Of a stretch of 64,000 nucleotides of DNA, positions 1-64,000 are shown piece by piece. The position numbers were made by a program, and so were the translations under genes. The first letter of the stretch is position 1, and every line of letters begins with the position of its first letter. Source of the stretch: Akkermansia muciniphila (GTDB lineage: Bacteria; Verrucomicrobiota; Verrucomicrobiia; Limisphaerales; UBA11320); the NCBI GenBank assembly GCA_945861575.1, contig CAMAVD010000003.1, positions 3,036-67,035 of the forward strand. Reading direction: 5' to 3'. The notes beneath the pieces are model-generated. The model was not told the DNA's origin and did no database searches. It worked only from the letters and a program-made list of their open reading frames with translations.

Positions 1-1
1 A

Positions 2-166
2 GCCATCCAGGCGTGGCTGGACGACGAGGCTATTGTGAACCAGACCCGAGATGGGCATGTGTTTTCCATTCGGGTCGAGGTGGAGCAGTCAAAACCTCTG
101 GGCATCTCGACCTGGAGCACCACCGGGGCAATCCGGAAGCTCGATCTGAGAGCCTACCCGCGATAG
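2..166 (+). CDS. 3' end of an unidentified CDS running off the window start
   Basis: Frame 2 is open from base 2 to TAG at 164-166 and reads ...AIQAWLDDEAIVNQTRDGHVFSIRVEVEQSKPLGISTWSTTGAIRKLDLRAYPR. It looks protein-like but I recognise no family. Confidence 0.3.
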   Translation, partial: AIQAWLDDEAIVNQTRDGHVFSIRVEVEQSKPLGISTWSTTGAIRKLDLRAYPR

Positions 167-699
167 ACCACCATGACTCCGTAGTCGGTGACCCAAGCCC
201 GGCTGGCGAGATCCTGGTGGGTGTAGCTGAAGGTGCTGATTTTGATGATATTCGGCTCACCCACCTTGCCGAGCCACTGGTTGAGGTGCTCGTCGAAGTG
301 ATCCTTGCCGACTTCTACGTGATCGGAGTGGCGGAAGCTCTTGATTCGCATCTGGCGGTCCGACTCAAGCGCCGCTACTTCCAGCGTGGGCAGCGATTTG
401 ACGATCAGGCTCTCGGTCGGGCCTGCGTGGACCGGAACTGAGAAATGCTTCGATTCCTTCGCGGCCGCCGAACTCAGCATCGCGTTCATCACTGGCGGCC
501 GGGTTGGGGCTGCGGGAGCGGTAGGCGTTGCGGGCTCCGCCGCCGCGGGTTTGGCAGCCGGTGCGGCTGGCTCTTCTTCCGGTGCGGCTGGGACGGTCAC
601 CTTGGTGTTGCAGGAAGGGCAGTCGATCTGCGAACCCGCTCCTTCGCTGTCGATGGAGAGCTCTTGTTTGCAGGACGGACAGTCAAAGATGATATCCAT
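154..699 (-). CDS. hypothetical protein: N-terminal zinc ribbon, Pro/Ala-rich linker, unknown C-terminal domain
   Basis: 181-aa ORF. It has two CPSC pairs (DCPSCKQ...IDCPSCN), then a linker (PAAPEEEPAAPAAKPAAAEPATPTAPAAP), then about 95 aa of a globular-looking domain. Confidence 0.6.
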   Translation of the reverse strand: MDIIFDCPSCKQELSIDSEGAGSQIDCPSCNTKVTVPAAPEEEPAAPAAKPAAAEPATPTAPAAPTRPPVMNAMLSSAAAKESKHFSVPVHAGPTESLIVKSLPTLEVAALESDRQMRIKSFRHSDHVEVGKDHFDEHLNQWLGKVGEPNIIKISTFSYTHQDLASRAWVTDYGVMVVYRG

Positions 700-983
700 A
701 ATCGAGCTAAGATTAGAGGTTGTGGACGATGTGGCTACCCTAAGAGCGGATCCGGTTCAAAGCGAGCAAAAATCCCAAACCTCCCAGTTCGGAGGAGTGA
801 GGTTAGATCCCCCCAAAATCCGGTCTAACGAGCGCTGCGCCCGGGAACACAGAGGATTGAGTTTCTCCCAACTCCGGTCTGCCGGAGTTGCTTCTAGCCC
901 GCAGCGCGCTGGTAGGACCTGCAGTGACAGGAATGGCTGCGGACGAACTCCAAACTTGTTGCGAGCGATGAAGTGTGCGGGCT

Positions 984-1102
984 AGCAGGCCGTTGTACTT
1001 TGAATATCGTTCTGCAGGGTGCCCACCAGGGCTATTCCTTGGTTCCAGGGCTTTCTGGGCGTCGGCCTGCTAGAATTCAAAATCCGGCTGCCGGATTTTT
1101 TT
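984..1102. repeat. double-hairpin dispersed repeat, copy 1 (first stem split by a 70-nt loop)
   Basis: agcaggccg (984-992) pairs with cggcctgct (1063-1071). This is followed by aaaatccggctgccggatttt (1079-1099) and a T run. The same module occurs at 4719-4763 and 32483-32528. Confidence 0.6.
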
Positions 1103-1167
1103 GAAATTCAGTCTGACTGGTGAGATTCGGTCTGTTTTGCCTCAACTCATCCCGCTTCGCTTACTTT

Positions 1168-1365
1168 TCAGACCGTCCCCACCATCCGATGCAGTCTTTT
1201 CAGATTGTAGGCCGTGCTCACCAGGGTCCACTCCAGATTCACTTGTTGATCAAGGCCAGGTTGTTGCGACGAAAAGCACAGAGGGTGTCGTGGTCCGGGT
1301 GGCTATCTCCAGCTCGTCAACGGCATCGAGGATGAAGTGGCGGAGGTGGTCGCAAGGAAACCATC
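1168..1365 (-). pseudogene. relic of an IS1182/IS5-type DDE transposase (N- and C-terminal scraps only)
   Basis: The minus strand reads WFPCDHLRHFILDAVDELEI, like the conserved N-terminal transposase motif ...PeDHlvRfi.d.VdeLdL. After stop and frame changes it reads QVNLEWTLVSTAYNLKRLHRMVGTV*, the typical extreme C-terminus. The catalytic core is absent. Confidence 0.5.
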
Positions 1366-1491
1366 AGCGGATCGGCTCTTTTCCGCAGGAAAATATCTAG
1401 CAGCCTGTCACGACGATTCCTAAGAGATAACTCAGCACAAACGAGCTTCACAGCCGGACTCACGTCCGGTGGGGACAAGTCCGACAGGCTG

Positions 1492-2388
1492 CTAGCCGGG
1501 GACGATCACAGCGACCCGGCGGGCGGACAGGGACACGCTTGCGGGAAGTAGGCCCACGTTGTCGCCATCGAGCTCGAAGGGCATGCGGCCCGCGCAACGA
1601 AGTTCCAGCCGTCGGCTCTGCCAGCGGACGGAGCCACCGAAACGGTGAGGGTTTCCGGTGAGAAGACCTGCGCCGAATCGCAGGAGCGCGCCCAGATGGG
1701 CTTTGGGGAAGACGGCGACATCCAAGAGCCCGTCCGACAGATCGGCTTCGGGGAAGAGTGTGATCTTGCCCCCATAGTAGCGACCGTTGCCGATCAGCAC
1801 GAGATCGCCTGCGGCGGATCGTTCTTCAGAAGTCACTTCGATGATCGGTGCGCTCTCCCGGAGGGCCTCCAGGCCTGCCACGACATAGGCCAGCGGTCCG
1901 ATCTTTCTCTTCCAGTGATAGCGGACTCGTGCGATGGCTCGTGAATCCAGGCCCGCCCCGCCCAGTTGTGCGAAGGCCCGCGACTCACGTGAGCCTGTCT
2001 CGGTTTGCAGGGCTACTGTTGGCACATCTACCCAGCGTGTGATGCCTTGCCTGATGACGGATAGGGCCATGTCCAGCGAGGTGGGAAGCCCTAGTTCTTT
2101 CGCGAAGACATTGACGGTGCCCAGGGGAATCACCCCGAGTTTGGGCGTGGGGTCTGACCCACAAGCATCGAGCCAGCCGTTGAGAACTTCATTGACGGTG
2201 CCGTCTCCCCCTGCGGCCACGATGGTCTGGAACCCCTCCCTTACCGCCTGTGTTGCGAGCCGACGTCCTGCGCCGGGGGCATCGGTTGGAATCAGGCTCC
2301 ATTCAGAGGCGAGAGACTGGAGCTCACGCCGGAATCGAACGGCTTTGTCCCCGCGCGCTGTGGGATTAAAAACGATGCAGACCTTCAT
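1492..2388 (-). CDS. diacylglycerol/lipid kinase family protein (YegS/BmrU-like)
   Basis: 298 aa. Starts MKVCIVFNPTARGDKA and has the GGDGTVNEV motif and a length typical of the DAGK catalytic-domain family. Confidence 0.85.
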   Translation of the reverse strand: MKVCIVFNPTARGDKAVRFRRELQSLASEWSLIPTDAPGAGRRLATQAVREGFQTIVAAGGDGTVNEVLNGWLDACGSDPTPKLGVIPLGTVNVFAKELGLPTSLDMALSVIRQGITRWVDVPTVALQTETGSRESRAFAQLGGAGLDSRAIARVRYHWKRKIGPLAYVVAGLEALRESAPIIEVTSEERSAAGDLVLIGNGRYYGGKITLFPEADLSDGLLDVAVFPKAHLGALLRFGAGLLTGNPHRFGGSVRWQSRRLELRCAGRMPFELDGDNVGLLPASVSLSARRVAVIVPG

Positions 2389-2434
2389 GGCGAGGGGTCA
2401 CGAGGGTCCAACAGCCGAGGTTGGGGATGAGGGG

Positions 2435-3010
2435 TCAGAGTCTCGCGGCCAGCGCGCGCTGGCTATTCAGTAGGATTTCGTCGTGAAGCGACACGCCGTG
2501 AGAATCCATGGTAACCACCACAGGGAAGCGCTCCACCTCGAGTTCCCAGATCGCTTCGGGTGCGCCGAATTTTTCCAGCAGATGCACATTGCGCACTTTC
2601 TTGATGCATTCGGCTAGAACCTGGGCTGCTCCTCCCACCGCGTGGAGATAGACACAGCCATAGTCGTGGCAGGCCTTCAATGTCTTGCCTTCCATCCCGC
2701 CCTTTCCAATCACGCCTCGAATGCCAAAGTCTCGGATGATCTGCCACTGATACGGCTCCTCCCGGATGGAGGTGGTGGGTCCGGCTGCGGTGACTTTCCA
2801 CTGTCCCTCCAGGTCCTTCATGACCACGGGGCCACAGTGATAGATGATGCCCTCCCTCAGATTGACCTCGGGAGGCAGGGTTCCTCCCTCGTGCAGGTAT
2901 TTGTGGACCGCGTCGCGGCCGGTGTAGAGCACGCCGGTGATCTCAACAGCATCCCTCACTCTGAGGGCTCGGATCTTTTCTTCCGTAAACGGGGCGGAGA
3001 GCGAAATCAT
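2435..3010 (-). CDS. class I fumarate hydratase / tartrate dehydratase family, beta (C-terminal domain) subunit
   Basis: 191 aa. Contains ...VLYTGRDAVHKYL...IYHCGPV...GPTTS...GKGG..., characteristic of the FumA C-terminal/TtdB family. It lies directly downstream of the alpha subunit gene. Confidence 0.85.
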   Translation of the reverse strand: MISLSAPFTEEKIRALRVRDAVEITGVLYTGRDAVHKYLHEGGTLPPEVNLREGIIYHCGPVVMKDLEGQWKVTAAGPTTSIREEPYQWQIIRDFGIRGVIGKGGMEGKTLKACHDYGCVYLHAVGGAAQVLAECIKKVRNVHLLEKFGAPEAIWELEVERFPVVVTMDSHGVSLHDEILLNSQRALAARL

Positions 3011-3021
3011 AAGGGTGTGGT

Positions 3022-3900
3022 TTAGTAGAGCCAGTGGGCAATGCTTCCGTCGTCACTGAGCCTCAAACCCTGTCGTCGATAGGCCCAGCACATATAGCTG
3101 ATGCTAACGAAGAACGAGGCCGGTAGGCGATTGGCGACGCAGATCTTCGCACCGAGCAGCGTGGTTTTGCCTCCGAAGCCCATCGGGCCTATGCCCAGCT
3201 CGTTGGCGGTGTTGACGATGTCCTGCTCAAGGCGGTCTAAGTCTGGATGCGGATTACGGTCTTCGAGACGTCGGAGGAACTGGGTCTTGGAGAGCTCGTA
3301 ACCGGTGGCGCGATCCCCTCCGATACAGATTCCCAGGATGCCCGGGCCGCAGCCCTTTCCCTGCGCCTGTATGATGGCGTCGAGGATCACTTTGCGGCAG
3401 CCGTTCAGGTCGCGGTTGGCATGAAGCGCCTCGTTTGGGAGTGAGTACTGTGCCCCCACGTTCTCGCAGCCGCCGCCTTTGAGAACCAGACGCACTTCCA
3501 CTTCTGAGCTGCGGTGTTGATGGAAGTGGAAGGCAGGAGCGCCCGGGCCTACATTGGTGCCGTCATTCTTGCCGGTGAGGGAATCCACCGAGTTCTGCCT
3601 GAGGAAGCCCTTGCGGGTGGCTAGGGTGACCGTTTCACGGGCGGTTTCTGCGAACTGAATCTGATCGAAGCCCACCGGGCAGTCGACGTAGAATAGAATG
3701 CTCCCGGTGTCCTGGCAGATGGGCTGGGATTTTTGTTTGGCCAGCTCGATGTTCCGTTCGATCAGCTTGAGAGCGGATTCCGCAATGGTTCCCTTCTTTT
3801 CCTGCTCGAGCGAGCGCAGGATTGCCTGGTGCACGTCCTCGGGAATCTCGGCGGAGGTGCGGCGAATCAGTTCAAGTAGGGAATCCGGCAAAGCGCGCAT
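3022..3900 (-). CDS. class I fumarate hydratase / tartrate dehydratase family, alpha (N-terminal domain) subunit
   Basis: Has the CQDTGS motif and GGGCEN. I place the start at internal Met MRALPDSLLE (ATG at 3900) rather than the track start at 4029. Confidence 0.85.
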   Translation of the reverse strand: MRALPDSLLELIRRTSAEIPEDVHQAILRSLEQEKKGTIAESALKLIERNIELAKQKSQPICQDTGSILFYVDCPVGFDQIQFAETARETVTLATRKGFLRQNSVDSLTGKNDGTNVGPGAPAFHFHQHRSSEVEVRLVLKGGGCENVGAQYSLPNEALHANRDLNGCRKVILDAIIQAQGKGCGPGILGICIGGDRATGYELSKTQFLRRLEDRNPHPDLDRLEQDIVNTANELGIGPMGFGGKTTLLGAKICVANRLPASFFVSISYMCWAYRRQGLRLSDDGSIAHWLY

Positions 3901-4145
3901 AGTCGATCTTTCGATGTGTGAGACCGTACTGAGCAGCGACGCGGGTGTCAACTGAGCGCGGGGGGGATGGCTTTCCACAATGCTTTTCATACTCCGCTTG
4001 GACTGGCTCATGGACTCTGAACGGTGCAACAGAATCTACCCCCATCCCCGAGGTCCATGGGAGGGAGCACCTTCAAAAACGGACGTGAATCGAGGCCATG
4101 AACTTGGTGGGGAGACAGCTGACCTGTCCCCCTATGGCTCTGCCT

Positions 4146-4278
4146 CTACACCCGAAGGTCCGAGTCCCTGTAGGCGACGACGTGAGGAGGCGTTCCCCCC
4201 GCTCGCGTTGGAGCCCACGCCACTCGCCCGAGGCCTCCTGACGTCGTCCCCTACACCCGAAGGTCCGAGTCCCTGTAG
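4146..4278 (+). repeat. about 105-bp structured dispersed repeat (family R1), copy A, 1.25 units
   Basis: ctacacccgaaggtccgagtccctgtag occurs at 4146 and again at 4251. Between them, taggcgacgacgtgaggaggc pairs with gcctcctgacgtcgtcccc. The same family occurs at 35041-35289 and 58892-58962. Confidence 0.75.
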
Positions 4279-4326
4279 AACGGCTTTGAGCTTGGCCGTT
4301 CTGCATCTTCGCAGTATGGAAGGCGA

Positions 4327-4711
4327 ATGCTCCTGGTTCGATGGACCTGGCTGGTATTGCTGTTCGGTGTGGGATTGCGAACTTCTCCGGCTCGCGCCTC
4401 GGATCCGGCGGACGTTTTCTTCCTCAAACGGATCCACACCAATAGTGCAGGCCTGCGGCTCCCCTATCGTGTGATGCGCGTCGGAACCCCGGCCCCGGCC
4501 ACTTCGGTGCCTCTGATCGTTCTGGGCCTTCCACTCGGACGATGATCATCTCATTCCGGTGCAGTCGGCCCGCGACATGGTCCAGGCGTGGAAAACAAAA
4601 GGGGGCGTGGCGCGGTATACGGAGTACACCGGACTGAGGCATAGCTCCTGGAAGAAGGCGTATTTGGAAGCAGACCTCTACCCTTGGCTCTTCTCCCAGA
4701 CGCTGCCCTAG
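4327..4711 (+). pseudogene. internally deleted, frameshifted alpha/beta-hydrolase (secreted esterase/peptidase-type) remnant
   Basis: Frame 1 gives a signal peptide plus ...LPYRVMRVGTPAPATSVPLIVL and stops at 4545. Frame 2 continues SFWAFHSDDDHLIPVQSARDMVQAWKTKGGVARYTEYTGLRHSSWKKAYLEADLYPWLFSQTLP* with TAG at 4709-4711. The roughly 100 aa that should carry the GxSxG nucleophile are missing. Confidence 0.55.
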
Positions 4712-4718
4712 CCCACTC

Positions 4719-4763
4719 GCAGCGAATTCGCTGCGAGGATTCAAAATCCACCTGCCGGATTTT
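4719..4763. repeat. double-hairpin dispersed repeat, copy 2
   Basis: The perfect palindrome gcagcgaattcgctgc (4719-4734) is followed by gaggattcaaaatccacctgccggatttt. Confidence 0.6.
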
Positions 4764-5189
4764 GAGAGAAACAAAGACCCGAAATAGCCTGAAACCGATG
4801 CGAGCACGGCCGAGAAGACGGGGCATCGCATGAAGACCGAGAAAGGGTGGGAAAGAAAAGCCCAGGCTGAAGAAGGGTCGGCGGCCAGGGCCACATTCCT
4901 GGCCGCCCATACTTCTGAGGCACACAGGATGGGAAGAGAACTTTCTTCAACCATCCATCCCTCGCCAATGAGGATTCGACCAAATTACAAACAGGGAACG
5001 CCTCAACGGCTGGGGTATTATTGTGGGCTTTTCACCCTACGTCCAGAAGAGATTGTGCCAATCTCGTGACCTCAAAGTTCGAAAACCCGCTCACCCGTCG
5101 GTCCAGCGCTTGCGAATATCCCAACAAGGCCAGCTGTTTCGCGTCGCTGTCGCCGGAGAGCGGGGTGGAATCAGCAGGGCGGATGCCTC

Positions 5190-6344
5190 TCAGAGGACTG
5201 CCTGATAGAGCGCTCGAAAATCTTCGGCAGTGACGGGCACCGCGTTGGTCTTATGGCAGGGATCGTCCATCGCCTGTGCGACCAGGCTGTCGAGATGGTC
5301 CGTGGTGACGCCGTGGTCCCGAAGCCTTCCTTCGAGGCCGATGCCCTTGAGAAACGTGGTTACGAAGTGGATGGCTTGAGTATCTGAATCGGCATCGCTC
5401 AAGCCCAGCGTTTCCAGTCCGCAGGCCTGCCCGACTCTTCGATAGAGGCCGGGCTTGCGGGCGGCGCAAAACTTCATTCCAGCCACCAGGCAGAGCGCGT
5501 TGGCCAAGCCGTGATGCATCCCACAGATCGAGGACAGGGGATGCGCCAGCGAGTGCACCACTCCGAGGTCTTTCTGGAAGGCGATCGCGCCCATGGCAGC
5601 CGCCACAAGCATGTGACCGCGGGCCTCGAGGTTTCGGCCGTCCTGGACTGCCTTGGGTAGTGCGTCGACGATCAGGCGCACGCCTTCCAGCGCGATGCCG
5701 TCACAAAGCGGGTGGAACTGGGGGCAGGTGAAGCTTTCGATGCAGTGGGTGAGGGCGTCAGCCCCGGTGGCGGCGGTGAGTTTTGCCGGAAGTCCGACTG
5801 TAAGTTCCGGGTCGAGGATGACGAGCTTTGCCAGGAGTTCTGGATGAAAGAGCACGGCTTTCTTGCGAGTGCCATCCAGGGTAATGACCGAGCTTCGACC
5901 TACCTCGCTTCCCGTTCCAGCTGTGGTGGGGATGGCGATAAACGGGGCGAGGCCGCTCCAATCCGATTCATCATAGAATCGGCTCAGGTTGAATCCCGGT
6001 CGTTTGACCAGTAATCGGGCGGCCTTGCCGGCGTCCAGCGGGCTTCCTCCGCCGATGGCGATGATTCCGTCGCAGCCGTGCTGGATGAACAGGGCTGCCG
6101 GTTCTCGGACATCGTCCTCAACCGGGTTGGGATGCACACCTACGTAAGCGAACCACGAACTGCCTCGTCCTTCTGTTCCAAGGACGGAGGTCAGCGCTGC
6201 GAATGCGTCCGTCTTGGCGAATCCCCCATCGGTGACGATCAGGGGTCTGCGGATCCCGAGCTTTGCCATACGGGCGGGCAGTTCTCGCAAGGCTCCGGGG
6301 CCGAAAAGGGTGGGGGTCGGGAAGGAAAAGGAGGTGAGACTCAT
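5190..6344 (-). CDS. iron-containing (group III) alcohol dehydrogenase
   Basis: Fe-ADH motifs are present: GGGSPLDAGKA and the His cluster ...HSLAHPLS...HHG. The start is taken at MSLTSFSF, which gives an ATGA overlap with the upstream GATase stop. Confidence 0.9.
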   Translation of the reverse strand: MSLTSFSFPTPTLFGPGALRELPARMAKLGIRRPLIVTDGGFAKTDAFAALTSVLGTEGRGSSWFAYVGVHPNPVEDDVREPAALFIQHGCDGIIAIGGGSPLDAGKAARLLVKRPGFNLSRFYDESDWSGLAPFIAIPTTAGTGSEVGRSSVITLDGTRKKAVLFHPELLAKLVILDPELTVGLPAKLTAATGADALTHCIESFTCPQFHPLCDGIALEGVRLIVDALPKAVQDGRNLEARGHMLVAAAMGAIAFQKDLGVVHSLAHPLSSICGMHHGLANALCLVAGMKFCAARKPGLYRRVGQACGLETLGLSDADSDTQAIHFVTTFLKGIGLEGRLRDHGVTTDHLDSLVAQAMDDPCHKTNAVPVTAEDFRALYQAVL

Positions 6345-7093
6345 AAAGCGATGCAATGAACGAAACGATCCAAGACCTGCGCTGCAATGGGGGCATCCTC
6401 GAACGTGGTGAGACGCTGGTCGATATCAAAGCCGATCTGGCCCCGCCATCGCTCCAGCCTGGGCGTCCAGAGGAAGCGCAGGATCTCCGCCCGAGTTTCA
6501 GGGTGGAACTGCACGCCGAAGAGAGAGCCGCCGTCGCTGAAGGACTGGATCTCGGTATGGACTCCCGTGGCCAGAAGTTGGCATCCCCTGGGGAGTTCCA
6601 GGACGGCATCCGCATGGCTTTGGAGCGCGGTGAAATTTTGAGGGAAACCTTGGAAGAGCGAGCTGGCAGTGCCCGATTCGGTTAGGCGGATGTCCACGTT
6701 ACCCAACTCCCAGCCTAGCGGATGGCGGGCGACCTTGGCCCCGAGAGCGCGTCCGAGGATTTGGTGACCATAGCAGACGCCCAGGAAGGGGATGGCACGC
6801 GCCGCACACCGTTCGATGAGTCGGCACAGGGCAGAGTTGACGGGGTCGTCGTTCCAGGCGTCCCGAGGCGATCCTGAGATCACCACGCCTGCGACGTCAG
6901 GCCCGGGTTCTGAGGACAAATCAGACTCCGCAGAAACCGTGCGGATCGGTCGTGCGCCCGGGAGTGGGGAGAGATGAGGTTCGAACCAGCCTCGGACGGA
7001 TCGCAGCGGATGATCTACTGGATAAGCGTCGCCCCAGCAAACAGCGTCCACCAGAAGGATTTCCCCGTTCGTTCGGCGATCGCTGGTGGTCAT
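6341..7093 (-). CDS. class I glutamine amidotransferase-like protein
   Basis: 250 aa with the catalytic motifs GVCYGHQILG and FGVQFHPE. Confidence 0.85.
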   Translation of the reverse strand: MTTSDRRTNGEILLVDAVCWGDAYPVDHPLRSVRGWFEPHLSPLPGARPIRTVSAESDLSSEPGPDVAGVVISGSPRDAWNDDPVNSALCRLIERCAARAIPFLGVCYGHQILGRALGAKVARHPLGWELGNVDIRLTESGTASSLFQGFPQNFTALQSHADAVLELPRGCQLLATGVHTEIQSFSDGGSLFGVQFHPETRAEILRFLWTPRLERWRGQIGFDIDQRLTTFEDAPIAAQVLDRFVHCIAL

Positions 7094-7106
7094 CCCGTGA
7101 AACGGT

Positions 7107-8237
7107 TCAGAGTTTCATGGACGCGGGGTCTACACCCTGTTCTCGGCACCAGTCTGCATAAGCAAAGGGGGAGATCTCTGAAGGCTTGATCTCACTGCGT
7201 CCTCCCCAGAATACATTCGTATAGAGAATAGGGATGCCCAGGCTCGTGAGGTGCGCATCAATGGCAGCCTTGTGCGCCAGCACCATGGGCTTTTCAGTGC
7301 CATGGGCGACACCCATCACGTTCACGTTCTTGAACTCCGGCCCGCCCTCGCGCCAGTAGGCGTGGGTCATGATGTGATGGCGTCCCACCTCGCGGCCGGC
7401 TTCGATTTCGCGTCCCGGGGGAACGGCCCAGTGGAACAGCGCGTTGAAGCGTGTGACTCGCTCGCCTTCATTGACCGGCTTCACATGCTCCAGGAAGGTG
7501 GAGAAGCGTCCGATCACTTTGCGGCGGTCCAGATCCTCCGCCACCTGATGGAAAACGGAGAGCGGCACGGCGGCTTCCGCCGCGCGCGCGACCCAAAGAT
7601 CTCGGACCAGCTCCTCGGGAGTGAATTCGCGCTTGAGCGCTACCAGGATTCGCCATTCGAGCTCGGACAATTGGGCGATCCGCACTTCGACCGCTTCTGC
7701 GGGCACGTCCGCTTTGCTGCCGGGCTCCATGCCGCGACGTCGCGTATGGCCCACGCCGAGGGCGAAAAGCCTCTTGGCGGGCATCAAGCGGAAGTGCTGC
7801 CCGCCAATCCGCTTTAAGAGCATCTCGCAATGTCGTTCCAGCGAGTAGCCTTGGGGGACCTTGAGAGTCGTCCAGAGCCGGTAATTCGAGCCCGCAGTCA
7901 CGTTGTCGGTGCTACGCGTGACGACATGTCCTGAAAAGGGGTCTTTTTGGAAGAGATAGTCGAATGCGGCTTCGAGACGTTCTTGGGGGACCTCCCAGGC
8001 GACCAGTGCTCCATCGGCGAGGTTCGTGGCGAGCAGGGTTTGTCGCACCCGACGGATTGTTCCCGCGGCCACCATGGCCCGGATACGTTCCAGGATGGTT
8101 TCGATGGGGAGGCCGGTTTGAATGGCGATCTGACCAAAGGGATCGCGATGGAAACCCTGAAGCTGATCCTCGGAAACCGCTAGGATGGCGGCATTCACTG
8201 GATCGTTGAAACTGACGGGAATGGTGTCCGAGCTCAT
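7107..8237 (-). CDS. two-domain Lrp/AsnC-fold protein resembling siroheme decarboxylase (NirDL/AhbAB) fusions
   Basis: 376 aa. The first half shows the pattern ...ILERIRAMVAAGTIRRVRQTLLATNLADGALVAWEVPQERLE...FSGHVVTRS...YRLWTTLKV. The second half repeats it loosely (...KVIGRFSTFL...MTHAYWRE...VMGVAHG). The call rests on pattern memory only. Confidence 0.5.
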   Translation of the reverse strand: MSSDTIPVSFNDPVNAAILAVSEDQLQGFHRDPFGQIAIQTGLPIETILERIRAMVAAGTIRRVRQTLLATNLADGALVAWEVPQERLEAAFDYLFQKDPFSGHVVTRSTDNVTAGSNYRLWTTLKVPQGYSLERHCEMLLKRIGGQHFRLMPAKRLFALGVGHTRRRGMEPGSKADVPAEAVEVRIAQLSELEWRILVALKREFTPEELVRDLWVARAAEAAVPLSVFHQVAEDLDRRKVIGRFSTFLEHVKPVNEGERVTRFNALFHWAVPPGREIEAGREVGRHHIMTHAYWREGGPEFKNVNVMGVAHGTEKPMVLAHKAAIDAHLTSLGIPILYTNVFWGGRSEIKPSEISPFAYADWCREQGVDPASMKL

Positions 8238-8542
8238 GACGGCATTGATATAACAGAACCTCCCGTCCTGTTGACCACCCTTTTATTGCGGGAAGGCCAC
8301 CCTCAGACGTGGTTTCTAGCTTCAAGCGAAGCAAGGACGTCTTCTTTCGCCAGCCGTTCTCGTTTTGAGAATGCACAGCCAAGTGTTCCGGTGAGGCGAT
8401 GGCGATGCTCCTCCCTCGATTCTTTCGCTTGCCCGGCGTATCTTTTCTGGATCATTCTCCAGATCATGCACCTCCGGCGCGATTCCAACCCGATCCCCAG
8501 GTCCTGCGCGGGCATTTTTCTGCCGATCTGGAGGGGCACCCC

Positions 8543-9340
8543 ATGAGATCGCTTCCCTGTTTCTTTCTTCTCTTCGGTTTGGTGGTATCTCTGGCCTCCG
8601 GAGTTCTCTTCAGTTCCTGCGGTACGATGGAGCAGACCCGTGTGGTGACGCCGCATATCGAGGGGGCATCCTTTGTTGGCAATAAGACCTGCTTCGAATG
8701 CCATACGAATATCTCCCGGGTTTTTCCGATGAGTCGTCATGCGCAGATTCAAATCGCTGGGGGCAAGGCTGGAGAGGTGTATGGATGTGAGTCGTGTCAT
8801 GGACCGGGGAGCCTGCATGTGGCTGCGGGGGGTGGGCGGGGTAAGTTTATCACCAATCCCGGGCAAAATCCCCAGGCCTGCTACGACTGTCATCTGCAAA
8901 CTCAGGCCGAGTTTAGTCTGCCCCATCATCACCCCGTTCCTGAGGGGCGTATGAACTGTGCCCAGTGTCATGACCCTCATGGACATGACATTTTAAAGCC
9001 CGCCTCTGCGGGTCTAGCCATGGCGCGTGTGAACGAAACCTGCGTGAGCTGTCATCGGGAGCAGGGACGTGTGCATGTCTTTGAGCATGAGGCGATGCGG
9101 GAAGGCTGCGTCAGTTGTCACAATCCACATGGTGGACCGCATCCCAAGATGCTCGTCGAGCGAGATAATAATCTCTGCCTCAAATGCCATGCCCAGATTC
9201 CTGTTCCGGGCACCGCAGGGGTTCAGATCTTCATCGGCAAACGCGATCACACGGCCAATCTCCGCCTGGGAGGGTGCTGGAGCTCAGGCTGTCATGCGGC
9301 CGTCCATGGCTCGCAGGTTCATCCCCGACTCTTCTATTAA
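8543..9340 (+). CDS. multihaem (7 CxxCH + 1 CX4CH) c-type cytochrome, probable lipoprotein
   Basis: Start taken at MRSLPCFFLLFGLVVSLASGVLFSSC, with ggagg 9 nt upstream. Haem motifs are CFECH, CESCH, CYDCH, CAQCH, CVSCH, CVSCH, CLKCH and a terminal CWSSGCH. It has doubled-CXXCH style spacing. Confidence 0.85.
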   Translation: MRSLPCFFLLFGLVVSLASGVLFSSCGTMEQTRVVTPHIEGASFVGNKTCFECHTNISRVFPMSRHAQIQIAGGKAGEVYGCESCHGPGSLHVAAGGGRGKFITNPGQNPQACYDCHLQTQAEFSLPHHHPVPEGRMNCAQCHDPHGHDILKPASAGLAMARVNETCVSCHREQGRVHVFEHEAMREGCVSCHNPHGGPHPKMLVERDNNLCLKCHAQIPVPGTAGVQIFIGKRDHTANLRLGGCWSSGCHAAVHGSQVHPRLFY

Positions 9341-9353
9341 CCTCAACTCCACC

Positions 9354-11738
9354 ATGAGAAAGCACAGGCGCCAACGTCGGGGATTTGGGGTGGGTTTGCT
9401 CGCGGGATTCGGAGCTCTTCTCGCGGCCGGGGCTGAGAATGTCGATGTCTCCAAGCTGCCACCGCCTGCCGCCGCCAAGGTCGACTTTGATCGCGATATC
9501 CGGCCGATTTTTGAGAAGAGCTGTCTGCGCTGCCATGGGCCGGAGAAGCCCAAGGGCGACTTTCGTCTGGACCGAGCCGACCTCGCTCTCAAGGCAGGCG
9601 AGCATGGCCCGGCGATCCTTCCAATGAAGAGTGAGCAGAGCCGTCTGATTCACTTTGTAGCCCGTTTGGTGCCGGACATGGAAATGCCCCCTGATGGCAA
9701 GGCTGAGCCATTGACGGCCGTGCAGGTCGGCTTGCTGCGGGCATGGATCGACCAGGGTGCCAGTTGGGGTGCCTCGAAGTCCGTGGATCCCTATCGTTTC
9801 GACTACACCACTCTTTTTGGCGCTACCTCGGTCCAGGGCAACGAGGCGAAGTTTCGGGAACACTTCTGGATGCCCCAGGGGGTGAACGGCGGGATCGAGC
9901 ATTTCAGTTTCAGCCAGCGTCAGAAAGACGACTCCACTTTCACGGCCAGCGGGCGGATTCTCCGCGATGACTATCGCGTGAGCCTCGCCTTGGAAAAGCC
10001 GAAGCTTGGATCGGTTCGTTTTGGTTGGGAGCAGTCACGTAAATATTTCTCCGACCTGGGTGGTTACCATCCGGGGTTGGCCGTACAAACGCCCGCCCTG
10101 GGTCGCGAGCTGTTCTTGGATGGAGGCCGGACCTGGTTTGATGTCACCTTGAATCGACCCGACTGGCCTGTGATCACACTGGGGTATGAGTACCAGTATC
10201 GGGATGGTGAGAAGTCCATGTTGAACTGGGGCAATACAGAGGATCCCACGACCACGGGCCGGAGCGTCTATCCGGCCTACAAGGGGATCCGCGAAGCGGT
10301 CCACATCCTGAAGTTCGACCTGGACTATTCTGTGGGTGACTGGCGTTTTCAGGATCAATTTCGTGGCGAATTCTTCGATTTACGTACGGAGAATCATCGA
10401 CTCCAGTATGACACTACCTTTTTCTCACTGACAGCGAATCAGGACAGTCGAGAGGGCACCCGTCATATCCAGGGGGCCAATGCTTTTCGGATCGAGCGCC
10501 CGATTCGCAGTTGGCTCTTCGGTTCGGCCGGCTATCTGTTCAGTCGCCTGGAGGGTGAGTCCTCAGTGGGTTTGTCGGGGACGTATTACGGAGATGCGGG
10601 TTCCCCGATCGCTGGCAGCATCGCCGCTCATGACATCATTCTCGACCGTCAGACCCACTTGGGGAACATCAACCTTATGGCCGGGCCCTGGGAAGGCTTC
10701 TCCGTGTCGGCTGGAGCTCAGACCGACTGGACGCATCAGCGCGGTTTCGGTGCTCCGGTGTTGAACATCCCTTTACTCGCGATTATTGACGGCATTGATT
10801 CCGTGAGCGCCAACTCCGATCGTAAGTCGGTGGAGGAGACCGTGATGGCGCGCTACACCAAGATTCCTGGCACGGTTCTTTTCGGGGACGCGAGAGTGCG
10901 TCAGGAGTCGGCGGATGTGACTCAAGAGCTCAACGACCTGAGCATTTTCTCATTCTCCCGTGAAAGCCACATCGGCTCCGAGTTGAAGGATTGGCGTGCG
11001 GGTTTCAACAACTCCTCGTTGTCGAGGGTGACCTTCGGTGGGCATTTCCGCCAGCGTCAGTACGCCGATCATTACGGAACGCGACTCGATGAATGGCTGG
11101 GGACCCCCACAGCGGGCTATCCCGCCTTTATCCGGGAACGGGAGACGTCGACGGACGAGGTTCAAGGGCAGATGACCGCGCGGCTCGCCTCCTGGTTTCG
11201 GTCCACCTTCACCTACAAATGGTCGGGGGTAGATTATTGGACGGTGACGGATCAGGAGGCCTCCGGCCCTGGCAGTCCGGGTGGGGGCCACTATAGCGGG
11301 AGGCAGATGGCGCAGAGCTTTAGCGTGGGTGGAGCCATTACTCCCTGGAGACGCCTCCGCTTGAACGAGAACTTTACCTACCGTCACACTCGCACCACCA
11401 CCGCGCAAAACGATATCGCGTCTGTGGTCCCCTTTCGCGGGGATCTCTACTCGGTCATTTCCGGCGCGACGTATCTGCTCACTCCCACCACCGATCTGAC
11501 TGCCAACTACACTTGGTCGCGTGCGGACTATGGCCAGGACCAGTTTGCCGGTGGGCTGCCACTGGGTTTGGATTATGAGCTTCACGGGCTTCAGACCGGG
11601 TTGGTTTGGAAGTTCCGCAAGCGATTCACCACTCGGGTGCAGTATGGCTTCTATCAGTACGACGAGAAGAACTCGGGCGGCTACAATAACTACACCGCTC
11701 ACGCCGTGTTCATGACGGTGAACGTCAAGATGCCCTGA
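9354..11738 (+). CDS. secreted PSCyt1 (Planctomycete cytochrome C) domain fused to a large beta-barrel-like domain
   Basis: Start at MRKHRRQRRGFGVGLLAGFGALLAAGA (signal peptide). The PSCyt1 signature is IRPIFEKSCLRCHGPEKPKGDFRL...MPPDGK...LLRAWIDQGASW. This is followed by about 650 aa that are aromatic- and Gly-rich with alternating strand-like sequence. Confidence 0.8.
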   Translation: MRKHRRQRRGFGVGLLAGFGALLAAGAENVDVSKLPPPAAAKVDFDRDIRPIFEKSCLRCHGPEKPKGDFRLDRADLALKAGEHGPAILPMKSEQSRLIHFVARLVPDMEMPPDGKAEPLTAVQVGLLRAWIDQGASWGASKSVDPYRFDYTTLFGATSVQGNEAKFREHFWMPQGVNGGIEHFSFSQRQKDDSTFTASGRILRDDYRVSLALEKPKLGSVRFGWEQSRKYFSDLGGYHPGLAVQTPALGRELFLDGGRTWFDVTLNRPDWPVITLGYEYQYRDGEKSMLNWGNTEDPTTTGRSVYPAYKGIREAVHILKFDLDYSVGDWRFQDQFRGEFFDLRTENHRLQYDTTFFSLTANQDSREGTRHIQGANAFRIERPIRSWLFGSAGYLFSRLEGESSVGLSGTYYGDAGSPIAGSIAAHDIILDRQTHLGNINLMAGPWEGFSVSAGAQTDWTHQRGFGAPVLNIPLLAIIDGIDSVSANSDRKSVEETVMARYTKIPGTVLFGDARVRQESADVTQELNDLSIFSFSRESHIGSELKDWRAGFNNSSLSRVTFGGHFRQRQYADHYGTRLDEWLGTPTAGYPAFIRERETSTDEVQGQMTARLASWFRSTFTYKWSGVDYWTVTDQEASGPGSPGGGHYSGRQMAQSFSVGGAITPWRRLRLNENFTYRHTRTTTAQNDIASVVPFRGDLYSVISGATYLLTPTTDLTANYTWSRADYGQDQFAGGLPLGLDYELHGLQTGLVWKFRKRFTTRVQYGFYQYDEKNSGGYNNYTAHAVFMTVNVKMP

Positions 11739-11985
11739 GGGGTCAGCGGCCGTTCTCATTCTGGCAAAGAACTCCCGGTGATCTAACGGTTCAATGCTCG
11801 CCTCACTCTGGGATCCCTCCAGGATCCTGTGCATTAAATCAGCGAACCGGTGGTGTCGTCCCGTGGGTCCTCAACCCACCGGCTATTGGCTGCGATCCCT
11901 TCGGGATCAGGTTCGAGTAAGTTCAACATTTCCGTTGACCCGGAGGGGTGCCGAGCGTAGGGACTAGGTCATCGCTCAGTCTCTC

Positions 11986-14352
11986 ATGAAATCACGCGCC
12001 CTAGTGGTTCTCTTGTTGCTTCCGGCGTTGCTCGCCCTGGGAGATTCTCCTAAGGGGGCGAGGACTCTCGAGGGAACTCTGCCGCTGGCCGAGGTGCCGG
12101 ATCGTTCCGCTGCCATGGTGGCGGGGATCGACCGTTTCCTTCTGGCGCAGACGGCTGCAGCTACCCGAGAGCGCACAAATCTGTGGCATCGCGACCTTTC
12201 TTCGGCGGCCGCGCACACTCGATCGGTCGAAACCAATCGCTCTCATCTGAGGCGCATCCTTGGGGTTGTGGATGAGCGACTCCCGGTCACCGAACTTTTT
12301 CGAATCGATTCCACCTCCCATCCGGCCCTGGTCGCTAGGACCGCCTTGTTTAGGGTGTGGGCGGTACGGTGGCCGGTGTTCGAAGGGGTGTTCGGAGAGG
12401 GCCTGCTGCTCGAGCCCATGGGACGCACTCATGCCCGGGTTGTAGCCATACCTGATGCGGATCAAACCCCGGAGATGCTGGCGGGTCTTGCGCCGGGGCT
12501 TCCTCCGCAGTCGCAATTCGCCCGTCGCTTGGCGGAGACCGGATGTGAAGTGCTCGTGCCCGTGATTGCGAGTCGGCAGGATGACGCTTCCGGCAACGCC
12601 GCGCTGGGCCGTTTCACCAATCTCCCCCATCGCGAATGGATCTATCGGCAGGCGTTCGAGTTGGGGCGTCACGTGATCGGCTACGAGCTCCAGAAGATCT
12701 TGGCGGCAGTGGATTGGTTCACTCTCGAGAATCAACCGATGGGAAAACGTGCGGGCACTCCCGCCATTGGTGTGATGGGGTATGGGGAAGGAGGACTGCT
12801 GGCTCTATGCGCTGCCGCAATCGATCGACGAATCGCCTCGGTAGTGGTGAGTGGCTACTTTGAATCCAGGGAAGGCGTCTGGGAGGAGCCCATTTATCGC
12901 AATGTGTTTGGGCTGCTGCAGGAGTTTGGGGATGCCGAGATCGCGAGTCTTATCGCTCCGCGTTCGCTCCGGATTGAACACAGTGCGGGCCCGGCGGTTC
13001 TGGGGCCTCCTGCCCCTCGGGACGGTCGGCGCGGAGCCGCCCCCGGAAAGATAACCCCGCCTGAATACGCTTCAGTGGAAACAGAGTTTCGACGCGCTCT
13101 GGCCCTAGTGGATGCACCGTGGGCCTCCGAATTCGCTGAACTCATCAACGGAAGCGAAGGGGGGTATGTCGAGGTGGGATCGGACAAGACTCTGGTAGGA
13201 TTTCTGAGCTCTTTGACCTTGGTGCCCATCGAGCGGATGCCTGTCCTTGGGCCGGAACCCATCGATCGTCGTGAAGGTTTCGATCCCTCCCGACGCCAGG
13301 CATCGCAAGTCGACGAAATGGTTCAGCACACCCAACGCTTGCTTCGGCGCTCAGAGGCGACGCGCGACCGCCGGGTACCCGCGCTGCTGCGCCCTCGCGG
13401 CACCGAGGATCGGCGAGAGCTTCTCAGGGAACAGCAAGGGGTTCTTTGGGATGATGTGATCGGGAGATTCCCTCCGCCCACCGAGTCGGCCATGCCACGC
13501 AGTCGTCTCATTCACGAAGAGAAAGCGTGGGTGGGTTACGATGTGACTTTTGATCTTTGGCCCGAGGTGTTCGCGTGGGGGGTGCTCCTGCTTCCCAAGG
13601 ATTTGAAGCCGGGCGAGCGCCGTCCTGTGGTAGTCTGTCAGCACGGTCTGGAGGGACTTCCGTTTAACATCATCACTCAGAATCCGAAGCATCCTTCATA
13701 TCAAGGCAATCTTGGATTCGCCTCCCGGCTGGTTGAGCGGGGTTTTGTGGTGTTTGCGCCCCACAATCCTTATCGAGGAGAGGATCGGTTCCGCGTCCTC
13801 CAGAGGAAGGCCAATCCGCTGGGTAAGTCCCTCTTCTCGGTGATCCTCGCGCAGCACGAGCGCATATTGGATTGGCTTTCCGCTCAGACCTTTGTTGATC
13901 CGAAGCGCATCGCTTTCTACGGCATTTCCTACGGAGGCAAGACCGCGATGCGTGTGCCGGCGTTGCTGGATCGGTACTGTCTCTCCATCTGCTCGGCCGA
14001 TTTCAACGAGTGGATTCAGAAGAATGTGACGGTTGATTCGGGTTACAGCTATCTCTACACCGGAGAGTACGAGTTGCCTGAGTTTAACCTGGGCCATACT
14101 TTCAATTACGCCGAGATGGCGGCGTTGATTGCTCCGCGTCCTTTCATGGTGGAGCGGGGGCATGATGATGGAGTGGCGCCCGATGAATGGGTTGCTCACG
14201 AATATGCTCGGGTGCGGCGCTTGTATGCCAAGCTAGGGATTCCGGAGCGAACAGAGATCGAGTTCTTCAATGGGCCGCACGCCATTCACGGACACGGAAC
14301 GTTCCGCTTTCTGCACCGGCATCTGAACTGGCCAGAGCCAAAGAGCCCTTGA
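11986..14352 (+). CDS. secreted tandem alpha/beta-hydrolase (dienelactone hydrolase/esterase-like) protein
   Basis: Signal peptide MKSRALVVLLLLPALLALG. There are two hydrolase-fold halves. The second carries GISYGG plus HDDG and a C-terminal His. The first has GYGEGG at the nucleophile elbow. Confidence 0.8.
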   Translation: MKSRALVVLLLLPALLALGDSPKGARTLEGTLPLAEVPDRSAAMVAGIDRFLLAQTAAATRERTNLWHRDLSSAAAHTRSVETNRSHLRRILGVVDERLPVTELFRIDSTSHPALVARTALFRVWAVRWPVFEGVFGEGLLLEPMGRTHARVVAIPDADQTPEMLAGLAPGLPPQSQFARRLAETGCEVLVPVIASRQDDASGNAALGRFTNLPHREWIYRQAFELGRHVIGYELQKILAAVDWFTLENQPMGKRAGTPAIGVMGYGEGGLLALCAAAIDRRIASVVVSGYFESREGVWEEPIYRNVFGLLQEFGDAEIASLIAPRSLRIEHSAGPAVLGPPAPRDGRRGAAPGKITPPEYASVETEFRRALALVDAPWASEFAELINGSEGGYVEVGSDKTLVGFLSSLTLVPIERMPVLGPEPIDRREGFDPSRRQASQVDEMVQHTQRLLRRSEATRDRRVPALLRPRGTEDRRELLREQQGVLWDDVIGRFPPPTESAMPRSRLIHEEKAWVGYDVTFDLWPEVFAWGVLLLPKDLKPGERRPVVVCQHGLEGLPFNIITQNPKHPSYQGNLGFASRLVERGFVVFAPHNPYRGEDRFRVLQRKANPLGKSLFSVILAQHERILDWLSAQTFVDPKRIAFYGISYGGKTAMRVPALLDRYCLSICSADFNEWIQKNVTVDSGYSYLYTGEYELPEFNLGHTFNYAEMAALIAPRPFMVERGHDDGVAPDEWVAHEYARVRRLYAKLGIPERTEIEFFNGPHAIHGHGTFRFLHRHLNWPEPKSP

Positions 14353-14392
14353 GTGAGTGTGAAGACCCTTGGACGGCGTGTGCGGGTTGAAC

Positions 14393-15235
14393 CTAGCCGT
14401 ACCGGCCTTCGATGTAGTCCGCTGTTTTGGGGTGCTTTGGGATCAGGAAGAGGTCCTCGGTGCGGCTGTGCTCGATGAGTTCTCCCATCAGCATGAACAG
14501 GCATTCGTCGCTGGAGCGGCGTGCCTGGGCCATGTTGTGGGTAACGATCACCATGGTGTAGCGACCCTTCAGCGCGAACATCAATTCCTCGATCGCGCGG
14601 GTACCATCGACATCGAGCGCGCTACAAGGTTCGTCCATCAGAATAATCTGAGGCTTGAGCGGTAGGAGTCGGGCGATGCACAGCTTCTGCTGCTGCTCGA
14701 GCTGGAGCTCCGTTGCCTTACCCTTCAGCCGATCCTTCAGATCTTTCCAAAGACCGACCTCGGTCAGCGCCTTTTCAACCGCATCGTCCAGGTCCGACCT
14801 GGATGGGGTTCGCTCGCTATGGATACGGATTCCGAAGACCACGTTCTCGTAAATCGATATGGGAAGCGGATTGGGACGTTGGAACACCATGCCCACGCTC
14901 TTACGAAGCTCAATCAGCGAAACGTCCGGGTCATAGATGTTCTTGCCCTCAATCTTGATCTCGCCCTTGGTGGTGACGTAGCCGTAGCGCTCGTTCACTC
15001 GATTGAAACACCGGAGCAGAGTGGTCTTGCCGCATCCGCTTGGACCGATCAGTGAGGTGATCAATCCATGGCGAATGTCCACGGTGACGTTTTTCAATGC
15101 CTGGAAGCTGCCATACCACAGGGAGAGGTCGCGCGCGACGAGGCTGTAGCTGGGACTGCCGACTTGGATTGGGGCCTGGGCGTTTGGATCCATGGGCAAC
15201 GGCGTTTGCTGATTATCCAAAGATGCCGTTGACAT
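14393..15235 (-). CDS. pstB: phosphate ABC transporter ATP-binding protein PstB (canonical copy)
   Basis: Walker A GPSGCGKTT, Q-loop MVFQ, signature LQLEQQQ, Walker B ILMDEP, H-loop VTHNM and C-terminal YIEGRYG. The start is ambiguous (15193, 15235 or 15268). Confidence 0.9.
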   Translation of the reverse strand: MSTASLDNQQTPLPMDPNAQAPIQVGSPSYSLVARDLSLWYGSFQALKNVTVDIRHGLITSLIGPSGCGKTTLLRCFNRVNERYGYVTTKGEIKIEGKNIYDPDVSLIELRKSVGMVFQRPNPLPISIYENVVFGIRIHSERTPSRSDLDDAVEKALTEVGLWKDLKDRLKGKATELQLEQQQKLCIARLLPLKPQIILMDEPCSALDVDGTRAIEELMFALKGRYTMVIVTHNMAQARRSSDECLFMLMGELIEHSRTEDLFLIPKHPKTADYIEGRYG

Positions 15236-16022
15236 AGTCGTAGGTTCTGCGGTCTTTGGGTTGATCACTGAACATCACTTCCGTGCGGTCGATCTCCACA
15301 ATCTCACCGTTCCAGAGGAACATCGTGCGGGCTGCGAGGCGACGTGCCTGCTGCACCAGATTGGTCACGAGAATGATGGTCATGTGGCGTTTCAGCTCCT
15401 TGAGCACGTCCTCGATCCGCATCGTGGTCACGGGATCGATGGCGATACTGAACTCGTCGAGACAGAGGATCTCGGGTTCGTGGGAGAGAGCGCGCGCGAT
15501 GGTGAGGCGTTGCTGCTGGCCCCCGGAGAGCTTGGTGCCGAGTGAGTCGAGCCGGTCCTTGACCTCATCCCAGAGCGCGGCCTGACGCAGGCATCGTTCG
15601 ACCAGTTCGTCCAGGAGTCCCTTGTTTCGCTGTCCTGCAGCCCGGGGAGCAAAGGCGACGTTGTCGTAAATGCTCAGCGGGAGGCCAACAGGCAGGGGGG
15701 CGACCATGCCGATGCGGCGCCGCAATTCGTAGACGTTCTGAATCGTTTGAGTGTCCTCGCCGTCGATTCGGATCTTCCCCGACATTTTAGCCCCCGCGGT
15801 GAACTCGATCGTTCGATTGATGCAGCGAAGCAAGGAGGTCTTCCCTGATTGCGCTGGGCCGATCACCCCGAGGATCTCGTTCGGCTCGATGTGAAAGGAG
15901 ATGCCATGAATGACCTCCTTTGGGCCGTAGGACAGGCGCAGATTGTCCACCTCGATCTTGCGAGGGGCACTCGTCGAGGTGCGATCTGAGGCTGTGGGGG
16001 AGGAGGTGGCTTGGGCTACCAT
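15213..16022 (-). CDS. PstB paralogue with degenerate Q-loop and H-loop
   Basis: Start at MVAQATSS, overlapping the pstA stop as ATGGTAG. Walker A GPAQSGKTS, signature LSGGQQQR and Walker B LCLDEF are present. MVAP replaces MVFQ, and VTNLVQQA replaces VTHNMQQA. Confidence 0.85.
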   Translation of the reverse strand: MVAQATSSPTASDRTSTSAPRKIEVDNLRLSYGPKEVIHGISFHIEPNEILGVIGPAQSGKTSLLRCINRTIEFTAGAKMSGKIRIDGEDTQTIQNVYELRRRIGMVAPLPVGLPLSIYDNVAFAPRAAGQRNKGLLDELVERCLRQAALWDEVKDRLDSLGTKLSGGQQQRLTIARALSHEPEILCLDEFSIAIDPVTTMRIEDVLKELKRHMTIILVTNLVQQARRLAARTMFLWNGEIVEIDRTEVMFSDQPKDRRTYDYVNGIFG

Positions 16023-16945
16023 TTCTTTCGAGATCTGAGGTGGATGCGGAAGGCAATGGCGGCCGCGTTGACCAGGACGACCACTCCTATAAGAACGGTG
16101 GCGATTGTGTAGGGAAGTTCCTTGGGTGCGCCGCTGGCCTGCGTTGCGATGTAATACAAATGCATCGAGAGCGCCATGCACTGGTCTTTGATCGGGTGAT
16201 AGAGAAAGAATCCTGTGGTATCGAGCATCTTCCAGGTGGTCACGCCCGTGAGCATGACGGGAGCTGTTTCCCCTGCCGTGCGCGATACCTGGAGAATGAC
16301 TCCCGTCAGGATTCCGCTGATGGAGTTCGGCAGAACGATCCGACGAATGGTTTGCCAACGTGTCGCTCCCACATTCCAGCAGGCCTCACGGAAGGTCAGG
16401 GGGACACTCGACAGCGCCTCCTTGGTAGAGGCGATGATGACGGGCAAGGTCATCACTGCCAGTGTGAGCGCGGCCGCAATGATCGATTTCTTGCCGTCGT
16501 TGAAGTTGGCAAAGTAAACGAAGGCACCCACTCCGAAGAGACCGTGGACGATGCTGGGCACGCCGGCTAGGTTCACCACCGCGAGGTTTACGATCCGGGT
16601 GAAGATATTGTCGCGCGCATACTCATTGAGATAGACTGCGGCCAGCACACCAATAGGAGCGGAGATCGCCAAGGAGAAGAAGACGATGTAGAGCGTGCCA
16701 ATCAGGGCGGACCAGATCCCGCCGCGAACGCCGCCGCCCCGGGGATTGGTCGTCAGGAATTCCCAGGAGAGCAGAGGCCAGCCTTTGACTACGACATAGC
16801 CGATAATCAGCAACAGAGGCACGATCATGGCACAGGCCATGCCTCCGAAGAAGACCTTCGCCAACCATTCGGTGCGGATCTTCCTGCGGACGAACGGTGT
16901 CTCCGCGAATGATCCGATAGGGATGCGTGTGGTGGGGGTGCTCAT
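16016..16945 (-). CDS. pstA: phosphate ABC transporter permease PstA
   Basis: 309-aa polytopic permease in the pstA position. It has EAxxxxGA-type motifs (REACWNVGATRWQTIRRIVLP). Confidence 0.9.
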   Translation of the reverse strand: MSTPTTRIPIGSFAETPFVRRKIRTEWLAKVFFGGMACAMIVPLLLIIGYVVVKGWPLLSWEFLTTNPRGGGVRGGIWSALIGTLYIVFFSLAISAPIGVLAAVYLNEYARDNIFTRIVNLAVVNLAGVPSIVHGLFGVGAFVYFANFNDGKKSIIAAALTLAVMTLPVIIASTKEALSSVPLTFREACWNVGATRWQTIRRIVLPNSISGILTGVILQVSRTAGETAPVMLTGVTTWKMLDTTGFFLYHPIKDQCMALSMHLYYIATQASGAPKELPYTIATVLIGVVVLVNAAAIAFRIHLRSRKKW

Positions 16946-16950
16946 GGCGC

Positions 16951-17844
16951 TTACTTTTTTCGGATACCCTTGACCACGAGATCGGCCGTGAGATTGACGA
17001 CAAAGGTGATGGTGAAGAGGAGAACACCGATCAGGAAGAGCACCTGATAATGTTCGGAGCCCTTCGAGGTCTCGCCCAGTTCGGCAGCAATGGTCGCCGT
17101 CAGGGTGCGGACTGGATCAAAGACGCTCTGAGGGATACGAACCGAATGACCTGTGGCCATGAGCACTGCCATGGTCTCTCCGATCGCTCGTCCTACGCCC
17201 AGCAGCACAGCGGCCAGCAGTCCATTCTTGGAGGCGGGGAGCAGCACGCGGCGAATCATCTGCCAGCGGGTGGCGCCCAGAGCCACGGCGGCTTCGCGAT
17301 AGCTGTCTGGCACCGCCTTGAGCGCGTCCTCTCCGATGCTCACCATAATGGGCACGCTCATGAGCGCGAGCAGGAGGGCTCCGTTGAGCATGTTGACCCC
17401 GATAGGAGTGTGGAAAGTGTTGATCAGCAGAGGGCTCATCACGCCGAGGCCGATGAAGCCCCAGACCACGCTGGGGATGGCGGCCAGAAGCTCTATGACC
17501 ACCTTCAGGGTCTCCTTGGTCTTCTTTCCGCAGAATTCGGACACGAACACGGCCGCGCCGAGTCCGAAGGGGACCGCAATCACCATGGCGAGCATCGTGA
17601 CACTCAGCGTCCCGACGATCAGCGCGCCTACGCCGTATTTTGGTATGTTTTGCGACGTGGGAATCCAGGAGGTGCTGAAAAGGAACTCGCCAAGGTTGAT
17701 ACTCTTGAGCGCCGGGGCGGCTTCTTTGAATACGAAAAAGAAGATGCCGAAGACGAACAAGATGGCACTGAAGCCACAGAGGTGAATCAGGGCTTCAACT
17801 GCCTTTTCGGACACTCTCTCAAAATGGGCTCGGAAGGGTCGCAT
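16951..17844 (-). CDS. pstC: phosphate ABC transporter permease PstC
   Basis: 297-aa permease containing EAAVALGATRWQMIRRVLLP, located directly downstream of pstS. Confidence 0.9.
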   Translation of the reverse strand: MRPFRAHFERVSEKAVEALIHLCGFSAILFVFGIFFFVFKEAAPALKSINLGEFLFSTSWIPTSQNIPKYGVGALIVGTLSVTMLAMVIAVPFGLGAAVFVSEFCGKKTKETLKVVIELLAAIPSVVWGFIGLGVMSPLLINTFHTPIGVNMLNGALLLALMSVPIMVSIGEDALKAVPDSYREAAVALGATRWQMIRRVLLPASKNGLLAAVLLGVGRAIGETMAVLMATGHSVRIPQSVFDPVRTLTATIAAELGETSKGSEHYQVLFLIGVLLFTITFVVNLTADLVVKGIRKK

Positions 17845-17901
17845 GCGCTACGAATAAGACCCGGGCCGGAAGGTCGGCCCGGGTCGTTGGGGGGGGACAG
17901 T

Positions 17902-18822
17902 TTACTTCTTCGGGAGCGGGACGTAGCCGGTTTGCTCGACGATATGCTGCCCGGCTTCGGACATCGTCCAATCGATATACTTCTTCACGTGCTCCGGTGG
18001 CTCACCCGCGGTGTAGAGGAACATCGGGCGGGCAATAGGATAGGTCTTGTCCAGGGTAGTTGCGACGGTGGCGGCGACGCTTGGCTGACCCTTCTTCTTT
18101 GAAACCTTCAACTGCTTCACATCCGGCGTGGCGTAGCCCATCCCCGAGTAGCCGAGGGCGTTCGGTGTCTTGGAGATCAAATCCACGACGTCCTTGGATC
18201 CGTTCATATCGAGGGAGCCGAGCTTGAACTCGTTTTTCTTACCCACGATGGCCTCCTTGAAGTAGTGATAGGTGCCCGAGTTGTTCTGGCGGCTGACACG
18301 GATGATTTCGTCACCCTTGGCTCCAGGAACGGTTACTCCCAATTCGGACCATTTAGTGATGGTGGCGCCCTCCTTGTAGATCTCGGTCAGCTGCTCCATG
18401 GAGATTTCGGTCATGGGATTGTCCTTATGGACAAAGATGGACAGCGCGTCGTAGCCGACCATGTACTCTTTGGCCTCTTTGTTATGCTTGGTCTTGAGCT
18501 CCGTGACCTCCTTCTCCTCGATGTGACGGCTGCTATTCGCCACGTCGCAGGTGCCGTTGATCAAGGCGGCCATGCCTTGTCCTGACCCGCCGCCATTTAC
18601 TTCGACGGAGACCGTCTTATCGATGGCGCCGTAGGCCTCTGCCCAGGCGGCAGCCAAATTCACCATGGTGTCGGACCCAATGTTGGCAATGGTCTTTTTC
18701 TTGGCGGGAGCTTCGGTGGTGGTGGAGCTTCCGCCGCAGCCGGTTGTGACGAGGGCTGCGACCAAGCCGCATGCTGCGGAGTGGGCCAGTGCTTGAAATC
18801 GAGGGTGGATGAGGGCGTTCAT
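17902..18822 (-). CDS. pstS: phosphate-binding lipoprotein PstS
   Basis: Start taken at MNALIHPRF... with the lipobox-like LVTTGC. PstS-family motifs are present: GSDTMVNLA and GGGSGQGMAAL...DVANSSR. Confidence 0.85.
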   Translation of the reverse strand: MNALIHPRFQALAHSAACGLVAALVTTGCGGSSTTTEAPAKKKTIANIGSDTMVNLAAAWAEAYGAIDKTVSVEVNGGGSGQGMAALINGTCDVANSSRHIEEKEVTELKTKHNKEAKEYMVGYDALSIFVHKDNPMTEISMEQLTEIYKEGATITKWSELGVTVPGAKGDEIIRVSRQNNSGTYHYFKEAIVGKKNEFKLGSLDMNGSKDVVDLISKTPNALGYSGMGYATPDVKQLKVSKKKGQPSVAATVATTLDKTYPIARPMFLYTAGEPPEHVKKYIDWTMSEAGQHIVEQTGYVPLPKK

Positions 18823-18847
18823 AATCGTTCGGTCTCTGTTCGTTGAG

Positions 18848-19945
18848 TTAATCGATCTTGTCACTGAGTACGGCTTCTAGAATCTCTTCAATATGCGAAT
18901 GCAGCGTCGTGAAGGCGGCTTCGTAAGCGGCTGCTTTCTGTTCGGCTGAACCGGTGGTCTGGGAGGGATCTGGCAACGTCCAGTCTAGGCAGACTGCCTT
19001 GGTTCCTGCGGGGAAGGCCTTGCGTGCAACGGGGTCGAGCGCGACCAGGATCTGGGAAAACTCGAGGTTCGGGATTTGGTCGATCGACTTAGGAGTCGCC
19101 TTGGAGATGTCGATTCCCTTGCTGGCCAGGAATTCGATGGCTCCGGGGGCGATGGGCTTGGGATCCAGACCTGCACTCGAGAAGATGAACTTGGGCTGGT
19201 TGAGCGATTGAGCGATGCCCTCTGCCAGTTGGCTGTTGCACGCGTTGTGGTCATCGATGAAGATCATCCTCCACACCTCGCCGCCCATATGTTTCTGGTA
19301 ATCTCCCGTCACCAGATAGAGGGTCTCCTCGCAGATATTCTTGGCCTGATCCGATACGCGCTCGAAACGTCGTGCGATGGTCATCAGAGGCGTGAGTGCG
19401 CTGAGTGGGATTTTGTCTTCCTGTCGAAGTTGCACCAACTCCGCATTGATCTGGCTTTTTAGCCCATCCACTTCCTCTTCGATCACCATGGTGGTGCGCG
19501 CCAATGCCGCGTCCCCGGTCAGATAGGCCTTCACCGCATTCCGGAGCATGGGAATGGAAAGGGCTGCGATCTCGCGATAGCGATGGAGCGGGATGGGGAC
19601 GGGTAAGTTGGAGACCTTTAAGATCTGGCGGGCAATGCTCTCAGCATAGTCTCCGATGCGCTCGATCTCTTGGTTGATCTTGATCGTGACATAGGCAAAG
19701 CGGAGGTGGCGTGCCACCGGTTGCTGCCGGACAATGAATTCCAGGCAAAGACGGTCGATCTCTTTCTCCAACTCGTCGATTCGCCGGTCCCGCAGGATCA
19801 CCGAGTAGGCGAGTTGGCGGTTTCGCTCCAACAAACCTCTCAGGCAACCATCCAGAGCCCCTTCCGCCAACTGGGCCATCTCTGAGACCTTGGCTTGGAT
19901 GCGATCGATGTCGCGCTGCATCGACTGTTCGTAGTGAGTGCCCAT
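18848..19945 (-). CDS. phoU: PhoU (two PhoU repeats) fused to a C-terminal degenerate LMW-PTP/ArsC-like domain
   Basis: Start at MGTHYEQSMQRDIDRI (ATG at 19945). PhoU repeat motifs are DYAESIARQ and RVSDQAKNICEE. The C-terminal roughly 135 aa align with ArsC/LMW-PTP: IFIDDHNACNSQLAEG against FICTGNSCRSQMAEG, plus ...SAGL... and ...LPDPS. Confidence 0.85.
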   Translation of the reverse strand: MGTHYEQSMQRDIDRIQAKVSEMAQLAEGALDGCLRGLLERNRQLAYSVILRDRRIDELEKEIDRLCLEFIVRQQPVARHLRFAYVTIKINQEIERIGDYAESIARQILKVSNLPVPIPLHRYREIAALSIPMLRNAVKAYLTGDAALARTTMVIEEEVDGLKSQINAELVQLRQEDKIPLSALTPLMTIARRFERVSDQAKNICEETLYLVTGDYQKHMGGEVWRMIFIDDHNACNSQLAEGIAQSLNQPKFIFSSAGLDPKPIAPGAIEFLASKGIDISKATPKSIDQIPNLEFSQILVALDPVARKAFPAGTKAVCLDWTLPDPSQTTGSAEQKAAAYEAAFTTLHSHIEEILEAVLSDKID

Positions 19946-20000
19946 ATCGTTAGCTAATTTCTTACGTTGAGAGGCCACTGTTACGCATGCGTGGCCCAAA

Positions 20001-20018
20001 TGTTACATTCGTGTGACA
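20001..20018 (-). promoter_or_regulatory. candidate Pho box (two 7-nt direct repeats with a 4-nt spacer)
   Basis: The minus strand reads TGTCACA cgaa TGTAACA, 56-73 nt upstream of the phoU ATG. A third TGTTAC lies 22 nt away at 19979-19984. It resembles the E. coli consensus CTGTCAT-N4-CTGTCAY. Confidence 0.35.
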
Positions 20019-20231
20019 AAACTCTCGCGGTTTCTGCTGGAATCCCTTGGTACCAGTTTCAGACCTCCTGACCTCGTGCGGGGAGCACGTAGGCAGGAGT
20101 GGAACGAAAGTGAGCTGAAGCGGAACAGTTTTCTGGCTTTCCCGGACCCCGGCGGGAGGGATCTCAAACGGAACGCTGAGCCTGGCGGTGAAATTCCTTG
20201 GTGTCGGCTTGCCGCCTTCTATACTCCCCGC

Positions 20232-20723
20232 ATGCAATTCGTGGGAATTGGGTATGATATCCATCCGTTGGTTGAAGGCCGCCGCCTGATATTGGGGGGG
20301 GTGGACATCCCACATAGCAAGGGTCTTGAGGGGCATTCGGATGCGGATGCCTTGTTGCATGCCATCACCGACGCTGTGCTGGGTGCGATCGGGGAGTCGG
20401 ATATCGGCCATTTTTTTCCCAACACAGACTTGCGATGGAAGGGAGCGCCCAGCCATATATTTCTTAAGGAGGCTGCGCGACAGGTAGGGCTTCGGAAGGG
20501 GCGTATCGTCAACATTGATGCCACGCTTCTGGCTCAGGAACCCAAAATTTCTCCTCATATTGCAAAAATGAAGCAGCATATTGCAGACGCCGCCGGGATA
20601 TCGCCGAACAGAGTGGGGGTGAAGGCCACCACCAATGAAGGGCTGGGATTCATCGGCCGCGAAGAGGGTATCGCTGCCATGGCGGTGGTGAGCGTGGATC
20701 TGCCTGAATCGGCCATCGGATAA
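20232..20723 (+). CDS. ispF: 2-C-methyl-D-erythritol 2,4-cyclodiphosphate synthase
   Basis: Start at MQFVGIGYDIHPL. Motifs GHSDADALLHAITDA and a length of 163 aa fit the family. Confidence 0.95.
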   Translation: MQFVGIGYDIHPLVEGRRLILGGVDIPHSKGLEGHSDADALLHAITDAVLGAIGESDIGHFFPNTDLRWKGAPSHIFLKEAARQVGLRKGRIVNIDATLLAQEPKISPHIAKMKQHIADAAGISPNRVGVKATTNEGLGFIGREEGIAAMAVVSVDLPESAIG

Positions 20724-20729
20724 GAAATC

Positions 20730-21005
20730 ATGGGAGCACGTGCGGAAATTAGTTGGAACCGGTTGAATGATGTGGGCGCTAAGGTTCAGGTTTATGCCCA
20801 TCGCACCGGAGATAAGTGGGATTTTTTCATTCGCCACAGGCGTTTCGACAACTGGGTGCCCCATGTCGAACCCACCCTGGAGGATTGGATGGAGTTGCTG
20901 GACGGTGTGACGCGCCGCGCGCAGCGCCGTTTGCAGAAGCCCCAGGAAATTGAACGTATCAAGAAGCTGATTCGTGAAAAATTCCCGGCCGCGTCCATCG
21001 ATTAG
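20730..21005 (+). CDS. hypothetical 91-aa protein
   Basis: ATG lies 6 nt after the ispF stop. The sequence looks like a charged globular protein. I recognise no family. Confidence 0.45.
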   Translation: MGARAEISWNRLNDVGAKVQVYAHRTGDKWDFFIRHRRFDNWVPHVEPTLEDWMELLDGVTRRAQRRLQKPQEIERIKKLIREKFPAASID

Positions 21006-21792
21006 GTCCCGGAGGGCGGCTCCGCCCGATTGGGTCGGCCGACCGCGGATCCTCATCGCGCCGCAGACGGTCAAAGACCCGCGCCCTGGCGGCGTTCTGA
21101 GCAGTTCTCTTGCGGATACCTACGCTTCGGCCATTCGTGCTGCGGGCGGCATTCCTCTGATCGCCTGCTGCCTTCCAGAATCCGATTACGTTGCTGCCGC
21201 CGTAGAGGCTGTGGACGGCGTCTTGATGACGGGTGGCGACGATGTCGACCCCAGGCTTTACTGCCGGAAGCTGCCCGCGGCTCTCAGAGCCACCGTTCAA
21301 ATGGATGGGCCTGAGCGTGATGCGTTTGAGTGTTTGTTGGTCGGTGAAGTTTTTCGTCAAAAAAAGCCCCTGCTCGCAATCTGCCGGGGTATGCAGTTGG
21401 TAAATGTGGCTCTAGGAGGTTCGTTGATTGTCGATATACCCCAACAGGTGCCTAAGGCTATTGATCATCGACGGTCGGACTTGAAGGATCGTAAAGTCCA
21501 TGACGCTCAGTTGTTTCCAGACTCTATGATGGCCGCCATTTGCGCTACCGAGCGCCTGGGGGTCAATAGCACCCATCACCAGGCAGTGGGGCGGGTCGCT
21601 AAAGTTTTGCGCCCAGTTGCCGTTAGTAGAGATGGTATTGTTGAGGGATTGGAACTGGGACATGAGCATTCGGACGTGCTCCCTTACTTCCTGGCGGTCC
21701 AATTTCACCCGGAACGACTCTGGCAGCAATACCCGGAGCATCTGGCTTTATTCCAGAGCTTCACCACGGCGTGCCGAAGGAATCGGCATTAG
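20974..21792 (+). CDS. gamma-glutamyl-GABA hydrolase-like peptidase C26 / class I amidotransferase family
   Basis: Motifs LLAICRGMQLVNVALGGSL, ...NSTHHQAV... and LAVQFHPE. The only in-frame start is GTG at 20974, so the start is uncertain. Confidence 0.8.
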   Translation: MKNSRPRPSIRSRRAAPPDWVGRPRILIAPQTVKDPRPGGVLSSSLADTYASAIRAAGGIPLIACCLPESDYVAAAVEAVDGVLMTGGDDVDPRLYCRKLPAALRATVQMDGPERDAFECLLVGEVFRQKKPLLAICRGMQLVNVALGGSLIVDIPQQVPKAIDHRRSDLKDRKVHDAQLFPDSMMAAICATERLGVNSTHHQAVGRVAKVLRPVAVSRDGIVEGLELGHEHSDVLPYFLAVQFHPERLWQQYPEHLALFQSFTTACRRNRH

Positions 21793-21796
21793 AAGT

Positions 21797-23137
21797 ATGA
21801 AGTATCGCGTTTTGGTAGTGGACGACCAGGAACCGCTCCGGGATGTCATCAGGATGATGCTCGAATCCGGAGGGTACGAAACCAGCGAAGTGGCCGATTC
21901 AGCCGCCCTGCAGGCCGCCTTCGCAGGCCCGCCGCCGGACGCCGTGCTCTTGGATCTCAAGTTGCCGGATGCCGACGGCTTGGATCTTCTCCCGCAGATC
22001 AAACGTCAGTGGCCCAGCGCCGAGGTCATTGTGCTGACCGGCCATGCCTCGTTCGAGATCGCTGTTGAGGCCATCAAGCGGGGTGCCTTCCACTTTCAGC
22101 AGAAACCCATCGATCCCAAGGGTCTGCTTAACCTTCTCTCGAAGGCTCTCGAGCGTAAGAGCATGAAGGAGGAAACTCACGCCCTCCGAGCGACGGTAAC
22201 CGCTCTCAGCGCCGGTGCGGTTCCGGTCTTCAACTCGCCTTCGATGAAAAAGGTGTTGTCTCTGCTTGAGCGCGTGGCTCCGAGCGATGCTGCGATTCTG
22301 GTGACCGGCGAAAGCGGCTCAGGCAAGGAAGTCATCGCCGATTTGATCCACGCACTGAGCGGTCGTAAGGGCCAATGTGTGAAGATTAACTGCGCTGCCC
22401 TCCCGGCATCCCTGATCGAGAGCGAGCTCTTCGGACACAAGAAGGGGTCCTTCACGGATGCCAAGACGGACAAGGCCGGACTCTTCCGTGAAGCCAATGG
22501 CGGGACGCTCTTGCTGGATGAGTTGGCCGAGATGCCGATCGAGACGCAGAGCAAGCTTCTTAGGGTGCTTCAGGACAAGAAGGTCCGGCCGGTGGGTGAC
22601 TCAGTGGATTTTCCAGTGAACTGCCGGATCGTGGCATCGACCAATCGTAAAATCGAAGAGGCCATCCGCGAAGGCAAGCTTCGCGAGGATCTCTACTACC
22701 GGATCGGCGTCGTTTCGGTCGCTCTTCCACCCTTGCGTGAACGTCGGGAGGACATTCTTCCTCTGGCGAACTCCTTCCTTCATCGCTTTGCCCAGCAGGA
22801 AAACCGCCCGGCGCGCAGTTTCTCCCTGGCTGCTCAGGAACGGCTCGAGCGCTTCGAGTGGCCTGGAAACATTCGGCAACTCGTCAATGAGATCTACCGC
22901 GCGGTGCTGATCGCAGACGGATCCATGGTAGACGTTGAGCATCTGAATCTTCCCCAGTTCAGCCAGTCGGGTGAGCCGGAGGTTGCGGGGCTCACGCTGA
23001 TGGAAAGGACCGAGAGGGCCAAGATCATCGAAGTGCTGGAGCAGACCGGTGGAAATAAGTTCAAGACGGCCAAGCTACTTGGGATTGGTCGACAGACCCT
23101 CTACAACAAGCTCAAGTCCTTCCAGATCGCGGCCTGA
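21797..23137 (+). CDS. sigma-54-dependent response regulator (NtrC family)
   Basis: Start at MKYRVLVVDDQ. It has a receiver domain, an AAA+ domain (GESGSGKE, GSFTDA, ...ELFGH) and a C-terminal Fis-type HTH. Confidence 0.9.
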   Translation: MKYRVLVVDDQEPLRDVIRMMLESGGYETSEVADSAALQAAFAGPPPDAVLLDLKLPDADGLDLLPQIKRQWPSAEVIVLTGHASFEIAVEAIKRGAFHFQQKPIDPKGLLNLLSKALERKSMKEETHALRATVTALSAGAVPVFNSPSMKKVLSLLERVAPSDAAILVTGESGSGKEVIADLIHALSGRKGQCVKINCAALPASLIESELFGHKKGSFTDAKTDKAGLFREANGGTLLLDELAEMPIETQSKLLRVLQDKKVRPVGDSVDFPVNCRIVASTNRKIEEAIREGKLREDLYYRIGVVSVALPPLRERREDILPLANSFLHRFAQQENRPARSFSLAAQERLERFEWPGNIRQLVNEIYRAVLIADGSMVDVEHLNLPQFSQSGEPEVAGLTLMERTERAKIIEVLEQTGGNKFKTAKLLGIGRQTLYNKLKSFQIAA

Positions 23138-23160
23138 GCCGCGCCCAGCGAGACTTTTCA

Positions 23161-23200
23161 ACGTGGCAAGGCCCTCTTGGCCTTGCCACGTTTTTTCTTT
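23161..23200 (+). terminator. rho-independent terminator after the NtrC-family gene
   Basis: A perfect 13-bp stem (acgtggcaaggcc / ggccttgccacgt) with loop ctctt, followed by tttttcttt. Confidence 0.75.
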
Positions 23201-23239
23201 GCCGTTCTCAAACGGCCCTCCCTGTGTTTGTCTGTCCGG

Positions 23240-23551
23240 GTGAACGACGAAACCGTCTCCCGTTTTCAGCGGATGATCGACCAGAATCCGGCCAATGGCT
23301 TGGCCAGATTCAGCCTGGCCAAGGCTCTCTATGACCTGGAGCGCTTTCGCGAGGCGGCGGACCACTTTCGTGTGGCAGTAGAGGTGAAGCCCGAATTCAT
23401 GCTGGGACATATCTTGCTTGGGAAATGCGCGCTGGCGCTCGGGGATATCCCTGCTGCGAAGGTTGCGCTTGAGCGCGGTTTGTCCCTGGCGATATCCCAG
23501 CACCACGACGGGCCGCAGGCGGAGTTGGAAAACCTCCTCGCCGATTTGTAG
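23240..23551 (+). CDS. small TPR-like repeat protein
   Basis: A GTG start is chosen downstream of the terminator. TPR-like helices are visible (ARFSLAKALYDLERFREAADHFRVAVEVKPEF...LGKCALALGD). Confidence 0.5.
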   Translation: MNDETVSRFQRMIDQNPANGLARFSLAKALYDLERFREAADHFRVAVEVKPEFMLGHILLGKCALALGDIPAAKVALERGLSLAISQHHDGPQAELENLLADL

Positions 23552-23602
23552 GCGTTTGCTTCAATTCTTGCGGGAGCCGTCGATATCTCCCTCAAGAATG
23601 TT

Positions 23603-25018
23603 ATGCATGCGCTGAGTTGTTTCGTGGCGGGTCGTCGGATCGAGTCGACCCAGCTGATCAAAATTCACAATCCTTTCGATGGAACCCTGGCCGGCACGGT
23701 TGGGATGGTGTCGCGCACCGACACCGAGGCGGCGATCGCGGCCGCCCGCGGCTTCAAATCAACCCCCACACGTCACGAGCGCAGCTGTATCCTTGAGTCC
23801 GCCCGATTGGCCTTGGATGCTCGTGCTGAGGAGTTCGCTCGACTGATCACCAGTGAGTCCGGTCTGTGCCTGCATGACTCCCGTCACGAGGTGGCGCGAG
23901 CCCTTGACGTGCTTCGCTTCTCGGCCATGGAAGCTTTGCGCGACGATGGACAAATCTTCGCCTGCGATGTGTCGCCCCACGGGACCTCGCGTAAGATATT
24001 CACCACGCGGGAGCCTTTGTCCTGCGCTGTCTGTATAACGCCGTTCAATCATCCCCTCAGTCAGGTGACCCACAAGCTGGCCCCAGCGATCGCTGTCGGA
24101 ACCCCTGTCATCCTAAAACCCTGCGAGAAAACGCCGTTGAGCGCGCTGCGCTTTGCCGAGCTGCTTTATGGGGCGGGCCTGCCTGGGCCCATGCTCAGCG
24201 TCATTTTGGGCAGCCGTTCCGATGTCACGGAGGCTCTGGTGGTGGACCCCCAGGTCGAGCTGGTATCCTTTGCCGGCAGTGTTGAAGTGGGCAAGCGCAT
24301 TGCATCCAATGCCGGCTACAAGAGGCTCGTGCTTGAATTGGGCGGCAATGATCCCCTGATTGTGCTGGAGGATGCGGACATGGACCTTGCGGTCCACCTG
24401 GCGGCGGAGGGGTGTTATCGGAATTCCGGCCAGCGCTCCACGGCAGTGAAGCGGCTCCTGGTTCACGAGCGCGTTCTTGAGGAGTTTACCCGGCGGTTGG
24501 TCGCACGGACACGCGATTATGTCTGCGGCGATCCGTTTGATGAGAAGACCCGGGTCGGTACGGTGATCGATGAGGATGCCGCGCTTTATCTGGATACGGT
24601 TCTGAAGGAGGCTCTGGCTGCGGGCGCACGCGTGCTGATTGGCGGGGAGCGGCGGGGCGCGCTTTTCTCGCCCACCGTCATCGGAGATGTGCCCCAGTTT
24701 TGCCGACTGGTGGACTGTGAGAGCTTTGGCCCGCTGGCTCCGATTGTTAAAATTGGCAGTCTGGAAGAGGCGATCGAAGTGGCCAATGGAACGACCTTTG
24801 GGCTCAGTGCCGGCGTGGTCACACGCTCTCTGGAGGTGGCCATGCGCGTGATTCGTTCGTTGAACTGTGGCACTGTGAACATCAACGAAGTCCCTGGTTT
24901 TCGAGTCGAGAGCAGTCCCTTCGGTGGTATTAAGGACAGCGGCTTGGGAATCAAGGAGGGAGTGGCGGAAGCGGTGAAGTCATTCAGCCAAGTGAAAACC
25001 TTCAGCCTCCCCTGGTAA
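23603..25018 (+). CDS. aldehyde dehydrogenase family protein (catalytic Cys position reads Ser)
   Basis: 471 aa. Has ELGGNDP (general base Glu) and EEPFGP-like ESFGPLAP. The motif NSGQRSTAVKR occupies the place of NxGQxCxAxxR. Confidence 0.9.
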   Translation: MHALSCFVAGRRIESTQLIKIHNPFDGTLAGTVGMVSRTDTEAAIAAARGFKSTPTRHERSCILESARLALDARAEEFARLITSESGLCLHDSRHEVARALDVLRFSAMEALRDDGQIFACDVSPHGTSRKIFTTREPLSCAVCITPFNHPLSQVTHKLAPAIAVGTPVILKPCEKTPLSALRFAELLYGAGLPGPMLSVILGSRSDVTEALVVDPQVELVSFAGSVEVGKRIASNAGYKRLVLELGGNDPLIVLEDADMDLAVHLAAEGCYRNSGQRSTAVKRLLVHERVLEEFTRRLVARTRDYVCGDPFDEKTRVGTVIDEDAALYLDTVLKEALAAGARVLIGGERRGALFSPTVIGDVPQFCRLVDCESFGPLAPIVKIGSLEEAIEVANGTTFGLSAGVVTRSLEVAMRVIRSLNCGTVNINEVPGFRVESSPFGGIKDSGLGIKEGVAEAVKSFSQVKTFSLPW

Positions 25019-25050
25019 GCAGGCGGACACCCTTCTGCCACCTGTTTTAG

Positions 25051-25083
25051 TGGAAGGATCCTGGAAGGATCCTGGAGGGATCC
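25051..25083. repeat. 3 x 11-bp tandem repeat tggaRggatcc
   Basis: tggaaggatcc tggaaggatcc tggagggatcc. Each unit contains the palindrome GGATCC. It lies between convergent gene ends. Confidence 0.85.
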
Positions 25084-25217
25084 CAGGCCTCGGCAAGCGA
25101 TGAGCCGTATGGGGGACAGGAGTTCCCTGCCACAATGAAAACGGCTGGCTTGTCCCTGTGTCAGGTTGAATCGTGGCAATTGCTTTCAGTCTACAAGGGC
25201 CCTGGTTCACCCCTAGG

Positions 25218-25418
25218 CTAGTGGACTCGCAGTTGCGCCGGTTCGCCTTTGCGACCGGCGACCGTGATGGCTGTCTTCGGCCCCCCGCTGACAGCACAAC
25301 CGCAGCCTCCCGCACAGTGGCCCAGGCTTTGTTTCCGGCGGCGACGTACGGCCGACAGCAGGAAGATCCCTGCTGTGGCTGCAACAATCGACAACGCTAG
25401 AAATTCCTGACTAGACAC
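25218..25418 (-). CDS. small Cys-rich membrane protein resembling FeoB-associated Cys-rich membrane proteins
   Basis: 66 aa: one TM helix (FLALSIVAATAGIFLLSAV), then a basic stretch RRRRK, then HCAGGCGC. Confidence 0.45.
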   Translation of the reverse strand: MSSQEFLALSIVAATAGIFLLSAVRRRRKQSLGHCAGGCGCAVSGGPKTAITVAGRKGEPAQLRVH

Positions 25419-25459
25419 GGAGCGAACCTACCGCCTATCAGCCCATCGAGCAAGTGGTC

Positions 25460-25501
25460 AACGTTGAACGTTGAACGTTGAACGTTGAACGTTGAACGTT
25501 G
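25460..25501. repeat. perfect heptanucleotide tandem repeat (AACGTTG)x6
   Basis: Read directly: six uninterrupted units. The array is intergenic, lying upstream of the small minus-strand gene and downstream of the DUF1080 gene. Confidence 0.95.
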
Positions 25502-25619
25502 AGGCTCAGGGGTTTGGTGCCACTTTGCGGATGATCTTCAGGGAGGCGAGATTGAAGAGCCCCCCTCCGCCTCGTTTGAGGGGAGAGGGGTTGAGAAAGC
25601 GGAAGGTTACACGGTTACA

Positions 25620-26348
25620 TCAATGGGCGGCGATCGGGCGGATCTTGATGTTTCGGAATGCCACCTGGCCGTGGTCACCCTGGAGCGCGATTCGGCCGGT
25701 GCTCGACTTGGCGAAGAGGGGCATTTTGCCGAACTTGCTCTTGGCGACGCGGGTGTTGAAGTCGTCGCTGCCGATGACGTAGTCGAAGTACTTCACGCCA
25801 TTGATCACGTGCTCGCTCTTTTTGGGAGAGATGAGCAGGGTGATTTTGTTCCACTGCCCAGGCGGCTTGGTGGCGTCGATGGGCTTGCCGGTCTTCGGGT
25901 CGGTTGGCGGCTGATACAGCTGGTAGAGCCAGCCGCAGAGCTGAGCGTCCTTGCCACCGACATTGTCCTGCAATTGGAACTCAGGACCGCTGGCCCAGAC
26001 CGCGCCGCCTTCGTCACTGACGTGGTAGATAATGCCGCTATTCCCGCCCACCGAGATATTGAATTCCAGGGAGAGCTCAAAGGCATCGTACTTCTCCGCG
26101 GTGACAATGTCGCCCGCGTTATGGGGGTCGACACAGGCCAGGGTGCCGTCCTTGATCTGCCAGCCCGGTTTGACGCCTGTGGTCTTGAAATTACTCCAGC
26201 CATCGAGACTCTTGCCGTCGAAGAGAAGCTTCCATCCGGCGGCCTTTTCCTTCTTCGTCAGCGTGTTGAGTTTAGCCTCCGCCGCTTCGGAGAGCGGGGT
26301 CCAGGCGACGAGAGAGAGGGCCAAGGCAGTAAATAATGTGAGTTTCAT
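25620..26348 (-). CDS. secreted DUF1080 (3-keto-disaccharide hydrolase-like) domain protein
   Basis: Start at MKLTLFTALALSLVAW (signal peptide). Motifs GWKLLFDGKSLDGW, GNSGI, EFQL.DN and the ending GRIALQGDHGQVAFRNIKI are typical of the family. Confidence 0.9.
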   Translation of the reverse strand: MKLTLFTALALSLVAWTPLSEAAEAKLNTLTKKEKAAGWKLLFDGKSLDGWSNFKTTGVKPGWQIKDGTLACVDPHNAGDIVTAEKYDAFELSLEFNISVGGNSGIIYHVSDEGGAVWASGPEFQLQDNVGGKDAQLCGWLYQLYQPPTDPKTGKPIDATKPPGQWNKITLLISPKKSEHVINGVKYFDYVIGSDDFNTRVAKSKFGKMPLFAKSSTGRIALQGDHGQVAFRNIKIRPIAAH

Positions 26349-26412
26349 GAGCGAGGTTTGTAGGGGATTTCGTGGGCGAGAACAACCAGAATACAGAGCC
26401 GGGCAGTTCCCC

Positions 26413-26683
26413 GTGCGCATCTCAGATTTTTGCAGCGCACCTCGTAATCGTAATCGTAATCGGCTAGCCGTCGTTCTCGCCGCCGAGGCGTTGGTCGTGC
26501 AGTCGGTAGCTCGAGCGAGAGACTTTGGCACGTCCCTGAGAATCGACTCCACCCAGGTGATGAAAGTCAGGGCGGCCTGGTAAACTTCCAGCTTTTCGTG
26601 GTCGAGACGGCGGCTCATGTGACTCCGATTACGATTACGAGGGGGAGCGGATTGACGCGAGTGCAAAATACTGAGATGCGCAC
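26413..26683. mobile_element. 271-bp MITE-like element with terminal inverted repeats and target-site duplication
   Basis: The perfect 13-bp TIRs are gtgcgcatctcag (26413-26425) and ctgagatgcgcac (26671-26683), extendable to 20/23. The 9-bp direct repeat cagttcccc lies immediately outside both ends (26404-26412 and 26684-26692). Subterminal cgtaat x3 and cgatta x2 arrays are in inverted orientation. Confidence 0.65.
26464..26618 (-). pseudogene. truncated, frameshifted four-helix-bundle (23S rRNA intervening-sequence protein family) gene inside the MITE-like element
   Basis: MSRRLDHEKLEVYQAALTFITWVESILRDVPKSLA matches the family N-terminus (..ekL.VYq.A..f......i...lPk). The expected ...DQL.RAs.S..lNIAEG continuation is lost. 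Confidence 0.5.
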
Positions 26684-26705
26684 CAGTTCCCCTTCGAACT
26701 CCTCC

Positions 26706-26737
26706 GCTAGCGGTCCGACATGCTAGCGGTCCGACAT
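26706..26737. repeat. perfect 16-bp tandem duplication gctagcggtccgacat x2
   Basis: Read directly. It lies 14 nt after the MITE target duplication and 38 nt upstream of the hydrolase ATG at 26775. Confidence 0.95.
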
Positions 26738-26774
26738 TGACTCTGGGTGGGTGTTCAGGCTTGGCTCTGGGATC

Positions 26775-27503
26775 ATGTTCGGCGATATCAAGAATCCTCA
26801 GGGCGAGAAACTCGACTATAGCTTTCATCCGGGAAAGGCGGACGTGCGTCACATTGTGGTTCTGGGCCATGGCGTCACGGGGAACAAGGACCGCCCGTTC
26901 TTGGTCGCTCTCGCCGAGGGCCTCTCTGCCGCGGGCATCCCTGTGCTCCGCTTCTCCTATTCCGGCAATGGGACCAGCGGCGGCCGCTTTGTCGATTCGA
27001 CGATCTCCAAGGAGGTGCAGGATCTCGGTAGTGTGATCGATGCGCTCAAAGGGTGGGATGTTGCCTACATCGGCCATAGCATGGGCGGTGCCGTGGGTGT
27101 GGTTCGGGCCAGCCAGGATGCGCGCATCCGCTGGCTGGTCTCCCTGGCTGGGATGGTGCATACACACGACTTTGCCCAGCGGGAATTTGGTATGGTGACG
27201 CCAGATCAGGGCTGCATGTGGGACGAGCCCGCCTGCCCCCTGTCCTCCGCCTACATGCAGGATCTATCCAGCCTGCGCAGCTTGGTCGATCGGGCGCCCC
27301 AGATCCGCGTCCCGTGGCTCCTCGTGCATGGCACGGCCGATGACGTGGTGCCGGTCCAGGATTCGAAGGATATCCTGGCGAAGGCCAACCCGGCCTCGAC
27401 ACGTTTCATAGAGATTGAAGGGTCGAACCATGTTTTTGCAGGTGAACACACGGCCCGCCTGGTGCAAGAAGTCACCGGTTGGCTAGCGACCCAGCTTCGA
27501 TGA
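26775..27503 (+). CDS. alpha/beta hydrolase
   Basis: Nucleophile elbow GHSMGG, late Asp (HGTADDVVP) and His (GSNHVF). An alternative GTG start exists at 26751. Confidence 0.85.
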   Translation: MFGDIKNPQGEKLDYSFHPGKADVRHIVVLGHGVTGNKDRPFLVALAEGLSAAGIPVLRFSYSGNGTSGGRFVDSTISKEVQDLGSVIDALKGWDVAYIGHSMGGAVGVVRASQDARIRWLVSLAGMVHTHDFAQREFGMVTPDQGCMWDEPACPLSSAYMQDLSSLRSLVDRAPQIRVPWLLVHGTADDVVPVQDSKDILAKANPASTRFIEIEGSNHVFAGEHTARLVQEVTGWLATQLR

Positions 27504-28258
27504 AACTCATCTCGTGGAATGTGAACGGAATCCGTGCCGCTCTCAAGAAAGGCTTGGATTCGTTCGTCGAGTCGGAGTCGCCGGACATCGTGTGTTTCCA
27601 GGAGATCAAGGCACGCGAGGAGCAGGTCCCGGAACTTCTGTTCGCGGCTGGCTACAATCGCTACTGGAATTCAGCGGATAAGCCCGGCTATTCGGGCACG
27701 GCGATCTTCTCACGGGTGAAGCCCCTCAAGGTGACCCTCGGGATCGGTGACGACGCGCATGATCGGGAAGGGCGGGTGATCACGGCGGAGTATGCGGACT
27801 TTCAAGTGGTGAATGTCTACACGCCCAACTCCAAACGCGATCTGTCGCGGCTCGGCTACCGGGTTGGGGGATGGGAGCCTGCTTTCCGCGCATTTTTGAA
27901 GACCCTCGACCACAAGAAACCGGTTCTGATTTGTGGGGATTTGAATGTGGCCCATCAAGAGATCGACTTGGCCAATCCGAGGACCAATGTGCGGAACGCC
28001 GGGTTTACTGTCGAGGAGCGGCGGGAGTTCGGCAATCTGCTTGAAGCGGGTTATCTAGACAGTTTTCGAGAGTTTGAGAAGGCGGGAGGCCACTACACGT
28101 GGTGGAGTCTCATGACCGGTGCGCGTGCTCGGAACATTGGGTGGCGCATCGACTACTTCCTCCTCTCAGGCCGCTTTCGTCCTGCCCTGAAGTCGGCCTT
28201 CATCCTGCCCAAAGTGATGGGCTCGGATCATTGTCCTGTAGGCGTGACTTTGTCCTGA
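27500..28258 (+). CDS. xth: exodeoxyribonuclease III
   Basis: Motifs MKLISWNVNGIRA, CFQEIK, ...GDLNVAH... and ...SDHCPV. The start overlaps the upstream stop as ATGA. Confidence 0.95.
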   Translation: MKLISWNVNGIRAALKKGLDSFVESESPDIVCFQEIKAREEQVPELLFAAGYNRYWNSADKPGYSGTAIFSRVKPLKVTLGIGDDAHDREGRVITAEYADFQVVNVYTPNSKRDLSRLGYRVGGWEPAFRAFLKTLDHKKPVLICGDLNVAHQEIDLANPRTNVRNAGFTVEERREFGNLLEAGYLDSFREFEKAGGHYTWWSLMTGARARNIGWRIDYFLLSGRFRPALKSAFILPKVMGSDHCPVGVTLS

Positions 28259-28295
28259 AAGGCCCGCAGACTGTCTCCGCAGATCTACTCATCCT

Positions 28296-29249
28296 ATGAA
28301 CGCACCTAGTCTCAAGTCCCTTGTTGGCCTCGCCTTGGCCGCTCTGCTGCTCGCTTCCACCGCCTCCGCCGCTCAGACGGGCGTTCCTCGGAGGGTGCTT
28401 GCGGGCGACGACTCCACCCGCCGACTCGCCATCATTTCTCCCAACGGATCGATCGAGTGGGAGATGAAGGTGGGGGCAATCCACGATGCCTGGATCCTTC
28501 CCAATGGGAATATCCTCACCCAGCAGGGATGGCAAAAGGTGGTTGAGGTCACCCGGGATCACCAGGTGGTCTGGGAATACAACTCTGGAACGCAGAACGG
28601 CAACGCCGGAAAGCGCGTCGAGGTGCATGCCTTCCAGCGTTTGCCCAATGGCCGAACGATGATCGCCGAGTCCGGCCCGAGCCGGATCATCGAAGTGGAC
28701 GCCAAGGGTGCGATCCGGCATGAGATCCGAATGAAGGTCAATCATCCCAATCCGCATAGCGACACCCGTCTTGTGCGTCGGCTTTCGAATGGACGCTACC
28801 TGGTAGCCCATGAGAGCGACGGCGCTGTCCGGGAGTATGATCGCAAGGGAACGGTTGTCTGGGAGTACGAAGTGCCTCTGTTCGGCAAGCAGCCCAAGGG
28901 AGGGCACGGGCCTGAGGCCTTTGGAAATCAGGTTTTCTCAGCCATACGACTCAAGAATGGCAACACCCTGATCGGCACCGGCAATGGGCATAGCGTGCTC
29001 GAGGTGACCCCGAAGAAGGAGATTGTCTGGAAGGTGGAGCAGAATGATCTTCCAGGCATCACCCTTGCGTGGGTCACACGAGTTGAGCGTCTCGCCAACG
29101 GAAACACCTTGATTGGAAACTGCCATGCGGGGCCAGAGAATCCCCAGATCATTGAAGTTACTCCGCAGAAGCAGGTCGTTTGGACCTTCAAGGACTTTAA
29201 GAACTTCGGCAATTCCATGCCGGTCCAGACGCTCGTGGACGCCCGCTGA
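28296..29249 (+). CDS. secreted beta-propeller repeat protein (PQQ-like/BamB-like repeats)
   Basis: It has a signal peptide and five or six repeats of ...NGN(T/I)L(I/T)... + ...VVWE(Y/...). Confidence 0.7.
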   Translation: MNAPSLKSLVGLALAALLLASTASAAQTGVPRRVLAGDDSTRRLAIISPNGSIEWEMKVGAIHDAWILPNGNILTQQGWQKVVEVTRDHQVVWEYNSGTQNGNAGKRVEVHAFQRLPNGRTMIAESGPSRIIEVDAKGAIRHEIRMKVNHPNPHSDTRLVRRLSNGRYLVAHESDGAVREYDRKGTVVWEYEVPLFGKQPKGGHGPEAFGNQVFSAIRLKNGNTLIGTGNGHSVLEVTPKKEIVWKVEQNDLPGITLAWVTRVERLANGNTLIGNCHAGPENPQIIEVTPQKQVVWTFKDFKNFGNSMPVQTLVDAR

Positions 29250-29288
29250 TCCTCGGCTCAGCCCGATCCACTCCAGTCTCACTTTCGC

Positions 29289-30689
29289 ATGGCTGACACC
29301 TTACAACGGACCGCACGGCTCCAGAAAATCGTGGGGGCGGACCAGGTTCTCACCAGCCCGGAGGATCTTCTCTCCTACTCCTTCGACGGCACGGCGGCGA
29401 TGCAGCAGCTTCCCGGGGTGGTGGTGATGGTGTCGTCAACGGAGCACGTGCGGGATGTTCTGCGTCTGGCGAATGAGTTAGGCTGTCCGGTGGTCACTCG
29501 GGGATCGGGCACTGGATTGAGCGGGGGAAGCCTTCCGGTTCCGAATTGTATCGTGCTTTGCACCGCGCGGATGAATCGGATCCTGGAGGTGGATGCCGCC
29601 AACCTAACCCTGATGGCGGAGCCGGGTGTGACGACCCAGGCCATTGCCGAAGCGGCAGCCAGCGTGGGCCTTTTTTACCCACCCGACCCGGGGTCGATGA
29701 AGATCTCCACCATTGGCGGGAATGTGGCGGAGAATTCGGGGGGGTTGCGCGGTTTGAAGTACGGGGTCACCCGAAACTACGTCATGGGATTGGAAGTGGT
29801 GCTCCCCGACGGCGAGGTGCTGTGGACCGGGAACAAGTGTGTCAAGGACGTGGCGGGCTACAGCTTGCGGGATCTGTTCATCGGCAGCGAGGGGACACTG
29901 GGTGTGATGACCAAAGTGCTCCTGCGTTTGATTCCTAAGCCTGCCGCGAAACGAACTCTAGTCGCCACCTTCGATGCCATGGATCGCGCGGCTCAGACCG
30001 TGAGCGACATCATCGCGGCGCGGATTATCCCCTGCACCCTGGAGTTCCTGGACCGCACCACCATTCATTGCGTAGAAGACTTTGCCAAGGTGGGATTGCC
30101 CTTGAACTGCGAGGCGCTCTTGCTGATGGAGACCGATGGGCATCCTGTCGTGGTTGCGGAAGAGGCGGCGCAGATGGAGGCGATTGCGCGTGCCCAGGGC
30201 TGCATGGAGATTCGAGTCGCGCAGACAGAGGCCGAGGCCCAGCAGCTCTCCACGGCCCGGCGGAGTGCCTTCAGCGCTCTGGCTCGTCTGGCACCGACGA
30301 CGATTCTGGAGGACGCCACCGTGCCTCGGAGCGAGTTGGCACGGATGATCCGCTTCGTTGCGGAGGTGGCCAAGAAGTATCGATTGAGGGTTGGCACCTT
30401 CGGCCATATGGGCGATGGGAACCTTCATCCCACGTTCCTGACCGACGAGCGCAATCTCGACGAAATGCATCGGGTGGAGGAGGCCTTCAAGGAGATCTTC
30501 GAGGAGGCTATCCGCTTGGGAGGCACCATCACTGGAGAGCATGGGGTGGGCTTGGCGAAGAAAAGCTTTCTCCCCCGGTTCGCTGGCGATGCTCAGATGA
30601 GAGTCCTTCGCGAGTTGCGCAAGGCTTTGGACCCGTCCGGGCTCCTGAATCCCGGCAAGATGTTCGACCCCGCCAAAGGCCCTGCATGA
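29289..30689 (+). CDS. glcD: FAD-linked oxidase, glycolate oxidase subunit GlcD-like
   Basis: 466 aa with FAD-binding PCMH motifs (RGSGTGLSGG, GGNVAENSGG) and a C-terminal GEHGVG. Confidence 0.9.
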   Translation: MADTLQRTARLQKIVGADQVLTSPEDLLSYSFDGTAAMQQLPGVVVMVSSTEHVRDVLRLANELGCPVVTRGSGTGLSGGSLPVPNCIVLCTARMNRILEVDAANLTLMAEPGVTTQAIAEAAASVGLFYPPDPGSMKISTIGGNVAENSGGLRGLKYGVTRNYVMGLEVVLPDGEVLWTGNKCVKDVAGYSLRDLFIGSEGTLGVMTKVLLRLIPKPAAKRTLVATFDAMDRAAQTVSDIIAARIIPCTLEFLDRTTIHCVEDFAKVGLPLNCEALLLMETDGHPVVVAEEAAQMEAIARAQGCMEIRVAQTEAEAQQLSTARRSAFSALARLAPTTILEDATVPRSELARMIRFVAEVAKKYRLRVGTFGHMGDGNLHPTFLTDERNLDEMHRVEEAFKEIFEEAIRLGGTITGEHGVGLAKKSFLPRFAGDAQMRVLRELRKALDPSGLLNPGKMFDPAKGPA

Positions 30690-31174
30690 GCGAGACGAAA
30701 CCGCCCATCTCCTTTCTTCAGCTGGCCCGGCATGCCAGTTCGCTTTCCTGCGCCGTCGCTGCCGGCTTTCTTTACTCACTCAAGCGGGTCAACCCCGCGC
30801 TTGAGCTCGAACTGGGAGTCGGCAGCCTGATTGCGGCGGTTTTTGGGTGGTGGATGTCCGTGTTCCTCTGGCGGCAAGCGCTGGCGTTGGCGGCTCGTCG
30901 TGCTCAGGGAGAAGACGACCAGGCTCTCCGGCGGCAGCAGTGGGCGCTCTACGGGGCGGCCACGCTCCTGCTTGGCTCGATGATGCTTTGCTATCTGTTC
31001 GCCTTGAAGGATGTGCGAGGCTCCGCCCTCCTGCAGGTGCTTCAGGGGACCGGCCTCGCGCTGTTGGTCATCGCGGGCATTTGCGTGGTGATGGTCCGGA
31101 TCATACGTCTGCTCAACCTGAATCCACCGGCCGATGGGTCGACGGGCGAGCCTCCCCCACACCATGACCCATGA
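30686..31174 (+). CDS. hypothetical integral membrane protein (about 4 TM) between glcD and glcF
   Basis: Starts MSETKPPISF... with ATGA overlaps at both ends (30686-30689 and 31171-31174). It contains hydrophobic helices. The rest of the 368-aa track ORF overlaps glcD out of frame. Confidence 0.6.
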   Translation: MSETKPPISFLQLARHASSLSCAVAAGFLYSLKRVNPALELELGVGSLIAAVFGWWMSVFLWRQALALAARRAQGEDDQALRRQQWALYGAATLLLGSMMLCYLFALKDVRGSALLQVLQGTGLALLVIAGICVVMVRIIRLLNLNPPADGSTGEPPPHHDP

Positions 31175-32484
31175 GCCCTCCTGGACGACAGTCTCCGCTC
31201 AAGGGTCTTGACTACTCGGTGGTGCAGCAATGCATGCACTGCGGGTTGTGCCTGCCGACCTGTCCCACCTATGACGCCACGAAGCTGGAGCGAAACAGCC
31301 CGCGGGGTCGAATCGCCTTGATGCGTGCGGTGGCGGACGATCGTTTGACGCCGAGCAAGGCCTTCGCTGAGGAGATGTACTTCTGTTTGGGTTGCCTAGC
31401 CTGCATGACCGCGTGCCCAGCGGGTGTGAATTATGCCGAGCTCTTTGAGAATGCTCGGGCCGAGGCGGAACAGTCAGGTGTTCTCGATTCGCCGCGTCGA
31501 ACCTTGCTGCGCACGCTGGTTCTCAAATGGTTGTTTGGAGATTTACGACGTTTGCGTTTTGTGGGCGCATTGCTGCGGTTCTACCAGAGATGGGGCCTTC
31601 AAGCTTTCGTGCGCCGTTCGGGAGTGCTTCGTCTGATGCCGCCTCGTTTGCAAGAGCTTGAGGCGATGACCCCTGTGGTTCAGCCACGGGTCTCCTCGCA
31701 GCTGATCGCACCTCTAACCCCGGCGCAGGGCACGCGCCGTTTTCGGGTCGCGGTATTGACCGGGTGTGCACAGGATCTGATGTTCAGTGACGTGAATCGA
31801 GATACGGTGGAGGTGCTCGCCCGCAACGGATGCGAGGTGTTCACGCCCGCCCGCCAAGTTTGCTGCGGGTCGCTTCACGCCCACAATGGCGAGTTAGATC
31901 AGGCGAGGGATCAGGCCCGCCGCCAAATCGATCTTCTGCCGCCCGATCAGTTTGATGCCATCATCACCAACGCGGCCGGCTGCGGCTCTCATCTCAAACA
32001 CTACTCGGCGCTGCTGTCGGACGATCCGCGTTACGCGCAGCTGGCGAAAGCCTGGGATGGGAAGGTCAAAGACATCCATGAGTGGTTGGCGATGATTGGG
32101 ATCGAGCCTCCGCAGGGTAGACTGAATCCAGAGTCGCGCGTCACGTATCATGAGGCCTGTCATTTGTGCCATGGACAGAAAATCACGACGCAGCCGCGTC
32201 AAGTGCTCCGGGCGGTTCCAGGGGTTACGCTCGTGGAGCTTCCTGAGAGCACCTGGTGCTGTGGCAGTGCCGGCATTTATAACCTCATCCAGCCCGAGAT
32301 GGCGGGGCAGCTCCTGGATCGGAAGGTCGGGCATATTCTTTCGACCGAGGTGGACACCGTCGCGACCGGTAATCCTGGCTGCCTGCTCCAGGTCCGCCAG
32401 GGCATGAGCCAGCGCGGCAAAGCAGTTCGTGTGGTTCATCCGGTCACACTTCTAGCAGAAGCCTATCGTCGCGAGCGGGCCTAG
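31171..32484 (+). CDS. glcF: (Fe-S)-binding oxidoreductase, GlcF-like
   Basis: Two ferredoxin-type clusters (CMHCGLCLPTCP, CLGCLACMTACP) and two CCG motifs (VCCGS, WCCGSAG). Confidence 0.85.
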   Translation: MSPPGRQSPLKGLDYSVVQQCMHCGLCLPTCPTYDATKLERNSPRGRIALMRAVADDRLTPSKAFAEEMYFCLGCLACMTACPAGVNYAELFENARAEAEQSGVLDSPRRTLLRTLVLKWLFGDLRRLRFVGALLRFYQRWGLQAFVRRSGVLRLMPPRLQELEAMTPVVQPRVSSQLIAPLTPAQGTRRFRVAVLTGCAQDLMFSDVNRDTVEVLARNGCEVFTPARQVCCGSLHAHNGELDQARDQARRQIDLLPPDQFDAIITNAAGCGSHLKHYSALLSDDPRYAQLAKAWDGKVKDIHEWLAMIGIEPPQGRLNPESRVTYHEACHLCHGQKITTQPRQVLRAVPGVTLVELPESTWCCGSAGIYNLIQPEMAGQLLDRKVGHILSTEVDTVATGNPGCLLQVRQGMSQRGKAVRVVHPVTLLAEAYRRERA

Positions 32485-32528
32485 CAGGCCGTTGGCCTGC
32501 TGGAATCAAAATCCGGCTGCCGGATTTT
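32483..32528. terminator. double-hairpin dispersed repeat, copy 3 (terminator-like)
   Basis: agcaggcc gtt ggcctgct, then aaaatccgg ctg ccggatttt. It begins within the glcF stop codon. A and T tracts flank the second stem, so it could act bidirectionally. Confidence 0.65.
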
Positions 32529-32844
32529 GAGAAGACTCCATCGCTCCTCTGTTCAACCTAGAAACGCGACTTTAGCGGCGTCGAGATGCGCACAAGCTTG
32601 AGTGAGCCTGGCTTGAGTCGAGCGGCCCTGTCCGCCAGCGCCTTGTGCAACGGCGGAAGGCGTCTCCGGAAGGGGATACGGCGAGGTTCGACGAAGGTCA
32701 TGCTCGCCAAGATCTTGCGTCAGAGCGGTGCCGGGTAACTCGCGTTTCTAGGCCAGTCGGTTATTCCGGCCTAAACCCTTTCGTCGAGCCGCCGATCATG
32801 GAGTGGGAAGAGAAGCGTCCATAAGCCCTGCGATTTATTGAACT

Positions 32845-35022
32845 ATGAATTTGGAACAGAGGAACCAGTTTAAGCAGCTCGTCGAGAAGATCAGTCTAGA
32901 GTTGGTGTTTGCCCAGGCTGGGTCGGACTCAGGTCTGCTTCCCGCGAACAGCATCCTTGCACAACTAGAGGAGCTTCCTATCGCCGCTTCGGGGCAGCAG
33001 GGGATTGCCGAGGCGGTTACCTTGGCGCGGAAGTGGATCGATGGTGCCTTAGAGACTACTGCCACCTTTGATGCCCAGACCATCAAACTTCTAGGGGAGT
33101 GGTGTGAGTGGGGGCAGAACGCCGCGGATGCCTGGATCGGTGATGTGCCGATACCGGCGGTTCCCGCGGCATGGCGCACGGCGGTCAGTGTCCCCGCCGC
33201 CACTGCCGGATCCTCCAATGCGGGCGGGGCTCATCGCCTGGCCGAGCCCGAACCCGATGCTCCGCTTCTGATGAACATTGAGGCCGACGGCGACCTGCTT
33301 CGCGAGTTTGCGAACGAGTCCCAGGAGCACCTTCAGAATATTGAGCAAGGAGTGCTCGTGCTCGAGGACAGTCCTCGAGATCGGGATACCTTGAATTCGA
33401 TCTTCCGCGCATTCCACACCTTCAAAGGAGGTTCTGGCCTGCTCAATCTCATGCCGATGAACCGCACGGCGCATGAATTGGAAAATCTGCTTGATCTCGC
33501 CCGGCAGGATAAACTTCAGATCACCCTGGAGATCATCAACATCATTCTCGAGGGTGGCGACGCCCTGAAGCAGTACATCGATGAGATGAATCAGCAGCTG
33601 TCGGGTGCGAAGCCGCCCGGCCCGATTCTGGTTCGTACACGCGACTTGATCGTGAGGGTCCGCGCTGCCGCGGCAGGATCGGTGATTCCACCTCCTGCCG
33701 CTGTTCCAAGCCCTTCCGTGCCCGCGGCGCCGGCGGCTGCATCAGACGTGTCGCCCAGCGCTCCAACCCACGCGGCGGCAGATTCAAAAGGGGTGCCCGC
33801 TTCCAGCGGACATGCCCGGACTGCGGCGACGACAGGCGGTGCGGTGGTCAAGGTGGACACCTTCAAGCTGGATAGCCTGGTGGATCTGGTCGGTGAGATG
33901 GTTATCGCTCAATCGATGGTTCAGCTCGATCCCCAAGTCGCGAAGCTGAACAATCAGAACTTGAATCGCAACATGGCTCAGCTGGGTCGGATTACCAAGG
34001 AGCTTCAGCGAATTGCCATGTCGATGCGCATGGTTCCCATACGCCCTACATTCCAGAAGATGAACCGGCTGGTCCGGGACGTTGCGGCGAAGCAGGGGAA
34101 GCAGGTTGATCTGGTTCTCACCGGCGAGGATACGGAGCTGGATCGCACGATTGTCGAGGAGATCAGCGACCCGCTGGTGCACATGATCCGCAATGCCGTG
34201 GATCACGGCATTGAGCAGCCAGCCACCCGAACGGCTGCCGGGAAGTCCGCCCACGGAACCATCCGATTGAGCGCCTACCATCAGGGCGGGAATATCGTCA
34301 TCCAGATCAAGGACGACGGCGGTGGTTTGCGGAAGGACAAGATTATCAAGAAAGCGATTGAAAACGGGATTATCAGACCCGACCAGCAGTTGCCTGATAA
34401 GGAAATTTTCGATCTAATTTTTGCTCCGGGCTTCTCCACGGCGGATCAGGTGACCGATATCTCCGGCCGCGGGGTCGGGATGGATGTGGTGAAGCGAAAT
34501 ATTGAGAAGCTTCGAGGCAAGGTTGAGATCGATTCCGTTGTTGGGCAGGGATCTGTCTTCAACATCTATCTCCCCCTCACCCTCGCCATCATTGACGGCC
34601 TGATTATCAATGTGGGCAAAGAGCGGTTCATCCTGCCGACACTGTCCGTGCGTGAATCCTTCCGTCCCACACCTCAAATGATTTCGACGGTTCACGAACG
34701 GGGCGAGATGGTCAATGTGCGGGGGCGTCTCTACCCGCTGTTGCGTCTTTACGAGGCCTTTAACATCAAGCCCAAGTCCGAAAAGATCGAAGAGGGGATC
34801 GTGATCGTGATCGAGGCTGGACAGGATGTCCGCTGTCTTCTGGTGGATCAGCTTGTCGGCAAGCAAGAGGTGGTGATCAAGAGTTTGGGAGAGACCTTCC
34901 GGGCGAATCCAGCGGTCGCCGGCGCTGCGATCATGGGAGATGGCCGCGTGGGGCTGATTCTTGACGTGAACACCCTCGTTCGAGTTCGACAGCTCACGGC
35001 TAGCCTTGTCCGAGCGGCCTAG
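32845..35022 (+). CDS. cheA: chemotaxis histidine kinase CheA
   Basis: Hpt domain (FRAFHTFKGGSG), dimerisation and HATPase domains (DHGIE, GRGVGMDVV) and a C-terminal CheW-like domain. About 150 extra N-terminal residues are present. Confidence 0.9.
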   Translation: MNLEQRNQFKQLVEKISLELVFAQAGSDSGLLPANSILAQLEELPIAASGQQGIAEAVTLARKWIDGALETTATFDAQTIKLLGEWCEWGQNAADAWIGDVPIPAVPAAWRTAVSVPAATAGSSNAGGAHRLAEPEPDAPLLMNIEADGDLLREFANESQEHLQNIEQGVLVLEDSPRDRDTLNSIFRAFHTFKGGSGLLNLMPMNRTAHELENLLDLARQDKLQITLEIINIILEGGDALKQYIDEMNQQLSGAKPPGPILVRTRDLIVRVRAAAAGSVIPPPAAVPSPSVPAAPAAASDVSPSAPTHAAADSKGVPASSGHARTAATTGGAVVKVDTFKLDSLVDLVGEMVIAQSMVQLDPQVAKLNNQNLNRNMAQLGRITKELQRIAMSMRMVPIRPTFQKMNRLVRDVAAKQGKQVDLVLTGEDTELDRTIVEEISDPLVHMIRNAVDHGIEQPATRTAAGKSAHGTIRLSAYHQGGNIVIQIKDDGGGLRKDKIIKKAIENGIIRPDQQLPDKEIFDLIFAPGFSTADQVTDISGRGVGMDVVKRNIEKLRGKVEIDSVVGQGSVFNIYLPLTLAIIDGLIINVGKERFILPTLSVRESFRPTPQMISTVHERGEMVNVRGRLYPLLRLYEAFNIKPKSEKIEEGIVIVIEAGQDVRCLLVDQLVGKQEVVIKSLGETFRANPAVAGAAIMGDGRVGLILDVNTLVRVRQLTASLVRAA

Positions 35023-35040
35023 CCGGCCCTCTGACTTCGA

Positions 35041-35289
35041 ACGTCGTTCCCTACATTCGGAGGTTTGAGTCCCTGTAGGCGACGACGTGAGGAGGCGTTT
35101 CCCAGCCCCACGCTTGAAGCACCCCTCTCGCCCGAGGCCTCCTTACGTCGTCCCCTACATCCGAGTGCCGAAGTCCCCTTGTAGGCGACGACGTGAGGAG
35201 GCGTTCCCCAGTCGCACGCCTGAACCACCCGTCTCGCCCGAGGCCTCCTGACGTCGTCCCCTACATCTGAATACCGAAGCCCTCTGCAT
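35041..35289 (+). repeat. family R1 structured repeat, copy B, about 2.3 tandem units (104-106 bp period)
   Basis: ctacat... units start at 35051, 35155 and 35261. Each has a gtaggcgacgacgtgaggaggcg / aggcctcct(g/t)acgtcgtcccc inverted pair. The array fills the gap between the convergent cheA and recF ends. Confidence 0.85.
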
Positions 35290-35311
35290 TTGGAGCGGTT
35301 GCTTGAGCTTG

Positions 35312-36397
35312 TCACGAGCAGCCGCGCAGGCTTCCTGACTGGACGCTCCAACGCCGGAGTTCCCGGCCGAGCTCCTCGGGCCAATTGGTTTCGGTGCAGG
35401 TCATGAAGACCTGTCCGCGTGCATGGTGGGCTCGTTCCAGCAAGGGGAGTAGCCCGCTCCGACGCTTCACATCCAGCTCGCCCATCACATCGTCGATGAG
35501 CAATACGGGTGGGGCTCCGTGTAGTCCGGTGAGATACTCGGCTTGAGCCATTTTTAGCGCGATCGCAAGGCATCGCTTCTGTCCTTCACTTCCGAACTGC
35601 CCCGCCGGCTTCTCATTGAGGAAAAGCTGCACATCGTCCCGGTGAGGCCCTACCAGGGTGCTTCGTAGCACGCGCTCACGTCCGCGGGTGCGAGCCAATT
35701 CCACGGCGAAGTCCCCATGGACGCTCGGGGCGTATTCAAGGCGCAGTTCCTCGGCGTCGTTTGAGATCCGTCGGTAGGCCAGACGGGCCAGAGGGGACAG
35801 GCGGGGAATCAGCTGATGGCGTAGATGGAGAATCTCTGTCCCTAGGCGGACGAGCTCGCCGCTGAAGCTGTCCAGGGCGGATTCATCCACGTTTCGCTGC
35901 TTGAGCAGCGCGTTGCGCGAGCGCAGGGCATGGGCATAGCGCTGGAGCAAGGGCAGATAGGAGCCGTGCGTCTGGGAGAGGAGCAGATCGAGGAATCGGC
36001 GGCGAATGCGTCCAGTCCCCTTGATGAGCTGAAGATCCTCGGTGCAGAAGACAACCGTCCGAAGAACGCCAAGGTAGTCCGTCAGGCGCTTGACGGGTTG
36101 ATCGTTGAGGGAGAGTTTTTTCTCGGTTCCTGACCAATACAGTTTGATCAGGTGCTCGGCTGTGCTGACGACTCGTCCGCCGACAAAATAACCTTTCTGT
36201 CCGTGACGAACCATCTGCGCCCCGCCCACCCCTCGGAAGGAGCGGAGCGTGGCCAGGAGGTAAATCGACTCGAGGATGTTGGTTTTCCCCTGAGCGTTGT
36301 CCCCCAGCAATACGTGGAAGCCGGGCGTGAAGTCCACGTCCAGTTTAGCGTAGTTCCGGAAGTCCCGGAGTCTCAGATGCGACAGGTGCACAGTCAT
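35312..36397 (-). CDS. recF: DNA replication/repair protein RecF
   Basis: Start at MTVHLSHLRLRDFRNY. Walker A GDNAQGKTN, signature FGSEGQKR and Walker B LLIDDV are present. Confidence 0.95.
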   Translation of the reverse strand: MTVHLSHLRLRDFRNYAKLDVDFTPGFHVLLGDNAQGKTNILESIYLLATLRSFRGVGGAQMVRHGQKGYFVGGRVVSTAEHLIKLYWSGTEKKLSLNDQPVKRLTDYLGVLRTVVFCTEDLQLIKGTGRIRRRFLDLLLSQTHGSYLPLLQRYAHALRSRNALLKQRNVDESALDSFSGELVRLGTEILHLRHQLIPRLSPLARLAYRRISNDAEELRLEYAPSVHGDFAVELARTRGRERVLRSTLVGPHRDDVQLFLNEKPAGQFGSEGQKRCLAIALKMAQAEYLTGLHGAPPVLLIDDVMGELDVKRRSGLLPLLERAHHARGQVFMTCTETNWPEELGRELRRWSVQSGSLRGCS

Positions 36398-36834
36398 GCG
36401 CCTCTTCGGAGCCATGCGCGTACGCAGGATCCCGGGAGGCTCGCAACATTCTGCGTTTCGAACACCGCACGTTGCGATGCCCTTCACTAAACGCGAACTT
36501 GGACTTCGAGGCAAGGGACGGGTGTGATGGGTGGGCGGTCGCAAATGGTGCTCACGCGGCGATTTGCCTGCCCTTTGCGCTGCTCCTGTAGCAAGGACCC
36601 ACAGGCCGCCGGGCGGCCTTGGCCGGGACCGAGGAATCCAACGCGAAGCTGCCGGGACGAATCCTGAAATCAGAGCTCAGGGCCCACGCGCAGGCTCTTA
36701 GTTCGGTGTCCTTATCCTAATCTGCCTGAAACGCGATCAATAGCTTAGCATTTCTTGGCTTTCGCCTCCCTGCGCGTCAAGCCCTCCATTTCCGTGCCGA
36801 TAGAGCCCTTGGGGCGAGTTAGAGCTTCAAACTT

Positions 36835-38511
36835 ATGAAACTAGGGGCAAAAATTATTGTGGGGGCGGCAAGCGCGCTGGTAGTGGGCGTGACTTGTGGA
36901 CTGTTGATTCAACGTCAGGTCATCCGGCGTCAGGGCATTGAGTTGACCCAGGCATCGATGCGGGCGGTTCTCATCGAAGGGGAGCAGGTGCGAGCCTCCT
37001 TCTCGATCTTGAATCGAAGCAGGGCCTTCGACATGACTCGACTGAGTGAGGAGCTGAAGAGTGGCGTGCCTCTCCGAGAATCCATGCTCTACCGAACCAT
37101 TCCTGTCGTTGCGGCCTGGAAAGCCATCGAAGAGGTCGCGCAAAAAGAGGGCTATGAGTTTCGGGTCACAAAACGCCAGGCACGCAATCCCAAGAATAAT
37201 CCTACCCCCGAGGAGGAGGAGATCTTAAGGATCTTTGAAGGGAATCGGACCAATGAGCTCTTTCGTGTGGATACTCGGAACAATCAGTTGATTCTGGCGC
37301 GTTCTATCGTGCTCAGCTCGGACTGCTTGGCCTGTCATGGCGATCCGAAGAACAGTCCGACCGGTGATGGCAAGGATATGGTGGGTTTCGAGATGGAGAA
37401 CTGGAAGGAGGGCGAGGTGCACGGGGCGTTTATCCTGAAGTCCACCTTGGAACCGGTGGACAAGGTCGTGAAGGCGGGGTTGGCGAGCACGCTGCTTCTG
37501 ACGATTCCGCTGACGCTTGGGATTGTGGGGCTATTTTCCTTCCTGAACCGTCGACTCCTGATTCGGCCCCTCTCTCGGAGCATACGCCAGATCTACGATT
37601 CGAGCGAGCACACAGCAGCCGCCTCGAGCCAAATCTCCGATGCCAGCCACTCGCTTGCCGAGGGCGCAGGCAACCAAGCTGCGGCGCTCGAGCAGACCAG
37701 CGCTTCGCTCGAGGAGATGTCGAGCATGACTCAGCGTAACGGGGCCCATGCCCAGGACGCGAAGCAAATCGCCTTGCAAACCCGGACCGCTGCGGATGCC
37801 GGTCTCTCGGATATGCGAGAGATGTGTGAGGCTATCGCGGCCATCCAGGCGTCTGCGGATAATATTGCCTCGATTCTCAAGACCATCGATGAGATTGCAT
37901 TTCAGACCAATATTCTTGCCTTGAACGCCGCCGTGGAAGCCGCTCGTGCCGGCGAGGCGGGATTGGGATTTGCCGTCGTAGCCGACGAAGTTCGGAGCTT
38001 GGCTCAGCGAAGCGCATTGGCTGCGCGGGAAACGGCGGATCGGATCTCTGAGTCCCTGGTGAAGACGTCGCGAGGGGTGCAAGTTTGTGGAAAGGTCTCC
38101 GAGCGCCTTAAGGAAATCGCGGAGAACGCTCGCCGGGTGGATGAGGTGGTGGCTCAGATTGCCACGGCCTCGGGCGAGCAGGCGACCGGCATCGCTCAAA
38201 TCAATGGCGCCGTGTCGCAGATGGATCGGATCACGCAGTCCAATGCCGCAGGGGCTGAGCAGGAGGCCTCGGCCGCCGCATCCCTGAAGCAGCAGGCCTT
38301 GGCACTCAAGCAGGCGGTAGCTGAACTGGTGCTGATGATCGGGGATTGCCCGGAGACTTCAGCTGGGCAAGAGGAGCAACGCGTCGTGACGGGAGCCGCA
38401 GCGGAGCCCTGGGCAGCGGTGGAAAGACCAAGCGCCTCAGGCGGTCAGGTCCTGCAGCCGACGAGGTCTTTGAAGGACAGCGACTCCTCCCGTCGGCAAA
38501 AGGAGTTTTAG
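36835..38511 (+). CDS. methyl-accepting chemotaxis protein with a periplasmic haem-c (Tll0287-like/DUF3365-type) sensor domain
   Basis: N-terminal TM, a roughly 190-aa periplasmic domain containing CLACH (37324-37338), a second TM, and the MCP signalling domain (EIAFQTNILALNAAVEAARAGEAG). Confidence 0.9.
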   Translation: MKLGAKIIVGAASALVVGVTCGLLIQRQVIRRQGIELTQASMRAVLIEGEQVRASFSILNRSRAFDMTRLSEELKSGVPLRESMLYRTIPVVAAWKAIEEVAQKEGYEFRVTKRQARNPKNNPTPEEEEILRIFEGNRTNELFRVDTRNNQLILARSIVLSSDCLACHGDPKNSPTGDGKDMVGFEMENWKEGEVHGAFILKSTLEPVDKVVKAGLASTLLLTIPLTLGIVGLFSFLNRRLLIRPLSRSIRQIYDSSEHTAAASSQISDASHSLAEGAGNQAAALEQTSASLEEMSSMTQRNGAHAQDAKQIALQTRTAADAGLSDMREMCEAIAAIQASADNIASILKTIDEIAFQTNILALNAAVEAARAGEAGLGFAVVADEVRSLAQRSALAARETADRISESLVKTSRGVQVCGKVSERLKEIAENARRVDEVVAQIATASGEQATGIAQINGAVSQMDRITQSNAAGAEQEASAAASLKQQALALKQAVAELVLMIGDCPETSAGQEEQRVVTGAAAEPWAAVERPSASGGQVLQPTRSLKDSDSSRRQKEF

Positions 38512-38559
38512 AGAGGTAGACGGATTCTGATCTCGATTGCTTGCGGCAACTCCGGAAGA

Positions 38560-41538
38560 ATGGGCCGTATGCGCTCCCTCCGGATTTGCCTGCTGGTTCT
38601 GACCTGTGCCTCGGCACACACTGCAGAGCCCACCGTCGATCCCTCGCGGGATCTGCCTCGTGTCCCAGCGACCTCCCCAGGCCTTACCGGGGGCTCCTTC
38701 CAGGTGAAGGCCGGGTTCGAGTTGCAGCAGGTGGCGGCAGAACCCTTGGTGGTTGATCCCGTCGCTCTGGACTTCGATGAGGACGGACGTTTGTTCGTCG
38801 CCGAGATGCGCGACTACTCCGAGCGCCGCGATGAGAAGTTGGGGCGGATTCGAGTTCTGGAAGATACCGATGGCGATGGGCGTTTCGACCGCAGCTGGGT
38901 CTATGCCGAGGGATTCGCCTGGCCTACCGCAGTTCTTTGCTACGGAGGCGGTGTTTTTGTCGGGGCGACTCCGGATCTGCTCTTTCTGAAGGATGCGGAT
39001 GGAGATCACCATGCGGAAATCCGGGAGACCGTTTTTACAGGATTCGCAGAGGGTAGCCTCCAGCGACTCAATGTGCAGGCGCTTATGAATAGCCTGCGGT
39101 GGGGAGTGGATCAAAGAATCCATGGCTCGGCCAGTTTGAGCGGAGGGCGCATCACTTCGCCCCGCACTCCTGGAGCAAAACCCCTGGAGCTCCGGGGAAG
39201 GGATTTCTCCTTCAACCCAAGGACCTTCGAGATCCGTGCCGAGACCGGTGGTGGGCAGCATGGGATGAGTTTCGACAACGAGGGATCGAAATTCCTCTGC
39301 AGTAACAGCGACCATATTCAAGCCGTCCTAGTGGAGGACCGCTATCTGCAGGGTGGAACTCTTACGGATCCCCCAGCTGTCCGAGAAAGCATTGCTGCCG
39401 ACGGGCCCGCGGCGGAGGTGTTTCGAATCAGCCCAGATGAGCCCTGGCGAGTGATCCGCACTCGCTGGCGGGTCACCGGTGCGGTCCCAGGCATTGTGGA
39501 GGGAGGCGGGCGACCCTCCGGGTACTTCACCGGTGCCACAGGCGCCACTGTTTATCGCGGGGACGCCTTCCCAGCGGACTATCTGGGCGATGTCTTCGTG
39601 GCCGACTGTGGCAGCAATCTCATCCACCATAAAAAGCTGCGGCGACGTGGCGTGAGATTTGTGGCGGAGCGGCCTGCGGATGAGCTGCGATCCGAGTTTG
39701 TGGCCAGCCGAGACAACTGGTTTCGCCCTGTGCAGTTTGCCAATGCACCTGATGGGGGGCTTTATGTTGCTGATATGTATCGTGAGACGATCGAGCATCC
39801 ATGGTCGCTGCCGGAGGGCATCAAGAAGCATCTGGACTTGAATAGCGGGAATGATCGGGGCCGCATTTACCGGATTGTTCCTATCGGATTCAAGGCGCGC
39901 CCCAGGCCTCGCTTGAGCGCGGCGTCCAGCTCGGAGCTCGTGGCCTTGCTGGCGCATCCCAATGGGTGGCATCGGGACGTGGCGGCTCGTCTCCTCTTTG
40001 AGCGTCAGGACCCGGCCACGCGCGGCCCGCTGGAGTTGTTGGCGCGAACGAGCGTGTCGGAGCTGGGGAGGATGCACGCTCTCCGGGTTCTGGAGAGCGT
40101 GGGTGGGGTAGGGGTGGGTGTCGTTGAGGCGGGGCTTCGCGATGGGTCAGCCGTGGTGCGTCGTCATGCACTCAAGGTCGCGGAAGGGCTGGATTTTCTC
40201 GGGAGTGGATCCCTTGGACTTCGTGCGGCGATGCGTTTGATGGTCGATGATCAGGACCCGGCTGTGAGCGCCCAGCTAGCCTGGACGCTTCATGCGGTCA
40301 CGTTTGACGGCAAGGAGGAGATGCTCAGGGCCTTCGTCGAGCGACACGCGCCGGAGCCCGGGGTGCGCGCGCCGATCCTTGCGGCGATGGGGGCCTTGGC
40401 ATCCCCGTTACTCGCGGAGGGCGTTGCGGGGAATGGGAAGAGTCGACGGTTTGACGCTTGGCTTCTTCCTATGGCGCGAGCCCTCGGGGCAAGAGGTCGT
40501 GAGACGGAGCTTTCACAGGTTCGGAAGGCGTTCGCCGCTGCGACTCCGGAGCGAAGGACTCTCGATTTGCTGCTCGGCCTTGCGGTGGGCCTCTCTGAGT
40601 CTGGTAGCTCCCTGGCGCGATGGGATCCCTCCCGTCAGCTTGTCCGTCACTACGAGTACATCCTGAGTATCGCTGCCGCCGAGGGTGCCACAGCGCCTGT
40701 TGAAGAGGAGCAGGCTGTGGCCATTCGCCTGCTGGGGCATCTGGACTCGGTTTCCAGCACGGATGTTTTGGGAGGAGCCCTGGCCCGGACTGGGCGGCCA
40801 CAGGTGCAGCGGGCCGCGGTGCAGGCGGTCGGACAGCTGGGACAGCCGGGCTTGGGGGCGGTGTTGGTTGCGGCCTGGTCTGGACTGGAGGTCGGCTTAC
40901 GCTCCGAGGTGCTGGGGCTGATGCTGAGGCGTCCCGCTTGGCGGGGCGAGCTTGTGTTGGCCCTTGAGCAAGGACGAATCTCGCGGGCGGACCTAGCGCG
41001 CGACCAAGTTCAGCAGTTGAAAGCGGTTGGTGACGCTCCGCTGCGACAACGAGTCGAGACGCTGTTCGGCTCCGCCGCCGCCGAGAACCGCCAGGAGCTG
41101 GTGAATCGCTTTCTACCCGCTCTTACCTTGGTGGGGGACCCACGCAAAGGAGCGCAAACCTTCGAGCAGCGCTGCATGGTTTGCCATCGCCTCGGGGGCA
41201 AGGGAAACGCGGTTGGCCCAGATCTGGAGTCTGTGCGATCGATGGGGAAGGACAAGCTTTTGACCCAGATTCTCGATCCAAATCGTGAGGTGGCTCCCAA
41301 TTATCTGTCGTTTGAGGTGGAGACGCGCGGGGGAGAAACGCTGACCGGTTTGATTGCAGCTGAGACGGCCGATCAAATCCGTCTGCGGGGGGCGGGTGGG
41401 ATGGAGACGATGCTGCGGCGGGATCAAATCGTTCGTCAGAAGGCCTTGGGGCTTTCCCTTATGCCAGAAGGTCTTGCCGAAGGGATGTCCACCCAGGAGA
41501 TGGCTGACTTGCTGGAATGGGTGGGGGCGACCCGTTGA
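38560..41538 (+). CDS. PVC-type membrane-bound-dehydrogenase-domain / HEAT-repeat / C-terminal haem-binding (CxxCH) protein
   Basis: Signal peptide. The N-terminal motif is F.V...AAEPLVVDPVALDFDEDGRLFVAEMRDY, followed by HEAT-like repeats. The C-terminal motif is G..F...CMVCHRLGGKGNAVGPDL. Confidence 0.85.
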   Translation: MGRMRSLRICLLVLTCASAHTAEPTVDPSRDLPRVPATSPGLTGGSFQVKAGFELQQVAAEPLVVDPVALDFDEDGRLFVAEMRDYSERRDEKLGRIRVLEDTDGDGRFDRSWVYAEGFAWPTAVLCYGGGVFVGATPDLLFLKDADGDHHAEIRETVFTGFAEGSLQRLNVQALMNSLRWGVDQRIHGSASLSGGRITSPRTPGAKPLELRGRDFSFNPRTFEIRAETGGGQHGMSFDNEGSKFLCSNSDHIQAVLVEDRYLQGGTLTDPPAVRESIAADGPAAEVFRISPDEPWRVIRTRWRVTGAVPGIVEGGGRPSGYFTGATGATVYRGDAFPADYLGDVFVADCGSNLIHHKKLRRRGVRFVAERPADELRSEFVASRDNWFRPVQFANAPDGGLYVADMYRETIEHPWSLPEGIKKHLDLNSGNDRGRIYRIVPIGFKARPRPRLSAASSSELVALLAHPNGWHRDVAARLLFERQDPATRGPLELLARTSVSELGRMHALRVLESVGGVGVGVVEAGLRDGSAVVRRHALKVAEGLDFLGSGSLGLRAAMRLMVDDQDPAVSAQLAWTLHAVTFDGKEEMLRAFVERHAPEPGVRAPILAAMGALASPLLAEGVAGNGKSRRFDAWLLPMARALGARGRETELSQVRKAFAAATPERRTLDLLLGLAVGLSESGSSLARWDPSRQLVRHYEYILSIAAAEGATAPVEEEQAVAIRLLGHLDSVSSTDVLGGALARTGRPQVQRAAVQAVGQLGQPGLGAVLVAAWSGLEVGLRSEVLGLMLRRPAWRGELVLALEQGRISRADLARDQVQQLKAVGDAPLRQRVETLFGSAAAENRQELVNRFLPALTLVGDPRKGAQTFEQRCMVCHRLGGKGNAVGPDLESVRSMGKDKLLTQILDPNREVAPNYLSFEVETRGGETLTGLIAAETADQIRLRGAGGMETMLRRDQIVRQKALGLSLMPEGLAEGMSTQEMADLLEWVGATR

Positions 41539-41639
41539 TCCTTTGGATGAGCCCAGGCGTGGTTCTGGCTGCGGATGTTCTCCATGAAGGATTTTATTGG
41601 CGACTGTGAAGCGTGTTCGACTAACCTTCTCCCTTGTCG

Positions 41640-42605
41640 ATGAGCTCTGGCGCAATGATTGAGGTCGAGAACCTGATAAAGCGGTATAGTGGCAATACCG
41701 CGGTGTCCGGCGTGTCGTTCTCTGTTCAGCCCGGAGAGATCGTTGGGCTCCTGGGGCGGAATGGTGCCGGGAAGAGCACCATTATGAGGATACTCTCCTG
41801 TTTTCTGCCCGCGACTTCCGGGACGGTGCGTGTGGCGGGGCACGATGTCTTTTCTAATCCCGACGAAGTGCGCCGGTGCATCGGGTACATGCCGGAGAAC
41901 AATCCTCTCCATCGGGACATGCGTGTCCGCGAGTATCTGAAGTTTCGGGCCCGGCTCAAAGGGCTCGGGTGGAGCGAAGCGCGTCGCCGGGTGGATACGG
42001 TCACTCGTCAGTGTGGACTGACGGAGGTTCAGCGGCGGCTGATCGGACAGCTTTCGAAGGGTTTCCAACAGCGGGTCGGGCTTGCCGATGCGTTGGTGCA
42101 TGAGCCGAAGCTGATTATTCTGGATGAGCCGACCATCGGACTTGATCCCAATCAGATCCGTTCGGTGCGGCAGCTCATCAAAGATCTGGGGCAGCGCCAC
42201 ACGGTTTTGATCTCATCCCACATTCTTCCCGAAGTGGAGATGACCTGCAGCCGGGTGCTGATCCTGCAGAAGGGGAAGATCGTTGCGGCGGACACTCCAG
42301 AGCAGCTGAAGCGGAATATGGCCAAAGGGGGGCAAGTGGTCGCCGAGATCGCCGGTCCTCTGGTCGATCTGCGCGACGCTTGGGAGCAGGCCAGCGATGT
42401 GGAGGATTACGACGTGTCCCCGGTGGATGGGGAATTTTTCCGCTGTGCTTTGACCGCGAGAGAAGGCGTGGATTTGCGCCCTCAGGTGTTTCAACTGGCG
42501 AAGGATCGGGGTTGGCAGCTGAGAGAGCTGACCCGAAGCCGCCATTCGCTGGAGGATGTTTTCATTGCGGTCACCCGACCGAATGCCGAGGAGGAGAATC
42601 TTTGA
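41640..42605 (+). CDS. ABC transporter ATP-binding protein (ABC-2/GldA-like)
   Basis: Walker A GRNGAGKST, signature LSKGFQQR and Walker B IILDEPT. The start could also be 41634 or 41655. Confidence 0.9.
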   Translation: MSSGAMIEVENLIKRYSGNTAVSGVSFSVQPGEIVGLLGRNGAGKSTIMRILSCFLPATSGTVRVAGHDVFSNPDEVRRCIGYMPENNPLHRDMRVREYLKFRARLKGLGWSEARRRVDTVTRQCGLTEVQRRLIGQLSKGFQQRVGLADALVHEPKLIILDEPTIGLDPNQIRSVRQLIKDLGQRHTVLISSHILPEVEMTCSRVLILQKGKIVAADTPEQLKRNMAKGGQVVAEIAGPLVDLRDAWEQASDVEDYDVSPVDGEFFRCALTAREGVDLRPQVFQLAKDRGWQLRELTRSRHSLEDVFIAVTRPNAEEENL

Positions 42606-43357
42606 TGCAAGCCTATTGGACACTCGTGCGCCGGGAGATTGGGGGACACTTTTACTCCTGGTCTGGCTATGTTCTGGTGGCCGCGACGGTCTTTCTGATG
42701 GGGTTGAACCTCGTTATATTGATCGATTCGTTTGGCAACGAGCCAACCCATCGCCCGATCACCGAGCTGTTCTGTGGGAGCTATCCTTTCTGGATTATTG
42801 TGCTCCTGGCACCGCCGGTGGTCACCATGCGAACCTTCGCCTTGGAGAAATCCAGCGGAACCTTCGAGACCCTCATGACCACCCCCGTGAGCGACACGTC
42901 GGTGGTGCTGGCGAAGTTTAGTGGGGCGATGGTGGTTTATGCGTGTCTGTGGGTGCCCCTGATCCCCTGCCTCTGGTTGGTGCAGAAATTCTGCCGAGAT
43001 ACAATGATCCTTGATCCGGGTGCTCTGGCAGGGGCCCTCTCGGGAATCCTTTTGCTCGGCATGGTGTTCATGTCTGCAGGCTGCCTCGCCTCTGCCCTCA
43101 CCCGGAGCCAGACCGTAGCCGCCATCATGAGCTTTTGCACCGGCACCTCGTTGCTTCTGCTGAGCTTCCTGGCATGGGCCCATAGCGGGGAGGCCGGCGA
43201 GAAGGGACGCATGTACGCGCAGGTGAACATCGTGGAGCAGATTCAGGACTTCGCCTCCGGCGTCGTCGATACCCGTCCCTTGGTGCTCTACACCACTCTG
43301 ACGGCCTTTTTCCTGTTCTTCACCAAGCGGGTTGTAGAAGGCCGACGTTGGAAATGA
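42605..43357 (+). CDS. ABC-2 type permease (GldF-like)
   Basis: Start at MQAYWTLVRREIGGHF, overlapping the ATPase stop as TGATG. It has six predicted hydrophobic helices. Confidence 0.8.
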   Translation: MQAYWTLVRREIGGHFYSWSGYVLVAATVFLMGLNLVILIDSFGNEPTHRPITELFCGSYPFWIIVLLAPPVVTMRTFALEKSSGTFETLMTTPVSDTSVVLAKFSGAMVVYACLWVPLIPCLWLVQKFCRDTMILDPGALAGALSGILLLGMVFMSAGCLASALTRSQTVAAIMSFCTGTSLLLLSFLAWAHSGEAGEKGRMYAQVNIVEQIQDFASGVVDTRPLVLYTTLTAFFLFFTKRVVEGRRWK

Positions 43358-43358
43358 A

Positions 43359-44867
43359 ATGAACCACGAAGATTCCCCCAGTTTCTCCTTCTCCAGGAAG
43401 TGGAGCCAGCGCCTGAACGTGCTGGTGGGAGTCCTGTCCCTATTCGCCATCGTGGTGATGTTGAATTACATCGCCTCCCGTCATTTTGATCGCTTCCACA
43501 TTCATGGAGACCAGAGGGCGAAGCTCTCTCCCCTGACCAAGCGCTTGCTTGGGATGCTGACGAATGAGGTGAAAGTGGTGTGCTACCTAGCGCGAGATGA
43601 AGCCATTTTCAGCGATGTGCGCGAGTTGCTGGTGGAGTATCGGGCCGCGAGCACACGCATCAGCGTGGAGATGATCGATCCCCGGAGAGATGTGGGGGCT
43701 GCCGAGCAGATCAAGGTTCGCTATGGGCTCCCTCCCATGGAGAGCGCGTTTGTCCTCTTCGAGAGCCTGGGCCGCACGAAGATTATCCGGCAGGGGGATC
43801 TCTTTGAGTACGATTTGCAGCCGCTGGTCTCAGGCCAGAGCAAGGAAGTGAAGAGGAAAGACTTCAAGGGGGAGCTGCTCTTTACCTCGGCGATCTACTA
43901 TCTCAACTCCCAGCGGGGTATGAAGGCCTATTTCCTTACCGGACACGGGGGGCCGTCCCCCAAGGATACCGCCAATCAGCGGGGGCTGTCCAAGTTGGCA
44001 ACCTTGCTGCAGCTCAATGGAATCGAGTGGTCTCAAATCGAGCTTCTCGAGGGCAAGTCGCTGCCTGAGGACTGCAATCTACTGGTCGTGGTGGGACCGC
44101 GCTTGCAGCTTCCAGAAACAGCCGTCGATGCGATCGGCAGATATCTCGATAGCGGCGGCCGGGCGTTTGTGCTTTTTGATGTGTTCGGCAAGGACCGTGA
44201 GACGGGATTGGAAGGATTGCTTCGCCGTTTTGGAGTCGCCGTCGGATCGGATACGATTAAGGATCCGCAGAGCCTCAGCATGGCTGCGGGGCAGGACGTG
44301 GTGATTTCCGATTTTAACAATCACTCGATCACCCGGGCCATGGAAGGCTCTGGCACAGCACGTTTGCAGCTCATGCTTCCGCGCTCTGTGACGCCGGTAA
44401 ACCGTCCGGGTGGGGCCACCGATTTGATCCGGGTTGAGCCGCTGTTCAACACCGGACCTTTGGGCACGCGCTACGAGACGGTCGGACGCGGGCAGAGGGA
44501 GGAAAAAATGCGCGCTTCCCAGGTGCGGACGAATTACCCCTTGGCGGTTGCGGTGGAGCGTGGTGGGGTGACCGGGATCGAGGCATCGCGTGCGGGTACT
44601 TCCCGGTTGGTGGTGGTGGGTGACTCACTCTTTCTCAGCAATGAGCTGATCGATTCAGTGTCGAACTCCCAGTTTGCGTCCTACGCCATCAACTGGCTTT
44701 TGGATCGGTCATTCCTGCTGGGGGACATCGGGGCTCAGCCTTACCGGGAGTTTCGTCTGACGATGACGGTATCCGAGCGGACGCTACTGACCTGGATCTT
44801 CCTGGCCGGGTTACCTGGAGGAGTTCTCGGACTCGGTTTTCTCGTGTGGTTGAGGCGGCGAGCCTAG
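43359..44867 (+). CDS. GldG-like ABC-transport auxiliary component
   Basis: Starts 1 nt after the permease stop. It has N- and C-terminal TM anchors, and the size and position fit the GldG family. Confidence 0.75.
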   Translation: MNHEDSPSFSFSRKWSQRLNVLVGVLSLFAIVVMLNYIASRHFDRFHIHGDQRAKLSPLTKRLLGMLTNEVKVVCYLARDEAIFSDVRELLVEYRAASTRISVEMIDPRRDVGAAEQIKVRYGLPPMESAFVLFESLGRTKIIRQGDLFEYDLQPLVSGQSKEVKRKDFKGELLFTSAIYYLNSQRGMKAYFLTGHGGPSPKDTANQRGLSKLATLLQLNGIEWSQIELLEGKSLPEDCNLLVVVGPRLQLPETAVDAIGRYLDSGGRAFVLFDVFGKDRETGLEGLLRRFGVAVGSDTIKDPQSLSMAAGQDVVISDFNNHSITRAMEGSGTARLQLMLPRSVTPVNRPGGATDLIRVEPLFNTGPLGTRYETVGRGQREEKMRASQVRTNYPLAVAVERGGVTGIEASRAGTSRLVVVGDSLFLSNELIDSVSNSQFASYAINWLLDRSFLLGDIGAQPYREFRLTMTVSERTLLTWIFLAGLPGGVLGLGFLVWLRRRA

Positions 44868-44878
44868 GCAAATTCTGA

Positions 44879-46687
44879 ATGAAATGGCGCTCTACATTGT
44901 GCTTGGTGGCCTTGGCGATGGGGCTGTTTGTTTTTATCTGGGGCTACGAGCGGCATGCTCGGTCGACGGATGAGAATGACGGTTCCCAGGCGTTGCTGCC
45001 TTGGCTGCGAATACACCAGGTGGACAGCATCTTGGTCCAGCGTACGAATGCGCTGCTGCTCCAGGTCCAGCGGACGAACGACGGATGGCACTATGTGCTG
45101 CCCTTTTCCTATCCGGCCCAGGTGTCGGCCGTGGAAGCGTTCTTATCTCTGGCAGAGACGCTCAATCGTGATTTTCTGATTGCTGAGGAGGCGACTCGGA
45201 CCACGAATCGCTTTGGCTTGGACTCTCCCCAAGCGCAGGTCACCTGGGTGCAGGCTGGGCAGAGGGCCGAGCTTCGCATTGGTTCTAGGACGCTTGCCGG
45301 AGATCAAGTCTATGCCCAGTTGGTGGGTATGCCTGGGATCTACGCCCTCCCAGCGAAGCTTCTGGAGATGCTTCCCGCCTCCTTGCATGAGTGGCGGGAG
45401 AGCTCCATGATTCATTGGAAGGGACTGGCGTTCAATCGTCTGACCGTGAGCAATGCCTCGCGGGGTTTCACCCTTGGATTCAATCCAACGAACAACAGTT
45501 GCCTGCTTCTGAACCCTTTCCAGGCACGGGCCGATATGGCCCAGGTGAGTCGGCTTCTGGTGAACGTTGGATCGGCACAGGTTTCGCGTTTTCTAAGCGA
45601 CAACGGCCGGGTGGATTGGGAGGCATTCGGGCTTCAACCACCGGCCCTCGAGCTCAGCATCGGGGTGGACACCAACCAGATCCTGGCGGTGCAGTTTGGG
45701 TCCTCACCGACCAACGACCCTAGCATGGTCTATGCTCGTTTGACGGCACACAACGCCCTTGTGCTCATGCCTCATACAATTCTGGACTCGCTCCAGCTTT
45801 CCTATGTGGATCTGCGGGACACACGCCTGTTATCCTCCTTTCAACGGGAGTCGGTTGAAAGCATGGAGGTTCGGGGCTCTGAGAACTTCACAGTCCGCCG
45901 TCAGGCGGCTGGCGATTGGGTGATCACGCCTGGCTCGGTGCGTGCAGACCCCAGCTTGGTGAACGATGTGCTCGGGTGGTTGCAGCAGATGCCCATCATC
46001 GAATTCTCCAGGGATTTCGTCACCGATTTCGTTCCTTACGGTCTGACACCTCCTGCCTACTCCTGGGTTCTGCGTGGCGCTTCCACGAACGCTGCGGGTG
46101 TGGTAACAAATACCGTCCTGGCCCAGCTCGATCTCGGAGGAATGATGGATCAAAAGGTGTTCGCGCGACGGCCGGATGAGAGCTCGGTCTATGGTGTGCG
46201 GCTGGGTGATGCGGACAAGCTTCCTGATCAGGCTTGGAAGTTCAGGGACAGGCGAGTTTGGTCCTTCAAGACCAATGAAGTGAGCCTGTTGACGATCGAA
46301 CAGGATGGGCGAAAGATGCAGATCCGACGCAGCCCGGATGGACATTGGTCGGTCGCCGCAGGATCCGCAGGGATGATTAAAAATGAGCTTTCGGTCGAGG
46401 AGACTGTCTACCGTCTCAGTCAGCTTCGTGCAAGCGTCTGGACCGCCCGCGGTGAAACCAATCGGTCCCTGCTGGGATTCACAGACCAGAGCCACCGCCT
46501 GACCTTGGAGGTGACGAGCGAGGGGAAGCCCGCCAGCTACGCGCTGGAGCTGGGTGGAAAGGCTCCTTCGCTCTACAACTATGCGGCCACCAGGCTGGAA
46601 GGTGAGTGGTGGTTTTTCGAGTTTCCCTTCGATCTCTACTTCATGGTGATGAGGGATCTGAGCATCCCGAAACTTCCGCAACCATGA
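44879..46687 (+). CDS. DUF4340-like membrane-anchored protein
   Basis: N-terminal TM (LCLVALAMGLFVFIW), repetitive beta-rich body, and the usual position after gldG. The family call is from context and memory only. Confidence 0.6.
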   Translation: MKWRSTLCLVALAMGLFVFIWGYERHARSTDENDGSQALLPWLRIHQVDSILVQRTNALLLQVQRTNDGWHYVLPFSYPAQVSAVEAFLSLAETLNRDFLIAEEATRTTNRFGLDSPQAQVTWVQAGQRAELRIGSRTLAGDQVYAQLVGMPGIYALPAKLLEMLPASLHEWRESSMIHWKGLAFNRLTVSNASRGFTLGFNPTNNSCLLLNPFQARADMAQVSRLLVNVGSAQVSRFLSDNGRVDWEAFGLQPPALELSIGVDTNQILAVQFGSSPTNDPSMVYARLTAHNALVLMPHTILDSLQLSYVDLRDTRLLSSFQRESVESMEVRGSENFTVRRQAAGDWVITPGSVRADPSLVNDVLGWLQQMPIIEFSRDFVTDFVPYGLTPPAYSWVLRGASTNAAGVVTNTVLAQLDLGGMMDQKVFARRPDESSVYGVRLGDADKLPDQAWKFRDRRVWSFKTNEVSLLTIEQDGRKMQIRRSPDGHWSVAAGSAGMIKNELSVEETVYRLSQLRASVWTARGETNRSLLGFTDQSHRLTLEVTSEGKPASYALELGGKAPSLYNYAATRLEGEWWFFEFPFDLYFMVMRDLSIPKLPQP

Positions 46688-49600
46688 GCCGGCCTTTCGT
46701 CAGCCGATTTCGCGGAACGTTCCGCTTCTGCTGGCGTTCGGCTCGGACCTTGGGGGTTTGCCTTCTTCTGTGTGTGGTCACAGCGTTTGTCTACCTGCAC
46801 AATGTCGGACTCCCGGAGCTTCTCAAGGAGCGCTTGGTGCGCGGTTTACACGCGCAGGGCTGGGACATGGAATACAGCCGGTTGCGGTTTCGTTGGATGA
46901 AGGGCGTGGTGGGGGAGGGACTTTACTTTCGCCCGGCGAGCGGGGGAGCCGGGCCGGAGCTCTTTGTGGATCAGGTGGACTTCCGACTCAATCGAGAAGC
47001 GCTGCTTCGATTCCAGTTCATCCCGGAGTCTTTCAGGTTGAACCAGGGCCGTTGTGTCTGGGTTTTGAGAGCGGAGGGGGAGAAGCCGCAGTCCCTGGCG
47101 CTGGAAGGTGTCGACGGTTTGCTAAAGTATCGTGAGCCGGACACCTTTGAAATCTCTGGACTGAAGGGTCGGCTACACGGCGTTCAGATCGGTATTGAGG
47201 CTCATCTTACCAATGCTTCCAAACTACTCACTCTTCGCTGGCCTCGCCGTCAGGTGCGCGCCGAGCAGGGCGTGAACACGGAGCAGTTTCTGCACGGAAT
47301 GGCGGTTCAATGGGATCGCTGCCAGGTGGATCCTGGGACGGCCATTGCGCTCAAGCTGGCTGGCGATGTTATGCGGACCAACAGTTTCAACGCTGAGGTG
47401 ACGATGGCTTTGCCCTCGATTGATTCTCCCTGGCTGACAGGAACCAATGCTGTTTTCTGGGCGGGGGTGGCTCCTCCCGTCAGTTTGGAGGAGCCCTTTG
47501 TTTTGAGGTGGCGGCTGGACGCTGGCCTGAGTCGTACCCCCTGGGGCGAGGCGGAGCTGATTGAAGCGAGGGGGCGCATGGAACAGCGCATTGGTGAAAC
47601 GCTGGCATCAGCGGGCGAGATCGAGTTGGTCTCTCGGGAGGTTGTGACGCCGTGGGGTGAGGGTGCTTCGATTCAATTTTCGGGGGCATTTTCGGCGGTG
47701 TCGCGTGGATCGGATACCAGTCAGGCCCGTTTCGCCCTCGAAGGGGAATCCCTCAGCTCAAAGTCAGGATCTCTGCAGCACGGTCGCCTTGAGGCCAGTT
47801 TGAGGGTGTCCACCACCAATTGGAACCCGCTTTCGGGTGGGGTTCAGCTGAGCGGGGTTGGAATCACTGGCCTGGGAGGCAGTGTGAGCAATCTCCACTT
47901 CGGACTCTCGTTTACCAATCCGCCGGATCATCAGATCGCTCAAACCTCGGGCGCAAAAGGATTCGAGCGTCTTGTCGAGCGCCTTAAGCCGCTCCAGCTA
48001 GAAGCGACCCTTTCTGCGACTGGATTCTCGATGCCGAAGCTGGAGGTTGCGGACTGCAACCTCCTCCTAGACTGGAATGCTCCCGTCCTCCGAGTCTCGC
48101 CGCTGAAGATGACGATGAACGGGGGGGAGTTGGATGTTCGGGCGGGATTGGATACCCGCAGCGGACACCTCTCAGCCACGGTGACCAACACCACGGATGC
48201 GCATCGTTTCGCTCTGCTTCTCGGAACCAATGCGCAGCGATGGTTGGGACAGTATGGATGGAAGAAGCCGCCCTGGGTGCGTGCCGACGCTAGCTCGGTT
48301 CTTCCAGACTGGGCGGAAATGCGGCCGCTGCTTTCCTCCACGAATCTTACGTCACTCTCTTCTCTGCCGTGGGCTCGCACGATGATGCCCACTCTCAGGA
48401 TCGATGGAAGGGCCAAAGTCGGTTCCGGGGATTTTCGAGGTGTGGAGTTCGACTCAGCGACCTTGAGTTTTCAATGCTCCAACGACGTCTGGGTGGTTCC
48501 CGATATCGTGGCTCATCGAACGGAGGGAACCCTGGAGCTCTATCATGAATCCAACGAAACCACTCGGGACTACTTTTTCAAGCTGCGGAGCCGAATCAAC
48601 TTGGATGCCATCCGCCCGCTTCTGCCCGCCTCGGCCGCTGAGGGATTCAATTTGTTTACCTTCGCCGAACCACCCCTGATCGAAGGGGAGATTCGAGGTC
48701 GCTGGCGATTCCCCGAAGGTATCGTCGCCTCCGCCCGGGTGAGTGCGAATCGTTTCACGTTCCGAGGCGAGGATGTGGGGAGGTTCGAAGCAGGGTCGGT
48801 TGAGTTTGCCAACCGTCTTCTGAGAGCGCGCGATATCCTGTTCGTACGGCCTGAGGGGCGTGCAACACTGGGAGAGGTTTGGTTTCAGCTCGATGAGCAG
48901 AAATTGCGCCTGACCAATGTTGTCAGCGGCTTGGATGTGGCACCGGTCTGCCGTGCCATTGGGACCAATGTTTCGGAGATCATGAAGGACTACCGATTTG
49001 ACTCTCCCCCCTCAGTCCGGCTCGAAGGCGTGATCGATACGCTCAAGGCTCGGAAGGAGAACGACATCAAGTTCCAGGTCGATGCGAGCCCCTTCAGCTG
49101 GAAGCTTTTCAACATCTCCAGGATCCAAGCTCTGGTAGACTGGCGCCGGGACACACTGGATCTTAGGGAAGTCAGAACCGACTTCTATGGGGGACGGATG
49201 TTGGGTGATGCGCATTTCGACTTTCGCCCGGACCGTGGTTCTGATTTTCAATTTGGACTGCGCGCGGACAACGTTGATCTCGCCTTGTTGATGAAGGACC
49301 TTGGCAGCAAGACCAATCGAATCGAAGGCCGCGTGGCCTGCGAGCTGAATATCACGAATGCCAACACCCGGGATAAGTTCACTTGGAATGGGTATGGACG
49401 TGGCGAGATGACCAACGGTTTGTTATGGGACATCCCTTTCTTCGCTGTGATATCGCCTGCCCTCAACGCGATCGTTCCAGGGGTTGCGAATAGCCGAGCC
49501 CGCCAAGCTACCGGCACGTTCCTCATCACCAATGGGGTTATCTATACCGGCGATCTGGACATTCGGGCGAACGCCATGCGCATGAAAAGCGCCGGCACCG

Positions 49601-49896
49601 TCAACTTCGACAAGCAGCTAAACGCTCGCATGGAGGCAGAGCTCCTGCGGGATACGCCCGGCATCGGATTCTTGATCAGCAAGGTTTTCTGGCCGGTCAC
49701 CAAGCTTTTTGAGTTCAAGCTGACGGGCACCTTGGACAAGCCTAAGACCGATCAACGGTATATCGTTCCGCGTCTGCTCTTGTTTCCACTCCACCCCATC
49801 AGGACCCTGAAAGATTGGTTTGGGGGCGATGAGAAAAGTGATGCGAACGCCAAAGGTGACCGTGAGCCGGAGTCGACTCCACCGGCGAAGCCCTAA
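46684..49896 (+). CDS. large AsmA/TamB-like envelope protein (about 1070 aa)
   Basis: Start at MSRPFVSRFRG..., overlapping the upstream stop as ATGA. It has a single N-terminal TM, a long beta-rich repetitive body, and an AsmA-like C-terminal segment (...GDLDIRANAMRMKSAGTVNFDKQLNARMEAEL...FEFKLTGTLDKPK). Confidence 0.65.
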   Translation: MSRPFVSRFRGTFRFCWRSARTLGVCLLLCVVTAFVYLHNVGLPELLKERLVRGLHAQGWDMEYSRLRFRWMKGVVGEGLYFRPASGGAGPELFVDQVDFRLNREALLRFQFIPESFRLNQGRCVWVLRAEGEKPQSLALEGVDGLLKYREPDTFEISGLKGRLHGVQIGIEAHLTNASKLLTLRWPRRQVRAEQGVNTEQFLHGMAVQWDRCQVDPGTAIALKLAGDVMRTNSFNAEVTMALPSIDSPWLTGTNAVFWAGVAPPVSLEEPFVLRWRLDAGLSRTPWGEAELIEARGRMEQRIGETLASAGEIELVSREVVTPWGEGASIQFSGAFSAVSRGSDTSQARFALEGESLSSKSGSLQHGRLEASLRVSTTNWNPLSGGVQLSGVGITGLGGSVSNLHFGLSFTNPPDHQIAQTSGAKGFERLVERLKPLQLEATLSATGFSMPKLEVADCNLLLDWNAPVLRVSPLKMTMNGGELDVRAGLDTRSGHLSATVTNTTDAHRFALLLGTNAQRWLGQYGWKKPPWVRADASSVLPDWAEMRPLLSSTNLTSLSSLPWARTMMPTLRIDGRAKVGSGDFRGVEFDSATLSFQCSNDVWVVPDIVAHRTEGTLELYHESNETTRDYFFKLRSRINLDAIRPLLPASAAEGFNLFTFAEPPLIEGEIRGRWRFPEGIVASARVSANRFTFRGEDVGRFEAGSVEFANRLLRARDILFVRPEGRATLGEVWFQLDEQKLRLTNVVSGLDVAPVCRAIGTNVSEIMKDYRFDSPPSVRLEGVIDTLKARKENDIKFQVDASPFSWKLFNISRIQALVDWRRDTLDLREVRTDFYGGRMLGDAHFDFRPDRGSDFQFGLRADNVDLALLMKDLGSKTNRIEGRVACELNITNANTRDKFTWNGYGRGEMTNGLLWDIPFFAVISPALNAIVPGVANSRARQATGTFLITNGVIYTGDLDIRANAMRMKSAGTVNFDKQLNARMEAELLRDTPGIGFLISKVFWPVTKLFEFKLTGTLDKPKTDQRYIVPRLLLFPLHPIRTLKDWFGGDEKSDANAKGDREPESTPPAKP

Positions 49897-49944
49897 AAAG
49901 GGTTGGCTTGGCATTCGGGGCTTCGTTAGCGTGATCTGAATCCT

Positions 49945-51162
49945 ATGGCCACTATCGCAATCCTGGGCACGTTCGACACGAAGGGCGACGAGCATGCCTT
50001 CATCGCGGAGCGTGTGCGTCAGCGAGGGCACCGTGCGTTTTTGATCGATGTGGGGACTTTGGATGCACCCCGACTCCAACCCGATGTCTCGCGTGAGCGG
50101 GTGCTGGAGGCGGTCGGTGTGGATATTGACGAGCTGATGCGACGTCGCGATCGTGGGGAGTCGGTGGCCGCAATGGCCAAGGCAGCCCCGGTTTTCCTCA
50201 AGAGGCTGGTTGAGTCGGGTCAGATCGACGGGGTGATCTCACTGGGTGGGGGTGGGGGAACTGCGATTGCGACGGCTGCGATGAGGGCGCTTCCCATTGG
50301 CTTTCCAAAAGTCATGGTCAGCACGCTGGCCGGTGGGAATGTGGCTCCGTATGTCGGAACTAAGGACATCGTGATGTTCCCCAGCATCGTCGATGTTGCG
50401 GGGATCAATCGAATCTCGCGGGAGATTTTCTCGCGGGCTGCCGGTGCCATTGTGGGGATGGTGGAGACGGTTCCAGCGGTGGGTGTGGATCGTCCTGTGA
50501 TTGCGGCGAGTCAATTTGGCAACACGACCCGCTGCGTGGACCACGCCCGCCAACGTTTGGAGAAGGCTGGGTTTGAGGTCGTGGTTTTTCATGCCACCGG
50601 TGTGGGTGGACGCACCATGGAGTCGTTGATCGAGTCAGGCATGGTCTCCGGTGTTTTGGACATCACCACCACCGAGTGGGCTGATGAGTTGGTTGGGGGA
50701 ATCTTAGGTGCTGGTCCAACCCGTCTGGAGGCCGCAGCCCGCAGCGGAGTGCCTGCGATCATCACGCCTGGATGCCTCGATATGGTCAATTTTGGCGGGC
50801 CGGAATCCGTGCCCGCTGGTTTTAAGGGACGCCGCTTCTATGCCCACAATCCGCAGGTGACGCTGATGCGTACCACCCCTGAGGAATGCGATCGGCTCGG
50901 AAGGGTTATCGCAGAGAAGCTGAATCTTTCGCGAGGGCCGGTGTCGGTTCTCCTTCCCCTTCGCGCCATCAGCATCATCAGTGCTCCAGGCCAGCCTTTT
51001 CACGATCCCGAAGCCGACCGCGCTTTGTTCGCCTCCCTCAAGGCAGGGTTGCGGGCAGATATCCCGGTGCGCGAGTTGGACATGGAGATCAATGATCCAT
51101 GCTTTGCTGACGCCTGTGCCGATGAACTGCTCGCGATGCTTCGCCAACCGATAGCCGTTTAA
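49945..51162 (+). CDS. UPF0261 / Tm-1-like ATP-binding domain protein
   Basis: Starts MATIAILGTFDTKGDEH, has ...GGGGGT... and a length of about 405 aa, typical of the family. Confidence 0.8.
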   Translation: MATIAILGTFDTKGDEHAFIAERVRQRGHRAFLIDVGTLDAPRLQPDVSRERVLEAVGVDIDELMRRRDRGESVAAMAKAAPVFLKRLVESGQIDGVISLGGGGGTAIATAAMRALPIGFPKVMVSTLAGGNVAPYVGTKDIVMFPSIVDVAGINRISREIFSRAAGAIVGMVETVPAVGVDRPVIAASQFGNTTRCVDHARQRLEKAGFEVVVFHATGVGGRTMESLIESGMVSGVLDITTTEWADELVGGILGAGPTRLEAAARSGVPAIITPGCLDMVNFGGPESVPAGFKGRRFYAHNPQVTLMRTTPEECDRLGRVIAEKLNLSRGPVSVLLPLRAISIISAPGQPFHDPEADRALFASLKAGLRADIPVRELDMEINDPCFADACADELLAMLRQPIAV

Positions 51163-51197
51163 CGCTCTCCACGCAAACCTCCGATGAAACACACTCT

Positions 51198-52100
51198 ATG
51201 AAACCCACTGAACGCTCCTCCCGCTATGTCGCCCCTCTCCTAAAACTCCTGATTCTACTGCTTGCCTGTGAGGGTGTGCAGGCCGCAGCTCCGAAGAAGA
51301 TTCTCCTGATCGCCGGGCGCGTCAGCCATGGCAAAGGGGAGCACGAATTTCGCGCCGGCTGTTTGCTGCTCGATGCGTGTTTGAAGCAAGTGCCGGGTGT
51401 GGTTTCCCAAGTGGCGAGCAATGGATGGCCGGCGAGCGATCTGGAGTTCGAGGGTGTGGATGCCATTCTGATCTACGCGGATGGCGGCACGGGCCATCCA
51501 GCAATCCAGCCCGCCCGGCTCGCTCGATTACGTCAGCTGATGAGCAAGGGGGTGGGCTTAGGCTGCGCCCATTATGGGGTGGAAGTTCCCAAGGGCGAGC
51601 CGGGGGACGCCTTGCTGGAGTGGATCGGAGGCTACTTTGAGATGTTTTGGTCGGTGAATCCGCATTGGGTCGCTGACTTCAAGGAATTGCCGAAGCATCC
51701 CATCACCCGAGGTGTGAAGCCTTTCAGCATCAACGATGAATGGTACTATCACATGCGCTTTCCGGAAGGCATGAAGGGAGTGGTTCCGATCCTGAGCGCG
51801 CTGCCTCCCGCCGCGACCCTCGAGCGCCCTGACGGCCCCCACAGCGGCAACCCTGCCGTGCGGGCCTCCGTGGCGAAGGGGGAACCTCAGGTGGTCATGT
51901 GGGCCAAGGAGCGTCAGGATGGTGGTCGAGGCTTTGGATTTACGGGGGGCCATTTCCACAAGAACTGGCAGGATGAAAACTTCCGAAAAGTGGTGTTGAA
52001 CGGCCTGATCTGGATCGCCCAGGCCCGCGTGCCACGGAATGGTGTCGAGGTGCCGTTAACACCGGAGATGTTTAAGGTCAACCTCGACCCCAAGAAGTAA
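51198..52100 (+). CDS. secreted ThuA-domain protein
   Basis: Signal peptide, then KILLIAGRVSHGKGEHEF and ...DEWY.. motifs as in ThuA-like proteins. Confidence 0.8.
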   Translation: MKPTERSSRYVAPLLKLLILLLACEGVQAAAPKKILLIAGRVSHGKGEHEFRAGCLLLDACLKQVPGVVSQVASNGWPASDLEFEGVDAILIYADGGTGHPAIQPARLARLRQLMSKGVGLGCAHYGVEVPKGEPGDALLEWIGGYFEMFWSVNPHWVADFKELPKHPITRGVKPFSINDEWYYHMRFPEGMKGVVPILSALPPAATLERPDGPHSGNPAVRASVAKGEPQVVMWAKERQDGGRGFGFTGGHFHKNWQDENFRKVVLNGLIWIAQARVPRNGVEVPLTPEMFKVNLDPKK

Positions 52101-52112
52101 GAACCTCTTGGG

Positions 52113-53336
52113 TCAAGAGGCCTGTTGCTTGGTGCGCTGGAAGGCGGCGACTCCCGCCTTCTGCCAGGCCTCCAATCGCGCGGGAAGGCCGAGAGCCATC
52201 ACGTACTCGAGATCTAGATACTGCTTAAAGTGATCAGGTGTTCCTTCGCTGCAGGCGTGATCCAGGGCGTTGGCCACGTGAACTGCAGTCAGGATGTTGA
52301 AGTCGGATGAGGGAGCTTCCATGGGCTCATCGTGGAAACCTACGGCCTCCACGATGGTGTCCGGAATTCCCCAAAGCCCAAGGAGGTACGCCGCCACCAT
52401 GCCATGCGTGCACCCAAGGATCTCACGCTCCGCTTGATGCATCGGTGCCTGGTTTCGATGGGTCAGTGCGGTGCACTCGCGGCAGAGAGAAGAAAGATTC
52501 GAGACCAGCACCATTTTGCCGAGGTCGTGCAAGAGTCCGGCGAGAAAGGCCTCCTCGCAGACTCCCCTTGGCTGATCCTCTTCTTGCGCGATGCAGCGTG
52601 CGAGCACCGCTGTTCGCCAGCAGTGTTCCCAGATAGCGGTGGGCGAGTAGTCCTTCACCCGAACTCCTTCGAATCTTGCGAACACCGGGAGGGTGAGGAC
52701 CAGCGCCTTGATGATTTGCACGCCGATGAAGCTGATGGCCTCTCCGATGCCCTCGATGCGTCGACTCAACCCGAAAAAGCTGGAGTTCACCAATTGCAGA
52801 ATCTTGGCCGCGACGGCTGGGTCCTTGCTGATGATGGCTTCAAGGCGTTCGATGGTGAAATGGGGCGACTTAAGTTCTTCTGTCAGCTCTAGGTAGAGAC
52901 TTGGAATCGTGGGCAGCAGGCTGCATTGGGAGACGAGGCGTTTGAGGACTTCGTTGGAGAGCAGATCGCGCAGCGCTGTGACCTTTCGCAGGGTGCGACG
53001 CAGGAGGTCGAGATCCAAAGGCTTTGTGAAGCATTGGTGTGCCGGAAAGGCCAGGCGGATGACATCCTCACGATCCAACTCGCCCGAGACGATGAAGCGC
53101 ATGGCGCGAGGTTGGAGCTCTTGAACCTTTTCCAGGAAAGAGGATCCGTCGATTCCCACCAAACGATGGTCTGAAACCACTGCATCGAATGAGACATGGG
53201 CCAGTTGATCGAGGGCTTCCTCCGCACTCGTGGTGAGAACGGTGCTCCAGCTTGGCTCCACCACGCGGAGCGACCCCTGGATCCCTTGGAGAAACTCGGC
53301 GTCATCGTCCACGAACAGAATGTGCTTCTTCGTCAT
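52113..53336 (-). CDS. response regulator receiver + HDOD domain protein
   Basis: Start at MTKKHILFVDDD (alternative at 53354). It has a receiver Asp (VVSDHRL) and an HDOD region (...ISKDPAVAAKILQLVNSSFFG...). The track ORF extends spuriously to 53828. Confidence 0.85.
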   Translation of the reverse strand: MTKKHILFVDDDAEFLQGIQGSLRVVEPSWSTVLTTSAEEALDQLAHVSFDAVVSDHRLVGIDGSSFLEKVQELQPRAMRFIVSGELDREDVIRLAFPAHQCFTKPLDLDLLRRTLRKVTALRDLLSNEVLKRLVSQCSLLPTIPSLYLELTEELKSPHFTIERLEAIISKDPAVAAKILQLVNSSFFGLSRRIEGIGEAISFIGVQIIKALVLTLPVFARFEGVRVKDYSPTAIWEHCWRTAVLARCIAQEEDQPRGVCEEAFLAGLLHDLGKMVLVSNLSSLCRECTALTHRNQAPMHQAEREILGCTHGMVAAYLLGLWGIPDTIVEAVGFHDEPMEAPSSDFNILTAVHVANALDHACSEGTPDHFKQYLDLEYVMALGLPARLEAWQKAGVAAFQRTKQQAS

Positions 53337-53365
53337 AGGCAAGGCTTTCGGCATGACCTTAAGGG

Positions 53366-54079
53366 ATGTATCGTCCGCTAAGCCGGAGGCTTGAGCGCTC
53401 TCGGAATCCTGAACACAGGCATTGCTTGGGAAACCTGGGTGTCGATATCCTTCGCGACGTGGAACCCCTTGAGCAGATTCAGTCTCGCATAGAGAGCAGC
53501 CTCCCTGGTGTCGTTCTGAGGCGCGTCCCGAATGACTCCCCTTCCGCACAGGTTTCCCTCCTGGTCGAACCCAGGCATTTGGTGGAGGTCTGCCGCTTTG
53601 TTCGTGATACCACTGGTTTGGAATTGGACTACGCCTCGAATGTGACGGGGGTGGACTGGCCTGAGAAGGTTGACAAAGTGAAGGTGAAAGTGAAGAGGGT
53701 GGTGGAGGGAGTTGAAAAGGAAGTTGAGGAGCTGGTCGAGACCCGTAGTGGGGGCTATTTGGAGGTGGTTTACCATCTGTTCTCCATGAAGCTAAAGCAC
53801 GGTCCGTTGATCCTTCGTGCCCGAACACGGAATCGGACGGATGAGGTGACTCTGCCGTCCGTGACGGGGGTCTGGAAGGGGTGCGAGTTTCAAGAGCGTG
53901 AGATCTTTGATCTTTACGGGGTAGTATTTGAGGGGCATCCGGATCTCCGCCGGATCCTCATGTGGGACGGCTTTAAGGATCATCCCATGCGGAGGGATTA
54001 TCAGGAACCTGCCGATTACGAATACGAGCCCACGGCGCATGACGAGGTGGCCGTCAAGGCTGCCCGGCAGCCTCAATGA
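53366..54079 (+). CDS. nuoC: NADH-quinone oxidoreductase subunit C (stand-alone copy)
   Basis: Contains ...VVYHLFS...LPSVTGVWKGCEFQEREIFDLYGVVFEGHPDLRRILMWDGF.DHPMRRDY. The start is uncertain: ATG at 53366, TTG at 53426 or GTG at 53459. Confidence 0.8.
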   Translation: MYRPLSRRLERSRNPEHRHCLGNLGVDILRDVEPLEQIQSRIESSLPGVVLRRVPNDSPSAQVSLLVEPRHLVEVCRFVRDTTGLELDYASNVTGVDWPEKVDKVKVKVKRVVEGVEKEVEELVETRSGGYLEVVYHLFSMKLKHGPLILRARTRNRTDEVTLPSVTGVWKGCEFQEREIFDLYGVVFEGHPDLRRILMWDGFKDHPMRRDYQEPADYEYEPTAHDEVAVKAARQPQ

Positions 54080-54094
54080 GCTCCCCCGCTGGAG

Positions 54095-55132
54095 TTATCG
54101 GATCACTCCGGTGTCACAGCGCTTCGCGGAGGTGACCGCTTTCACCCACTCTTGATTGCCAAGATACCACTCCACCGTTGCACGGAGGCCGGCTTCGAAA
54201 CTGTGAGCGGGGGTCCACCCTAGCTCGTTTTGAATCTTTGCTGCATCGATGGCGTAGCGCCGATCGTGGCCGGGGCGATCTTTCACGAATTGCATCAGGC
54301 GTCTCGAATCGCGTCCCTGCTCCGGAGCGAGGGCATCGATCAGATCACAGATCTTCTCCACGATCCTGAGATTGGGCCACTCATTCCCGCCGCCAATGCA
54401 ATAGGTTTCGCCAATCCGCCCTCGAGTGAGCACCTGCCAGAGAGCGTCAACATGGTCCGTCACATAGAGCCAATCTCGCACATTCATGCCGTCTCCGTAG
54501 ATGGGAATCGGCTGGTGAGCCAGGGCTTTTTGTATGACGACAGGGATTAGTTTTTCCGGGAACTGATAGGGGCCGTAGTTGTTGGAGCAATTGGTGAGAA
54601 CGCAGGGCAGTCCGTAGGTGTGATGATAGGCCCGGACAATCAGATCGCTGGATGCCTTGCTTGCGGAGTAGGGGGAGTTCGGAGCGTAGGGAGTGGTCTC
54701 GCTGAACAGCCCGCTTTCGCCGAGGCTGCCGAAAACCTCATCGGTGGAAACATGATGAAAACGCCGGCCTTCGAATTGGCCTGCCCACGCATCCCGGCAG
54801 GCTTCCAGCAGGTGGAACGTGCCGACGATATTGGTGTGGATGAAGTCGCCTGGGCCGCTGATCGACCTGTCGACATGGGACTCGGCCGCGAGGTGCAGGA
54901 CATGCGAAATAGCGTGGGACTTGACGATCTCAACCACCTTGGACTTGTCGCGAAGATCCGCTCGGATGAACGTGTATCGAGGGTCTCGATCGGCCCCGGC
55001 GAGGTTCTCCAAATGGCCCGCATAGGTGAGGCAGTCGAGGTTCACGATCCGCGTCGGCTCGGAGCGACGGAGGAGTTGGCGAATGACGTTCGATCCGATA
55101 AAACCTGCACCGCCGGTGACCAGTAGATTCAT
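54095..55132 (-). CDS. rfbB: dTDP-glucose 4,6-dehydratase
   Basis: Start at MNLLVTGGAGFIGSN. It has HLAAESHVDRS, YSASKASSD and a length of 345 aa. Confidence 0.95.
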   Translation of the reverse strand: MNLLVTGGAGFIGSNVIRQLLRRSEPTRIVNLDCLTYAGHLENLAGADRDPRYTFIRADLRDKSKVVEIVKSHAISHVLHLAAESHVDRSISGPGDFIHTNIVGTFHLLEACRDAWAGQFEGRRFHHVSTDEVFGSLGESGLFSETTPYAPNSPYSASKASSDLIVRAYHHTYGLPCVLTNCSNNYGPYQFPEKLIPVVIQKALAHQPIPIYGDGMNVRDWLYVTDHVDALWQVLTRGRIGETYCIGGGNEWPNLRIVEKICDLIDALAPEQGRDSRRLMQFVKDRPGHDRRYAIDAAKIQNELGWTPAHSFEAGLRATVEWYLGNQEWVKAVTSAKRCDTGVIR

Positions 55133-55134
55133 GC

Positions 55135-56127
55135 TTAGGCTGGGGACAAGGATCCGTGTGCGGGAGAGAAGTTCTGGGGAGCTTCCGGTCTCCAATGGCG
55201 CAGAGAGTCTTCAAGAGCCTCGTCAACCGTGCGCATCACGACGCCCGTCTCGCGGAGTTTGCCTGTTTCCAGTATGCAGTTGGACCGAGGCGTCTTGGCG
55301 GCGAGGCGGTAGAACTCCTCGTCGTCAGTCCAAAATTCAAACTCTCTCCTCGGCTTCAGAATGTCTTGCACTCGTTGAATGACTTGGCGCGTTGTCACGA
55401 AGCCAGGGTTGGTGAGATTGTAAGTTCCGAAAGGAGCTCGCCGCTCCCAAAGATCCAGGCAGGCTTTCACAAAATCCCCTCGATGTGACAGCGAGTTCGC
55501 GTTGTCGTAGACCTTGGCGTAGCGCTGGATTTTGCTGAGATAGTTGCGGGCTCCATCGTGAGCGTCGAAAGGGATTCGCAGGCGCCAGACATAGCTTCGG
55601 CCAATGCCTGTCATCGCCTCCTCGCCCAGGGCCTTGCTCCCGCTGTAGAAGCTGCATGGCGGATGGCGGAAGGAAAAGTTGGGTGTGTCCGTCTCCGCGA
55701 ACCCCCGCACTTGTTCGCGTCGGCCGGTCAGGAGACCCTGAAGCTCGGGCCGGGTGAGGTCGGTCTCGATTCTTTCCTGTCCGTCGTGAAGAATTTTTCC
55801 TCCGTTGTAGATGCATCCCGAGGAGATATGACCCCAGGGTACCCCCGCCACCTCACACGCTTGGGCGATTGATTGTGGCAGGAGAGCGTTGCCAAAAAGC
55901 GTCTCGGCTTTTTGAGACTCACAGGCGTCCACGTTTGGCTTTCCTGTGAACCCAGCTGCATTGATGAGAAAGGAGGGGCGAAGCGATCGAAGCAATTCCA
56001 GAAGGCTTGTAAAGCGTGTGTAGTCGGCCTCGCTGCGCGGGATCGACCGGTGATCCCAGTTGCGCTTTCTGAGCTCGGCGGTGAACGCCTCGCCTATGTA
56101 ACCGGACGCTCCTAACAGAAGTATCAT
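55135..56127 (-). CDS. SDR-fold nucleotide-sugar reductase, RfbD-like (dTDP-4-keto-6-deoxyhexose reductase family)
   Basis: Starts MILLLGASGYIGEAF and has the YSGSK catalytic pair. It sits between rfbA and rfbB and is longer than a typical RfbD. Confidence 0.65.
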   Translation of the reverse strand: MILLLGASGYIGEAFTAELRKRNWDHRSIPRSEADYTRFTSLLELLRSLRPSFLINAAGFTGKPNVDACESQKAETLFGNALLPQSIAQACEVAGVPWGHISSGCIYNGGKILHDGQERIETDLTRPELQGLLTGRREQVRGFAETDTPNFSFRHPPCSFYSGSKALGEEAMTGIGRSYVWRLRIPFDAHDGARNYLSKIQRYAKVYDNANSLSHRGDFVKACLDLWERRAPFGTYNLTNPGFVTTRQVIQRVQDILKPRREFEFWTDDEEFYRLAAKTPRSNCILETGKLRETGVVMRTVDEALEDSLRHWRPEAPQNFSPAHGSLSPA

Positions 56128-56177
56128 ACGGATCTCGGAGGCTTGCTCATGGTCCTGGTGGGCGGTTTCTAGTGTGT

Positions 56178-57053
56178 TCAGCCGGCACGCTGCGCCTCGG
56201 CCAGCACTTCTTCTAGGTAGTCTCGGTATTCACATCGTGGCAGGCGTGCGACTTCAGTTTGTAGGCCGACCAGGGTGAGGAAGCCTTGGCGGAACGCGGC
56301 TTCTTCGGGGCAACCGATTTTCATCCCAGAGCGCTTCTCGACGGTCTGCACATAGGCAGAGGCCTCATGGAGGCTCGTGCTCGTGCCGGCATCCAGCCAG
56401 GCGAAACCCCGACTGAGGGGGAACACACGCAGTGTTCCTCTGCGCAGGTATTCCATGTTCACATCGGTGATCTCCAACTCTCCCCGCGGAGAAGGCTTCA
56501 AGGCCTTCGCGATTGAAACGACCTCGTTGTCGAACAGATACAGGCCAGGCACGGCATAGCAGCTCTTCGGTGCGGTGGGCTTCTCCTCAATGGAAACAGC
56601 CTTGCCCTGTCCGTCAAACTCAACGACGCCGTAGCGGCTGGGATCATGCACTCGGTAGCCGAAGATGACTGCCCCTGATGCGAAGTCCTTGAATGCTTTG
56701 TGGAAAACATCGCCACCGTAGAAGATGTTGTCACCTAGGATGAGGGTGACCGGGTCGCTCCCGATAAAGGATTCCGCTACCAGGAAAGCTTGAGCGATGC
56801 CTTCCGGTTTTGGCTGCTCACGGTAGTCGATCCGAAGTCCCCAGCGGTGTCCGTCTCCGAGCAGTTGTTGAAAGCGGGGAATGTCCTGCGGGGTGGAGAT
56901 CAGGCAAATCTCTCGAATGCCATTTTCGATCAGGGTGGTCAGCGGATAATAGACCATGGGCTTGTCATACACGGGCTGCAACTGCTTGCTGGCCACCAAG
57001 GTGAGGGGGAAGAGCCGTGACCCGGCTCCGCCTGCGAGTATGATGCCTTTCAT
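56178..57053 (-). CDS. rfbA: glucose-1-phosphate thymidylyltransferase
   Basis: Start at MKGIILAGGAGSRLFPLT..SKQL.PVYDKPM.YYPL. Confidence 0.95.
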   Translation of the reverse strand: MKGIILAGGAGSRLFPLTLVASKQLQPVYDKPMVYYPLTTLIENGIREICLISTPQDIPRFQQLLGDGHRWGLRIDYREQPKPEGIAQAFLVAESFIGSDPVTLILGDNIFYGGDVFHKAFKDFASGAVIFGYRVHDPSRYGVVEFDGQGKAVSIEEKPTAPKSCYAVPGLYLFDNEVVSIAKALKPSPRGELEITDVNMEYLRRGTLRVFPLSRGFAWLDAGTSTSLHEASAYVQTVEKRSGMKIGCPEEAAFRQGFLTLVGLQTEVARLPRCEYRDYLEEVLAEAQRAG

Positions 57054-57124
57054 TTGCTCGAAATTAACCCATGAAACTCCCATTGGAAGCAAGAAAGCCG
57101 CCGCCCGCTGCGGCGACCGATGCC

Positions 57125-58276
57125 TCAGACGGGGATCTGGATGCCCATTTCGGTGAGGGTGATGCGCACCCCTTCGACCAGTGCCTGTAGGTCTTTGGGA
57201 TACAGTCGTCCGATGTTGCCCATGCGAAAGCAGTTCATCTGGGTGAGCTTTCCTGGGTAGATCACCATGCCTCGATTGGAAAGCCGCTGATAGAATTCCT
57301 CCAGGGTAAACCGGGGATTCTTTGGGAACGGGAAGGTGGTGATGATATATCCCTGGTGCGCTTCCGGCACATACGGTTCAAAACCCAGGGAACGCATCCC
57401 TTGTACCAGGGTGGCGTGATTGTTCCTGTAGCGCTTTGCCCGGCCGTCAGGCCCACCCTCGGCATCCAGTTCGTCGAGCGCCTGCTTGAACGCGAGCAAC
57501 GCATGCGTCGGCGGGGTGAAGCGGAACTGTCCATTCCCTTCCAGCCCGCGCCATTGAGCGTGCAGGTCCAGACTGAGGGTTCTTGCGGATCCTTCAGAGG
57601 CGAGGAAGGGTTCTCGCCGGGCGACGATGATTCCGAATCCTGGCACGCCTTCGATGCATTTATTGGCAGAGGTTACCAGATAGTCGACCCCGGCGGTGGG
57701 AAGATCCAGGGGCACTGCACCAAAACTGCTCATGGCATCCACAATCAGGCTTCGGCCCCTATCTCGCACCGCCTTGCCGATTTCGGCCACCGGGTTGAAG
57801 ATGCCCGAGGTGGTCTCGCTGTGGACCATCACCACATGGGAGAGTGCAGGGTCTGCTGAGAGCGCAGCAACGACCTGGGCGACGGTGGGGATTTCGTTCT
57901 CGGGGCACTCGATTACGGTCACCGGAATCCGGTGCCGCTTGGCCATCGCTACGATACGGGCGCCGTAGGCACCGTTGACCAAGGCGAGCAGGCGACCTTC
58001 GGTGGGGATGACTGAGGAGAGGACCGATTCGACTGCGAACGTGCCGCTGCCTTGCATCAGCACCGCCTCATAGCCGGAGGTCTGGCTGACTCCGGCGATT
58101 GCGAGCAGACGGTTGCGAATACTTCGAACTGTCGCCACGAAGTCCTCATCCCGGGAGCCAAGATCCCGCAGCATGGCTTCCTTGACCGTGCGGCTGGTGG
58201 TGAGTGGTCCGGGAGTAAAGAGGAGTTTGTCCGTTTGCGTCGCCGCCGTGCGGCCTTGGGAATCGATAGTTTCCAT
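57125..58276 (-). CDS. phnW: 2-aminoethylphosphonate--pyruvate transaminase family (PhnW/AepZ-like)
   Basis: The N-terminus LLFTPGPLTTSRTVKEAMLRDLGSRDEDF matches the PhnW signature (LLTPGPLTTS..VK..ML.D.GSWD.DF). It also has the SANKC PLP-Lys region. Confidence 0.8.
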   Translation of the reverse strand: METIDSQGRTAATQTDKLLFTPGPLTTSRTVKEAMLRDLGSRDEDFVATVRSIRNRLLAIAGVSQTSGYEAVLMQGSGTFAVESVLSSVIPTEGRLLALVNGAYGARIVAMAKRHRIPVTVIECPENEIPTVAQVVAALSADPALSHVVMVHSETTSGIFNPVAEIGKAVRDRGRSLIVDAMSSFGAVPLDLPTAGVDYLVTSANKCIEGVPGFGIIVARREPFLASEGSARTLSLDLHAQWRGLEGNGQFRFTPPTHALLAFKQALDELDAEGGPDGRAKRYRNNHATLVQGMRSLGFEPYVPEAHQGYIITTFPFPKNPRFTLEEFYQRLSNRGMVIYPGKLTQMNCFRMGNIGRLYPKDLQALVEGVRITLTEMGIQIPV

Positions 58277-58700
58277 AGAGTGCGTTCTTTGAACGCGAGG
58301 TCACTTTAGCAACCAGGCCATCCGGGTGCAGTGAAATTCGGACGGGTATTGGCGTTCAACGTCCAACGTGGTCAGGTCCTGAAGGTCAGTAGGGAGTGTT
58401 TATCCACAGATGGGCTGCAGGATTTACACAGATTGAAGGCGGGGCTGAAACGGGGTAGGGAAGTTTCGAGCGGCAATGGAGTGATTTACGATCGGATGCG
58501 CAGGGAGAGGGACACGGCACAGCGCTCGACCGGGGCTACTCGTGTGAACGATGTCTTGGGCCGCGGACCCCGGAGGGGTCGAAGCCGGTAGCCCCGGGTT
58601 GACCGAAGGGACACCCGGGGTTTCCTGCGGTTCACCCTCGCTACACACGACCGCCAACGGAAAATCCCCAGACAATCCCGGAGGAGGCCATAAATGTAAC

Positions 58701-58730
58701 CGCGAATGGACGCGAATAGACGCGAATGCG
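58701..58730. repeat. 3 x 10-bp tandem repeat cgcgaatNNN
   Basis: cgcgaatgga cgcgaataga cgcgaatgcg, read directly from the sequence. Confidence 0.85.
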
Positions 58731-58891
58731 AAAAGGCTCCTGGGTTGTGACTTCTGGACAGGAATCAGGCTGAGCGCACTTGGCGATAGACGAGGCGTAG
58801 CGAGGGGGAGGGAACGTAGTTTGCGTTGTAGCGGAGCAAGCTCCCTTCGGCACTGCAGGAGACGACGGAGAATCCGATCCCCAAAAAAGGC

Positions 58892-58962
58892 AGGCCTCGG
58901 GCGAGTGGGGGGAACGCCTGACGTCGTCGCCTACAAGGACTCGAACCTCCGGATGTAGGGGA
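58892..58962 (-). repeat. family R1 structured repeat, copy C (partial unit, inverted orientation)
   Basis: The reverse complement reads tcccctacatccggaggttcgagtccttgtaggcgacgacgtcaggcgttccccccactcgcccgaggcct. It aligns to units at 4146 and 35051 with an internal deletion. Confidence 0.7.
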
Positions 58963-59116
58963 CCCCAACGTCCAGCGTCCGGTTCCTCCGCCCCAGGCTC
59001 AGGGAAAGCCAGAAAACGGCCTGCGCTTTGGCTCATCCTCGTTCCACTCCTGCCTACGGGCTCTCGCACGAGGTCAGGATGTCTGAGACTCGATCCTGAT
59101 AATCTATGCGCAATCC

Positions 59117-59293
59117 ATGAACACCTGCGCTGCGCTGCTTGGTTTTCTCATCGTACCCTCCCTTTCTGGCTGGGCGGTGGTAGGGGGACAGGGTGAGTAT
59201 GCGGACATTCGCGCTCGCTATGGGAAGCTGCACACCATTGCCGGTCGGGCTCAACTGGACAGCAATGGGGGTAACGACTGGCCCGCTCCCTAG
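59117..59293 (+). CDS. possible 58-aa secreted peptide or N-terminal gene relic (below the ORF-track cutoff)
   Basis: ATG...TAG reads MNTCAALLGFLIVPSLSGWAVVGGQGEYADIRARYGKLHTIAGRAQLDSNGGNDWPAP. The N-terminus is signal-peptide-like. There is no other support. Confidence 0.2.
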   Translation: MNTCAALLGFLIVPSLSGWAVVGGQGEYADIRARYGKLHTIAGRAQLDSNGGNDWPAP

Positions 59294-59356
59294 GGGTCGC
59301 ACACAAATAACCCGAACTTGCTTTTGCACGCTCCCTGTTAGGCGAAAGCCTTCTTT

Positions 59357-61024
59357 TCAGGGTTTGGCGGCTGGCAGAGGTGCTGCGGGGAGGCGCTTGA
59401 GTCGCAGCGTGGAGGAGTCGAAGCGGCCTACCCCTGAGGCTCCTCGAAATTCGCAGATGAGCTCGACGTCGATGGGCCCTGTCAGCTCGAAGCTGTAGCG
59501 AAGAGGCTGCCAGGTCTGATTCGTCGAGAGGCTGAGTGTTTCCCGATCTCCGGAAATCCGAAGCAGCGCCCCGCTATTTGTAGCACCTGGGGTCATGCCC
59601 TCCACTTTCGCCATTCCACTCAGTTCATACTGCCCTGTTTCCAGCAGCACCTTGCGCCTCCAGGCGCCCGAGGCCCAGGTGCCTGAGGCCTGGAGCTCCA
59701 GAACCTGACGGTCTTGGTCGGTGCCTTTCTGGCCCGAAACCCCTCCCTGATTCGAGGGGCGAAAGGTCCAGCCGGTCAAGCGGGCGATGCCCGTGGGTCC
59801 CAGATCGAGGGGTTTCTCCTGATTGGAGAGTTGCTCCCGTACTTCCGCGATCCGGTGCGAGATGCGAGACTTCAGCATTTCCGTGATCGCTCGGTAGCGA
59901 AACCGATCCACGAGTCCGGGCGCAGCGTAGGGCTGAATCGCTTCCGCCAACCGATCCACTTTGGCGAGGAGTCGCGCCTCGTTGCAATGGTTGGTCAGCA
60001 CCTGCTCCATCCGAGTTAAATAGCGGCGTCGGCCCTCGGGTGTTCCCAAATACGCCCGGGCAGCCAGCCCTCCCCAGCTGGGAGTGATGCTGGTTTGTGA
60101 TGATTTCCGTATACCCAGAATCTGATCCATTCCGTGGGGCAGAAAGACCATTCGATCCTGTGTGGCATCCCGGAAGATCCGGTAGTTGTTCGGTCCCATA
60201 CAATACCCATCCCAGTGCAGGAGGAAGACCTCCAGGACGGCGAAGGTGAGGAAACGATCGATATCTAATTGCTTCTCGATGCTGGCAGCCCTGGCGGAGG
60301 CCCCTTTCTCCCGCGACGCTGCCACGAGCCTCGCCAAGTCTGATCGGTCGTCGGGATGTTCTCCTGAGTCGACTTCCAGGGCGCGGGTGATGTCGCCCCC
60401 TGAGCCGCCGTCATACAGATTGCCTTCCGCGGAGGGAAAGTGGCGCTTCAAGAAGCGCTTATTATAGCCTTCGACCAGCACATAGAATCCGAGGGCTCTC
60501 CCGTTCAGTTCCACCTGAGCATGCCCGATCCGGGAGGCAGGGACTCCCGCGTCTCGAAAGAGGTCGCGAGCGATCTTTTCACAAAGATAGGTGGCGTCTT
60601 GAACCGAGTTGTTGAGGTGGATCTTGTCTAGCCCGTGGAAGCGCTGGCCGGGTGCGAATTTGTCGAAGTTTAGGGTCAATGAGGGTTTGTTGCCGATGGG
60701 CTGAAAGGTGAAGGACCCTTTGAGATGTATGGCGACATTGGTGTAGACGTTCTTCCCCTCGCGCACGATCGCTTTGGCGTCGTGTCGCTCAGGACGTTTC
60801 TGCCCCCAGACTTGGTGGTAGTTCTTGAGAAGCTCCAAGCCCTCCGGCGTCAGCTCGATCTGGAGCTGACGGACGCTCCCATTGGTGAAGAGTTCGTCGC
60901 TGGTATCCAGCTGCGCTGCGGCGATGGAGGAGCAAATGCCAACGAGGAACCCCAGGCAAAGGCCTAGCTTGTTGCAGGGGACTTTCCACCTGCGGGTGCG
61001 GAGAGGGCTTCGGACGGCATTCAT
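59357..61024 (-). CDS. secreted CotH-family (atypical kinase fold) protein
   Basis: Signal peptide. CotH-like core: ...LKGSFTFQPIGNKPSLTLNFDKF...LDKIHLNNSVQD.TYL.E...GFYVLVEGYNKRFLKRHF...NLYDGG...HWDGY...NNYRIF. Confidence 0.8.
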   Translation of the reverse strand: MNAVRSPLRTRRWKVPCNKLGLCLGFLVGICSSIAAAQLDTSDELFTNGSVRQLQIELTPEGLELLKNYHQVWGQKRPERHDAKAIVREGKNVYTNVAIHLKGSFTFQPIGNKPSLTLNFDKFAPGQRFHGLDKIHLNNSVQDATYLCEKIARDLFRDAGVPASRIGHAQVELNGRALGFYVLVEGYNKRFLKRHFPSAEGNLYDGGSGGDITRALEVDSGEHPDDRSDLARLVAASREKGASARAASIEKQLDIDRFLTFAVLEVFLLHWDGYCMGPNNYRIFRDATQDRMVFLPHGMDQILGIRKSSQTSITPSWGGLAARAYLGTPEGRRRYLTRMEQVLTNHCNEARLLAKVDRLAEAIQPYAAPGLVDRFRYRAITEMLKSRISHRIAEVREQLSNQEKPLDLGPTGIARLTGWTFRPSNQGGVSGQKGTDQDRQVLELQASGTWASGAWRRKVLLETGQYELSGMAKVEGMTPGATNSGALLRISGDRETLSLSTNQTWQPLRYSFELTGPIDVELICEFRGASGVGRFDSSTLRLKRLPAAPLPAAKP

Positions 61025-61128
61025 GATCGCACTCTTTGACGACGGATACGGGGCCAGGAGGTTACAGGATCCTGGCAGGAACCCAGACAGCTCTACCTGG
61101 CGCTATGGCAGGAGTTGGAGCTCATGAT

Positions 61129-62589
61129 CTAGGGCTGGGCAAGGCAATAGAGAAAGCGTTGTCCGCGCAGGAGAAGATCCTTGCCCGCGAGGGCGGGGGA
61201 GGCATCGAATTTCTCGTCGAGGGTGTTGGTGGCTAGTATTTCCAGCGTGTCGCTGTCCTTGATCACGACGGTGGTGCCATTGCGACCAACGAAATACACG
61301 CGGCCTGCCGCCCCGACCGGAGACGCGTAGACTCCGGACACGCCTTCGAGCCGCTCCTCGGTGATCAGAGGCTGGCCGGTCTTGGCGTTGAGCGCGGAGA
61401 GAATCGCATTGTTGCCAGAAAGGAAATAGAGCCGTTCGCCATAGAGGATGGGGGACGGAACATAGGGGGTGGCCTTGGTGTGCTTCCATACCACGGAGGC
61501 GGTGTCGGTGAGATCCCCCGTGCCGTCGAGCTTGAGGGCAAGCAATGAAGCGCCTCGAAAACCGCTGATCGCATAGACGAGCTCAAAGTCACTCACGGGT
61601 GTCGGGATCACATTCGCCGTCATGCCCCCGCATTCCCACAGCTGCTTGCCGGTAGACAGATCGTAGCTGCGCACACGCCTGGTGGCGGCAACGATGACCT
61701 GGTACTGATCCTTGTAATTCACAATGAGTGGCGTGGTCCAGGTGGTGTCTTCTTCGCGAGGCTGACGCCAGAGTTCACGGCCCGTCGACTTGTCAAAGGC
61801 CGCAATGAAATCCGTGCCCTCATGATCCCAATTTACGACCAGCGTGTTTCCCTGCAGGGCCGGGGAGTTGCCTTCGCCGAAGCCGGCCCGGGTTTTCATC
61901 TTCCCGAAATCCTTGCTCCACAAGACGGCTCCCTTCATGTCCAGGCAATGCAATCCCCGCGACCCGAACCATGACCAGATATGCTGGCCGTCCGTGATGG
62001 GGGAATGGGACGCATAGCCGTGGTCGCGATGATGGCCTTCATGCGGCACCACTTCATTGAGTGTTTTCTCCCACTGCACCTTGCCGGTCGCCCGATCGAG
62101 TGCCAGGAGGTTGAAGCGATAAAACTCGGAGGGGGCTTCAGCCCGTCCGCCGCCCCCGCCGGGTCGTCCGCCTCGCGGCCCGCGTGGGGGAGGAGTCCCG
62201 CCTGCGGGTGGAGGTGGGGGGAGTTGTCCAAAAATCTGAGGTCTGATCACCGCTGCCGATTTGGGTGTCGGCACGGGCGGAGGTTCGACCTTCTTTCCGG
62301 TCGGAACCGCTGTCTGAATGAAGATTTTCTGCCCCCAGATAAGTGGGGTCCCAGTGCCGCTCCCGGGGATCTGCACCTTCCATTTCACATTCTGAGTCTC
62401 GCTCCACGCAAGCGGTGGCGTGGCTTTCGGAGCCACACCATTGGCTAGGGGGCCACGCCACTGCGGCCACTCCGACTCGGCAGGGGTGGCTGCGCTTAGG
62501 GGCAAAACCAGTGATAGCAGTGAGAGGACAATTCGGCTGGCAACATCGGTTGCCGACCTGGGATGCGTGGGTGGTGTATGGGGAGGCAT
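61129..62589 (-). CDS. secreted PQQ-like (BamB-type) beta-propeller repeat protein with a Pro/Gly-rich insert
   Basis: Starts with ...WPQWRGP..NG and has repeated ...LDRATGKVQWE.../...STGRELW.../...TGKQLWE... blades. The low-complexity insert is PPPPPAGGTPPPRGPRGGRPGGGGGR. Confidence 0.8.
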   Translation of the reverse strand: MPPHTPPTHPRSATDVASRIVLSLLSLVLPLSAATPAESEWPQWRGPLANGVAPKATPPLAWSETQNVKWKVQIPGSGTGTPLIWGQKIFIQTAVPTGKKVEPPPVPTPKSAAVIRPQIFGQLPPPPPAGGTPPPRGPRGGRPGGGGGRAEAPSEFYRFNLLALDRATGKVQWEKTLNEVVPHEGHHRDHGYASHSPITDGQHIWSWFGSRGLHCLDMKGAVLWSKDFGKMKTRAGFGEGNSPALQGNTLVVNWDHEGTDFIAAFDKSTGRELWRQPREEDTTWTTPLIVNYKDQYQVIVAATRRVRSYDLSTGKQLWECGGMTANVIPTPVSDFELVYAISGFRGASLLALKLDGTGDLTDTASVVWKHTKATPYVPSPILYGERLYFLSGNNAILSALNAKTGQPLITEERLEGVSGVYASPVGAAGRVYFVGRNGTTVVIKDSDTLEILATNTLDEKFDASPALAGKDLLLRGQRFLYCLAQP

Positions 62590-62613
62590 AAGGTGTGGAG
62601 TCAGTGGGAGGGA

Positions 62614-63987
62614 TCAGATTCGTGTCAGGCGTCCGGTGGAGTCGCCGAACCGCTCCAACCCGGCCACGCCCATGCGGTCGGCGAGGCTTAGGAACAGATT
62701 GCTGGTGGGCTGTCGGGTCAGTTTTTCGTAGCGTCCCGTTTGCAGCGCACCTCCTCCTGCACCGGCCAGGACGATCGGAAGATTCGAATGGGTGTGGCGG
62801 TTGGCGTCGGCGTTGCCGCCGCCGTAAACGATCATCGAATTATGGAGCAGCGACTTCCCGTCCACATCCTTCACCGCGTCGAGCTTCTTGAGGAACTGGG
62901 AGAACTGGCGGGCGTACCATAGATCGATGGACGCCACTTTCTGCACCATGTCGGTTTTGTTCTGGTGATGGGACAGGTCGTGATGTCCTTCCGAGATCCC
63001 GATGTCGCCGAACGATCGGTTGCTGCCGTCGTGTGCCAGAAGCAGTGAGGCCACTCGAGTGGAATCGGTCTGAAACGCGAGCACCAGCATGTCATACATG
63101 ATTTGGATATGCTCGCCGTAATCCACCGGGATTCCCTCGGGTGCGGGTCGCGTTGGGTCTTGCGGCCGGCCCATCTTTTCGGCTTTCTGGATCCTCATCT
63201 CGACCTGACGAATTCCGGTAAGGTATTGGTCCAGCTTCTCCTTATCCCCTTTACCCAGTCGGCGCTGCATGGAGCGCGCGTCTGTCAGAACAAAATCCAG
63301 AATCGAGCGCTGCTCCTGTTGGCGTTGGCGCAGATGATTGCCCCGCGTGCCTGGGCTTCCTGAGCCGAAGAGCCGCTCGAATACTAGGCGCGGGTCCGCC
63401 TCAGGAGTCATGGGAGTCTTCGCAGAGCTCCAGGACAGGTTGAACTGGTAGGCGCAGGCATAGCCGGAGTCGCAGGCACCGGATTTGCGGATCGCATCGC
63501 AGGTGAGCTCCAGCGAGGGGAATCGGGTGAGATGTCCCACGTGGCTTGCGATGACCTGATCGATGGAAATGCCCGCGCGCAGATCGGTGGCACTTTTCTT
63601 GAGTCGAACGCCGGTAAGAAAGACGGAGTTTCCCCGGGCATGATCGCCTCCGCCATCAGCCCCTCCGTCAGCGTTTGCGTGCTCTAGTCCGCCCAGGATC
63701 TGGAGCGCATGGCGATGGGTCTCCAGCGGCTTCAGTGTCGGGCTCATCGTGAAATCGGTTCCGGGCTCGGTCGGCCACCAGGCCGACGGGATGGCGCCGT
63801 TGGGGAAGAAAAGAAAGGCGGTTCGCAGCGGAGCGCCGGAAGCCGTGACCCCAAGGCGGGCTGCCTTCTTCCGCTCAGCGGCGAGGAGGCTGACCGGTTG
63901 GAGGGATTCCAGGGCAGGGACGGCGATGGTAGCTCCCAGTCCGCGAAGGAAATTCCGACGGCTCAGACTGGCCAAACGTTCGCGCAT
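62614..63987 (-). CDS. DUF1552 domain protein with twin-arginine signal
   Basis: MRERLASLSRRNFLRGLGATIAVP (Tat motif) and the HHDLSHH signature of DUF1552. Confidence 0.9.
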   Translation of the reverse strand: MRERLASLSRRNFLRGLGATIAVPALESLQPVSLLAAERKKAARLGVTASGAPLRTAFLFFPNGAIPSAWWPTEPGTDFTMSPTLKPLETHRHALQILGGLEHANADGGADGGGDHARGNSVFLTGVRLKKSATDLRAGISIDQVIASHVGHLTRFPSLELTCDAIRKSGACDSGYACAYQFNLSWSSAKTPMTPEADPRLVFERLFGSGSPGTRGNHLRQRQQEQRSILDFVLTDARSMQRRLGKGDKEKLDQYLTGIRQVEMRIQKAEKMGRPQDPTRPAPEGIPVDYGEHIQIMYDMLVLAFQTDSTRVASLLLAHDGSNRSFGDIGISEGHHDLSHHQNKTDMVQKVASIDLWYARQFSQFLKKLDAVKDVDGKSLLHNSMIVYGGGNADANRHTHSNLPIVLAGAGGGALQTGRYEKLTRQPTSNLFLSLADRMGVAGLERFGDSTGRLTRI

Positions 63988-64000
63988 GCGGTTGTCGTGG

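Follow-up and report, generated by a model that had tools for sequence, protein, structure and literature searches.

A candidate porin–cytochrome conduit of Verrucomicrobiota with a monohaem domain fused to its outer-membrane barrel

RESULTS

Overall organization of the locus

Two genes on the same strand, separated by an intergenic gap of 13 nt, form the locus described here (Table 1), which lies in a 64-kb window, the whole stretch of DNA that was analysed. The upstream gene encodes a multihaem c-type cytochrome, and its ATG at 8543 is preferred over the ATG at 8399 because of the GGAGGGG sequence in front of it; the length from this start agrees with the 255–280 aa of the homologues. The downstream gene encodes a large protein that combines a single haem domain with an outer-membrane barrel. 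Scans of positions 8100–12100 detected no promoter-like sites, and terminator-like sites occurred at chance level.

Table 1. Features of the octahaem cytochrome gene and the fused barrel gene (positions in the window)
Feature	Position	Strand	Basis
Shine–Dalgarno-like GGAGGGG	8530..8536	+	Read from sequence; 6 nt 5' of ATG 8543
Octahaem c-type cytochrome lipoprotein, MtrA/DmsE-family homologue, 265 aa	8543..9340	+	Translation, NCBIfam, PDB match
Lipoprotein signal peptide, lipobox LFSS-C26	8543..8620	+	Pattern and alignment
Seven CxxCH haem-binding motifs: C50, C82, C113, C139, C167, C189, C212	8690..9190	+	Translation and alignment
Eighth haem motif CWSSGCH (Cx4CH)	9275..9295	+	Aligns to the last haem motif of MtrA (6r2q_A)
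Signal peptide, PSCyt1 monohaem domain and 26-strand outer-membrane beta-barrel, 794 aa	9354..11738	+	Pfam, AF2, Foldseek
Sec-type signal peptide, residues 1–27	9354..9434	+	Sequence; AF2 confidence low in residues 1–27
PSCyt1 haem c domain, residues ~30–135	9441..9758	+	PF07635 match at residues 57–115
CLRCH haem motif, C57–H61	9522–9536	+	Translation
Putative axial Met111	9684–9686	+	Conservation
26-strand beta-barrel, residues 147–793	9792..11732	+	AF2 and Foldseek

The octahaem lipoprotein is a homologue of MtrA

The translation bears out the first-pass annotation, which had read about 240 mature residues with seven CxxCH motifs and a terminal CWSSGCH behind a signal peptide ending in a lipobox-like VLFSSC. 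The haem motifs run CFECH, CESCH, CYDCH, CAQCH, CVSCH, CVSCH, CLKCH and CWSSGCH, and all eight of them, together with eight further (distal) His residues, are invariant in 49 octahaem homologues; eight motifs in 240 residues with this degree of conservation are far beyond chance. The eighth motif takes the form C[WFYS][SA][SAG]GCH in the 45 homologues listed, most commonly CWSAGCH, and its residues C245, C250 and H251 are invariant in the 49-sequence set. The lipobox cysteine C26 is likewise invariant in this alignment. A strict pattern finds the lipobox in 97 of 120 octahaem homologues, and in 3 of the 45 listed sequences a lipobox missed by the pattern can be recognized by eye. The residue at position +2 is Gly or Ser in the homologues, and the lipoprotein is therefore predicted to be sorted to the outer membrane.

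The closest solved relative of the cytochrome is the barrel-inserted MtrA (6r2q_A, the best PDB sequence match, E 2.7e-25) rather than a periplasmic reductase; membership in a known reductase family had been named as an outcome that would speak against a conduit. Its score against the DmsE family (TIGR03508), 137.3 bits, falls below the cut-off of 192.2, and that against the GSU2203 family, 138.1 bits, is also under the family cut-off; nevertheless, homology to MtrA/DmsE is clear (TIGR03508, E 6e-40). Two features of TIGR03508 members, ten CxxCH sites and an anchor-free precursor, are absent from the octahaem protein. The AF2 model of the cytochrome alone, built from the 49-sequence alignment, was unusable (pLDDT 51.7, pTM 0.31).

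The fused protein combines a PSCyt1 domain with an MtrB-like barrel

The signal peptide of the downstream protein, probably cleaved after AGA, is followed by one PSCyt1 domain (PF07635) that scores 60.7 bits against a gathering cut-off of 22, as the first reading of the CLRCH motif had proposed. This region is modelled as helical by AF2, and C57, C60, H61 and M111-P112-P113 are invariant in 48 fused-barrel homologues.

The remaining ~650 aa have no Pfam or NCBIfam match, and had been taken for an outer-membrane barrel. In agreement with this, the AF2 model (pLDDT 85.1, pTM 0.75) shows 26 strands in a membrane-type barrel, rather than the propeller or solenoid fold that had been set beforehand as the outcome against it. 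The best Foldseek match in the PDB is MtrB (6r2q_B; E 4.9e-15, TM 0.54/0.65, the latter on the target), which ranks far ahead of the 22-strand TonB-dependent receptors. As in proteins of the PF11854 type, the modelled barrel is antiparallel and lacks a plug domain. At the sequence level, the fused protein of the window gives no match to the MtrB/PioB model PF11854 at E ≤ 0.01, an unfused relative (P0422) scores 20.5 bits against a cut-off of 23, and PDB profile searches with alignments of the fused (A1) and unfused (A2) barrels did not find 6r2q_B even at E ≤ 10. The link between the barrel and MtrB is therefore one of fold and genomic context. The odd/even alternation of hydropathy over the 26 modelled strands lies weakly above that of shuffled sequences (z = 1.5), a weakness probably due to the length of the strands, which measure up to 29 residues and reach past the bilayer.

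The gene pair is strictly conserved and the fusion arose once

In every related locus that includes upstream DNA (47 of 47), the octahaem gene directly precedes the fused barrel gene and is read from the same strand, so that the pairing proposed at the outset holds in every informative case. At 90% identity, homologues of the fused barrel fall into more than 1,600 protein clusters, and PF07635 is present in all but one of the 120 fused homologues listed, the exception being an N-terminally truncated fragment. Within the whole barrel family, which comprises 720 clusters at 50% identity, the fused members make up a single clade, nearly all of it labelled Verrucomicrobiota, and the fusion of PSCyt1 to the barrel has a single origin. 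Synteny across Verrucomicrobiota and Planctomycetota had been named as a check; it stands for the former, whereas the fused form was found almost exclusively in Verrucomicrobiota-labelled records and in none from Planctomycetota. Among the carriers is the cultured aerobe Pedosphaera parvula, and no Opitutus protein appears among the homologue matches listed.

Unfused members of the barrel family, from Desulfobacterota and Verrucomicrobiia, adjoin the same octahaem lipoprotein, which is orthologous to that of the fused loci at 53–54% identity. Three unfused Verrucomicrobiia loci (L081, L086 and L090) also encode a nine-haem cytochrome with MtrC/MtrF domains and NrfD, another unfused locus (L085) encodes a separate monohaem cytochrome c with NapC/NirT, and a further one (L092) carries a Fer4–NrfD–monohaem cytochrome c arrangement. 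Between the PSCyt1 domain and these separate monohaem cytochromes the haem motif alone matches, and we therefore regard the fused domain as an analogue of the separate genes, not as their descendant.

Genomic neighbourhood of the fused pair

A same-strand gene for a cupredoxin-Big_7 protein accompanies the pair in 18–21 of 51 fused loci (~40%), compared with 0 of 29 control loci. SCO1/CusF genes occur in eight fused loci, and Cu-oxidase_4 genes are also linked. In P. parvula, genes for a caa3 oxidase and for Rieske/cytochrome b proteins precede the pair, which is followed by the cupredoxin gene; this oxidase/Rieske linkage is not a general feature, as it was seen in 0 of 51 other loci. A gene for an extracellular multihaem cytochrome was found within 8 kb in 0 of 47 fused loci.

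The window itself contains no cupredoxin, oxidase, quinol dehydrogenase or further multihaem gene: a homologue search for cupredoxin-Big_7, COX, Rieske and cytochrome b proteins returned nothing, and nowhere else in the 64 kb does an ORF contain at least two CxxCH motifs. The divergent AhbA/B-like gene upstream of the pair is not conserved beside it elsewhere and was not retained as a part of the system. A neighbour cluster from the all-against-all BLAST (26 loci, 232 aa) resolved on re-analysis into antisense ORFs and real cupredoxin-Big_7 genes.

A proposed trans-outer-membrane conduit model

The MtrB-like fold, the pairing in 47 of 47 loci and the MtrA homology support the initial proposal of a porin–cytochrome conduit, and it is likely that the octahaem protein and the fused barrel together conduct electrons across the outer membrane. 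In our model, the octahaem protein would hold eight bis-His haems, its N-terminus lipid-anchored to the inner leaflet of the outer membrane, and would be threaded through the 26-strand barrel with its haem chain crossing the membrane. PSCyt1, as a monohaem cytochrome c with His/Met ligation, would be placed at the periplasmic mouth of the barrel and serve as a tethered relay that links haem 1 of the octahaem protein with redox partners in the periplasm or inner membrane; in the unfused relatives this role may be held by the separate monohaem cytochrome c gene. Since the fused module has no MtrC-like extracellular cytochrome, the outermost haem would react directly with soluble or colloidal substrates. 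For comparison, MtrB forms a 26-strand sheath, and the N-terminus of MtrA lies on the periplasmic side (PMC12076491).

Against this model stand the lack of HMM-level similarity between the barrel and MtrB/PioB and the weak alternation of strand hydropathy. Both would also fit a large solute or polymer channel accompanied by purely periplasmic cytochromes, for example an unknown PSCyt-type oxidoreductase, and PSCyt1 domains otherwise occur in periplasmic proteins of unknown function. We consider such a channel very improbable, as MtrB is the best structural match with an equal strand count, pairing with an MtrA homologue is obligatory in both Verrucomicrobiota and Desulfobacterota, and the unfused clusters include MtrC-like partners.

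Direction of electron flow

Within the conduit model we prefer inward flow, in which the module would oxidise donors outside the cell, such as Fe(II) or reduced humic quinones, and pass their electrons to high-potential carriers, namely a cupredoxin and cytochrome c oxidase. His/Met haem ligation is usually high-potential. This putative ligation of PSCyt1, the lack of a linked extracellular multihaem cytochrome gene (as in MtoAB and PioAB), the cupredoxin and SCO1/CusF genes and the P. parvula oxidase together favour inward flow; in particular, the cupredoxin partner and the oxidase/bc cluster hint at electron uptake. By contrast, the window carries none of these partners, the oxidase/bc linkage is confined to one genome, and the ferrihydrite-reducing cultured Limisphaera would argue for outward flow if its one-haem porin belongs to the barrel family (PMC13608581). 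On balance, the complete statement, a two-component conduit of MtrAB logic with inward flow, falls a little short of an even chance. Its more specific form, in which the fused clade takes up electrons from Fe(II) or reduced humics and delivers them to a caa3 oxidase or bc complex by way of a cupredoxin, is put forward tentatively.

The same conduit could instead export respiratory electrons to Fe(III), Mn(IV) or humic quinones, with PSCyt1 collecting them from periplasmic carriers. Outward flow was proposed by He et al. for Verrucomicrobial clusters of a porin and an eight-haem cytochrome from anoxic, humic-rich water (PMC5615132). Limisphaera isolates respire ferrihydrite and ferric citrate, and their genomes encode porin-associated multihaem cytochromes, one of the porins bearing a single N-terminal haem motif (PMC13608581). 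The unfused relatives, moreover, stand beside MtrC/MtrF-domain cytochromes and quinol-dehydrogenase-type modules of the NrfD or NapC/NirT kind. However, the fused clade has lost the linked extracellular multihaem cytochrome, it is accompanied by a cupredoxin, SCO1/CusF and, in one aerobe, a caa3 oxidase, and general haem chemistry suggests that electrons would tend to become trapped on a His/Met haem at the entrance to a bis-His chain. Outward flow in the fused clade is thus possible but doubtful.

A further use of the same conduit would be metal homeostasis, either by surface reduction of Fe(III) or Cu(II) for uptake or by redox detoxification of copper. In line with this, FeoAB lies downstream of unfused Verrucomicrobiia clusters, genes for a multicopper oxidase, CopB and a P-type ATPase directly follow the pair in a Desulfobacterales locus, a P-type ATPase gene is near the pair in Desulfatiglans, and the copper-related genes of the fused loci (cupredoxin, SCO1/CusF, Cu-oxidase_4) would fit as well. 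The metal genes nevertheless vary by lineage, with none in the window, a nine-haem apparatus would be costly for assimilatory reduction, and TonB-dependent or siderophore genes are not linked, which makes this use unlikely.

DISCUSSION

The route known for electron exchange between diderm bacteria and minerals, humics, electrodes or partner cells runs through porin–cytochrome conduits. To our knowledge, almost all mechanistic knowledge of them comes from Proteobacteria and Geobacter. The fused module is very common, its phylum is a dominant one in many soils and lakes, and P. parvula offers a cultured, genetically approachable carrier. With its shorter haem wire, lipid anchor and relay cytochrome on the sheath, the module constitutes a natural experiment in conduit design. 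If electrons flow inward, Verrucomicrobiota would join the oxidisers of iron or humics; should the fused clade be an uptake device, the abundant, mostly aerobic "polysaccharide degraders" of soil and freshwater would be facultative lithoheterotrophs, using a second, independent version of the Cyc2–rusticyanin–oxidase logic on an Mtr scaffold. Outward flow, if true, would account for the Fe(III) respiration of Limisphaera. As there is no curated family model for the barrel or the octahaem subfamily, FeGenie or Pfam-driven annotation may miss the system.

The first-pass annotation knew of no such conduit characterised in PVC bacteria. This stands for biochemical characterisation, but a Verrucomicrobial cluster had been predicted (PMC5615132), and in 2026 a study of Limisphaera that reduce Fe(III) noted a porin bearing one haem motif at its N-terminus (PMC13608581). 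The novelty is thus smaller than first thought: this kind of system is already known, and its fused version is widespread.

Comparison with MtrCAB of Shewanella (PDB 6R2Q) reveals a homologous cytochrome, a 26-strand barrel and the same cytochrome-then-barrel gene order. MtrA is a soluble periplasmic precursor without a lipid anchor. The cytochrome of the window, by contrast, is a lipoprotein with eight instead of ten haems, two haems of the N-terminal half having no counterpart in it, and its barrel bears an N-terminal haem c domain, with no MtrC-like gene alongside.

MtoAB(-CymA-MtoD) of Sideroxydans and PioAB(C) of Rhodopseudomonas palustris serve Fe(II) oxidation, and MtoD is a monohaem cytochrome c that acts as a small, high-potential periplasmic carrier. 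The present module resembles them as a two-gene outer-membrane unit without an extracellular cytochrome, and the resemblance extends to the unfused loci L085 and L092, where a separate monohaem cytochrome c accompanies a NapC/NirT or NrfD module. It differs in that a PSCyt1 domain, joined covalently to the barrel, takes the place of the monohaem protein, that the multihaem cytochrome has eight haems and a lipid anchor, and that barrel homology to MtoB/PioB is undetectable by sequence.

In some genomes Cyc2 stands in the rus operon beside a cupredoxin and an aa3-type oxidase, a linkage that recurs here in P. parvula. Like Cyc2, the fused protein has a signal peptide and one CxxCH cytochrome domain at its N-terminus, joined to an outer-membrane barrel. 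The earlier remark that knew of no described conduit with a cytochrome domain on its barrel needs correction, since Cyc2 of Acidithiobacillus and Mariprofundus is a 16-strand fused cytochrome–porin (PMC8406198). Nevertheless, Cyc2 has ~400–550 aa, one haem and no multihaem partner (PMC8406198), whereas the window protein is a 794-aa chain with a 26-strand barrel and a domain of the PSCyt1 type, and its octahaem partner is obligatory.

In freshwater Verrucomicrobia, He et al. described in 2017 a putative cluster of a porin of at least 20 strands beside a cytochrome in which eight haem sites are conserved, joined in some cases by an extracellular multihaem cytochrome, in Opitutus terrae PB90-1 and Trout Bog MAGs (PMC5615132). 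Compared by description, the window pair fits the porin and eight-haem arrangement, and the unfused loci L081, L086 and L090 fit the published clusters exactly. The fused form of the window lacks the extracellular cytochrome; the published account does not speak of a haem domain carried by the porin, and it places PSCyt proteins in the periplasm or cytoplasm (PMC5615132).

The Pcc system of Geobacter (OmaB/OmbB/OmcB) likewise combines an eight-haem cytochrome on the periplasmic side with a barrel, and also includes a lipoprotein cytochrome. Pcc is reported to be non-homologous to Mtr, whereas the octahaem protein is an MtrA/DmsE homologue, and no OmcB-like dodecahaem partner is encoded in the 64-kb window or within 8 kb around the 47 loci. 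Unlike in Pcc, the lipoprotein here is itself the putative barrel-inserted cytochrome.

An octahaem lipoprotein resembling MtrA

Both reading frames of the first-pass annotation are present exactly as described in coordinates, translations and haem motifs. Within NCBIfam, the octahaem cytochrome lies nearest to two decahaem families, DmsE/MtrA (137.3 bits, cut-off 192.2) and GSU2203 (138.1 bits, cut-off 325). A search of all PDB sequences ranked 6r2q_A first (E 2.7e-25); this 333-aa chain of the Mtr complex is MtrA, and its molecule name in the PDB table is evidently a mislabel. Because haems 1–2 align with MtrA residues 62–114 and haems 3–8 with residues 180–326, the octahaem protein looks, in sequence, like MtrA minus two haems of the N-terminal half. 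The eight haem motifs and the lipobox cysteine show no variation across a 49-sequence alignment, in which H66, H92, H130, H146, H182, H196, H236 and H255 are also invariant; with these eight further histidines, every haem could have bis-His ligation. Both the lipobox and the C-terminal Cx4CH are also found throughout a set of 120 homologues. Modelled alone by AF2, the protein reached a pLDDT of 51.7, too low for use. No other ORF across the 64 kb window carries more than one CxxCH.

Features of the window and of related loci (L handles) from other genomes, with coordinates within each locus
Locus	Position	Strand	Feature	Details
Window	7107-8237	-	AhbA/B-like gene	376 aa; two AsnC-type ligand-binding domains; 305 nt from octahaem gene
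Window	8530-8536	+	GGAGGGG	Precedes octahaem gene
Window	8543-9340	+	Octahaem gene	265 aa; seven CxxCH and terminal CWSSGCH
Window	N-terminus of octahaem		Lipoprotein signal peptide	Ends LFSS-C26
Window	9354-11738	+	Fused barrel gene	Starts 13 nt after octahaem stop; 794 aa; signal peptide, PSCyt1, ~650 aa
Window	14393-19999	-	Phosphate-uptake cluster	Tandem PstB paralogues of 291 and 381 aa
Window	32845-35022		CheA	
Window	36835-38511	+	Methyl-accepting chemotaxis protein	Periplasmic Tll0287-like sensor with CLACH haem c motif
Window	38560-41538	+	DUF7133 protein	992 aa; DUF7133 (400 bits), HEAT repeats, C-terminal cytochrome c domain (CMVCH)
L004	1841-5242	-	Leucyl-tRNA synthetase	1,133 aa; PF18812 at residues 658-770 (67.8 bits)
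L004	10411-11676		Cupredoxin-Big_7	
L005	6859-7725		Cupredoxin-Big_7	
L007	6070-6981		Cupredoxin-Big_7	
L008	7607-8449		Cupredoxin-Big_7	
L019	2757-3680		Cupredoxin-Big_7	
L026	5257-6153		Cupredoxin-Big_7	
L033	9605-10726		Cupredoxin-Big_7	
L089	12504-13400		Cupredoxin-Big_7	
L089	2745-13400		Oxidase/bc genes, pair, cupredoxin	P. parvula Ellin514, ABOX02000023.1; all same strand
L021	5613-6938		CHRD + Temptin_C + Big_7 protein	Upstream; fused Verrucomicrobial locus
L083	5513-6025		CHRD-domain protein	Desulfobacterota; directly upstream of octahaem gene
L091	5696-6181		CHRD-domain protein	Desulfobacterota; directly upstream of octahaem gene
L091	9083-15223		Genes following unfused pair	Desulfobacterales MAG; LTXXQ, three-domain multicopper oxidase, CopB, SHOCT, P-type ATPase
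L081, L086, L090	~9200-13000		Genes after unfused Verrucomicrobiia cluster	Run of three radical-SAM genes, one with SPASM, then FeoAB

A 26-strand barrel with an N-terminal haem domain

Neither Pfam nor NCBIfam matched the ~650 residues after PSCyt1 in the fused barrel. The AF2 model (48-sequence alignment; pLDDT 85.1, pTM 0.75) contains a helical N-terminal domain (residues ~30–135) followed by 26 beta-strands (residues 147–793). In a Foldseek search against the PDB, MtrB (6r2q_B) is the top match (E 4.9e-15; TM 0.54 query, 0.65 target), and the remaining matches are all 22-strand TonB-dependent transporters with E of at least 1.8e-10 and TM of at most 0.47. The initial reading of this region as a barrel is thus borne out by the model. 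A simple comparison of hydropathy at odd and even positions of the modelled strands was only weakly positive (z 1.5). Sequence profiles gave no connection of fused or unfused barrels to MtrB/PioB, PF11854 scoring 20.5 bits against one unfused relative, below its cut-off of 23. Because the fold matches MtrB while the profiles do not link the two, we regard the modelled barrel as probably MtrB-like in fold and working, with membership of PF11854 not demonstrable. At the C-terminus the fused barrels have ...x-P (VKMP in this protein, window 11724-11738) and the unfused relatives F; an aromatic residue at this position is typical of outer-membrane proteins.

The PSCyt1 domain (PF07635; 60.7 bits, cut-off 22) contains CLRCH at C57–H61. 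Across 48 homologues of the fused barrel, C57, C60, H61 and M111-P112-P113 are all invariant, a pattern characteristic of a class-I-like cytochrome c with His/Met ligation. The 26-strand MtrB sheath holds inserted MtrA, with the MtrA N-terminus towards the periplasm (PMC12076491). By analogy, PSCyt1 should lie at the periplasmic mouth, since it precedes strand 1, the barrel is even-stranded and the termini of its counterpart are periplasmic.

Conservation and genomic context of the fused pair

Homologues of the fused protein fall into more than 1,600 clusters. Of the 120 that were listed, a single one lacks PF07635, and this is an N-terminally truncated fragment. Named homologues are nearly all from Verrucomicrobiota, Pedosphaera parvula among them. 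A one-genome-per-species scan gave 577 confirmed matches, and 51 of the best 80, which were kept, contain the barrel. Conservation of the gene pair, a check proposed in the annotation, was found throughout: the octahaem gene lies directly upstream on the same strand in all 47 loci with upstream DNA, the other four ending at a contig boundary. No further gene with at least three CxxCH occurs in the 8 kb flanks of the fused loci (among the 47–51 examined).

The pair has no companions in the window: a divergent AhbA/B-like gene borders it on one side and an alpha/beta-hydrolase gene on the other, and neither is conserved beside it in other loci. The AhbA/B-like protein matches both subunits of siroheme decarboxylase, AhbB (63 bits) and AhbA (50 bits), each under its cut-off. 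From these matches it could be either a regulator or a NirDL-like fused AhbA/B that acts in the alternative haem pathway.

A same-strand secreted cupredoxin-Big_7 protein is encoded in 18 of the 51 fused loci (phmmer), either directly after the barrel gene or 1–2 kb before the octahaem gene. Its N-terminal PF00127 domain is followed by a Big_7 Ig domain and, at the C-terminus, by a conserved '...FYRV..LPNP' domain; the type-1 copper ligand pattern (H...C..H...M) is kept. A tblastn search with the P. parvula protein raised the count to 21 of 51, Big_7-only relatives included. The gene is absent from the window and from all 29 control loci (375 kb; most carry a Verrucomicrobiota label), which were chosen solely because they contain PSCyt1 genes unrelated to the pair. 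In addition, SCO1/SenC-CusF genes recur at eight fused loci.

In P. parvula, genes for COX2 with a fused cytochrome c, fused COX1+COX3, CtaG, an unknown ORF, Rieske and a cytochrome b–cytochrome c fusion are followed, after a 275-nt gap, by the octahaem, fused barrel and cupredoxin-Big_7 genes. This run, with its caa3-type oxidase, is reminiscent in its components of two Acidithiobacillus ferrooxidans operons, rus and petI. Since the linkage occurs in none of the 51 other loci, it is an anecdote, not a rule.

Other features of these regions include a chemotaxis protein near CheA, which may, from its domains, be a redox- or gas-sensing chemoreceptor, and a DUF7133-HEAT-cytochrome c protein of typical, uncharacterised PVC architecture. 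The phosphate-uptake cluster also encodes a phosphate-binding protein and a PhoU with a low-molecular-weight phosphatase/ArsC-like domain fused to it, and the second PstB of the cluster has a ~130-aa N-terminal extension. The leucyl-tRNA synthetase of L004 and 12 further loci contains an internal match to PF18812 (PBECR3, a Barnase/EndoU/colicin-like nuclease domain), which may represent a genuine insertion or similarity to a LeuRS-specific insertion domain.

Unfused relatives

The barrel region alone, searched against 1.8 billion representatives, gave 720 clusters. Some members (650–710 aa), from Desulfobacterota and Verrucomicrobiia, pass from the signal peptide straight into the barrel and carry no haem motif. 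In a neighbour-joining tree of this region, all 66 fused members form one clade, joined only by one odd sequence and two that are truncated at the N-terminus, indicating that PSCyt1 was fused to the barrel once.

An orthologous octahaem lipoprotein (7+1 motifs, lipobox; 53–54% identity to that of the window) is encoded directly upstream in all seven distinct unfused loci examined, L081 and L082 containing the same genes. The other neighbours are those expected of electron conduits. An 843–887-aa cytochrome adjoins the pair in L081, L086 and L090, that of L081 having nine CxxCH and an MtrC/MtrF domain match; NrfD also lies upstream of the cluster in L081 and L090. L085 contains a monohaem cytochrome c and a NapC/NirT-type cytochrome, and L092 contains Fer4-NrfD-monohaem cytochrome c. 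Descent of the fused PSCyt1 from such separate monohaem genes was ruled out: the haem motif alone is shared, which points to an analogous solution.

A sigma-54 two-component system precedes the cluster in L081, L086 and L090. CHRD-domain genes lie upstream at both unfused and fused loci. The L091 neighbourhood resembles copper resistance, and the copper theme thus also occurs beside unfused pairs.

Proposed mechanism and direction of electron flow

With an MtrA homologue, an MtrB-fold barrel and conserved adjacency, the annotated porin-cytochrome conduit holds, and a non-conduit role is unlikely. In the best supported reading, drawn from models and sequences, the lipid-anchored octahaem cytochrome would be sheathed by the barrel as a trans-outer-membrane wire, and the fused His/Met cytochrome would serve as the periplasmic hand-over point. 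Uptake, in which extracellular Fe(II) or reduced humics would be oxidised, is favoured over export because the His/Met haem is likely of high potential, the fused form, like MtoAB/PioAB, has no extracellular multihaem partner left, its partners include cupredoxin and SCO1, and an oxidase/bc neighbourhood occurs in an aerobe. Outward flow through the same conduit is the alternative. In its favour are the reducing-type partners found beside unfused relatives and the physiology of two Limisphaera species described in 2026, whose respiration of ferrihydrite and ferric citrate is reported as a first for the phylum (PMC13608581). Neighbouring Feo and Cop genes suggest a third possible role, in metal homeostasis.

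Comparison with known systems

He et al. (2017) predicted a novel Verrucomicrobial cluster of a porin and an eight-haem cytochrome, at times with an extracellular multihaem cytochrome, and proposed electron export to humic substances; PSCyt proteins were treated separately there, as periplasmic or cytoplasmic (PMC5615132). Our literature search found no paper defining the architecture, fold, distribution or partners of the PSCyt1-barrel. The finding is real, and the system, anticipated in part, had itself been neither analysed nor tested before. Its novelty is smaller than first thought: the porin-octahaem cluster as such had been predicted, the 2026 Limisphaera paper notes a porin bearing one haem motif at its N-terminus (PMC13608581), and fusion of a cytochrome to a porin is established in Cyc2 (PMC8406198). 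The Cyc2 barrel has 16 strands and one haem, whereas the fused barrel described here has 26 modelled strands and an octahaem partner.
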